Shown here: positions 1-64,000 of the stretch, piece after piece | Layout: each line of letters begins with the position of its first letter | How positions within the stretch are numbered: the stretch's first letter is position 1 | Assembly: GCA_002269645.1 (NCBI GenBank) | Contig: NIVC01002660.1 | Span: 87,744-151,743 of the forward strand | Origin: Macrostomum lignano | Lineage: Eukaryota | DNA: 64,000 nt | Direction of reading: 5' to 3' | Program-made: the position numbers and the translations under genes | The notes under the pieces: model-generated | Seen by the model: the letters and a program-made list of their open reading frames with translations, nothing else | Told to the model about the DNA's origin: nothing | The model's database searches: none

Positions 1-351
1 ATTGACATGCATAACTCCTAAGAAAATATTGTATGTGCATACCTGGCATGAACTCTTTATGACCTCTTTTAAATGATTTTCTTAAATCAATTTAAGTAAA
101 TTGTTATTTCTTAATTAATTTAAGTAAATGACCTCTTTTGAATTGTGTAATAGACCTTTTTTGGGAAATAATTTGGTTTATTTTTATGCACTCTCAGCAA
201 TACTTCTTGTAACTTTGTAAAAGTAACTTATACTTATAGGAAATAATTATAGGTTTATATTTTTATTTCTAGGTACAATATAGGTACAATATTACTAAAA
301 TAAAAAGCTAACTAAATAATTTTAATCAACCTTTCTCATTTTTTTTCTCAG

Positions 352-1345
352 ATTGTTGCACTCGTAGCATTTTTGGACTGTGCAAGTAAGGAGCAACTGG
401 TGTGCGAACACTGGCTAAGGGACTTAAGAAGGAAGTTGAGAGTCGATTTCCGGATGTCCTTCAGCTGGACGATGATCTGCTCCTTGCTGCAACAGTGCTA
501 GACCCACACTACAAAATATCAGGCATTCGCGATCCTGTCTCTGCAGCTAAAGCTACTGCCGCAATGAATGCTAAGCTCCAGCAGATTTTTCTCTGCAACC
601 ACATGAGCTTCCAGGGTGACTATGCCTCTGCCTCTGATACCGTCATTATTGATGACAATTCATCTAGATCTAGCTGTGGTACAACAGTTGCTACTCAAGA
701 CAATGAGCTATTTTAGCCATCCAACCAACCAAGGCTCCGACCATTGATGCTGGAAGATTTCGACCCAATAAAATAGTCCTCTGAGCAGCCTAGGGAGAAC
801 AGCAAGGAGCAGCAACCGGTAGAAGTAGAGTTTGCCGAACAATTTAAGTGCTACCTTGGTGAGCCAGGTAAGTTTTTACTTTCACTTGTTCTTGGTTATT
901 TTTGCATTCGTTTTTTTAATTTTATGTACATAGGGCCTCCAATACACTTAAGTTAAACCCTGTTGCAAATCCTTTCTGTACAATGGAATCTAAAGAACTC
1001 AAATTGAAAGTAATAGAGAAACTGAAATCAATTTCACATTTTACTTAAGTTCTTATACTTATATACATATTTCTAATACAGTGTTTCCAATACTAGCTAG
1101 AGGTGTCAAACAACAAGCAGCAGCAACACTCCGATTTTGGGCGACATCCAGCTTTGGCCATGTGCAATTTCCGGTCTTGGGCATCCTTGCCCGCTGCCTA
1201 TTGGCCGTGCCACCTACCAGTGCAGATGCTGAATGCCTTTTCAGTACAGCAGGCAGTACGGTTACAAAGAAGCATAACTGACTGAGTCCAGAGGGAGCCA
1301 AGATGCTTTTTTTTATTGAGAACAATTTAAATTTAAAATAACGAT
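352..1345 (+). mobile_element. Degenerate, intron-containing hAT-family transposase (C-terminal half including the dimerisation domain)
   Basis: ATVLDPHYK motif in ORF 402-716. Then YLGEP, donor GTAAG at 868 and acceptor at 1080-1081, followed by LRFW..FPVLGILARCLLAVPPTSADAECLFSTAG..KKHN*LSP..MLFFIENN, which matches the hAT dimerisation consensus. In-frame stops at 714-716 and 1279-1281. Confidence 0.85.
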
Positions 1346-2179
1346 GATTAACTCAACTGTATTTCTCCACAATAAGCATGCTGCAGTAGGTGATTATTAG
1401 GTGCTAGTACCTTATAGCTATAGCCTGGTGCTATCTTTACCTTTAGTAATGTTTTTAATTTTTTTATTTTTACTATCTCATTGTTCTGGTTTCATAGTTT
1501 TGCCATATAGCCCATTAGGCATTATCTTTTTGCCACTACATGTATCTTGTTCTGCTGCCACTATTTTGTTGAAAGCAAGTTTTTTTACTTTTTATTTTTA
1601 CCATCTTTTTGCTGTATGATTATGATTGAAAATTGATTGAAACCAAAGAAGACAATAGACAATGCAATAAAATGAAAAAGAAAAAAATGTAACATGCAAT
1701 TTCTTAGTCATTGGAAATTTTGAAGCAGCTTTATTTGAACAAATTCATATATTTATCTAATGATATTAAACATACACATTGACCTTGGCACGTCAGTCAT
1801 AGATTCATATTGTAGCGAAACAAAACAGAATCACAAGACAGAAAACTGAAAAAGGCACCAAGCACACAATTGCATACAACAATGCTATAGAATACTTAAA
1901 GATATTATATTTACGAAAAAAATAAATGAATATTAATGCATGAACAAACAACAAGTAGGTTTTATTGCTATCCTTTTATCCTTTTTATCTGTCCTTTTTT
2001 GTCTGCCCCACTTTTCATGCAAAAATATCAATTTTTGTTATACATTATGGCTATAGTTATGGCAAATTATGGTTACGGACTTTTTTAGCCTGTAATGACG
2101 GCAAAATTTGGCTACAGAAGTTGCTTCTTTCTTACGGCTACAGTTACGGTTACGGAGGTCAAAACTCGCGGCGGCGGAA

Positions 2180-3515
2180 CACTAAAATTTGAGTTTGAGA
2201 TCCAGCATCAAAAATCAAGTCAGCATCAGAATGCCGACGGTCTCTCGAGACAGCCCAAGGACGACGCCAAATGTTTAGAGGAGGCTCAACATGAGGCAGC
2301 TGATGAGGACTAAAGTAAGCAGCCAGCCGCAATAACTGGCACAGCAGCGCCGAAGGTCCATGACAGTGGCCACCCTAGCCTTCCACCAAGCAAGAAGCAA
2401 CCAACCTGCTGGAATTGACGGAAACTGCCAATGAAGCCAAAGGAGTCCAACGGTGAGGCTATGCCACCAGCAACATCGACAGCTGACAGCAAGCCGCTGA
2501 TAGCGCTGCACCCGCCAGCGACGAAGCCGAGGCCATCAGCCAGCCATTTTCAAGACTCACAGAGGTCGCCTACTAGCTTTAGCAGCACAACATGTTGCCC
2601 TTCAAGGAGCCACCATCTACTAGCTAAAGGCAACAAGGATAGCAACCATAGCGCAGCCAATAACGACCACTGCCAACCCGCTTGCCATTCTAAGTTCAAG
2701 AAAGTGAGTTTCAGCCTTGATGCTAACAGTTCTGCTAACTCACTCTCATCTGCTGACGAGTCCAATTCCAACAAAAGGGATGCCGAAATGACCAACAAGG
2801 ATCGGCCTTCAAATTTTTCAATGACCCGGCAACCGGCCAGAGTAGTGATTGTGCGGAGGGAGCTCCAGACCCTGAACCATGTAGCCACAGCCGAAGCCGG
2901 GTCAACTAGTTTGACTAACAGATGCCAAACCTTGAACTTAACTGATCACATCCCGAGACCAGTCACTCGAGAGGAGCTCCAGACTCATCAATGTGCTGAC
3001 TCTGCCATGGGGATGATGATCAACCTTATCGAAAGTCGACTACCGAAGCCACCATTAAATCAGCATTTAAATCTAACAAGAGAAGAGCGAAATCTCTTTG
3101 TAGCATTCTATGAGCAATTGGAAGTCTGAGGCGACGGACTATTAGTCATCCATCTCGATGATATTGGCGAGGAGGACAAAGCGAGGATTGTATTGTCAAA
3201 GAGTCTCGATGCCACGGTGTTTGCCAACCTGCATGGTTTGCCTTACTGCAGACACATGGGCCGAGATCTTACTATCGCAGAGGTGCGCGAGAGGTTCTGG
3301 CAACCTGCCCTGCCTTGCCCTGTCTGACTATGTCGCTTCCTGCTAGACCTGCACTCAAAGCAAAGGATGGCGATGTATCCCAGTGCATGTACAGTCATTT
3401 CCGGTCTGCAAAGTCTATGGGCGATGCGCGATCGACATCATGGGCCCCACTGGAGACCCAACAGACTGAGGCAATAAGTACATCATAACCTACATCAATA
3501 CTATGTTGAAATATC
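2180..3515 (+). mobile_element. Gypsy/Ty3 LTR-retrotransposon pol remnant (RNase H end, integrase zinc finger, start of the integrase core)
   Basis: FEFEIQHQKSSQHQNADGLSRQP is the RNase H C-terminus. LHGLPYCRHMGRDLTIAEVRERFWQP..DYVASC*TC is an HHCC zinc finger. CAIDIMGP..*GNKYIITYI starts the rve core. Several stops and frameshifts. Confidence 0.85.
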
Positions 3516-3519
3516 CATT

Positions 3520-3945
3520 TCTCTTTTCCTTATGCTTTCCGGATAAAAAAACAGGCATCAAATTTTAATTTCAATGTACTTTTCCTTATGCTTCAGGGAT
3601 AAAAGCAATTTCTTTTTTCCTTATGCTTTCTGAATAAAAGCATGTGTTAAATTTTACTTTCAATGTACTTTTCCTTCTGCTTCAGGGATAAAAGCAATTT
3701 CTCTTTTCCTTATGCTTTCCGGCTAAAAGCAGCGTTTTGAATCTTTTAGTTCTCATGTATAGTGAAATTCTCATCTAACCAATGCGATCGATATTTATTC
3801 AACGCGTCAATCTTTAATCAATGCGATACAGTATTTTGTGTTTTATCTGCTTCTGCGAATCCCTGTTCATTGTAAACTTCTTCGCACACAACCAAAGTGC
3901 AGAGGTATCCCCCTTTTTTCCTTATGCTTTCAGGAGAAAAGCAGT
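3520..3945. repeat. Cluster of short imperfect repeats TTTTCCTTATGCTTTC(C/A)GG(A/C)TAAAAG
   Basis: About six copies, near 3524, 3580, 3615, 3668, 3703 and 3915. Confidence 0.6.
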
Positions 3946-6900
3946 TAATTATTGTAAACCTTCCAGTTCAATTAAAACCGAAGGTCCTTTTTTTCTCTCT
4001 GCTATTTGGTGAGCCTGCTGTCTAAGGGCCAATTTTGTCTGTGCCCCATTCAGGTCAAGCGCCTCGGATCTAGGCCTTGTTCTCAGCGGAGGGCATTTGA
4101 GGTGATTTGACCCCTGTTCTTTGTTTGATTTTGCTTGAGCCTGGGAACACTGTAAGGGCCTCCAATTTTGGCTTCCCTCTCCCAGTGCCAGAGGTAGCCC
4201 CTGTTTCATTATAACTCCCTATGGAGTCTCTGCATGCCATATCGGTAGCTAACCTACTTTATTCTAACATTATCAATAGTAAGGAGCCCGCCTTTGCTCC
4301 CTTACTACTTTATTTTATTTTAGCTGTTGTTTATGCATTAACCAGTCTTTTTTAATTGCTCTCCTCCATTTGATGTAAGCTGTTTAAGGCTTTTAAGGCC
4401 CTAATTCATTCTAAGTTAGACCCCCTGCTGCGGTTAGCTATCTGTTTTATTACTCTGCGATTTGTCACCTACCCCACCTCCATGTGTGCCCACCATAGAG
4501 TGCATTCTGGGCAGTGACTGGTGCCCTGTTCCAATGCGTGAATTCCCCTCATTCATTGCTTGGGCAGCCACTTGCATATATAAGGCAGCTAAGTGCCCCT
4601 CACTGTTGTTAATTTTATAAATTTTCTCTATGCGCTTAGCCAAAATCCAATCTGCCTCCTATAATATTCCATTGTCCTAATCATCTTCCTGTATATGTTT
4701 TTCATTGTTGCCCTAATTGCTTTATCGTTTGTTCAATCTGCAACATGATGTCCAGCAACCTGGCATCTGAAGGTGCTACTGGCCGGACCTCGGACCTCGA
4801 GGCCGCATTTGCCCAAGCCTCCTGGTTCCAGCCCAAGGAAGTGCTCACTCTGCGCGCCCTGACCTCTACCTCTGAGGGCAAGGCACCAGCCCAAATCCAA
4901 TTGCAACAGGCACTTGATGCAGCCGTGCTCCAGGCAGTGAGCAAAGGCCGCATAAGAATCGATGCCCAATGGCAGACTATGTGCGGCTTAATGCAGCCAT
5001 CTGCAGCCAAGGAGATTTTGGACAGCTACATAGCCAGTGTGGAGGAAAGCCTCTACCAAGGGCAGAGCCCCCAACTAGCCCTAGCTTTACTATTGACCCG
5101 TGCCTACATGGAGGCCGGCCTCCTCAAGAATGGCTAGGATCTCCATCTAAAAGCATACTGGGATGCCACCATGGAGATATATCCCAAAAGACTATAGCTC
5201 ATTGACAGCCAGCTGTGCATTTATGGCTGGCCCCTAGCTCCGTTGTGATTAGTCTGTGTGATTTCTGGCTTGATTTGTGCGAATGCAATGCTAACCAGTT
5301 TCGAAGGAAAAACCCCAACTTTTCAACAATATTTACTGTTTAAAAAAGAAATCTTATCTTTCCATCTTAGATGCCTACTTTTGGCATGCAAAGCCAATGC
5401 ATGCCTGATTTTTTGGACATATACAATATGATCTATTGATCCAGAGTATGGCTTATATAATATAACCTTTAGGCCTAATATTAATAGAAAAAAGGTATTT
5501 GATTAAAATAATTAAACATTGCACAAATAAACATTTCTTGGAAATAAGCATATTTAAAAAGCACAGGATGGCCTATAAATAAAAACTCAATTAAAATAGA
5601 AAATCTAGGCCTAAGCCTAACTTATATGCATTGACTAGCCTAATACTGTTATACTAAAATAGCCTAGGCTCTATTTAAAAAAATGATAATACACAATTGT
5701 TCTTCCTTTATTGTTGCCAAATTTGTTTATTACCAAATGGGTCAGCACCCAGTCACATTTTATTTATTTAGATTTTAAATTAATTTTGAGACTTATTTAT
5801 GACATAAAGAATGAAACAAATTTATTTATTACATATCTATCATATCATGTATTAAAGAAATAGCTTATGTGCCTATGCTATAAATTTTATAATATAACAA
5901 AAAACCTAACCTTAAATTTTAATGATACTAGTTAAAGTTATCATTTACTTTCAATTAGCAATGAATGCTAATAATAGAAATAGATACTTATAATTCATGT
6001 TGCATGCCTAGTAAAAGCTTTAACTTTAACAACTATAATTAATACTAATAGTATAAAGTTATTAATATTAGGCCCCTAGTGTTAATGCTTCCAGATAATG
6101 CTTCTAGGCAAACAATTAGTACAAAACTCTACTATTTGCATTGTAAAAGTATAGCAAATTTAGAGCACAATGGGCCATACGTTTAAAATTGGACCTAAAG
6201 AATTCAGTCATTTAGTGAAGCATCAAAATATTATTATTAAATAGGCCCTAGTAGAGCATGAAACGGTTGTAAAATGTTAAAACCAGCTCAATATGATATA
6301 TTTGTGATAGCGGTACAAACAGGTACAGCCCGCCAGCTTTGACATTGGTTTAACATGGTAATCTGTACCAAGCTACTACCACACAAGTCACGACCGAGGT
6401 CGCTTCGCCGGGCCGATTAGGGTGTTTTTTCTTTTTTGAAATCGCGCGCAAAAACGTATTTTTATCATTATTGGCTCACATTTTACGCCGACGTAGCATA
6501 TATCTTTGAGTCTCAAAGATATCAATAAGAGAACATAAACTGTAGTTTCGAGAAAAACTCTATGATTATGTAATTCGTTTTAACCGCAAATGCCGTGTAT
6601 TTTAGATTTCATTGTCAACAACTCGGTGGTAAAGTAATTAACAAGGCAGCCAGTAGTTTAAATCAACATTTTCAAATTAAACTGCAGTTATTCGAAAGAG
6701 GTATAGCTTTATTTAATGTAAACAATCTACAGTATGATTAATTAAAGAACGTGTTGCACATGTAAGCCTACATAACAGCGCATGAAATACAATACGCGAA
6801 ACGTGTATGCGTAAACATGTTTTACAAAAGTACCTGCTCTAACACAAAACGTACTCTGAATAATCCGTATTAAATAACCTTGTAAGCTAAAAATGTTCAT

Positions 6901-7032
6901 ACCTATGTACATGTACACGACACATACAGTACACACATGCACACGATACTCTACTTCAACACTCAACACTTGAATTTGAATTTGAAGCTTTCAGTTTCAA
7001 GCTACTGCACAAAATACTCGTATATTCAAATT

Positions 7033-8071
7033 TCAATTTCCTGACTCTCGAACTTTCCCGTTGGCGGCGGCGAATACGGCGGCCCTAGTTAGGGCAGACA
7101 CCACTCGGCTGTTGAGCAACAGTTGACCAGTAGAAAAAGGCAATGATGGTGGCCCAGTTTTCGTGGAATAACTTGAAGAAGGTGAAGATGAAGATTGCTC
7201 AGCTGATGAGAAGTCTTGACAGTGGCTGCTTCCATCGACAATTGTGAAACCGGGAATAATGAAGCCCTGTATCGTGGAAGAAGTAAAGTAATGAATTATT
7301 GGTTTCGTCGCATTTTCGCGGCTTCGCATGCGTGCACTTTCATGCTAAGTTTCAAGGTGGGGTCAAGGTAGGCACAAGTTATAAGATTTGCACCCAATCT
7401 ATCAATCGATGAAATTAAGTAATTATCTATGGACCAGGTCTTTGCCGATTGCTGGCTAGAGATAGGTAATTTCTTGTCTACTAACTCACCCCATCCTCCG
7501 GATCGACAATAAAGTCGCATTCTTCGTCCCTTGTGGTCGATTCGTTCTCACCGCTGTTAACCTGGGCTACGACGAATCCGAGCTCCTCGTGCGGTTGCGT
7601 TCGCTGGCCAGCCAGCTCGAGCTTGATTCGCTTTGTTGCTGATGGAGGAGAGTCCTCGTCAGCATCATCGAGACTCGGCGACTCTTGCGGCAATTCACCG
7701 CCGCCCAGCTCACCGCTGAGAATCTCAGACTCGATAGCGACAGTGGCAACATCGTCAACACGATCCTGATTTAGCTCAGCCTCCGCTTCTGCCGGCATCA
7801 CTGACGACTCAGTAGAAGCCTCAGTCGTCGAAGACCACCGACCGTCTTCAGCTGGCCTGCTACTGGCGTCCGGCATCATCATAATACCAACTATTCTACT
7901 CTGCAGTTGCATAGCTAGCAGCAGGGCGGACATCAAGTCAGACTGGTCTAGATTAGGCAGCATGGCCGAGGCGCAGGCCAGGGTGTCTTGGAACTGCGCC
8001 AGCTCTATGAAGACTTGTTTGTCTTCTGTTGTTGTTGATCTATCGGCCATAGTTAATGTGAGATTTGCCAA
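7033..8071 (-). CDS. Two-exon acidic protein of unknown function (~270 aa); its N-terminal motif is shared with the upstream HMG-box gene
   Basis: Exon 1 is 8071 (first ATG 8050) to 7490 with a phase-0 donor GTGAGT. Exon 2 is 7266-7033 after the acceptor ACGATACAG, phase 0, giving the join ..DPEDG|GFIIPG. Contains KRIKLE, an NLS/SUMO-like motif. Confidence 0.7.
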
Positions 8072-8944
8072 ATCAAGTAAAAGTAGCTAAAATACTAAAC
8101 AACTGAGATAGAGGCAAAATTTTCTATCGCCTCTATGGACTTCAACAGACTAGCTATCTAGCCTAGGAGACGGGGAGCTCGGCCATAGACTAATCACAAC
8201 CCAACAGCTACAATGCATCGAGCAGCCATGGAAAAAAGCAATCGTGGGGAGGGGGGTGGCCCAACCATTGCTTTCCATAGTCTATGGTCAAAAGGCTCGA
8301 AATTAAACGGAGAAAAACGCAAAAGTAAAGAAAAACAGAATATTTTCTCAGACTACAACTATAAAACTGAATTCTGATTGTGTCAGTCACCTCAGCAAAA
8401 ATTGGTAGAGATTAACGTGTTTATTTAATTACTATATAAGAAGCAAAATTATATGTTTGGTAATACTCGGATATTTTACACAAGTTGTTGCGATAAAGTA
8501 CTTTACTATTAACAGATTGGTAAGTCCAAGCATTAGCGCATGTATGATGCGTTTATAGAAGAACGACATCGATGTGACAGTATTGTGACTCGATCAGAGT
8601 GAACGCTATTTACAAAATTTTCTGTTAATTTAACAAAAAACAACATAAAGAAGAGAAATTTATTATATATCGAATTGATACACAATTATTTGATACTATT
8701 CAACCTAGACTAACCAAATTAATAAACTGTTGCTAGCTGTTATTATGCCAAAAAGCTGGACTTCTTGCGCTTTGCTTTGAGAAATCGGGGGCTAATCAGG
8801 TCAGTTAAACAGTGCAGTTGAGAAAATGCCGCAACATGTTACTAGCTTGGGAAGAACGTTCAGAAAAAGCTACGAGTATTTTACAAGCTAGAAAGATTGA
8901 ATAATTCTGCCCAATTTGTGAATCTGAGTGTGGCAATGTCCGCC

Positions 8945-10262
8945 TGAGGGACTGGAAGTGTGATCTGAGGATCTGAGAGTGTGAGCTGAGGATCTGAGAA
9001 TGTGAGCTGAGGATCTGGGAGTGAGCTGAGGATCAGAGAGTGTGAGCTGAGGATCTGAGAGTGTGAGCTGAGGATCTGAGAATGTGAGCTGAGGATCTGG
9101 GAGTGTGAGCTGAGGATCAGAGAGTGTGAGCTGAGGATCTGAGAATGTGAGCTGAGGATCTGGGAGTGTGAGCTGAGGATCTGGGAGTGTAGTCTGAGGA
9201 TCTGAGAGTGTGAGCTGAGGATCTGAGAATGTGAGCTGAGGATCAGAGAGTGTGATTTGAGGATCTGACAGTGTGATTTGAGGATCTGGGAGTGTGAGCT
9301 GAGGATCTGAGAGTGTGAGCTGAGGATCTGAGAGTGTGAGCTGAGGATCTGAGAGTGTGAGCTGAGGATCTGAGAGTGTGAGCTGAGGATCTGAGAGTGT
9401 GATTTGAGGATCTGGGAGTGTGAGCTGAGGATCTGAGAGTGTGAGCTGAGGATCTGAGAGTGTGAGCTGAGGATCTGACAGTGTGATCTGAAGATCTGAG
9501 AGTGCGATTTGAGGATCTGAGAGTGTGATTTGAGGATCTGAGAGTGTGATCTAAGGATCAGATAGTGAGCTGAGGATCAGATAGTGAGCTGAGGATCAGA
9601 GAGTGAGCTGAGGATCTGAGAGTGTGATTTGAGGATCTGAGAGTGTGATTTGAGGATTTGGGAGTGTGAGCTGAGGATCTGAGAGTGTGATTTGAGGATC
9701 TGGGAGTGTGAGCTGAGGATCTGAGAGTGTGAGCTGAGGATCTGACAGTGTGATCTGAAGATCTGAGAGTGCGATTTGAGGATCTGAGAGTGTGATTTGA
9801 GGATCTGAGAGTGTGATTTGAGGATCTGAGAGTGTGATTTGAGGATCTGAGAGTGTGAGCTGAGGATCTGAGAATGTGAGCTGAGGATCTGAGAATGTGA
9901 GCTGAGGATCTGAGAGTGTGAGCTGAGGATCTGAGAATGTGAGCTGAGGATCTGGGAGTGTGAGCTGAGGATCTGGGAGTGTAGTCTGAGGATCTGAGAG
10001 TGTGAGCTGAGGATCTGAGAGTGTGAGCTGAGGATCTGAGAGTGTGAGCTGGGGATCTGAGAGTGTGAGCTGGGGATCTGAGTGTGTGAGCTGGGGATCT
10101 GAGTGTGTGAGTTGGGGATCTGAGAGTGTGAGCTGGGGATCTGAGAGTGATTTGAGGATCTGAGAATGTGAGCTGAGGATCTGGGAGTGTGAGCTGAGGA
10201 TCTGGGAGTGTAGTCTGAGGATCTGAGAGTGAGCTGGGGATCTGAGAGCGTGATTTGAGGAT
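8945..10262. repeat. 21-bp minisatellite (GAGGATCTGAGAGTGTGAGCT)n
   Basis: Direct tandem repetition of ~60 copies. It accounts for ORFs 9558-10412 and 9577-10299. Confidence 0.97.
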
Positions 10263-10831
10263 CTGACAACTCAACAAGAGAATTTGAGAGTTTGACCAAG
10301 ATAAGTTAGCTGAGGTATATAGATGCCAGCAACCGAGCATTAAAATTTCTCCCGCAAAACTACAGCCAAAAACTGTTACTGTTGGAAGCATGGCAACTGG
10401 AAGGGATAACACTATAAGGACGCGAGGAGAAGCAATGTTTGCTTTAGAAATATGTGGCCTAAATTGAAAATTAAAAATATATATATCAAAACAACAAAAC
10501 TTCTCAAGCTGTTATTGAACTACAAGGAAGGAATTTATGCAACAAAGCAAACTCTCTGCTGATTTAGTAGGAGAAGCTGTAGTTAATCTCAGGAGCTCGA
10601 ATGCTGCTGCTTTTTTCGTTGCATAAAGATCATTACCTACCGAGGGAAGTTTAAAAAAAAATAAGCGGAAAAGATTCGAATGCAAAAAATGCGCTACTTG
10701 CCTACTGAGTAACAATAGCAGTAGTATATAATGTGACAAGATGTGACGATTGTATCGATATCGACAGAGAAAATAAAAAATAGCAAAAAACTGCTTGCAG
10801 TAGAGGAGGAAGGACAATGCCGTCAAATTTA

Positions 10832-10975
10832 CGAGAGGTGTCCAAAAAGTAGTGGGGAGTTTCAACCTAGATTGAACGTACTAGATTGGATGTAAATTGT
10901 GAATGCCGGCAGCTGAATCTGAATCCAACTGTAAGCTAGGTTGAAATTTCCCACTTACTTTTTGGACACCTTTCA
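10832..10975. mobile_element. Tc1/mariner-type MITE, ~144 bp, with ~40-bp imperfect TIRs and TA flanks
   Basis: Left end is TA|CGAGAGGTGTCCAAAAAGTAGTGGGGAGTTTCAACCTAG. Right end is CTAGGTTGAAATTTCCCACTTACTTTTTGGACACCTTTCA|TA, a near reverse complement. Confidence 0.8.
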
Positions 10976-11115
10976 TATCAGGAGTTGAAAACCGATGCAT
11001 AAGCTAGCCTTGAATGAATGCTTCCGATAAAGTTGAACTGCCCTGTCTCTGCTATACTACTAGCGATCCTAGGGACAGACAGAGCACAGGGACAGTGCGC
11101 ACGGAACTGAACCGG

Positions 11116-13305
11116 TCAAGCATCTGAGCTGTCGTTAAACGCTGAGCTGCTGTTGCCGCTGTTGTTGTTGGATTCGGCAGTTGTGGCGGCGGCTTCGGCG
11201 GCGTCAGCTGGTGCCTCGGCTGGTTCTGCTGTCGGCCGGTGCTCCTCGTGCTGCTGCTGCTCGCCGCTATCATTGTTGCTGTTGTCCCCGGTGCCATTGG
11301 CAACAATATTCGGTGTTGCTGTCGATCGATTTTCGCCGTCGCCTTCACGGTTGCCGTTGTCGCCGTCGCCGTCGGGAGGCTGGGCAGAAGCGGGCGGCTC
11401 CAGCTCCATGAGCAGCGGCAGGTGCATCTGCTGCAGACAGTAGCCGTCGTCCAGACCGCCGCCAGCGCCGGCACCAAATGTGGCCTCGGATTTGACGATG
11501 GCGGCTGAGAGCACCGAGTCGGAGCTGGCGCAGCCGCTGCCACCGCCGCCAGAGGCGTCGTCCGAGTTTGGTTGCGTCTGTTGCCGCTGTTGCTGCGGCT
11601 GCTGCTGCTGAGGACGCGGCGATACAACCAAAGGCGGGATGAGATCGTGGGTAGGTGAACTGGCTAGGGCTGCTAGGCTGGGCATTGGCGAGTGCTGAGG
11701 CTGCTGATGCTGCTGCTGCTGCTGCTGATGCAGCTGATGATGCTGCTGATGCGGCACATGCGACATCAAGGCGTGAGCTTGCCGACGTCGGCATCCGGTC
11801 GGATCAACGTCAGAAATAATAGCGTCAGCCTGACGGTAGAGCCTCGGCCGCTCCCTCGGCGGGCAGCTGAACCAGGCCTGCAACAGTCGGTTGTCGAAGT
11901 CCCTGTCAGGAGCTGACATGCAGTTCGGCCGGTGCAGCAGGTACTGCGCGGTGCGGAATCGGTGAAACATCATCCGGTCCTGCTGCTGCTGCTGCTGGTC
12001 GGCGTCATCTAGATCGCAGGACGGCTGCATGGGACGGTACTGGCTTTGCTGCTGCTGTTGCTGCTGATACGACGGCGGAGGCGGCGGCATTGGTTGCTGC
12101 GGATGCTGAGACGGCGGTAGCTGATGAGGCGACTGGGCCGGCCGATAGCCGCCGCCGCCGCCAGTCAAAATTCCGGCAGTGGCGGCGGAGGAGGTGGCGG
12201 CGGCGGCAGAAGACGAAGCCGGAATTTTGCCGGGAGACATTGCATTCCGCTGCTGCTGCTGCTGCTGAGCTGAAGGAACTCCTGGATGCTGATGAGGATG
12301 CGGAGGCTGCTGCTGATGCTGCACAAGATGATGTGGTGACATCTGCGGCGGCCGGTGCTGCGGCTGCTGCTGCGGCATGCCTGGCGGCAGACCGAACGGA
12401 AATCGCGTTGTTGCCGCCGAAGTTGGCATCTGCGGCAACTGCTGGGGCGACTGCGGCGGCAACGGCGGCCTGGGCCGATGAGGCGACATAGTTGCCGGAT
12501 GCTGGGGATGCTGATGCTGAGGAGGAGGATGATGATGATGATGCTGCTGAGGATGCTGGGCCCGGTGCTGCATCTGTTGCATTTGTTGCATCTGCTGCAG
12601 ATGCTGCAGCGGTGGCGGCGGCGGTGGAGGCCGAGGCAGAGGCGGGCGCTGCTGATGGCTGAAGCCGGGCATTGGCGGTCGCTGCTGGCAAGAAGCCGAT
12701 GTTGGAGGAGGAGGAGGCGGGGGCGGCTGCTGCTGCTGCTGCGCCTGCAACAACCTGGCCGTCTTGGGCGCGGGTTCATCTGCTGCCAGATCCGGCACGC
12801 TGTTAGATCGCTTGATGCCTACAGCTGGCAAGGCGGCGGTGTAGTCCGACATTTGGCTGGAGCTTGGCGGAGCCAAACGCTGCTGTGGTGGCGGCGGCTG
12901 CTGCTGTTGTTGCTGCTGCTGAGGCGGCTGCGGCCTTGGCGCCGAAGGTCTAGGAGCCGGCGGTCGCGGTTGTTGAAGTTGTCGATGCTGTTGCTGTTGC
13001 TGCTTCTGTTGCTGCTGTTGTTGCTGCTGATGTGGCGGCGCAGGAGGCTGTGTCGATAGCTGATGCTGCGGCTGCTGCATGAGCATCTGAAGCGACCTGC
13101 CACACCTGGGCAGCAGGATGCTCAACGCCCGGTCCTGCAACGAGTGGATGGTGCGCACAGCCTCCAGAAGTTGCAGTTCGGACAGCTGGCCAAGCAGCAT
13201 GCTGGCATTCTGGATGGTGCTCTGGAACAGCACCAGGCCACGGCCGCTGGGACCCGGCGGGCCCGCAGATGCTGCGGCGGCTGCTGCTGCTGCCGCGGCG
13301 GCCAT
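11116..13305 (-). CDS. Single-exon Q/P-rich nuclear protein (~729 aa) with a divergent HMG box; probable transcription or chromatin factor
   Basis: Long open frame from ATG 13305 to TGA 11116. MMFHRFRTAQYLLHRP..DFDNRLLQAWFSCPPRERPRLYRQA (~11815-11975) keeps HMG spacing: F+13=P, W+7=E, W+12=Y, W+15=A. Also polyQ/polyP tracts and a VKSE motif. Confidence 0.8.
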   Translation of the reverse strand: MAAAAAAAAAAASAGPPGPSGRGLVLFQSTIQNASMLLGQLSELQLLEAVRTIHSLQDRALSILLPRCGRSLQMLMQQPQHQLSTQPPAPPHQQQQQQQQKQQQQQHRQLQQPRPPAPRPSAPRPQPPQQQQQQQQPPPPQQRLAPPSSSQMSDYTAALPAVGIKRSNSVPDLAADEPAPKTARLLQAQQQQQPPPPPPPPTSASCQQRPPMPGFSHQQRPPLPRPPPPPPPLQHLQQMQQMQQMQHRAQHPQQHHHHHPPPQHQHPQHPATMSPHRPRPPLPPQSPQQLPQMPTSAATTRFPFGLPPGMPQQQPQHRPPQMSPHHLVQHQQQPPHPHQHPGVPSAQQQQQQRNAMSPGKIPASSSAAAATSSAATAGILTGGGGGYRPAQSPHQLPPSQHPQQPMPPPPPSYQQQQQQQSQYRPMQPSCDLDDADQQQQQQDRMMFHRFRTAQYLLHRPNCMSAPDRDFDNRLLQAWFSCPPRERPRLYRQADAIISDVDPTGCRRRQAHALMSHVPHQQHHQLHQQQQQQHQQPQHSPMPSLAALASSPTHDLIPPLVVSPRPQQQQPQQQRQQTQPNSDDASGGGGSGCASSDSVLSAAIVKSEATFGAGAGGGLDDGYCLQQMHLPLLMELEPPASAQPPDGDGDNGNREGDGENRSTATPNIVANGTGDNSNNDSGEQQQHEEHRPTAEPAEAPADAAEAAATTAESNNNSGNSSSAFNDSSDA

Positions 13306-13544
13306 AGCAACAAGCAATAAGTAATATTTGCCTTAAAGCTTCAATTAGCAATCGAATATTTGCTTATTTAAGTCTTCTTTGCCTGGAATTTTGTTTTAAA
13401 CCGCCAAAGTTGGAAGCGGCGTTAGCGAATTGGAGTGTGCAAACCTGCAAGGATGACGAAATTTTGAATACATAGCGAATATTTTAACATTCTTAGGTTC
13501 TGAGTAATGAAGTCTAGCAAAATCCATCATCTAACGGGATCCCA

Positions 13545-14380
13545 TGTCTTAAATCCCAAAATCCTGAATCATACCAAGTTCCCCCTGAATCCCAAATCGC
13601 GGTCGAAGGATCCCAAGTCCCTCCTGAATCCCAAATCCTGAAGGATCCCAAGTCCCTCCCGAATCCCAAATCCCGAATGATGCCAAGTCCCTCCCGAATC
13701 CCAAATCCTGAAGGATCCCAAGTCCCTCCCGAATCCCAAATCCTGAAGGATCCCAAGTCCCTCCCGAATCCCAAATCCTGAAGGATCCCAAGTCCCTCCC
13801 AAATCCCAAATCCTGAATGATCCCAAGTCCCTCCCGAATCCCAAATCCTGAAGGATCCCAAGTCCCTCCCGAATCCCAAATCCTGAAGGATCCCAAGTCC
13901 CTCCCGAATCCCAAATTCAGAAGTATCCCAAGTCCCTCCCGAATCCCAAATCCTGAATGATGCCAAGTCCCTCCCGAATCCCAAATCCTGAAGGATCCCA
14001 AGTCCCTCCCGAATCCCAAATTCAGAAGTATCCCAAGTCCCTCCCGAATCCCAAATCCCGAATGATCCCAAGTCCCTCCCGAATCCCAAATCCTGAAAGA
14101 TCCCAAGTCCCTCCCGAATCCCAAATCCTGAAGGATCCCAAGTCCCTCCCGAATCCCAAATCCTGAATGATGCCAAGTCCCCCCCGAATCCCAAATTCAG
14201 AAGGATCCTAAGTCCCTCCCGAATCCCAAATTCAGAAGGATCCTAAGTCCCTCCCGAATCCCAAATCCTGAATGATGCCAAGTCCCTCCCGAATCCCAAA
14301 TCCTGAAGGATCCCAAGTCCCTCCCAAATCCTGAAGGATCCCAAGTCCCTCCCAAATCCCAAGTCTCTAAGGATCCCAAG
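13545..14380. repeat. 35-bp minisatellite (CCAAGTCCCTCCCGAATCCCAAATCCTGAAGGATC)n
   Basis: About 23 tandem copies with few variants. Confidence 0.97.
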
Positions 14381-15002
14381 TTCTCGTTCTGTCTCAACTA
14401 TACAGGTTTCAAGTCCCCCATCTTCTAATTAACTCTAAACTTAGCAGACAGAAAAGATGAAATAACTCAGAGACACAGTAACCTACTATAAGTAGCAAAT
14501 ATTATTTTGTTCAATTATAGGCCTGATTTAATTTTCTTTGAAAAATAAAATATCAAAAAATCACTCCTTGCCGTCAATTTATAAAAGATTTTCGGTCTTG
14601 CTAGCATAAAAATCCAACTAACTAAAGAATATTGAATAAGAGTGAAAAAATACAAAAACAGTTGCTACAAAAATCGGAAAGTACACGCATAGCCAAAAGC
14701 AATACAATTAAAATTAGAAATCCAATAAAAATGCTTATTAGATTAGTTACTTGTAAAGTAGTGCTGCATGAATTAATATTAGTGATATTTTCAACAGCCA
14801 CAACAAAGCATGCCGAATGCTGACATACTGGCGTATCTCTAAGATGATAAAAGTAGCATATAAAGCACTTTAGCCTTTAAATTTACTGGTAAAGACATGC
14901 ATGTAAAATGCTATTTGGCAGCAATTCAGAATGCAAATAGCTAATTTTCATTGTTCAATTCAATTTTTTGACACGATTGAAAACAAAAAACTTTCCGAAG
15001 AT

Positions 15003-15722
15003 TGTGGGATGTGCAGATTGTGGGATGTGCAGATTGTGACGTGAAGATTGTGGGATGTGAAGATTTGGGTGTGAAGATTGGAGGATGTAAAGATTTGGAC
15101 GTGCAGAATGGGGGGTGCAGAGATTTGGACGTGAAGAATGGGGGGTGCAGAGATTTGGACGTGAAGAATGGGGGGTGCAGAGATTTGGACGTGCAGAATG
15201 GGGGGTGCAGAGATTTGGACGTGCAGAATGGGGGATGCAGAGATTTGGACGTGAAGAATGGGGGGTGCAGAGATTTGGACGTGCAGAATGGGGGGTGCAG
15301 AGATTTGGACGTGCAGAATGGGGGGTGCAGAGATTTGGACGTGAAGAATGGGGGATGCAAAGATTTGGACGTGAAGAATGGGGGATGCAAAGATTTGGAC
15401 GTGAAGAATGGGGGGTGCAGAGATTTGGACGTGCAGAATGGGGGATGCAGAGATTTGGACGTGAAGAATGGGGGGTGCAGAGATTTGGACGTGCAGAATG
15501 GGGGGTGCAGAGATTTGGACGTGAAGAATGGGGGGTGCAGAGATTTGGACGTGAAGAATGGGGGATGCAAAGATTTGGACGTGAAGAATGGGGGATGCAA
15601 AGATTTGGACGTGAAGAATGGGGGGTGCAGAGATTTGGACGTGAAGAATGGGGGGTGCAGAGATTTGGACGTGCAGAATGGGGGGTGCAGAGATTTGGAC
15701 GTGAAGAATGGGGGATGCAACG
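15003..15722. repeat. 30-bp minisatellite (GCAGAGATTTGGACGTG(A/C)AGAATGGGG(G/A)T)n just 3' of the FPGS stop
   Basis: About 22 near-perfect copies. The unit is a multiple of 3, which produces the shadow ORFs at 14941-15831. Confidence 0.97.
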
Positions 15723-15739
15723 ATCTCCATCCCTAACAG

Positions 15740-18252
15740 TCAAGCATCGCAACCGTCGGCCACTTCAGGCTGCAGCACGGCCAGCAGGCAGCCAACCAGA
15801 TGCAGACTGCCAGTTGCCAGCACAGCAATAGACCGAAGATGTCCAGCCATCGCTCTGCATTGAAGCCATTCGACAGCGTCTCGAAGACAAGACAGTTGAA
15901 CAGTTTCTGTGCCAGCCGGCATTAGACAGGCGAAAGCGCTTGCATTCTGCTGTGTAGCGGTCTCGGCCGCTTCAGGCGACACCATCAGGTTCACCAGCTC
16001 CGGATGGGCGGCCGGTTCAGCGTCCACGAGATTCGGACAGAACAGACCGGCCGAAAATTGTAACGGAAACTGTCCACTGCGAGCACCGATCAAGCTCTCA
16101 AGCAGCTCATTGGGATTTCTATCCCCAGTTCGATTGAAAATCAGCACACGCTCATCCACTGCTGGCGAACCGGATGTCAACTTGGAGAACCATTCCCCAG
16201 CCAATGGACAGCTTTCAATAGTGTGAGCTCCGTCGATATAAAAGGTGATGGTACATTCGGAGCTGTCACCAGTGGGCACCTTCCTGACGATGATGGTGTT
16301 CCTGCCCGGCCAGCGGGTGGACGAAATTGCGTCCACAAATGCTTCTGGTAGAGCAAATATCGACAGCGTGCGCGGTGCTTCTATGGCGTCACCATCAGTT
16401 GATACCGGATCTATGACGTCACCATTAGCTAATACCGGATCTATGACGTCACCATTAGTTGATACTGGATCTATGACGTCACCATTAGTTGATTTCAGAT
16501 CTATAACGTCATCATTCGTGGATACTCGATCTATGACGTCATTATTCGGCGATACAAGCTGTATAACGTCTCTATTTTTAGAAACTGAATCTGTGACGTC
16601 ACCATTGGAAGACGTTGGGCTGCTGACGATGCTATCATTAGCGGAGGTCCAGCGATTGCGGTCATTATTGGAAAATTGTATGGAATTTTTAGAGAGGTTT
16701 TTCAAACTGACGTCATCTTCATTGACAGAGCGGATGACGTCACGGATGGAAGGCTCAAATCTATTACCAGCACTGCCAGCCTCATCTGAGTACCGACGAA
16801 GCCACAGGCGAGCGAGCTGCAGCGCCAGAGCCGCATTCAGCTGTTGGTAGCCGTCAAGGCCCAGACGCTCGAAGCCGGCGAAGGCCGTCAGGCGAGGCGA
16901 CACCCGGATGGGGCAGCCGGCAGCCGCGGCCGCCCTGGCCAGCACCGGCAGACACTCGGCCGGCTGTTCGGGCGAGGTAACGCCAATGCAGCCCGGCTTC
17001 AGGATGCCCGCCTGCGGATTGATGAGTTTAAATGCCATTAGGAACTCACTTAGCTTAGTAATATTCGGCAATTTCATTATTAGAGCCAGGGGCTGTGAGC
17101 ACCCGGCCTGGCGCACTTTAAGCGACATTGTCACACAACCGGCGAGAGGCATTACTGTCCATGCTGCCGACTCCCCCGAGCAAGCACACACTCACACAGG
17201 TGTACATCGGCCCTAACTTTATTAATCGTTAGGCATGTACACTGCACTGTGTCTGGCGGGTTGGCCCTCAAGAACGAGAATCGTGCAAGCTTTTGTTAGC
17301 TCCTACTCTAGAGCAAGAGCCAAACCCCAAGGCACAGACAGTTCACATGCTGGACGATTAGAAAGTCAAGGACACTGTGCACCCTGTGTGAGTTGCGTTT
17401 CTATGTACAGTATTGGCGCGCTTTTGTGTGCGCAGGTGTCAGCGGAATGGACGGAACCGCTGTCACCGCTGGCTGTGGAACGATGTCGCCGAAGGCGTTG
17501 CATCAGTGTGCCCGCAGCCCTCCTGCAACTGTTATTATTATTAAGCCCACCTTGTGCCAGGCAATTTTATCGAGCGTGCCGCCCAGCAGCGCCGTGTGGT
17601 CGTGTCCCAGCGACGCAATGCCGCACACCCACGGCTCCTTGATGAAGTTCGTGCTGTCGTAGCGCCCACCGATGCCAACCTCCACGATGGCGACGTCCAC
17701 CGCCTGTTCGACAAACAGTCGCAGCGCCATGAAGGTGAGAAACCGGAAGTACCTCGGGAACTCAAAGCCGGAAGTGGCCGCCGTGGCAGCCGTCAGATCG
17801 TCGTGTAGCCGCCAGAACTGTTCCGCGAACTCCGACCGCGAGATCGGCCGGCCGTCAAGCCGGATTCGCTCGCGCACCTCTACCAGGTGTGGCGACGTGA
17901 ATAGGCCGGTTCGGAGGCCGCAGGCGCGCAGCAGCCGCTCAGTGTACGCGGCCGTGCTGCCCTTGCCTTTGGTGCCGGCGATGTGCACCGGCCTGAGCCC
18001 GGCCAGTGCAGTCTGGTGCAGCCCCACCCGAGCGGCCAGGTCCGCCAGTTGGGCCATTTCCAAGGACCTGTCCTGGCCGCCGGGTCTCTGTCGGGCGGCC
18101 CGACAGTTGGGCCCAGACTGCAGCTGGTTCAGAGCGGCGATGGCCGAAGCGTAGGAAACTTTGGAGGAGTCTGCGCTCCTCATCATTAAGACTGGCTGGT
18201 CAGCAACTGCAGTTGAGTGTGTTATTTGATATGCCTTATACGGTTCATTCAA
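15740..18252 (-). CDS. FPGS: Folylpolyglutamate synthase
   Basis: P-loop HIAGTKGKGST, GLFTSPHLVEVRERI, EVGIGGRYDSTN, DHTALLG, RWPGR, YIDGAHT and TGSLHLVG. Exons 18252-17551 and 17011-15740 join in phase 0 as WHK|AGILKPG across a GT-AG intron. Confidence 0.97.
17081..17218. mobile_element. Short dispersed MITE-like repeat, copy 1 of 3 (in the FPGS intron)
   Basis: Core GACATTGTCACACAACCGGCGAGAGGCATTACTG..GCCGACTCC..GAGCA recurs at 44622-44806 and 53401-53572. Ends are imperfect inverted repeats, AGTCAGGGG..CCCTAACT. Confidence 0.7.
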
Positions 18253-18482
18253 TAGAAAGTTGTCTAATATAATAAACTGTCAGGCAAAGGTGGGCTGAGA
18301 TAAGATAAGAAGTAGCACAAATTATACAACACCTGTAGTTAGTAGAACTAAGCCAATATTATCAGTTTAAGAATATTACCATAAAACCACTGAATGAATC
18401 GTCCAAGCCATAGTAAAAGTGGTGGGTTTCACGAGAACAAAATTCCACATTGGTTTAAATACCTTACTAATCATTTAGCTAA

Positions 18483-18760
18483 GCAGGCCCAATCTAGCTC
18501 AGCCAATAAGAGAGCAGTAAGGAGAGCGGTCTAAGTCAGACGTAAGAAAGTCAGTCTAGGGGACAGGCCCCAATCTAGCTCAGCCAATAAGAGAGCAGTA
18601 AGGAGAGCGGTCCAAGTCAGACGTAAGAAAGTCAGTCTAGGGGACAGGCCCCAATCTAGCTCAGCCAATAAGAGAGCAGTAAGGAGAGAGGTTAAAGTTG
18701 GACGGACGATAGTCGGCCTAGGGGGGGGGGGCAGGCCCAATCTGGCTCAGCTAATAAGAG
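18483..18760. repeat. ~81-bp tandem repeat (3.5 copies), each unit containing AGCCAAT, between HINT and FPGS
   Basis: GGCCCAATCT(A/G)GCTCAGC(C/T)AATAAGAGAG recurs at ~18485, 18566, 18647 and 18734. Confidence 0.85.
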
Positions 18761-18824
18761 AGCAGGGCAGTAAGGACTGAGTTCAAAGTCTAACTGTTTC
18801 TGCCCCGATTCTAAAACTCTTAAA

Positions 18825-18920
18825 GGCCATTAGGATGCTAATACAGGCCATTAGGGTGCTAATACAGGTCATTAGGATGATGAAACAGGCCATTAGGATG
18901 ATGAAACAGGCCATTAGGAT
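18825..18920. repeat. ~21-bp minisatellite AGGCCATTAGGATG(C/A)T(A/G)A..
   Basis: About five tandem copies. Confidence 0.8.
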
Positions 18921-19114
18921 GGTCAGAGGTAATTAGAGCATTTAGCTGGACAATTCTCATTAAAACATCTCATCAAAAGAAACAATAAATCAAGAAGCTT
19001 AAATTTCTTCACAATTCACACCTCATTATATTTACCGGCATCAGTTTGAAGAAAACCAAAATTATTTTTTAAACAATAAAGAGTAATAGTTCGGTTATCA
19101 TTGTATTACTATTA

Positions 19115-19624
19115 TTATCCAGGTGGCCAGCCCATCTGCCTGCCGCCCATGACGTGCACATGCAGGTGAAAGACGCTCTGGGCGCCGTCGCTGCCATTGT
19201 TAATCACCAGCCTGTAGCCATTGTTCAGACCCTGCTCGGCGGCCACTCTGCGAGCCGTTAGAATCAGATGGCCTAGCAGGGATTCGTCGTCATCTTTGGC
19301 GAATTCTAGCATAGGGATTTGCACTTTAGGAATCACCAGGAAGTGCACCGGAGCCTGCGGATTAACGTCCGAGAAGGCTAGAGCTCGATCGTCTTCGAAT
19401 AGCACTTTGGCTGGGATTTCCTTGCTGATGATCTTGTTGAATATGGTCGGCTTGTTCAGGTCGCCGTGGGCCGCCTCGGCTGCCGCTCGGGCCTTGGCCA
19501 CTTCGTCTGACATTTCTCTGCTGTAAGCGGCTGGTCTGGCTGCTGCCGCTGCTGCTTCTAAAAGACGATGCGACGACTTTGGCCAACGATTTGCTAAAGC
19601 TGCTAGGTTGCGAAACGACAACAT
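19115..19624 (-). CDS. HINT1: Histidine triad nucleotide-binding protein (HINT1/HINT2-like), intronless, with an N-terminal extension
   Basis: [62 protein letters not shown] (HIT motif HxHxH). An internal MSDEVAKA resembles the HINT1 start. Confidence 0.97.
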
Positions 19625-19669
19625 GCAAAATAGGGTGGCGAGAAGGAGGACTTATGCTAAAATCTATAT

Positions 19670-19995
19670 ATCTACAGTCAAATCTACAGTTCTTGGCTGT
19701 CAAATCTACAGTCAGTGGCTGTCAAATCTACAGTGACTGTCAAATCTACAGTGACTGTCAAATCTACAGTGACTGTCAAATCTACAGTGACTATCAAATC
19801 TACAGTGACTGTCATATCTACAATGACTGTCAAATCTACAGTGACTGTCAAATCTACAGTGACTGTCAAATCTACAGTGACTGTCAAATCTACAGTGACT
19901 GTCAAATCTACAGTGGCTGTCAAATCTAGAATCATTGGCTGTCAAATCTACAATTATTGGCTGTCAAATCTACAATTATTGGCTGTCAAATCTAC
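19670..19995. repeat. 18-bp minisatellite (CTGTCAAATCTACAGTGA)n immediately upstream of HINT
   Basis: About 16 tandem copies. Confidence 0.95.
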
Positions 19996-20594
19996 ACCCT
20001 TGGTAGTCAAAGCTGCAGATTGACTATAACATCTGCAGTCTAACCTGGACTTATCACAATGGCAGACGAACTAGTTGGTAAAAGCTGAGCACAGAGATTA
20101 AAATAAAAACAGAGAAGACAAAAATTATGGAATAAAAAAATCTGAATTATTATATTAAGATACGAAAAAGTACAAAATCATTACATAATAGCGAACCAAA
20201 AGTTACAAAACGTTGAACCAAGTTTTAAAAATTGTATAAATAGAAGAATTAGCAACATTGATAAAAACTAATTAAAAAACTTGCATGCACTTTTAATAGA
20301 AAAAGTATTTTCAGTGTGTAATTGGAAAAAATCAATTTAAGCTTACAAATATACAGTAACGGAATTAAAACACTAGTAACAGAAATGCGTAATGTAAAGA
20401 TACCCCGATGACAACGGTACCCAGGCCAAGAAGCGCCCCATAGTCGTTTCAGGTAAAACAGGTAAGTAAAATAGAAAAAAGTGGCTCTAGACGACTTTAA
20501 AGCAACGAGATATCAATGAGCCAGACTCTAATCTAAATGATTTTGCTTTTATATCCAACCCCAGTAAGTCAATGACGCCAGCTCAGAGCAGGTT

Positions 20595-23500
20595 TCAATC
20601 CAACTCAGTCTCGGCCTTAGCCACCCAGGCCGCAATACTCTGCCTCGATGTCAGAAGCTGCTTAAATCCCCGAGGCAAACACTTGCACGCAGTCAAGTTG
20701 AGTTTAGTTAGCGAGCCGGAGGACGAAGCGATCAACCTGCGCAAGGTGTGGTTTAAGGCGACTGTTATTCTCATGGACATTCTTTGAGAAACAAAGATTC
20801 TCATGGACATTTCTTGAGGAAGAAGATTCTCATGGACATTTCTTGAGGAAGAAGATTTTCATGGACATTTCTTGAAGAAGATTCCCATGGACATTTCTTG
20901 AGGAAGAAGATTCCCATGGACATTTCTTGAGGAAGAAGATTCTCATGGACATTTCTTGAAGAAGATTCCCATGGACATTTCTTGAGGAAGAAGATTCCCA
21001 CGGACATTTCTTGAAGAAGAAGATTCTCATGGACATTCTTTGAGAAACAAAGATTCTCATGGACATTTCTTGAGGAAGAAGATTCTCATGGACATTTCTT
21101 GAGGAAGAAGATTTTCATGGACATTTCTTGAAGAAGATTCCCATGGACATTTCTTGAGGAAGAAGATTCCCATGGACATTTCTTGAGGAAGAAGATTTTC
21201 ATGGACATTTCTTGAGGAAGAAGATTTTCATGGACATTTCTTGAGGAAGAAGATTCTCATGGACATTTCTTGAGGAAGAAGATTTTCATGGACATTTCTT
21301 GAAGAAGATTCCCATGGACATTTCTTGAGGAAGAAGATTCCCATGGACATTTCTTGAGGAAGAAGATTCTCATGGACATTTCTTGAAGAAGATTCCCATG
21401 GACATTTCTTGAGGAAGAAGATTCCCACGGACATTTCTTGAAGAAGAAGATTCTTATGGACATTTCTTGAGAAACAAAGATTCCCATGGACATTTCTTGA
21501 GGAAGAAGATTCCCATGGACATTTCTTGAGGAAGAAGATTCCCATGGACACTTCTTGGGGAAGAAGATTCCCATGGACATTTCTTGGGGAAGAAGATTCC
21601 CATGAACATTTCTTGAGGAAGAAGATTCTCATGGGCATTTTTGAGAAAGAAGATTTTCATGGAACATTTATTGAGGAAGAAGATTCTTATGGACATTTAT
21701 TGAGGAAGAAGATTCTTATGGACATTTCTTGAGGAAGAAGATTCTTATGGACATTTCTTGAGGAAGAAGATTCTCATGGGCATTCTTGAGAAAGAAGATT
21801 TTCATGGACATTTATTGAGGAAGAAGATTCTCATGGACATTTATTGAGGAAGAAGATTCTTATGGACATTTCTTGAGGAAGAAGATTCTTATGGACATTT
21901 ATTGAGGAAGAAGATTCTCATGGACATTTATTGAGGAAGAAGATTCTTATGGACATTTCTTGAGGAAGAAGATTCTTATGGACATTTCTTGAGGAAGAAG
22001 ATTCTCATGGGCATTCTTGAGAAAGAAGATTTTCATGGACATTTATTGAGGAAGAAGATTCTCATGGACATTGCAATTAATGCTGCAAATCTAGAATGGG
22101 GTGGCTAGACTAAAGCCTAAATTAAGAATGAGCAGCAAACAAGCATGCATGAGGAAATGCATTCACACCTGACAGCTGGCAGCAGGACCCCTGTCCCAGT
22201 GAGATTAAGCTCGTTAAGGCTGGGCAGCGAAGCCAGAGCCGCCGCAAGCCGGTCGCCACCGCCGGGCAAGCTGAAAATCGAACTGGCAGTGAAATCAGCT
22301 TCATCAAGCAGAGGCAGCTGGCCAGACTCCATTAGCAACAATAGCGGAGCCAGCGTGTCAGCTTCATCAGCATTAGTGCAATGAGATACTGCAAGACGTC
22401 GTAGGCCTTTAAATCCTTGAATCGATGATTTTTCACCGGTGTCATCGACTTCGGCTTGCAAAGCCGACGACAAATCGTCCACTAGATCGAAGTCGGTGGC
22501 CACGATGCTCAGGCTGGAGAGACTGGGCAGAGCAGCTGAGCTCACAGTGAGGCGGAATGGGCTGGGCAACTCCTGAGGATAATTGAGTTCGATTGATAAT
22601 CTCGATCAGAATTTCGATTGGGGATCTGGCTCATTACAGATTGGGGATCTGGCTAATTACAGATTGGGGATCTGGCTCATTACAGATTGGGGATCTGGCT
22701 CATTACAGATTGGGGATCTGGCTCATTACAGATTGGGGATCTGGCTCAATACAGATTGGGGATCTGGCTCATTACAGATTGGGGATCTGGCTCATTACAG
22801 ATTGGGGATCTAGCTCATTACAGATTGGGGATCTAGCTCATTACAGATTGGGGATCTGGCTAATTACAGATTGGGGATCTCGCTCAATACAGATTGGGGA
22901 TCTGGCTCATTACAGATTGGGGATCTGGCTCAATACAGATTGGGAATCTGGCTCATTACAGATTGGGGATCTGGCTCATTACAGATTGGGGATCTGGCTC
23001 ATTACAGATTGGGGATCTGGCTCATTACAGATTGGGGATCTGGCTAATTACAGATTGGGATCTGGCTCAATACAGATTGGGGATCTGGCTCATTACAGAT
23101 TGGGGATCTGGCTCAATACAGATTGGGATCTGGCTCAATACAGATTGGGGATCTGGCTCAATACAGATTGGGATCTGGCTCATTACAGATTGGGGATCTG
23201 GCTCATTACAGATTGGGGATCTGGCTCAATACAGATTGGGATCTGGCTCAATACAGATTGGGGATCTGGCTCAATACAGATTGGGGATCTGGCTCATCTG
23301 GACTATACCAACACACCTGCACCAAGAGATGCCGTAACTGACTCAGCCGACAGTCGGGCCACACAAACGGCAGTCCGCCAGCCAGCGGCAGATTCGCTAA
23401 TTCAAGCTGACGCAAATTCGGTGCACTGGCCGCCAGAGCGGAGACGTCCAGGGCGGAGTCTCGCAGGCTGCTGGAGCGCAAGTTGGCGAGTCGCAGACGA

Positions 23501-25976
23501 TGAAGCCGAGACAGCGCACCGGGCTTAGCGGTCAGGCCGCTTAGTAACAAGCCGAAACCGACTATTTCACCTTCCAACGAATCGATTGACAGGTCGACAA
23601 GGCTGTCGGAGTGACGCTGAAGCAGCTGGGTGAACAGTTGGCCGTGCGCCAGTCGATGAGGCAGGCGGCGCAGGGACAGGCGGCTGAGGCGGCGGCAGCG
23701 GTCAGACAGGCAGGTGAGTGTGCGACCCGACAGGTGGTCCGAACCGGCGAGAGACACCTGGCGGGTTGCGGCATTGTCATTGGATTGTCATTGGTCAGAC
23801 TGGGGCGAGTTTCCCACGGTGGTTGAGGGCGATTCTTGCGGGTTGAGGCGATTCTTGAGGGTTCGGGGCGATTCTTGAGGGTTGGGGGCGCTTTTTGAGG
23901 GTTGGGGCGATTCTAAAGGGTTGGGAGCGATTTTAAAGGGTTTGGGGCGATTCGTGAGGGTTGGGGTGATTCTTGAGGATTGGGGGCGATTCTTGAGGGT
24001 TGGGGGCGCTTTTTGAGGGTTGGGGGCGCTTTTTGAGGGTTGTGAGCGATTCTTGAGGGTTGGGAGCGATTCTTGAGGGTTGGGGTGCTTTTTGAGGGTT
24101 GGGAGCGATTCTAAAGGGTTTGGGACGATTCTTGAGGGTTGGAGGCGATTCGTGAGGGTTGGGGCGATTCGTGAGGGTTGGGGTGATTCTTGAGGATTGG
24201 GGGCGATTCTTGAGGATTGGGGGCGATTCTTGAGGATTGGGAACGATTCTTGAGGGTTGGGGGCGATTCTTGAGGATTGGGAACGATTCTTGAGGGTTGG
24301 GAGCGATTCTGAAGGGTTTGAGGCGATTCTTGAGGGTTGGGGCGCCTTTTGAGGGTTGGGAGCGATTCTTGAGGGTTGGGGGCGCTTTTTGAGGGTTGGA
24401 GCGATTCTAAAGGGTTGGGAGCGATTTTAAAGGGTTTGGGGCGATTCGTGAGGGTTGGGGTGATTCTTGAGGATTGGGGGCGATTCTTGAGGGTTGGGGG
24501 CGCTTTTTGAGGGTTGGGGCGCTTTTTGAGGGTTGGGAGGGATTCTAAAGGGTTTGGGGCGATTCTTGAGGGTTGGGAGCGATTCTTGAGGGTTGGGGGC
24601 GCTTTTTGAGGGTTGGAGCGATTCTTGAGGGTTGGGCGATTCTTGAGGGTTGGGGGCGATTCTTGACGGTTGGGGCGATTCTTGACGGTTGGGGCGATTC
24701 TTGGGGATTGGGGGTGATTCCTGAGGGTTCGGGCGATTATTGAGGACTGTGGGCGATTCTTGAGGATTGAAATGATTCTAAGGGTTAGGGGCGATTCGTG
24801 AGGGTTGGGCTGACGGATAAAGAACTGTTTAAACTACAGAGTGACTTAAAAATGATTCACCTCGCTCAAAGTGTCTCCATACTTGTCGCAAATAGCTTCG
24901 ACATCTTTATCCCTCAGTGTTTTCCAGTTCTCCAAATTGATGGAGCTCAGAGCCGGGAACCTGGGCAGTGCCATTGAGTGCAGCTGAGCTGTGCTTAACT
25001 TCCGATTCAAACGAGAGAAATCGGCATTGCGCCACAGAGCAGTCGAATAGCAGCGAGGCGATTCGACGGTAATAAAATGACGCAATCGTTGGCACACCTG
25101 AGACAGGCTGGCTGCCAGGCTGAGCATGCCGGTCTGGGAGGCGGCGAATTCGACTATTCGAAGCAGAACGTCGGTTGGCAAAGTGTCCAAGCTGACTGAG
25201 CGACAACCGGCGTTATTGTCGGCTGGGTCGGCGGCGACTGCTGACTTTCTAGTTCTATGGTTGAATGTTGAATATGGATTGTTATAAGGTGGAGCTTTGG
25301 GGAATATAAGGTGGAGCTTTGAGGATTTAAAGATGGAGCTTTGGCGATTTTAAGGAAGAGTTTTGGGGATTTTAAGCTATAGGGATTTTAAGGTGGAGCT
25401 TTGGGGGAAATAAGATAGAGCTTTGGGGAATATAAGATAGAGCTTTGGGGAATATAATGTGGAGCTCTGGGGAATATAAGGTGGTGCTTTGGGGAATATA
25501 AGGTGGAGCTTTGGGGAATATAAGGTGGAGCTTTGGGGAAAATAAGGTGCTGCTTTGAGGATTTAAAGATAGAGCTTTGGCGATTTTAAGGAAGAGTTTT
25601 GGGGATTTTTTAAGATAAAGCTATGGAATTTTAAAGGAACTTCCCCTGACAACATTGAAAATAATTTCAAACTAATTAAAGCTCTGAAAGCTTAAAGAAC
25701 TCACAGTCTTCTGTCGGAGGCCTTTGACTTTGAAACTCTCTTTGCAGTAGAAGTTTTTCTTCGCTTTTTAGCAGCAGCAGCGGCAGCAGCCCGCTTAATC
25801 CTAGCCAGCTTAGCAACTGGCGATCGAAGCTCCTCAGAGTCGGGAGAAAAATCTGGATCCAGATCCAAGTCATCATCGCTGCTGCTGCTGTCGACGCCAG
25901 TTGAGTGCCTGCCCGGCTCGTCGCAACGCCGCTTGCGACCAATGCCGCGCATCACGGATGACATCAGACGGTTCAT
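20595..25976 (-). CDS. FBXL6: F-box/leucine-rich repeat protein, FBXL6-like (5 exons)
   Basis: Exons 25976-25705, 25248-24861, 23757-23317, 22572-22169 and 20736-20595, all GT-AG and phase-compatible. F-box LPTDVLLRIVEF..LSQVCQRL..ALWRNADFS, then LRRs. The C-terminal LNLTACKCLPRGFK resembles vertebrate FBXL6 LNLESCRCLPRGLK as I recall it. Confidence 0.85.
20765..22070. repeat. 29-bp minisatellite (TTCTCATGGACATTTCTTGAGGAAGAAGA)n filling FBXL6 intron 4
   Basis: Tandem copies, some lacking a few bases. Confidence 0.96.
22615..23298. repeat. 23-bp minisatellite (GATTGGGGATCTGGCTCATTACA)n filling FBXL6 intron 3
   Basis: About 30 tandem copies. Confidence 0.96.
23825..24810. repeat. ~20-bp G-rich minisatellite (GAGGGTTGGGGGCGATTCTT)n filling FBXL6 intron 2
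   Basis: Degenerate tandem copies with G-runs. Confidence 0.94.
25285..25640. repeat. ~22-bp minisatellite (TGGGGAATATAAGGTGGAGCTT)n in FBXL6 intron 1
   Basis: Tandem degenerate copies. Confidence 0.9.
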
Positions 25977-26221
25977 GGCGATGCTTCAATTTGGCCGATA
26001 TCTGGCTCTCTAATCTCTCAGACTCAGGCTGCAAATATGAGTTGAGACTAGCTCTATATATAGCCATGCATTAGCTGCATATTCTATTGCATAATAACTG
26101 CAATAATGGTGAAATTTGGTTACCAAGACAACCATGAAAACAAGTTAATCTGGATTGCACAATATTACACACTAGTTGTGCCTAAAAATAGAACCCAAAA
26201 GTATTAAAACTTGTTTAGTTA

Positions 26222-26520
26222 AGGGGGTTGTAGTCTAGTGGCTAGAGCGTTATACTCACAACTTGAAGGTCAGGGGTTCGATTCCCGATCCTACTGGAAC
26301 AATTTGTGTCGTTGGGCAAGACACTTGACTCTGCATTGCTTCAGTTCATGTAGCTGTAAAATGGGTGCCAGCATTAGCTGGGGTAATTGAGGGTGTGTTT
26401 GGCGACCCCCCCCCCAGTCCTTGGACTGAGAGTGGTACGCAGCCTTCAGATGCACCATGCAATAGCTGCAGCTGAGCTGTTGGTTGCACAGCTGCCCATT
26501 AGGGCAGCTGTAATAAATAA
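26222..26520 (+). mobile_element. tRNA-derived SINE with a CORE-like central domain, copy 1
   Basis: Pol III A-box TAGTCTAGTGG at 26231 and B-box GGTTCGATTCC at ~26275. These are followed by GTGTCGTTGGGCAAGACACTTGAC..CTTCAGTT..CTGTAAAATGGG (MIR/CORE-like) and a (TAA)-rich tail. A second copy lies at 50350-50610. Confidence 0.85.
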
Positions 26521-27151
26521 TTAATATTATTACTTAAAGTGGCAACAATATTTTTTCAAGCTTATTCAATACAAGATTGTTAGTGCATTAAATTATTATT
26601 ACTTATGCTTTAATAATTAAAAATATACTAAATATCTATATATACTACTAAAAATGTCTTTGGGACAAAGAGTAAGTTAGGCAAATGACTCCTTTCTAAA
26701 GATGTGCTAATTCAAAAATATATACATACAAAATTAATCATCTAAAATTATATCTCTGAACAATGAAAACTGTCAACAAAAATGTTGCAGTCTATTTAAA
26801 CAAGTTTACAAGTTTAAACAATTATATAAAAAATTAAGGTCTTTTTAATATTTTTCATTAGAAACTTAAAAATAATAATATGATTAAAAATTGGCTTTGT
26901 ACATTACATTATACATATTGATCTAGACTAGGCCTAAGAATTTTTGTAAATTATTTTTAAGTTCCTTAAAATGCTAATAAATAAAATAATATAAGAATCA
27001 CAAACTATATAAGTTATACCTGTCAAAACATTGATTTTAGACCCAGGCTAAAACCTATTAGAATTACCAAAAATTTCTTAAAATTTAATATAATTTTATT
27101 ATTGATGTGATCATTGACATTATTTGAAACCAATCAATAAGCTCTTTTAGT

Positions 27152-27798
27152 CCATAGTGCGGAAGGATTTTTGTATACGACAGAAGGTAATTTTCATTTC
27201 GGCCTGTTGTACGACAGTACAACAGGGATTGGAAAATGGTACTAGTGTTGTACGAAAGAGTTAGAGTTTAAGGAAGTGCTGTACGACAAAAATAGTGGCA
27301 CTTACATATGTGGGTAGGTGCGGGAAATTCTTGATAATGCGTTTTTTTATATGCAAAGTAAAACAACAGATATATTGTACTTTTCTGCTTGCAATGTCAA
27401 GTATAGTTTTGCGCCAATAAAATTGAATTTAAGAGTTTGTACGAATATAATACTGATAATTTAAATTACCCTTTGAGTGGAAAAGTGCAACTATTGAATT
27501 TTTACTTCTTTGCTTCAATGCAATACGTTAACAACGACATTATGAGTTAGTTACGAGACTACGAGTATCTGGTACTGGTGTCCGATTGTCCATCAAAGGA
27601 ATACTAACTATGTCTATACTTCACGTATAAGTCGTATGACATTGACAAGTGTATAACAGACAGACATGTAACATGTTTACATGTACGACAGTGTACGACA
27701 TAGCGCCCCCCAAAAATTAGCGATGTACGACATCTACGACAGGCGATCCCTGTGTACGACGGAGATTTCTAGTGTATACCCATCCTTCCGCACTATGG
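27152..27798. mobile_element. MITE, ~650 bp, with a perfect 17-bp TIR and subterminal GTACGAC repeats
   Basis: CCATAGTGCGGAAGGAT (27152-27168) and ATCCTTCCGCACTATGG (27782-27798). About ten TACGA(C/A) motifs cluster near both ends. Confidence 0.85.
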
Positions 27799-29140
27799 CT
27801 ATTAGTTTCATCTTACAATTATCTACATATAAATTCACTATTTAAATGATTTTATAACAAAATTGAATATAAGCTATACTCTATAGTATATTCCTAACAA
27901 AACATAAGATTTGGTGCTATGATAAAAGCTTAAAAGTGGTCCTATTTTAAAGTTTGGTTATAAGACTAATTTTAACTTATAATTTTATTATCCTCTAAAG
28001 GGGATCATATATCAAAAGTCCCAACTCCCATAGGCCTATGGAAAGTACTATGTGATCTATAATCATAAAAAAAGAATATTGATCTATTGATAATGATATA
28101 TAATTTTTTCTTAATTAGCGTTATTTTTTAATTAGACCCCTAATCTCTATATGATTACAGAATATAAGCCTAAGAAATTTTGTTCCTTTCTTATAGTTTA
28201 TAGGGAGGGCTAGCTCTATTTGCTTTTTTTCTAGGCCTAGGCCTATATAATGTAGGCCCTAATTAGATTGCAAAGCTAGGCCTATTCTATTCATTTGCAA
28301 AATCTAGGCCTACTTTTTTATTTGTCTTTTGCATGTATAGACCCTAGCATATATTATAGGCCTATTCTCTAGCAAGTTACATGACCCTTTCTTGCCTTAG
28401 GCCTAGCATTACTGAAGTTTCTACCTATACGACTATACCTGACACTAGGGCCTAGCTAACTGATCTATAGGCCTATGAGGGATGAGGCCTAGTGCCAGGA
28501 ATAAATACATATCAACTAGGCCTAGCATCAACTTCTGAGGGACAAAACAGTACATATTAAATGTCTTAGATTTGAAGCAACTCAGTATGGTACATAGCCA
28601 TATACAGTAGGCATATAAACAAAATAAACTGATGATTACAATTTACATGATAGGCTGAAATTGTTACATTGATAGGCTTAGCTAAGCACCTTTCATTTAA
28701 ATAACGTGAATTTGTATAAGATTGTGTTGTGCTAGTGAAACCTCTTACACTAAACATTAAAAATAATAAGTAACAAAAATTAGAGAGATGGTGCATACGA
28801 TGCAAGATATTTCAATAAGCCTCACACTGTCGTCGCTGAGAGCGCTATCGTCAGATTGTTTCGTAGAAGTTTCAAGAGGTTTCATTTCGAACAAATTACA
28901 ATCTTATGAATAATCGTTTTTTCGGGCCACAAAGAGGAGATTTAAAAAAATTCAATGACTTGATAGTTCTAGTTTTTATAGTTTCAAGCCTACATGTATA
29001 AAGTATATTTTTTTTGATCTGCAAAAAATCAGCAGGGTAAATTAAATAATTCACTTTTTGCTTTACGGAATGTCATCCGACAACGTCACGACCTCACAAT
29101 CTGTCTGCACAATAGAAACACTTTCATTGAATCAGAGTAG

Positions 29141-29370
29141 CAGGGGCGGCTGCCATGGATTTTATGGGGGGGAGCAAAGAATTCTACATGCAGTGCATGT
29201 ATACAGCTGTACATATTTTTTTTAGAATCGGTGTTGTGCGGGATCATTTTTGGAGTTTAAATGCAGTCATGCATGCAAGTTTCTTTTGGGCCCCGCGTCA
29301 CTCATTTTGGCGCCGCAGGCACTGACTTAAGTGACGCAGGCACTTATTTTTAACGCCGCAGAATTTTTGC
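29141..29370. mobile_element. Fragment (one end) of an hAT-type MITE related to the 59236-59619 element
   Basis: CAGGGGCGGCTGCCATGGATTTTATGGGGGG matches the reverse complement of the right end of 59236-59619. CTCATTTTGGCGCCGCAGGCAC matches its internal motif. Confidence 0.65.
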
Positions 29371-30604
29371 AATTTGTATGCTACATCGCATGTACAAGCT
29401 ACATTACGGATCGGATATTTTTTCTTGATCCTCAGTTAATTTCACGAGAAGTCAGCCGTGTAATGAATTATTAAACAATCGTTTTTTTACTTACGACCAG
29501 TAAATTATCGCATCGTCTGAATTTTTATATCAGCAGCGAACCTCGACTCTTTAGCAATTATATAACTGAAGTTTTTTCTAAGCGGCTTGGATATATTCGA
29601 CCGATATCAAATCTGCAGTTTATTGCCAAACCCCTACCCCTTGAGCGTTTTCTAGAGCATACGGTAAACATACGTTTCTTACAGGCCTTAAATTTTCTGT
29701 TTATTAGTTAGAAAAATTATAAAACCTACTAATCTGCCGCGTTTGTTATTTAGCTTTTTAATCTAATAGTTTTATTTCATTCCGTGAGATGCCTATTATA
29801 ACAATTTTAGTAGCTGTTGCTTTTAAAATTTTATGATAAGTTTCTATTTGTTAAAAGTTTATCCGTTTATTTCTAAAACAAAAAAAATTATTTTACACAT
29901 ATGCTTTTACTGAGAATACTTTTCTTTACCTTAGCATTTAGGAAATTCGTGCGTTCTTCGTTTTGGCTAAAATTTCAACAAACTTTTGATTCACATTCAG
30001 TTTTTGTCTTAAGTTGTTTACACATTAGTATAATTGATCATTGATCCTACTTGAATTTCAAATATTTATACTAGTTTCGGAAAATAATAATGAAGTGATT
30101 CATTTGAAGGCCTTAAGGACATAAAGGAGGGACATAAATATATCTTAAGGGCTTTAAATTTACTTCAATTAAGAAAAATAGAATTGTGAATAATACGAGG
30201 CAGTATTTTTATTGGCATTGCATGCTGCATCATTTTTAACAAATAACCTGAAATTTGTATTTTCATGTTAAATGGTGTACCGTTTATATTTATTTCAAAG
30301 AAGTTTTTAATGTGTGTTGATTATAAGACTGATAAGTAATTTCTATTGAAATTAGCATAATACTTGTAGTACTTATAGTTTTTGTCGACTTTCATACTTT
30401 TAGCAGAAAACCATGGCTTATTTCTTATTTCTGTTAGTATAATTAGACTTACCCTTTGTTTAATTTACTTTTTAGGAATATTTTGATAGTTTAAAATAAC
30501 TATAACATAGAACAAAATATAACTTGACAATAAATAATAAAAAAAACTTCAGCATGTCAACTGCAAAAATCTAGCTCGACTTTTAATCAAGAATCTTTGG
30601 AAGA

Positions 30605-33600
30605 ATGCCACTACTTCACTTGCCAGTAGTGCACAAGTTTGGGATTATATCCCATAGTCGCCGACTTGAACTACAAGAAAGACTGCTTCAGGCGGCTCTA
30701 CACGATGGCAAAGAGAAGGAAGGATTTCAATCGAAGAAGTAAAAGCCCAGTTTATCCTCAACACTAAAATAGGACTTAATCAAGACTATTAATTCACTAA
30801 TCCACTTTTTTTCTCAACCAATCTGTCAGGAATCCGTTCGAGGTCACCGACGCTTTTATTAAAAAGTATAATTCTGCCCAGTCGGCCACTGAGAAGGCCG
30901 CGTGCGAGGCCGAGGCTCAGCGCCTGCTGGCTCGAGTCCGTCGCCGGGCGGGACTTCGCGACGGCGGCGTCGGGCAGCACGTAAACTTGCCTTTCGCTTG
31001 GACTGAACTGGTCTTTCTGTCCCACTGTCGGGGCCGCGTGCATCAGGGTGCGCATGCACTTTGCTTCAGTACACATGTACTTTATTGTTAACTATATGCT
31101 AGTGTTACCAAAACTTCCATAAGTTAGATTTATTACGTTATTTATTTATTATTAGATTAGATTTTATTATTAGATTTAAGACAAAAGAATACGCAGATCG
31201 AGAGGCGGTCATGGAGGGACAGTGGACAGCTAATCGCGCCCTTATTCTCAGATCAGATGCTCATTCTCAGAGATCTTCATTCTCAGAAATCCTCATTCTC
31301 AGTTCAGATTCCTCATTTTCAGATCTGATCCTCATTCCCAGAGATTCCCATTCTCAGAGATCCTCATTCTCAGAGATCCTCATTCTCAGAGATCCTCATT
31401 CTCAGATCAGATGCTCATTCTCAGATATCCTCATTCTCAGATCAGATTCCTCATTCTCAGATCAGATCCTCATTCCCAGAGATCCCCATTCTCAGATCAG
31501 ATCCCCATTCTCAGAAATCCTCATTCTCAGAAATCCTCATTCTCAGAAATCCTCATTCTCAGATCAGATCTCCATTCTCAGATCAGATCTCCATTCTCAG
31601 ATCAGATCTCCATTCTCTGATCAGATGTTCATCCTCAGATCAGATCTCCATTCTCAGAAATCCCCATTCTCAGATCAGATCTCCATTCTCAGATCAAATC
31701 CCCATTCTCTGATCAGATGTTCATCCTCAGAGAACCTCATTCTGCCATTTCACAGACGCTCTAGACACGCTGGTGATCTCGCTGGAGCAGGCTCCCGTAG
31801 GCTACTACCAGATTCCAGCCCTGTTCTACATCGCCGAGACTGTGCTCTACTGGCTCCAGTCTGAGTCGCCAGCCTCTGACGCACTCCGAAGCGCCGAAGT
31901 GAAGAGTCTCCGCGTCGGGCAGGCGACCTTCCTGCGCCTGTTCTACCACCACATGACCGGCCAGCTCAGGAGGCACACCGAGAGCCGCTCCCGCCTGGCC
32001 CTCTACCTGAAGGATTTCTCCCAGCTGGCGCACCTGTACGCCGCCTATCCCGACGTCGCCTTCTGTCACAGCTTCATCGTTGCTGTCGGCAAAGTGATCG
32101 CCGGTCAGGTTAGCGACGACGATAAGAAAGTCGATGAAACTGATGAAGCGGCGGAGGCTGAGCCTGGTGCTGGCGGGCCGGCGGCTTCATCAGAACTGCG
32201 GTCGCTGGTGACTGCCGAGGTGCACGAGCTCAGCCCGCTGCTATGGCACGCTCTGGACGTCTGGCGATGCGCCAGACACCTCGGCGGAGATCTTGAAGGA
32301 GCTCTAGACGGCCTGCTTGAGTGCAGCGTCGGGATGGCGCAGCAGGGCAACTGGTGAGCTGACTAACTGACTGACTGACTGACTGACTGACTGACTGACT
32401 GACTCACTGACTGACTGACTCACTGACTGACTGACTGATTGACTGACTTTAAAAGTACATCTGAAAGTAAATGCAAAAAGTACATTGTCCACTCAGGATT
32501 GACACCTACCTGGCTTTGCTAATTGTTGGGAACGCAGCTTGCGAAGACGTCGAGTGCCTGAAGGCGTTTCAAGAGCTCGGCGCCGACCGCGAGATAGTTA
32601 TCAACGAGAACAATCAGTTTGGTGAGCAAAGCCGCCCTCTAACAGTCAGTGCATTCTGACAGAATCCTTCCTTCATCGAGCCAGACAATTTTGAACCATT
32701 CCAGACTCGGAGCAGCGCCGAGACTCGAAGACCACCGCGGCCACGACCGCTGACAGTCGCCGTAGCACCACCGGAGCCCCAGTGGAAACCGAGGAGGACG
32801 CCAGCGTTGCCACGACAACATTTCCTGCATTAAGTAACCGTAGCAACGCTGCCGCCGGAGAGCTGCGGGAGGACTCCGCAGCCAGCGAGCCGCTAATCCA
32901 GCGTCGAGCCGCCGGTCGATACGCCGTCGGCATGGCAACCTGGCCCTGGGAGCTCGCCGTTGGCTTTGTGCACCAACTGACCCACGTCTGCCTGGACGGC
33001 CAGTCGAGCTCCGGGCGACAGCTGGCGCTGACTGGCGACCCGGCCTGCTCGCTGACCGCCCTGGCACTGCGGAGCATCGACACGGATCATGACGCCGCGG
33101 CTGAGGACACCTGCTGGCAAATTCGCTACCTGGCGCTGCAGGGACTCGACATTGTTGCCAAGGTGACCGGCGCCGCTGGGATATCAGACCCGATCCCCCC
33201 AAATCCCTCACTGCTGTCTCAGACCCGATCCCCCCAAATCCCTCACTGCTGTCTCAGACCCGATCCCCCCAATCCCTCACTGCTATCTCAGACCCGATCC
33301 CCCCAAATCCCTCACTGCTATCTCAGACCCGATCCCCCCTAATCCCTCACTGTTATCTCAGACCCGATTCCCCCAAATCCCTCACTGCTGTCTCAGACCC
33401 GATCCCCCCAATCCCTCACTGCTATCTCAGACCCGATCCCCCCAAATCCCTCACTGCTATCTCAGACCCGATCCCCCCTAATCCCTCACTGTTATCTCAG
33501 ACCCGATTCCCCCAAATCCCTCACTGCTATCTCAGACCCGATCCCCCCAAATCCCTCACTGCTATCTCAGACCCGATCCCCCCTAATCCCTCACTGTTAT

Positions 33601-36600
33601 CTCAGACCCGATTCCCCCAAATCCCTCACTGCTATCTCAGACCCGATCCCCCCAATCCCTCACTGCTATCTCAGACCCGATCCCCCCTAATCCCTCACTG
33701 CTATCTCAGACCCGATCCCCCCTAATCCCTCACTGCTATCTCAGACCCGATTCCCCCAAATCCCTCACTGCTATCTCAGACCCGATCCCCCCAATCCCTC
33801 ACTGCTATCTCAGACCCGATCCCCCCTAATCACTCACTGCTATCTCAGACCCGATCCCCCCTAATCCCTCACTGTTATCTCAGACCCGATCCCCCCTAAT
33901 CACTCACTGGGGTCTCAGATTCAACCTACGGCAGGTGAAGCCTGAAACCTGTACAAAAAACAACTGCTTCCACAGTCGGCCGTCAAAGACGACCTTCGCC
34001 GCTGCCTGAGCGAGGCGGCCTGGCCGGTGCTGGAGCAGTGCCAGCGGCGGGAGCGCATCGCCCAGGTGCTCGACGGCCTGCCATTGGCCGCAGTCTGGTG
34101 CGGCCTCGTCCAACTCGCCGCCTCGGAGACCGCGTCAAACTCGAAGTCTGGCAGAAGCGGCGGAGTCGGCGGCGGCGGCGGCGGCCTCATCGGTCACGTG
34201 GCGTACGCGCTGACGCTGATCTACCTTCCCACTCTGCCTCCGCCGGTGCCTCTGCAGCCAGCTGCTGCCGCCCAGCAACAGCAGTCTGGCACCGTCGGGA
34301 AGCCGCTGGCGCCGAATGGCGCCAATCGACCGGCGCCAACTCCAGCGGTGCCAGGTGCAGCGCCGGGCGGTAGGCGCCAACGGACCAGCCTTCGTCAGGA
34401 AATCGCGCTGTCAGCCGCTAACGCCAAACCAGCTGTGGGATTTTCTGTTCGGAGAGGATTCGAACTGCGGCGAGTGGTTGAGGATCAGGTGGGTACTGAT
34501 TCTTTGTTCTCATTGAGTCATTGTCCCCATTGAGTCTTTGTAGTCATCGAGTCTTTGTCCTCATTGAGTCTTTGTCCTCATGGTGTCTTTGTCCTCATTG
34601 AGTCTTTGTCCTCATGGTGTCTTTGTCCTCATTGAGTCTTTTCCTTCACTGTGTCTTTGTACTCATTGTCTTCATCCTGAGACAGCTTTCATCTTTAAGC
34701 ATTCTTTGTCCTGATCTGGTATTTTTCCTCTATTAAAATAGGGGCACTATTAAAGTTCTGAGCCTTAATATGAAAGAGAGGAGATATGGGCAAAGTGAGA
34801 TCAGCTTTTCTCAACATAGTCTCCCCCAACCAAGATGCACTTATGGCATCTTGATCGCAGCGCCTCAATGCCACTCTGGAAGAATTGCACCGAGCAGCCC
34901 TCAAACCAAGCAGTTGCAGCATCCTTCAGCGCATCATCAGTGTCAAATCGCTGTCCACGGAGCGCCCGCTTGAAATGTGGAAACAGGTGGAAGTCGCTCG
35001 GGGCCAGGTCTGGTGAATAGGCTGGGTGCGGCAGCTCTCGAAACCCTGCGACACTGACAGCAGCCTTGGCAATCCTGCTAGTGTGAGCCGGTGCATTGTC
35101 GTGCAGCAGCACAACACCTCGGCTCAGCATCCCTCGCCTATTTTCCTTGATTGCCTCGCGCAGACGGGCGATCAGGTCAGCGTAGTAGGCACCTGTGACT
35201 GTCTGCTTGTGCGGTAGAAAGTCCAGCAGCAGCGGGCCCTTGGCATCCCAGAAGACGGTGAGCATAATCTTGCCCGCACTGCATGCAGTCCGTGCCTTCA
35301 GTGGTGCAGGTGAACCAACTGGCAGCCACTGCTTGGACTCCTGCTTGGACTCGGGATCGTGGTGATGGATCCACGTCTCATCCCCGGTCACGCAGCAGGA
35401 CAGAAAGTTGGCAGGGTCCGGATCGTAGGAGTCCAGGACAAGCTTTGAGAACTGCACCCATGCGGTCTTTTGGTCCCTTGTCAAGATTCGTGGGATCCAT
35501 CTGGCAGAAACCTTGGACAGATGAAGATGCTGGTGCAGGATCTCAATGACTTGCGGGTCAGAGAGTCCAGTGTCTGCCGCAAGTTCCCTGACTTTCACCC
35601 GCTGGTCACTGTCAACCAGAGCCTGGATGCGCTGGATGTTGTCGGCAGTGACAGCAGTCCGGGGTCGTCCACATCGGGGGTCATCTTCGAGCGAGTCGCG
35701 GCCACGCTTGAACTCGGCTGCCCAGCGCTTTATGGTGGCGTATGAGGGGGCAGCGTCAGCGTACACACTAGCCATGCGGCTTTGAATTGATGTGTTCCTT
35801 ATTACCCGACTTTTGGTAATCAAAGAACACTCACTTCTAGCTCAGTAGCTAGGCAACCCAGTACGTCAACAGAAGGTATTCAATTACCTTGAGTCCTTAA
35901 TTGAGAGCTCTCGTTAATACTCCTTGTTCGTGGATCTCGCTATCAGTAGCGTCTGTCCTTCAGGAATTCCGGGCGCCGGTCAACAGTTGATCTGGTCCGC
36001 TCTTGCAATTGTCTCCTTGACTTCTTGCCGGCCGGTAATCTGTAGTTCGGACCAATCGGAAGCTTCCAAGTTAACAATGGGGATCCCTGCGCCAAACTGC
36101 GGTTTAATATAAGCCTACTCCTTCTAGCAGTGCCTCTCTGCACTCTAGGTATAGCTCCGGAAACCACTGATAGTCTTCTAAGACCTATCAGGGGCAGTCC
36201 TTCTGGAGACTGCAACCAGTGGAGTCTAAACAGACTCAAGAGTCTCAGCAGACTCAAATAAACTCAAGTCTCAATAGACTTGAGCGAGACGTCTCAACCA
36301 ACGGGCGCAAATGAGTAAGGCTTACCGCAAGAACTCGTCCACGACGCGAGTTTCTTCAGGAAGGCTTCACTAGAGCTTCCTCTTCGGAGCTTCTCTCTCT
36401 TGGAGATTCTGTGGCTCCGGGTCCGTTCCGGACCACTTGTATTTATAGGCGTTCAGACCTCTCTCGAGGTCGTACATCACTGTCTTCGCAAATGTCAAAG
36501 GGTCACGATTCGGTGGCTGTCAAGCATGACAGGGTAGAAAGTTGCGCAACTAGTCTACTGTAAAAGCGCATGATTGGTTACCGTAGCTGGTAGACTTTGA

Positions 36601-37389
36601 TTGGTTCATCCGGGTGCAACCCGAGTGCAAACCAAATGATGACTTGAAGGTGGGGTTTGAATTGACAGTTGTTGGTCGCACGTGATTGGGTGATTTCTAA
36701 AATTAGCATGCTCAAGGTCTCTTTCTTTCTATTGGTTAGTCAGAATATACTTATAATTCAAAGCATACCTTTATTCATGCTCTTCAACTTACTACTGAAT
36801 AAAATGTGTGAGTAGTACGTTAACACTTTTATGTCTTCTTACGGGAGGTAGAACACTCTACAGAATTTCAGCAGGCTTTGAGCCCTCCAGAGTCAGAAAT
36901 TTAATCACTGCCCTGTGCTCAAGCTTCAATTCTTGAGAAAATGCCATGGGGTGCTGGAAATAAAATGGTGCAGTGGGACTTAGGGAATGCAGAAAATTCT
37001 GAAAAGTTGACAATAGACTATTAACATGTGGCGCTTTTAGAGCCTAAAGTTTCAACACTTTGCCACTATAAGATCTTGGTCAGGCTCAGAACTTTAATAG
37101 TGCCCCTGTATAAGTCTTTGTCTTCACGGAGCCTTTGTTGTCCTAAATTATGTGTCTCAATTGAGTCTTTGGCCCCTTTAACTCATTGTCCTCATTGAAT
37201 AGCTCTGTCCTCACTGAGTCTTTATCTGAAGACAGTCTGTCCCTCAACCAAGTGTGAAAAAATTTCCACAATTTCTCCAAACTGCAGTGGCGCAAGCAAG
37301 CGCAAAGTCAGCTTGAGTTCGAGAACGCAACTCGAGACGAGCAGCTCCGAAGGAAAGCCGCAGAAGCCGCCGCGACCGCCGCTGATTAA
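30605..37389 (+). CDS. TMEM232: Transmembrane protein 232 homolog (7 exons)
   Basis: Exons 30605-30738, 30830-31047, 31756-32353, 32497-32621, 32705-33162, 33976-34488 and 37288-37389, all phases compatible. Blocks FEVTDAFIKKYN..GQHVNLPFAWTELVFLSHCRG, IPALFYIAETVLY, FLRLF, LLWHALDVW, WIDTYLALLIVGNAA, WPWELA and ELRRVVEDQ|WRKQ parallel human TMEM232 as recalled. Confidence 0.88.
31245..31742. repeat. Composite CATTCTCAGA(T/G)-based minisatellite in TMEM232 intron 2
   Basis: Tandem variants of TCCTCATTCTCAGATCAGA running up to the acceptor. Confidence 0.92.
32358..32447. repeat. (ACTG)n microsatellite in TMEM232 intron 3
   Basis: Direct observation. Confidence 0.95.
33184..33918. repeat. ~35-bp minisatellite (CTCAGACCCGATCCCCCCAAATCCCTCACTGCTAT)n in TMEM232 intron 5
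   Basis: About 21 tandem copies. Confidence 0.96.
34500..34680. repeat. 17-bp minisatellite (CATTGAGTCTTTGTCCT)n at the start of TMEM232 intron 6; it resumes at ~37115-37225 after the mariner
   Basis: The same unit is present on both sides of the mariner element. Confidence 0.85.
34740..37107 (-). mobile_element. Mariner (DD34D) DNA transposon, ~2.37 kb, with perfect 26-bp TIRs
   Basis: AGGGGCACTATTAAAGTTCTGAGCCT at 34740-34765 and its exact reverse complement at 37082-37107, followed by GTA. It lies inside TMEM232 intron 6, antisense to the host gene. Confidence 0.9.
34801..35823 (-). CDS. Mariner transposase; catalytic domain uninterrupted, N-terminus apparently shortened
   Basis: WIPR (the WVPH equivalent), TGDETW, LHDNAPAH and HPAYSPDLAPSDFHLF give a D,D(34)D triad. 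The track ORF starts at a TTG, and the first ATG is at MASVY, so part of the first HTH seems lost. Confidence 0.9.
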   Translation of the reverse strand: MITKSRVIRNTSIQSRMASVYADAAPSYATIKRWAAEFKRGRDSLEDDPRCGRPRTAVTADNIQRIQALVDSDQRVKVRELAADTGLSDPQVIEILHQHLHLSKVSARWIPRILTRDQKTAWVQFSKLVLDSYDPDPANFLSCCVTGDETWIHHHDPESKQESKQWLPVGSPAPLKARTACSAGKIMLTVFWDAKGPLLLDFLPHKQTVTGAYYADLIARLREAIKENRRGMLSRGVVLLHDNAPAHTSRIAKAAVSVAGFRELPHPAYSPDLAPSDFHLFPHFKRALRGQRFDTDDALKDAATAWFEGCSVQFFQSGIEALRSRCHKCILVGGDYVEKS

Positions 37390-38239
37390 CAAACAATTCC
37401 GTTAATGTAATAATTTTATAAGAGATCTCTTCTATCACGAGTACAAATTTGTTAATTTTTTACCTCGCGTTTAAATTTAATTGAATAATATTATAACAAA
37501 GATTCACTTTGTAAAAACGTAGCGAAAACGTATCTTGAAAATTCTATAGCTAAAATTTCTTTTTAATTACAATTAAATTTAATAAATTCTTAAGCAATCA
37601 ATTAAACAATGTTAATCACTGTGGAAAAGCAAAATTTATTCAATTTAAAATAGTCAAGGACAAACGTAAGACACATCATTGATGTTTCTTGTGTGTTTTA
37701 AATAATCGTTATATATTACTCGTAATTAATCGAAATAATTTAATTGGGCTGATAAAATTGTTAAATTAAAACTCAATCGCGCAAAGAAAATTAATTCAAA
37801 GTAAAAAAATACTATAATAGCTAGCGCATGTTTGGGGACAGTATTTTATGTTAGGATTAGTAAAATAACTTAGTATAAGCATTCCATACACAATCAGTTT
37901 TATACTAGCAATTAGTGCCCCCCGTTGGGGAGCCAACAAAGAATGGAATACAAACTTTTGAATAAACTGTGTGTCTGACATGACGCTTCTTTTATAACAA
38001 TAAAGTATTAACATAAAAGAACAATAATATTAAGTTTGGACAATGGACATCAATCATCAGAGCTCATTAAATCTATTAAACGAAATAAGAAATTGCTCTT
38101 ATATATATATTGATTTGAGTACAAAGCTGTGTACACAATTTTGGGTGGAAAGGCGTGGCATGTATCAAATCAGTCTCATCCGGTTTTTGAGCGAGCCAAA
38201 AAAGTTAAAGCTGACGGCTAGCACCCCATGGCTAGCTGA

Positions 38240-38525
38240 TTGTTTAAAAGTAGGTTGTGGGGCCTTAATGTACATAGCCTCTAAAGGCTCTAATAAGCTA
38301 AGTTTGTCATCGTTCTTACAAAATTCTACAGTCTTAAGACTATAATCATTTCGTGTGGTTTAGTGTCTCAGCAGCTCTTGCAGGTGAGCAGATGTTCAGT
38401 AATGGCCAGTGTTCTGTAACTCTCGTGTAGATGCCGTTTGGTCTTTCCCATTTAGGAAATGGTCTGGTCATCAGAGCAATTAAACTGGTATACAACACTT
38501 GCAGCGAGAGGTCGAAGGACACTGG
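38240..38525 (-). mobile_element. Penelope-like element 3' remnant (GIY-YIG endonuclease)
   Basis: ASVVYQFNC..(*)MGKTKRHLHE..AITEHLLTCKSC..NDDKLSLLEPLEAMYIK..PTF follows the PLE GIY-YIG pattern VVY.F.C..YIG.T.R.L..AI..H..LE...I. Stops and frameshifts are present. Confidence 0.75.
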
Positions 38526-38529
38526 ATTT

Positions 38530-39890
38530 CAGATTGCTCACGAACGCGCGACCGATCTCCAGCCTCCAAGGGCCCGTGAATGTCCAATTCTGAAAAGCTG
38601 AATTGATGGCAGAAGCTGGCACCAACTCGCTGGATGCTGTGGCCGGAGAAACCTGCAGCTGGAGCCAGCCAGACACGCACGAAGGCAGCTGATGAACTGG
38701 CTGGCTGAGAGCTCGCCTCCGTAGCCGAAGAGCGGCGTCCTTGAGTCGCTGGCTGGTGACAGGTGCAGGTGCGACCGCAGGGCGCGCACAGGGCAGAGCG
38801 GTCACTCAGCTTGAACAGGTGGCAGAAAGACGACAGGCGGCGTCGACCTAAACTGGTTGGCCTTGAACTTTTGGAGTGCCAATTTCCAGTAGCCATATGA
38901 AGTCGCCAAGGCGCAGCATGCGCCCCACCAGCCCCCCATGCAGCGCCTGTGTGTGGGCAAGGGCCGGGTGCGACGCCAGGCAGCCTTGGATTTTGCAGAC
39001 GTGGCGGAACTTGCAGTTCAGGCGGATGCACCCCGGATGCATCCCGAAGCACTCGGAGTTGAAACGCAGGCAGATCGGCCTAATTGCTGCCGGCAATTGC
39101 TGCTTAGCGAACGTGAACCACAGGTTTCTGGGTGCGTTGAGGTGTTTGTGGTACAGCTGTGGTACAGCTCCTCACCCCACGCCATGCCCGTCTCTGCCAC
39201 CAGCTTCCAGTAGTCCTCGTTAAACTCCCAGATCACGAACTCCGGGTAGTCAGCGGCCATCTTGCGATTGTAGTTGAGGTAGCCAAGGACGTCATTTAGG
39301 AGACCAGCAGTGCTTTCAGCAGCCGCTGGAAATTTTTCCTTGATCAGCTTTTGCAGGATGATCGAGTTGGCCGCGATCAAACGACTAGCAGAGATACTGG
39401 ACAGCTTCGGCTCTTGCTTTCTTAATGTGAGCGACCCATTCTCCATTGTGGCGATAAACTGCTCCTGACTGGCTGAGCTGGGTCCTCTGGTTAGCTTGAT
39501 GTTGTCTCTGATCAGATGCAACTCGCGAGTCGAAGCCTGGCAATTAGCGGCCTGAAGCTGAGCCGCCTCCTTCATCCCAGATTCAAGAACCTCGGGCAAC
39601 TGCAGACCGGCATGCACGACTTGCTCACCTGATGATGATGCTGCCTGAGGCTGAGCCGTCAAGCACTGCTGAGTGTGAAGCTGTTGCTAAGATTCCGACG
39701 ACGTTCTAACAGGAATTTCAGTTCCTCCACCCCGGAGGCGAATGGCCCGCGCTGTTGATGCCGTTCTCGGCCTCCGGAGCGGAAGAAGTCATCTCGGAGT
39801 TGTTGAACTCTTCGTCAGCTTGCTTGCGATTCTGAAGTCCACTGTTTCACTGACGCCTCAATGAGGCATGGTTTTTCCACGGATTAAGTA
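38530..39890 (-). mobile_element. DIRS/Ngaro tyrosine-recombinase retrotransposon, internally deleted (gag, CCCH finger and YR C-terminus; no RT/RH)
   Basis: Gag-like GYLNYNRKMAADYPEFVIWEFNEDYWKLVAETGMAW. Zinc finger ICLRFN..GC..NCKFRHVC..C..SHP. YR tail LCPVRALRSHL..TPLF..LSASQFISCLRACL..LGGWRS. Confidence 0.75.
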
Positions 39891-40800
39891 GTCTGTGGGT
39901 CCTTCATGCTTCGGAGCTTGCATCTTCTTCAAGGGAGAAGTGGTGTGGAGCTACTCCCAGCACACTGGACTCAACTTCCGTGTTTTTCAGAGCGAGGTGC
40001 TTGCCATCAGCTCCTGTGCGGCAGAGCTGCGCCGGGGGCAGCTCAGCGGTCGGAAATGTAATTTTCACTCTGACAGCCAAGCAGCCCCTCGGGCCCTCTG
40101 CCGCAGCACCACCAGCTCCAGATTTGTCCTGGACTGCTACGCCCTAGCTCAACGGGTTTGTGCTAGGCAACCAGGTGGAGCTCAGATGGATCCCGGGTCA
40201 TGCTGGATCCTCGGCAGCGAGCACACTGACCTGCTGGCTAAGGCAGGCTCCGCCGGCGCTGCTGGGGCCGGGCCCGGGAGCCCCCACCCCCGTTCGGTGA
40301 TCAACTCCCGCCTTAAGCGCTGGGCTGATTCCGAGCATCTCCGCAGGTCGCGCGGAACCTGGAATTGCAGGCAATCCCGTGCTGCCGTCCCCTATCCCTC
40401 CCCCCTCCTGCGTAGAGCCCTCCTCAGGATCAACTGCAGAGATCTCAGAGCAGTTAGCATGGCCCTCTCCGGGCATGGCTGCTTCTCTCGCCACCGCTTC
40501 CTTCAGGGCCAGGTACCCGAGGAGCGGTGCCCCTTCTGCTGCTCAGGCAGTGAAAACGCCGAGCACTTTATCTGCCACTGCCCGGTTTTTACCAGGGCCA
40601 GGCCAAGGACCACTAGGAACACTAGTCTAGTAGTCCTTGGGCCAGGCTCACTCACCTTGGGCCAAACCCCGTTCTCCGACGTTTGCAGGCCCGAGACAGG
40701 GAATCCTATTGGCTCGCTGCGCTCCCCAAGAAGCGACACTGGGCTAGGAAGGGGTGTACAAGGTTAGTCTCAACACCTCTCTCAAACCACTCATTCTGCC
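39890..40800 (+). mobile_element. 5'-truncated non-LTR retrotransposon (I/LOA/R1-type): RNase H plus CCHC knuckle
   Basis: RVFQSEVLAI, FHSDSQAA, (W)IPGH.G..GSE.TDLLAK.GS after a frameshift, ALSGHG and CPFC..SENAEHFICHCPVFTRAR. Confidence 0.88.
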
Positions 40801-40959
40801 TATGTTTTCCTATGAGAAACTAGTTAACTTTGTTATTTAATAGATTGATGTAATAATTTGCTCTCGTAACAGTTCGAAACCCTTTAGAAAGACAAAATAA
40901 GGTTAATATAAATAACTCACCAAAAAATATGAACAAGCAATGCTCTAGAGCCGGTGCTT

Positions 40960-41876
40960 AGTAAAAAAGGCTAATTTTGTGAGCTGTGCGACCTGACTCA
41001 GCTGCTCTGACAAGAAACTCAGCTTCCCGTACAGATTCCTCAGCAGCGGTATCCTGTTCAAGGTTTGTCTTGTTCTCTAAAATTGAGGACAAATCCTGGA
41101 CAGCCTTCTCTACCTCCTTTTGAGCAAGCAGCAAATGGCGCCGGTAGTCAGAGTACTTTCATCTTGGAGACAGTTCTTCAGCCAAGCAAGTATGTTTTCC
41201 AGCTGCGAAAATGTGCACAACTTACTCTCGGGTACCAAAGCTGTCGCAAGTTGGACTCCACAGATGCTAGACGTGGCTATCTCAAGTTTGTCAGCGGAGG
41301 ACATATTAGTTGTGGAAAACGTTATCTGCGAATTGGATGCATGCCTGAAAAAGCAGCCCGGGTAGTCCGGCAGCTGGTGCGTTAGGACGTCTTGGAAGCT
41401 ATCGATAACAACACTTTGAAGAAAAAAGATTGCATCCTCCTCGTAGCGACGCATGACACTCTCACGACGACTCTGGGCGGATGTCGGGGTGGTGGGCCGC
41501 TCCTCAGGAACTTTTTTATTCAAGTACGATGTCGCATTTGGGAAATGCTGAGGACAGCATCCGAAGTCAATTGTCGGAACTTTGTTTTTTTACCTGATTG
41601 GTGTCCGAATCAGCAGATGCGAGTTGGAATCCTGTGAGTCAGTAACGAAGAATCTCTCAAAGAAATGGAGCAAACAGATTCTATAGTTATGCTTGGGATC
41701 ATGGCGTCATCTTTTCTAACTAAGCATCGGTCCACTCCCTTGGAATAGCCGAAATCCACTTCTCTAAGAGCTCCGGCTGAGTGCGCGGAGGAAACTTATG
41801 GATACTAACAGTTGAATCCTTCTCGTATCGAGGCAGGTTGGTGACGCAAAGTGGGGACGCAACACTCGAATCCCAT
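40960..41876 (-). mobile_element. THAP-domain (P-element/THAP9-like) transposase N-terminal remnant
   Basis: Broken frames give MGFECCVP..VSIHKFP..LLEKWISAIPR..VCSI.F..DSQDSN..FPNATSYLNK, a THAP C2CH signature, followed by a coiled region and FLSEQL-like sequence. Several stops and frameshifts. Confidence 0.75.
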
Positions 41877-42814
41877 CTTTGATAACAGTTGTTTTGGCAT
41901 TATTTGAAGAATATGTTTTTAAAGTTACAGTTTTGAGCGTTTTTGAGTGTAACAGAGATTTTGAATTTTAGCAGGGTCTGTTTTTCCCTCTGGGTTTGCT
42001 ATCATATACTTTTAGGCATGAATGGGAAACAAAGCGACGACTGCACAGGATAAAAAAGTCAGACTTTTCAACTGGACTCGTTCAAATGAATCCTTTTCTT
42101 CTTCCCACACAGCTCGAAAAACGAGACTAACCTTGTACAACGGAGGGTGGGGCAGGGTGAGTGTCGCTTCCTGGGGAAGCGGTCGAAGCAACCAAAGAGG
42201 ATTCCTTGTCCGAGAGCACACCACTGCTCGCCCGGTACCTCAGGGACACGGGACAAGCTGATTTCTTCCCCACCGCCAGTGAGGAGGACCGCGCTGCAGG
42301 CGAGACCGACGGGTATCCCTGAGCGACATCGCTTCAATGGAAGTCATTGGTCTCCAGGGGCTAGCGGAATGTGCGGTCTCCTCCGCCTCCTCGCTGCATC
42401 CGCCGGACGCCCCCTGCAGCAAAGTCAAGGAAGTCAGACGTCTTTTAGCTGTTCATTTCCAAGTTGCAAGTCATAGCAGATGCATGTAAAAAGCTGGACA
42501 CTCGTAGAGTAGCCAGTAAATGTAAACGCGTCTGACTCTCGCACTGCCTGCAGCCCCTATATGGTTCGTAGTTCAATTCCGTGAATTACAGTGTACATGT
42601 AACTTGGGGGCTTGTGCACAAAATCACTGTCTAGATCTGCAAAACATGGCCGGGTTTGTCATGTAAATCACACAACACAAAGCCAAAGTCAAAGCTCAAG
42701 GCAAATCGATCGAATTTCAGTAGGCAAAGACCATTCGGCCTCTCAAAAACAGTACTAAAAATAGCTCGTACGGTTGGTGCCCACCTTTTGCAGCTGCTTC
42801 AGCATCCCTGCTGC

Positions 42815-43084
42815 CGCCCTCGAAAACACGGCTCTAGCAAAATATCCTAGCTACGCTCCCAATTCTGAGTCTTCCACTAAGACTGCTGAAAAATGCAATT
42901 TTACCTTCCATTATTGATGCAAAAGCATCGATTTCATGTTGTGCAGAGTAGAAGCAATCGAGGATCCGACTTCGGTACAGTTAAAAGCCCAAATTGCTAG
43001 CTGAAAGCTTTTTTGATACAGATGATGGATTAAAAATTCATTATGGATGGATAAGGGGGGGGGAGCCACTCAAACCTAAAATTG
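42815..43084. repeat. Dispersed repeat Y, left part (homologous to 52345-52610)
   Basis: CTGCCGCCCTCGAA..GCAAAAGCATCGA..GGATCCGACTTC..GTTAAAAGCCC..AAAAATTCATTATG..GAGCCACTCAAACC aligns by eye at roughly 75-80% identity. Confidence 0.85.
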
Positions 43085-43089
43085 TATAA

Positions 43090-44166
43090 ATGTGTGCTCA
43101 AATTTCGGCGCAGCAAAAGCAATTTACCTGCACAAAACCTGGCATGCCACTTCAAGCTCTGACTGCCGCTCTGCTGCTCCTGCAGCTGCAGGCGCTCGCC
43201 ACCGCCAAAACTCTCAACATTCTCCACACCGACTGCCTCGACCAGTCTCGCGGCAGCGACTCCTCCGCCACGTCGTTCATCGACTGCGTGGCGACCAGCC
43301 GCACCAACGACATGGGCGGCCTTGCCGTGGCGCAGTGGAACGACCGCGACAACACCTGCTGGCTGTACAACTACCAGCGAGTCTGCCAGCAGCTCATGGG
43401 TGCCGGTCAATATGAGCAACCCACCCCGACCAGCTGCAGGACGGTCCTCGGCACCAAGTATGACGCGATCTCGGCCAGCCGACTGTTCTTATTTTTCTGG
43501 GTTGGAGACGCCGGTACTGGAAGGATGGAAAGCCTGGCTTGCATGCCGGGCGGAACCGATGCAACCATAATGTCAACTGGAGTCACCTGGACCAGCGAGG
43601 GACCTCGTCTGTACGGTTCAAACAACTCTAGGCTGTGGTCCTCTCCGGTACCGTTGCTCCACCTTACACATACTGTGTCGTTTGGGATTCGCTTGAAAAG
43701 AAGGCCGAAGAACAATATCTTTCTTGAACTGACTGACTGCGCCACTTTCAAGGTGATGGGCATGAATATCCTCGAGAAGAACTACCTGGCCCCGACTTCG
43801 TCACCTAACGGAGCTCTGTTTGCCAACTTGGGTCCGTTCGCCAGGTCCTACACCGGTGAGTCCGCCCTGCCAGATGATGACAGTCAGTTCTTCACGCTGG
43901 GATTGGCTATCAACCGGTCAAGTATTTTTGACGACCCAAGCGATTACGATTACAAATACTTCGTGGACTACACCGTGGTGCCGCATAACATTTTGTCTAC
44001 TACTCACTGGCTCAATGCAAACACCAGCTACTGCCTGGCCATCGGCTGGAGCGGCAGCACCGGAGGGCCGATAGATTTTCTCGACGGCGTCGTCGCAGCC
44101 GTGGGCGTCTCGGCCAACAAGCTGGACAGCGCCGACTTACGTCTGGTTTTCGACCGCACCGGCTAA
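43090..44166 (+). CDS. Intronless secreted protein: signal peptide, PAN/apple-like Cys domain and a ConA/LamG-like beta-sandwich
   Basis: Uninterrupted 358-codon ORF, with a likely start at ATG 43144 (MPLQALTAALLLLQLQALATA is a signal peptide). C..C..WN..TCWLY is PAN-like. The C-terminal SFGIRLK..FTLGLAI..YFVD..LAIGW..FLDGVVAAVGV pattern is LamG-like. Domain names are pattern-based. Confidence 0.8.
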   Translation: MCAQISAQQKQFTCTKPGMPLQALTAALLLLQLQALATAKTLNILHTDCLDQSRGSDSSATSFIDCVATSRTNDMGGLAVAQWNDRDNTCWLYNYQRVCQQLMGAGQYEQPTPTSCRTVLGTKYDAISASRLFLFFWVGDAGTGRMESLACMPGGTDATIMSTGVTWTSEGPRLYGSNNSRLWSSPVPLLHLTHTVSFGIRLKRRPKNNIFLELTDCATFKVMGMNILEKNYLAPTSSPNGALFANLGPFARSYTGESALPDDDSQFFTLGLAINRSSIFDDPSDYDYKYFVDYTVVPHNILSTTHWLNANTSYCLAIGWSGSTGGPIDFLDGVVAAVGVSANKLDSADLRLVFDRTG

Positions 44167-44416
44167 CGACGTGAACGGATTTATGCGGCTCCGCGATTGC
44201 CATCTTTTTGTTTCCTAGCGGATGCGTTGACATTCTTTGACTTGACTGGCAAAATATCGATTTTGTATTGGCTCGATTTTGGACTAAATATATTGGAGAA
44301 GGCGCTGGGACCGTCCCTGAACATCTTTTGATTGAATCCGATGCTTTTTCTATCAGTTATTTTTTTAGAACAAGGAACCTGTGCTTTTCTGATCGATTCA
44401 TGTCACTCTGTCGAGG

Positions 44417-44530
44417 ATTGGGAGGGAAATCTACGGATCCAAACCATAGCTGAGGTTTTTATGTCATTCGGGTCATTTTCAGACAACTGTCAACATCCCG
44501 CTGTCTCTAGCAATATGGCGTGAAAATCCT
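44417..44530. repeat. Dispersed repeat Y, right part (continues homology to 52610-52745)
   Basis: ATTGGG(A/T)GGG.AAATC..GGATCC..CTGAGGTTTT.ATGTCATTCGGGTC.TTTTCAG..GC.ATATGGC is shared. Confidence 0.8.
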
Positions 44531-44621
44531 GCTTAAATTTCGAAAAGTATAGTAAAAATTTAGACCCTGGTTATTTAAGAATGTGCAGTTTTGTGATAAA
44601 GTGCGTGCGCATTAGGTTTTT

Positions 44622-44806
44622 TAGAGTCAGGGGCTGTGTAAACGACATTGTAAACGTCTTTGTCACACAACCGGCGAGAGACATTAGTGAGAGGCATTAC
44701 TACCCATTCCGCCGACTCCTTTGAGCAGGCACACGAGCGCGCGGATACATACGCAGTCATACGTGCAGGAATACGCACACAGGAGTGTACAGCGGCCTGA
44801 ACTCTA
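44622..44806. mobile_element. Short MITE-like repeat, copy 2 of 3
   Basis: Homologous to 17081-17218 and 53401-53572. Ends are TAGAGTCAGG and CCTGAACTCTA (imperfect inverted). Confidence 0.7.
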
Positions 44807-44951
44807 TAGTTAGGCATGTACACTTTACTGTGCCTTGGTGGCGATAAATGCTAGAAAAATCTAAAAAAAACTGAGAGACACATGAGAGACAGAAACAACT
44901 GCAAGGTTGCTTTCTTGTCGGTCTCCTGTAGCATTTGAAGCTCGACGATAA

Positions 44952-45472
44952 TGATGTTAGACAGGTAGTTGACGAACGCATCTCGATAGCGGGTGACGTT
45001 GGCCGGTACGTCAGCGATGGTGAATACGAGCTGCTGGTCCAAGCTGAGCAGGTAGATCGTGCAGGACGCTTTGGCTGAGTACTTGGAATCGGATGCGGTC
45101 ACATTGAAGTAGAGCGAGCCCGCCATGCTGTCTTGGAAGTAGGTTCGCTCCCCTGTCTTGAGCACGCCAGTTCGATTGTCTAACGCGAACACGTTCGCGT
45201 AGATGCCGCGCTCCTCCAGCTGTAAAGTCAGCTGGCTGGTGCTGGCCAGCACTGGGGTGATGCTGAATGTCAGCGCGCTGTTGTTGCCAGCGTCCAAGTC
45301 GGTGACGAACTCGGCGAAGCTGAACACTGTTGCCAGGTCGATCATTGACGTTAACGCCGCCGTAGTATTTTGGTGAGCTCCACACCGGCGGGTTGTCGTT
45401 GTCGTCGGCAACGTTGACAACCACCTGCGCCATGATCGGGTTGGACGCGTCGAATGACACCGGAGTGTCGTC
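44952..45472 (-). pseudogene. Truncated, frameshifted copy of cadherin exon 54403-55048
   Basis: About 98% identical to 54473-54995. A 2-nt deletion near 45330 shifts the frame, both ends are truncated, and there are no splice sites. Confidence 0.9.
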
Positions 45473-45474
45473 CA

Positions 45475-45610
45475 CCCCTCTCTTCTCTCTCCCTTCTCTC
45501 CCCTCTTTTTTCTCGCCTTTCTTTTCTCTCTCCTCTCTCCCCTCTCTCCTCTCTTTTCTCTCTCCTCTCTCCCCTCTCTCCTCCCTCCCCTCTCTCTTCT
45601 CTCCCTTTAT
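45475..45610. repeat. CT-rich low-complexity tract at the duplication breakpoint
   Basis: Pure pyrimidine run directly abutting the exon copy. Confidence 0.9.
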
Positions 45611-45907
45611 TTCTCATCATGTCTTATTTCTTATCTTTTCTATTCCATTTCCTTTCCTCTCTCATCTGGCCCGTAGCCATGAGCTGGATTCTTTAAAAAA
45701 AGTTTGCCGACCCCTGCCCTGATCTGTCACTGGGATCTCGGATCCGTTCGACAGCAGATTGAAGCAGTCAAACCTGTACCAAAAACATCACGCCAAAATG
45801 CTCCCAGTATAGCCTTAAATCTCTCGTTTGGCCTTGGGATTTTCCTGGTAAATTTCGGAATTTCCTATCACTTCAACCATAGCATATATGCACATTGATC
45901 ACGACAA

Positions 45908-46105
45908 TGGACCGTATGCAGAAAGCTCTGTCTAGGGTAGTCCGGTCTTGAAAAGCTAGTCTAGACTTGGATTTGGTATGCAGAAACACTGGTATGCTAG
46001 ACCAGTCTACTATAGCAGAACTAGGCTAGCTGGACCATAGACTATAGACTGAACTACCCAAGTCCGGACTAGCTAGTCTGGACTAGGCTTTCTGCATACG
46101 GCCCA
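45908..46105. mobile_element. PIF/Harbinger (Tourist)-like MITE, ~200 bp
   Basis: TGGACCGTATGCAGAAAGC and GCTTTCTGCATACGGCCCA form an 18/19 inverted match, with internal CTAGAC/GACTAG repeats. The family is inferred from the GG(G/A)CC end. Confidence 0.75.
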
Positions 46106-46289
46106 AAATCGAGTGATAGATTCCTACTAGATTGTACACCCATAGACAACCAATTCAAAGTAGGAGACTTCTGGCAAGAGCACTTTGGCTGCATAAAAAC
46201 TCTAACGGGAGCACTCTGGCAGGAGCATCTTGGCATGAGCATTCTGCTTCACATGTCGGTGAATCAGCTAGCGAATCGTCTGAAAAATA

Positions 46290-46735
46290 GTCGTTTTAAT
46301 AATATGGCCGTTTTAACAATACTGTCGTCTCGTCTTAAAAATACTGTACTTTTACGGTTGTAATGATACGGTCGTTTTAATAATACTCATTTTAATATTC
46401 ATGTTCTAATAATAGGGTTTTTTAAATAATACTAGTTTTAATTATACTGTCGTTTTAATAACCGTCGTTTTACCAATGGCGTTTCAAAATTACTGTCGTA
46501 TAAGTTAATAACAGTCATTTTAATAATAATTTCCTTTTAACAATCTGATTGTTTTAATAATACTGTCGTTTTAATAATACTGCCGTTTTAATAATACTGT
46601 TATTTTAGTATTAATGTCGTCCTAAGTATAATGTAGTTTTAAAATAATGGTCGTTTAAACAATACGGTCGTTTCAATAATACAGCTCTTTTAATAATATT
46701 GTCGTTTTAATAATACCGTCGTTCTAATATTAATC
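46290..46735. repeat. Degenerate AT-rich minisatellite (AATACTGTCGTTTTAAT)n
   Basis: Repeated GTCGTTTTAATAATAC variants. Confidence 0.85.
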
Positions 46736-48777
46736 AACCGGTCAATCAGCTGTGAATTAAGAAGTAGCGGAATTGAATTTGCGGAATGGAAATTTCAACC
46801 AGAAAAATGATATGCCCCAGGCTCTTTCTATCCCACTTGACAAAATTGGTTGGCAATTGTTAGAACTGATTGAAATTTTGTAGAAAGTGTATGCAATGTG
46901 TCGATTCTGAATCGCAGTTTGTCTTAATTGGTTGAAACGGATGTGTCACGTTTTGAGTCGTAGTCCCCAAAGAAGGATGAGTTGAACGATTGGCGGTGTA
47001 GCAGTTTGTGTAGCGGTAGCACTGATTAATAGACCGTTGGTTAAATTCGTTGTGGTCTTGGCTTTTATATTTTTCTAAAAAAGTAATAGAATTACAGAGG
47101 ATATAACAATATGGGCACTGGCGGCTGCAACAATGAGTTTATGCTTAGATGAGTAGGCGACGGCGGATGGCGATGAGGCAATAACGGTGAGCAGCGGTCG
47201 TGAGTAGCCAGAAGTGGCGGAGAGTGGCGCTAGCCGTAGTAGAAGTACAAGTGGAATACGGTGTGTAACAGGCTGGCCCAGACAGAGGAGCCGTGGCGAG
47301 AGATAAGGAGGTTCGAGGCAGCCAGGAGAGAGAGAAGGAAAACAAGAGCCGCGAAGTGAGGAGGCCCCAGCCCGCCGCCAGGCGGGGGTTAATAAAGAGC
47401 GCAAAAGGGGGTAGCATAAAACACGGAGAGTTTTCATTGGCTGGCGAGAGAATTTGAAATTATCGATCGTGCTAAAATTTACAGACGAACGCAAGGCCTA
47501 CCAAATACACAGTGAATTAGCAATTGATACAGATTATTTGCACGCTACTACAAGTAAACGTTAAAATAAACTATTGGAGAAATTTAAATGAGAAATTGCA
47601 AGGGAAACTACAGTCCAACGGCCCTTTTGCGGGACCACCTTAAACTAGCAACGTCACAGATGCCTCACTTGATGGAATAGGTTGGCAGTTGTTGGAACTG
47701 ATCGACTGTTAGTTGGAAATGTATGCAAACTGTTGAATCTGTATCGTAGTTTGTTGAAACTGGAGGGAACCTGAAACTTTCACAACCAAAAAGTGTCGAA
47801 ATCGGATGCCAGAAAGTTAAAATTGGTTGCAGCTAGTACAAAACTGAAAGTGAGAAGGTGTAGACCAGTCAATGGCACACGAACCTGCGGATATTCCGCG
47901 TGTCGAGTCGACACCGTCGATTTCTTTGCCGCGTCAGCGCACTCGTCCTTACAGGTGGTGACCAACAGACGAGCTGGTGTCGCTTAGCGATCGGCTCAAT
48001 TGTCTTGGCTATGCACATCGTCTTCTATATCGGGTGCCGTCGGCCAGTCGCGGCAAAATCTGCAATCCGATGGTTTTATCGACAACGACGACGATGTGCA
48101 TCTGCAGAGCCAGTGTCAACGAAATCAGGCGCCAGCTGAACGGTATAAACGATCGCCGACGACGTGGGTATATCGTCAAAAACCGAACCACTGGAACCTC
48201 ATATCGTGACTACGCAACATCCGATTCCCTGCCAACGAACAGCAGCAGGTACACTGTGACCAGTTTTCCAATCAACAAGTGCCATCCGAGCATCTGCAAC
48301 AACAACAGCAGCAGTTGCCGCCTCGCCTGTCCAAATTACAGCCAATGCATGACCAGCCGCCGCAGTACCGGCAGCAGCATCAATCGCAACAACCGTCGCA
48401 GCCACAATCGCGCCCTCGGCGTGCTCTGCAGCAGCAGGGCCATTTGCCCTCGGTGCGAGACCAGTCGTACGGAGCGATTTTTATTGGTCTGCGCAACCGG
48501 CTCCCCGCGCAAATGTCGGACCTTCTGCAGTTGGCAATGCAATCTATGGCGCTGCCGCCGTCAATCTAGCACAATTACGTCGTACAGGCTGCTCTAGCTT
48601 CTGGGCAGGGCGCAGTCGCCGATACTGCCTCTACCATACCGCGACCTGTTCGGAGATCCGCTCCAACTGTCCAACTGCGCATTCTGGCTATTTTAGTCCT
48701 TGTTGCTAACCAACGAGTAAATCCTGAGTTTAAATTTTAAAAACGGCATCCCTAATTGTCGTAGGCTTTCTAGGAAC

Positions 48778-49150
48778 CAAAAACAACTGCTTCCACAGTC
48801 GGCCGTCAAAGACGACCTTCGCCGCTGCCTGAGCGAGGCGGCCTGGCCGGTGCTAGAGCAGTGCCAGCGGCGGGAGCGCATCGCCCAGGTGCTCGACGGC
48901 CTGCCATTGGCCGCAGTCTGGTGCGGCCTCGTTCAACTCGCCGCCTCGGAGACCGCGTCAAACTCGAAGTCTGGCAGAAGCGGCGGAGTCGGCGGCGGCG
49001 GCGGCGGCCTCATCGGTCACGTGGCGTACGCGCTGACGCTGATCTACCTGCCCACTCTGCCTCCGCCGGTGCCTCTGCAACCAGCTGCTGCCGCCCAGCA
49101 ACAGCAGTCTGGCACCGTCGGGAAGCCGGCACAATCAGGTGGGCATTGAG
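48778..49150 (+). pseudogene. Orphan copy of TMEM232 exon 6 with an internal 3' deletion
   Basis: Near-identical to 33957-34310, including the acceptor CTTCCACAG. It then jumps to ..CAGGTGGG (a donor now out of phase), and the ORF stops at 49149. Confidence 0.88.
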
Positions 49151-49189
49151 TCTTTGTTCTCAACCAGTCTTTATACTTAATGAAATAAT

Positions 49190-49480
49190 GTCAATCACTG
49201 TGCAAAGGCAAAACCAATTCGAATTAAAAAGTCAAGGCCAAACGTAAGAAACAGAATTGAGATTATTTTGTGTTTGTAACAACCGTTATCATTTGAATTA
49301 TTTAACAAAAATGTATCGTGCTTATAAAATTGTTCACGTAAAATTCATTCGCGTAATGAAAATTAATTGAAAGTAATAAATACTTTTATAGCTCGCGCAT
49401 GTTTGGTGACACAATGTTTTATGTTAGGATTAGTAAAATATAACTTTGTATAAGCATTCCATACAAATCAGTTTTATATT
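49190..49480. repeat. AT-rich dispersed repeat X, homologous to 37610-37905
   Basis: Shared AATCACTGTG..AGTCAAGG.CAAACGTAAG..GCGCATGTTTGG.GACA..TTTTATGTTAGGATTAGTAAAATA..TATAAGCATTCCATACA. Confidence 0.8.
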
Positions 49481-50041
49481 TCACCTTGAATATACGCGTG
49501 CAAAAGCAGCTCGTCTACTTTACAGGCTTGTAAGTAGTATCGCGCGGGCATTATTGTGAGAAAGTTTGAGGGTAAAACAAACCATATAAAATTTGTGAGT
49601 CTCCGATTAACAAACAGGCACTGAAACAAACGCATTCTCGCTCTACTTCTTAGTGATACTACTAGAAGTACTAAATGAACCAATTGATTAGTCAATATCG
49701 CATAATGAAGAGTGTTTGACTTGGATCTCAATTTAGTCATGAATTACAAGTCGTTATTGTACCATCTGGTGCGGATTATATATGAATATTGAAGCATGAC
49801 GGTATGCACGATTATTTCTCATTCTCATTGTCAGGCATGTCTTGAAGGTTACATATGTAGGCCGAATTGTCGTCCATCATTGACGCCAGAGACTGCAATA
49901 GTTGGACGCGTCACCTCTGACCTGTGAGCTTCACATATTTTACTACTTGGAAGCCCAGAGAGTGGTGATATTGTTTATCTACTAGTTGTAGGCACATAAA
50001 AAACTAATACATGTACGTGTGCGTGTGCTTAAAAGAATCTT

Positions 50042-63861
<13,820 letters not shown>

Positions 63862-63929
63862 CTGAGCTTTTAACGATTTGAATTGTAAACGAGAGTTCTA
63901 CTGAATGAGCTGAGTGATTGAGTAGGCTT

Positions 63930-64000
63930 TGGGTAGGCTGGGTAGGTTGGGTAGGCTGGGTAGGTTTGGTAGGCTGGGGTAGGTTGGGTAGGTTGGGTAG
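63930..64000. repeat. GGGTAGG(T/C)T-type minisatellite running off the window end
   Basis: Direct observation. Confidence 0.9.

What the first reader, a model, noticed from the sequence alone, without database searches (positions are those of the whole stretch)
42815..44530. Intronless secreted PAN+LamG-like gene inserted in the middle of a dispersed repeat (captured cargo gene)
Seen: repeat Y is continuous at 52345-52745 (..GAGCCACTCAAACCCAAATTGGGTGGGTAAATC..). Here the same sequence breaks after ..CAAACCTAAAATTG (43084) and resumes at ATTGGGAGGGAAATC (44417), so ~1.33 kb flanked by a possible ATTG duplication is extra. That segment is almost entirely one intact 358-codon ORF with a signal peptide, starting within ~60 bp of the breakpoint, with no introns or poly-A, in a region where every other ORF is broken. 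Inference: a host-type extracellular lectin/adhesion gene was mobilised, by retroposition or as cargo of a larger element of which Y is the empty or deleted form, and is recent or selected. This could be a TE-driven route for amplifying secreted protein families, and is the best candidate in the window for a new system.
Basis: partly seen in the sequence, partly recalled or inferred. Interest (0 to 1): 0.72.

Follow-up and report, generated by a model that had tools for sequence, protein, structure and literature searches.

The report
Flatworm lectin-like gene in duplicated intron
The finding is a real, intact, intronless gene for a secreted lectin-fold protein found only in macrostomid flatworms; it lies in one copy of a local duplication of a cadherin intron, with nothing to show that a mobile element carried it there.

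Summary
Repeat Y is split at 43084/44417 by 1,332 extra bases with ATTG on both sides. Almost all of the extra segment is one intact gene.

- **Not a dispersed repeat.** Y has two copies in the window. They are the first blocks of a collinear local duplication, 42775-45472 matching 52307-54995. That duplication copies the last intron and part of an exon of a minus-strand cadherin gene.
- **No mobile-element hallmarks.** The extra segment has no terminal inverted or long terminal repeats, no poly-A and no transposase. It begins with a TATA-like motif, which argues against a retrocopy. A mariner in the same window has perfect 26-nt inverted repeats.
- **A real gene.** The product is 341 aa with a signal peptide and host-like codon usage. 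Its only relatives are about ten Macrostomum lignano proteins and three short environmental contigs, at 24-31% identity with conserved cysteines.
- **Fold.** The C-terminal half is a concanavalin-A-like (LamG-type) beta-sandwich. The PAN assignment found no support.

Most likely this is a resident nested gene that copy B lost by a microhomology deletion. Insertion into copy A cannot be excluded without the whole genome. The finding is ordinary to modestly interesting.

The parts
42775..43084 (.). Y-left, copy A: first block of the local duplication; matches 52307-52614 in the cadherin intron
   Evidence: 76-78% identity, E 1e-39 to 9e-57
43081..43084 (.). ATTG at the left edge of the indel; it recurs at 44417-44420 and occurs once in copy B
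   Evidence: Read directly. No longer direct repeat at the indel ends: 914 of 5,000 shuffles score as well
43085..44416 (+). Extra 1,332-bp segment, present in copy A and absent from copy B: a complete small gene unit
   Evidence: no inverted repeats at its ends
43085..43092 (+). TATAAATG, a TATA-box-like motif forming the first bases of the extra segment, 56 bp upstream of the likely start codon
   Evidence: Read directly; its function is inferred
43141..44166 (+). Coding sequence, 341 aa plus stop, single exon
   Evidence: ORF list. Homology to relatives runs in one frame across 43219-44154. phmmer best hit E 7e-22. GC3 0.72 and RSCU r = 0.82 with resident exons
43141..43203 (+). Predicted signal peptide MPLQALTAALLLLQLQALATA
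   Evidence: Hydrophobic N-terminus shared by all full-length relatives. The cleavage site is inferred by eye; no predictor was run
43210..43452 (+). N-terminal cysteine-rich alpha/beta domain (residues 24-104; conserved C32, C49, C73, C82, C99)
   Evidence: Alignments A4 and A6. Block-mean pLDDT 73-85 over residues 31-80. No PAN or other family match
43468..44163 (+). C-terminal concanavalin-A-like (LamG_3-type) beta-sandwich domain
   Evidence: Foldseek against PDB: lectin-type jelly rolls, E 2e-5 to 1e-3. A relative hits Pfam Laminin_G_3 over the whole profile, E 5.8e-4, below the curated cut-off
44167..44416 (+). 250 bp downstream of the stop codon, still within the extra segment (presumed 3' UTR); no AATAAA/ATTAAA and no A-run
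44417..44567 (.). Y-right, copy A; matches 52611-52781
   Evidence: 68-82% identity
44620..44807 (.). Block Z, copy A; matches 53396-53576 in the cadherin intron
   Evidence: 72-84% identity
44952..45472 (-). Fragment of a cadherin exon, copy A; 98.3% identical to 54473-54995, sharply bounded, with a 2-bp deletion that shifts the frame
52307..52781 (.). Y, copy B, uninterrupted; lies in the last intron of the minus-strand cadherin gene
   Evidence: GTAAGT donor at about 54403-54398. Transmembrane exon ORF at 51681-52169; the intron's acceptor site was not pinned down
54473..54995 (-). Parent cadherin exon segment, copy B, part of the intact exon ORF 54399-54983
   Evidence: The cadherin's best hit is a Macrostomum lignano cadherin at 58% identity

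Best explanation
The segment holds an ordinary resident gene, not a mobilised one.

**The product (shown).** The gene encodes a secreted 341-aa protein. It has a signal peptide, a small domain with five conserved cysteines, and a concanavalin-A-like (LamG_3-type) beta-sandwich. It belongs to a small, fast-evolving family seen so far only in macrostomid flatworms.

**The gene unit (partly inferred).** It is a compact single-exon unit with a TATA-like motif 56 bp upstream of the ATG and about 250 bp of 3' flank. The role of the motif is inferred.

**Its position (shown).** It lies on the plus strand inside copy A of an old local duplication that is about 22-28% diverged. Copy A is the derived, partial copy. 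It reproduces most of the last intron and part of the preceding exon of the neighbouring minus-strand cadherin gene. 'Repeat Y' is simply that intronic DNA.

**The indel (inferred).** The 1,332-bp difference between the copies is a simple indel bounded by 4 bp of identity (ATTG). The most likely history is that the gene sat antisense in the cadherin intron before the duplication. The duplication then made two copies, and the redundant copy in B was removed by a microhomology-mediated deletion. The 98% identical exon fragment next to it is a later gene-conversion patch, or a second copying event.

**Function (inferred).** The protein most plausibly acts as an extracellular carbohydrate- or ligand-binding (lectin-like) factor.
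For: - **Real gene.** None of 20,000 shuffles is stop-free. Eight homologues were found among 1.8 billion representatives, the best at E 7e-22.
- **Conserved positions kept.** The window protein has the consensus residue at every invariant and nearly invariant column of A4: C32, C49, C73, C82, C99, C134, W120, D123, W150, E153, G154, G159, S163, K186, R187.
- **Restricted family.** Relatives are Macrostomum lignano proteins and three short JGI contigs, two of which carry full-length intact ORFs.
- **Host organism.** The neighbouring cadherin's best hit is a M. lignano cadherin at 58% identity, against 32% for the next hit.
- **Host-like coding.** GC3 is 0.72 and RSCU correlates at r = 0.82 with the resident exons.
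- **Fold.** AlphaFold2 with the family alignment gives pTM 0.53. Foldseek returns lectin-type jelly rolls at E 2e-5 to 1e-3. One relative matches Laminin_G_3 over profile positions 1-151.
- **Local duplication.** Collinear blocks lie in the same order and orientation, ending in a cadherin exon fragment. Y has only two copies in the window. There are no other cadherin pseudo-exons near copy A, so A is the partial, derived copy.
- **No mobile-element hallmarks** around the segment, whereas the window's mariner shows perfect 26-nt inverted repeats.
- **Prior, from general knowledge rather than a test here.** Loss of one redundant copy after a duplication, through a deletion at short microhomology, is a common outcome.
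Against: - The direction of the indel is not determined. A 4-bp flanking identity is equally what a 4-bp target duplication or a microhomology-joined insertion would leave.
- The left breakpoint falls exactly at the TATA-like motif, so the extra segment looks like a self-contained gene cassette. That is slightly more natural for an insertion.
- No remnant of the gene survives in copy B.
- Genome-wide copy numbers of Y and of the gene are unknown, because the source genome could not be searched.
- The structure model is only moderate (mean pLDDT 58.7). The window protein itself has no Pfam hit.
Confidence: 0.58

Rival explanations
1. DNA-level insertion into copy A. After the local duplication, a complete gene unit (TATA motif to 3' flank) was copied from a paralogue elsewhere. 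It was joined into a break in copy A by end-joining, templated repair or ectopic conversion, using or duplicating ATTG.
For: - The extra segment begins exactly with TATAAATG and ends about 250 bp after the stop, so it is a self-contained unit.
- The same neighbourhood contains sharply bounded, 98-99% identical copied patches of 350-520 bp: 44952-45472 and 48776-49128. Short-patch copying has therefore operated here.
- The family has multiple paralogues in M. lignano.
Against: - No donor copy and no second copy of the gene in the window.
- Insertion of a whole functional gene without a carrier element is rarer than deletion.
- Nothing in the sequence distinguishes this from a deletion in copy B.
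Confidence: 0.25
2. Transposable-element cargo. Y is the deleted or empty form of a mobile element, and the lectin-like gene is its captured cargo, amplified with the element.
For: - ATTG on both sides could be a 4-bp target duplication.
- One M. lignano paralogue (P0003) sits in a gene model fused to a weak reverse-transcriptase match, RVT_1 at E 6.6e-4, below the curated cut-off. Parts of that model also look integrase-like by eye; this was not tested.
Against: - Y's only two copies are collinear with further non-repeat blocks, including a cadherin exon fragment. They are duplicated intron DNA, not independent insertions.
- No inverted or long terminal repeats bound Y or the extra segment, and no transposase is present.
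- By direct reading, the segment starts TATAAA and ends CGAGG, so it lacks Helitron-type ends.
- The positive control shows what a real element looks like here: a mariner with 26-nt inverted repeats.
- The flanks of the relatives' contigs show no similarity to Y.
- The fusion in P0003 is expected by chance in a repeat-rich genome.
Confidence: 0.07
3. Processed retrocopy. An mRNA of an intron-containing parent gene was reverse-transcribed and inserted into Y.
For: The gene is intronless and compact.
Against: - No poly-A tract or A-rich tail, and no AATAAA or ATTAAA near the 3' junction.
- The flanking identity is only 4 bp.
- The segment starts with a TATA-like motif, which lies upstream of a transcription start and would not be in an mRNA.
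- A single exon is not unusual here: the HIT-domain gene at 19115-19624 is also a single ORF.
- Two related environmental contigs also carry uninterrupted full-length ORFs. Whether those contigs are DNA or RNA was not checked.
Confidence: 0.03
4. Assembly artefact. The duplicated blocks or the indel come from mis-joined haplotypes or collapsed repeats rather than from the real chromosome.
For: There are sharply bounded 98-99% identical patches next to blocks of about 80% identity. Relatives of this organism are known to be hard to assemble, as M. lignano is a neopolyploid (PMC10733133, abstract).
Against: - The Y copies are 22% diverged, far too much for haplotypes.
- The gene itself is coherent, and its homology to relatives is continuous in one frame.
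Confidence: 0.03

Closest known systems
Concanavalin A-like lectin/glucanase superfamily, Laminin_G_3 type (Pfam PF13385)
   Same: - The C-terminal ~230 residues are predicted as a beta-sandwich jelly roll.
- Foldseek matches include the lectin-like domain of trypanosomal (trans-)sialidases, CBM40 sialic-acid-binding modules, the Emp46p L-type lectin, PL7 alginate lyases and the lectin-like subdomain of clostridial neurotoxin receptor-binding domains.
- One relative aligns to the full Laminin_G_3 profile.
- The family's C-terminal motif (Dg.V..Vg......s..Ei...F) resembles the usual ending of LamG_3 domains. This last point comes from my own knowledge and is a lead only.
   Different: - The window protein has no Pfam hit at E up to 1, and the relative's hit is below the gathering score.
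- Identity to any solved structure is 7-14%.
- No binding-site residues can be assigned.
- It is fused to a lineage-specific cysteine-rich N-domain and carries an extra conserved cysteine (C134) in the sandwich.
PAN/Apple domains
   Same: The N-domain is a small disulfide-rich alpha/beta module of about 80 residues. It carries a C-x-[LV]-F-x-Y-x3-C motif that recalls the central PAN motif. hhalign does pair that motif with the one in plasminogen.
   Different: - No Pfam PAN family hit in any of 8 members at E up to 10.
- No PDB profile hit.
- hhalign probability is below 1% against the plasminogen and HGF N-domains.
- The cysteine spacing differs, as there is no C-x3-C pair.
Nested antisense genes in introns, and loss of one copy after segmental duplication
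   Same: - The uninterrupted copy of the flanks lies in an intron of a cadherin gene on the opposite strand.
- The two copies differ by a clean indel with 4-bp microhomology, as microhomology-mediated deletions do. The comparison with such deletions rests on established knowledge.
   Different: The gene is now found only in the derived, extragenic copy and not in the intron itself. The nested stage is therefore inferred, not observed.
Gene capture by transposons (Pack-MULEs, Helitrons, cargo-carrying Tc1/mariner or Maverick-type elements)
   Same: A host-type gene lies between two halves of a sequence that exists uninterrupted elsewhere.
   Different: - No terminal repeats, transposase or element-specific ends.
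- Only two copies of the 'carrier', both explained by a local duplication.
- Captures by those elements are usually gene fragments, whereas this is a complete and apparently functional unit.

Membership tests
Concanavalin A-like / Laminin_G_3 (PF13385) | Profile match at or above Pfam's gathering score | tested here: not met
   The window protein has 0 families at E up to 1. The best family member (L003 ORF) scores 20.5 bits against a cut-off of 27.6, E 5.8e-4, though it spans profile positions 1-151 of 151.
Concanavalin A-like / Laminin_G_3 (PF13385) | Two-sheet beta-sandwich jelly-roll fold | tested here: met
   The AlphaFold2 model built with the family alignment (pTM 0.53, pLDDT 58.7) has its strands in residues 99-324. 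All 23 Foldseek PDB hits with E up to 0.001 are jelly-roll lectin-like or related domains. Confidence is moderate because the model is of medium quality.
Concanavalin A-like / Laminin_G_3 (PF13385) | Ligand- or metal-binding site on the concave sheet or loops | not testable with these tools
   The model is too uncertain in the loops (pLDDT below 50 at residues 212-241, 261-266, 281-288 and 306-312).
PAN/Apple domain | Match to a PAN profile (PAN_1 to PAN_4) or to solved PAN domains | tested here: not met
   Pfam scan of 8 N-domains at E up to 10 gave no PAN family. PDB profile search gave 0 hits. hhalign against the plasminogen and HGF N-domains gave probabilities of 0.2% and 0.7%.
PAN/Apple domain | Characteristic fold (helix packed on a curved antiparallel sheet) and disulfide pattern | tested here: inconclusive
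   The predicted order is beta-alpha-beta-beta-alpha, with block-mean pLDDT 73-85 over residues 31-80 and five conserved cysteines. The domain could not be searched on its own, and disulfide pairing is unknown.
Processed retrocopy | 3' poly-A tract | tested here: not met
   No A-run at 44380-44420 and no AATAAA or ATTAAA in 44100-44900.
Processed retrocopy | Copy begins at the transcription start, with no promoter carried along, and is flanked by a 7-20 bp target duplication | tested here: not met
   The segment begins with TATAAATG. The flanking identity is 4 bp, and no longer direct repeat is present (914 of 5,000 shuffles score as well).
Processed retrocopy | Intron-containing parent gene | not testable with these tools
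   The source genome is not in any searchable collection.
DNA transposon, or cargo-carrying element with Y as its ends | Terminal inverted repeats at the ends of the inserted unit or of Y | tested here: not met
   No inverted-repeat pair bounds 43085-44416 or 42775-44567. Positive control: the mariner at 34740-37107 has perfect 26-nt inverted repeats.
DNA transposon, or cargo-carrying element with Y as its ends | Multiple independent (dispersed) copies | tested here: not met
   Within the window there are two copies only, and they are collinear with three further shared blocks. Genome-wide copy number is not testable here.
DNA transposon, or cargo-carrying element with Y as its ends | Target-site duplication | tested here: inconclusive
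   ATTG on both sides is compatible with a 4-bp duplication or with deletion at microhomology.
Local segmental duplication | Several blocks in the same order and orientation, including non-repeat (genic) sequence | tested here: met
   Y-left, Y-right, Z and the cadherin exon fragment lie in the same order on the same strand. Total spans are about 2.70 kb (copy A) and 2.69 kb (copy B).

The most novel reading that the evidence does not exclude
The 1,332-bp unit (TATA motif, single-exon secreted lectin-like gene, short 3' flank) is a self-contained cassette that was moved as DNA into copy A with a 4-bp duplication and without any known transposon termini. In that reading Y, or an unrecognised carrier, spreads members of this flatworm-specific secreted family. 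That would be a new route of gene-family amplification.
Probability: 0.08. Interest if true: 0.65.

Novelty: new member of a known kind. Interest (0 to 1): 0.27.

Why it matters
If the main reading is right, the locus adds an unannotated member to a small family of secreted, cysteine-rich, lectin-fold proteins restricted to macrostomid flatworms. No Pfam model covers this family. The M. lignano entries carry source names such as 'Peptidase S1', 'UBC core' and 'COIA1' that match nothing found in these sequences. That would interest people working on flatworm secretions (adhesion, reproduction, immunity) and on annotation.

The locus also shows that a 'split repeat with a gene inside' can arise from a local duplication followed by an indel. 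It does not, on present evidence, show a new mobile system.

Tried and rejected
- **Single-sequence searches.** The word-indexed search of the ORF found nothing. Only the exhaustive phmmer search found relatives.
- **Family profile in the word-indexed search.** It returned only three M. lignano proteins, because of the candidate cap.
- **Exact-protein look-ups.** Both ORF versions, the HIT-domain gene and two versions of the mariner transposase were all not on record. The source genome could therefore not be reached, and genome-wide copy numbers could not be obtained. The M. lignano protein P0006 was also not on record.
- **Metagenome scan.** The scan with P0005 gave one new relative.
- **Single-sequence AlphaFold2.** Useless, at pLDDT 36.
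- **Whole-protein searches of the PDB by sequence.** The single-sequence search found nothing at E up to 10. The family profile found only flagellin chains at E 0.18, taken as chance.
- **PAN tests.** All negative.
- **Longer direct repeat at the indel ends.** MAFFT seemed to align the inner right end of the segment with the end of Y-left. A shuffle test showed this is not significant: 914 of 5,000 shuffles score as well.
- **Two long terminal repeats of one retroelement.** Rejected, because blocks Z and the exon fragment follow both Y copies.
- **Helitron ends.** Absent by direct reading.
- **LINE-like ORF.** I read ORF 39895-40767 as a possible LINE ORF2 tail by eye, but it has no Pfam hit.
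- **Second copy of the gene or further cadherin pseudo-exons near copy A.** None found.
- **Rfam and tRNA scans.** Nothing found, so Y has no SINE-like origin that these tools can see.
- **Literature.** One search for a named Macrostomum secreted family gave nothing specific.
Full report
**1. Observation**

The sequence at 42500-44800 and at 52100-53000 was read directly and compared with BLASTN.
- The left part of the repeat, 42802-43084, matches 52336-52614 at 77.7% identity (E 1e-39).
- The right part, 44417-44482, matches 52611-52672 at 82% (E 5e-9).
- With more sensitive settings the matches extend to 42775-43080 = 52307-52611 and 44417-44567 = 52611-52781.

Copy A therefore carries 1,332 extra bases (43085-44416). 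ATTG lies at 43081-43084 and again at 44417-44420, and copy B has it once. The ORF 43090-44166 is intact. None of 20,000 shuffles of its sequence is free of stops in frame.

**2. What 'repeat Y' is**

A profile built from both Y copies finds only those two copies in the 64-kb window. They are not isolated. In both places Y is followed, in the same order and orientation, by two further shared blocks:
- Block Z: 44620-44807 = 53396-53576, 72-84% identity.
- A piece of a cadherin exon: 44952-45472 = 54473-54995, 98.3% identity.

Copy B lies inside a large cadherin gene on the minus strand.
- Its exons are 60326-61285, 56511-58256, 55698-56405 and 54399-54983, followed by a transmembrane exon at 51681-52169.
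- Exon 54399-54983 ends in a canonical GTAAGT donor.
- The best database hit of the 581-aa exon is a Macrostomum lignano cadherin at 58% identity. The next hits are at 32%.

Y in copy B is therefore intronic DNA of the last cadherin intron.

Copy A holds only a fragment of the exon, with a 2-bp deletion that shifts the frame. There are no other cadherin pseudo-exons around it. A is thus the derived, partial copy, lying about 6 kb beyond the 3' end of the cadherin gene.

The non-coding blocks are 18-28% diverged, so the duplication is old. The exon patch is 98% identical and sharply bounded, so it is younger. It is either a gene-conversion patch or a second copying event.

A second pair in the window shows the same pattern:
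- 48776-49128 = 33953-34305 at 98.6%.
- Next to it, 49179-49478 = 37600-37904 at 81%.

**3. The extra segment has no mobile-element hallmarks**

- No inverted-repeat pair bounds the segment or Y.
- There is no poly-A run and no AATAAA or ATTAAA near the 3' junction.
- An apparent longer direct repeat at the two ends, suggested by a MAFFT alignment, is not significant. 914 of 5,000 shuffles score as well.
- The first bases of the segment are TATAAATG, a TATA-box-like motif 56 bp upstream of the second ATG (43141). A TATA box lies upstream of the transcription start and would not be part of a retrocopy.
- It also implies that the first ATG (43090), which is part of the motif, is not the start codon. 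The product is then 341 aa, beginning MPLQALTAALLLLQLQALATA.
- As a positive control, the mariner element in the same window has perfect 26-nt terminal inverted repeats at 34740-34765 and 37082-37107. Its transposase is recognised by Pfam at E 3.5e-22.
- A single exon is not special in this window. The HIT-domain gene at 19115-19624 is a complete single ORF.

**4. The gene and its family**

Neither Pfam nor the PDB gives a hit for the protein itself. The word-indexed search also found nothing.

The exhaustive phmmer search of 1.84 billion representatives found eight proteins. Seven are credible relatives, with E from 7e-22 to 3e-4 and 26-43% identity over the matched stretches. The eighth (P0008, E 5e-4) is a highly repetitive protein matched over about 40 residues, and it was not used further.
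- Two further M. lignano members (P0009, P0010) and one further environmental contig, with a full-length intact ORF, were added later.

All full-length members start with a hydrophobic signal-like segment. They share the invariant or nearly invariant residues C32, C49, C73, C82, C99, C134, W120, D123, W150, E153, G154, G159, S163, K186 and R187, in window numbering.

Homology to every relative runs in a single frame across 43219-44154, so there is no intron. There is no second copy or remnant of the gene anywhere in the window, including copy B.

Codon usage matches the resident exons, with GC3 0.72 and RSCU r = 0.82 against 0.14 for a shifted-frame control. This is a host gene of a macrostomid flatworm, though not M. 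lignano itself.

**5. Fold**

The family alignment lifted the AlphaFold2 model from pLDDT 36 to pLDDT 58.7 and pTM 0.53.

*C-terminal half.* Foldseek against the PDB returned 23 hits at E up to 1e-3. All are concanavalin-A-like jelly rolls or close relatives:
- the lectin-like domain of trypanosomal sialidases and trans-sialidases (E 2e-5);
- CBM40 modules;
- the Emp46p L-type lectin;
- PL7 alginate lyases;
- a pilus-tip lectin module;
- the lectin-like subdomain of clostridial neurotoxin binding domains, and NTNH.

One relative (L003) matches Pfam Laminin_G_3 over the whole profile at E 5.8e-4, below the curated cut-off. 'LamG-like' is therefore supported at the level of fold and superfamily, not as membership of a Pfam family.

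*N-terminal domain.* Residues 24-104 are the best-predicted part of the model, with block-mean pLDDT 73-85 over residues 31-80 and the order beta-alpha-beta-beta-alpha.
- It gave no PAN hit in Pfam.
- It gave no hit in a PDB profile search.

The C-x-L-F-x-Y-x3-C motif recalls PAN, but that remains a lead and not a result.

**6. Mechanism**

Shown:
- a real, intact gene for a secreted protein;
- a local duplication whose parent is the cadherin intron;
- a clean 1,332-bp indel with 4 bp of flanking identity;
- no mobile-element features.

Inferred: the direction of the indel. I favour deletion from copy B, at roughly 55-60%. Under this reading the gene was nested antisense in the intron, the duplication produced two copies, and the redundant copy was lost at ATTG microhomology. 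Loss of a redundant duplicate by a short-homology deletion is common, whereas carrier-free insertion of a complete gene is rare.

Insertion into copy A by end-joining, templated repair or ectopic conversion remains possible, at about 25%. It is somewhat favoured by the cassette-like extent of the segment and by the copied patches nearby. The remaining rivals are transposon cargo at about 7%, retroposition at about 3% and assembly error at about 3%.

The protein's function is inferred from the fold only: extracellular binding of carbohydrate or another ligand.

**7. Comparison, novelty and verdict**

The closest known kind is the concanavalin-A-like/LamG_3 superfamily, here fused to an unclassified cysteine-rich domain. 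The family is restricted to one lineage and is not covered by Pfam. The genomic arrangement is an ordinary local duplication with a presence/absence indel.

The case for a new system rests entirely on a genome-wide pattern that could not be examined. The source genome is absent from every searchable collection. I rate it as a new member of a known kind, with interest 0.27. The residual novel reading, a mobile gene cassette, gets a probability of about 0.08.

Noticed in passing
window 34740-37107: A mariner-type element with perfect 26-nt terminal inverted repeats. It has a 340-aa transposase ORF at 34801-35823 (Pfam Transposase_1, E 3.5e-22). A separate short ORF at 36858-37013 reads like the transposase N-terminal helix-turn-helix (...EHRAVIKFLTLEGSKPAEIL), so about 1 kb of extra DNA seems to interrupt the transposase gene. 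The element is 2.37 kb, against about 1.3 kb for typical mariners.
   Followed up: partly
window 48776-49478 vs 33953-37904: A second local duplicate shows the same two-age pattern. 48776-49128 is 98.6% identical to 33953-34305, which lies in an ORF downstream of a TMEM232-like exon. Right next to it, 49179-49478 is 81% identical to 37600-37904. The source copy carries 3.3 kb between the two blocks, including the mariner, that the other copy lacks.
   Followed up: partly
window 44952-45472: In the cadherin exon fragment of copy A, the three substitutions within 44953-45330 are all synonymous (126 aa, 100% identical), and a 2-bp deletion then shifts the frame. This could be a recent conversion patch or weak constraint; the numbers are too small to tell.
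   Followed up: partly
window 9558-10412, 13514-14194, 14941-15831, 22593-23528, 31211-31864: Long minisatellite arrays that stay open in several reading frames at once and so produce spurious ORFs of 190-310 aa. Further arrays lie at 46357-46729 (17-bp unit), 51237-51399 and 52933-53303 (18-bp unit). The last of these accounts for part of the extra length of copy B between Y and Z.
   Followed up: no
window 19115-19624 (-), 31773-32357 (+), 11116-13317 (-): Other genes in the window: a complete single-exon HIT-domain (HINT-like) gene (E 2e-27), a TMEM232-family exon (E 8e-31), and a 733-aa glutamine/proline-rich ORF with no Pfam hit. ORFs 15740-17191 and 17503-18252 look like a folylpolyglutamate-synthase-type gene by eye but gave no Pfam hit.
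   Followed up: partly
L001 1040-1132 and L002 1060-1156: Both environmental contigs that carry family members end in tandem repeats of the last ~20-40 coding bases. L002 also starts with a C-rich low-complexity stretch of about 40 bases, and its reading frame is broken after residue 210. These are probably assembly artefacts of short contigs.
   Followed up: no
UniRef entries P0001, P0004, P0006, P0009, P0010 (Macrostomum lignano): The source names given to these family members ('Peptidase S1', 'UBC core', 'COIA1', 'MAM' and 'DOMON domain-containing') match nothing in the sequences. Pfam found none of those domains in the three members scanned whole, P0001, P0009 and P0010. P0002 and P0003 are long gene models in which the family domain is fused to unrelated or transposon-derived sequence.
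   Followed up: partly
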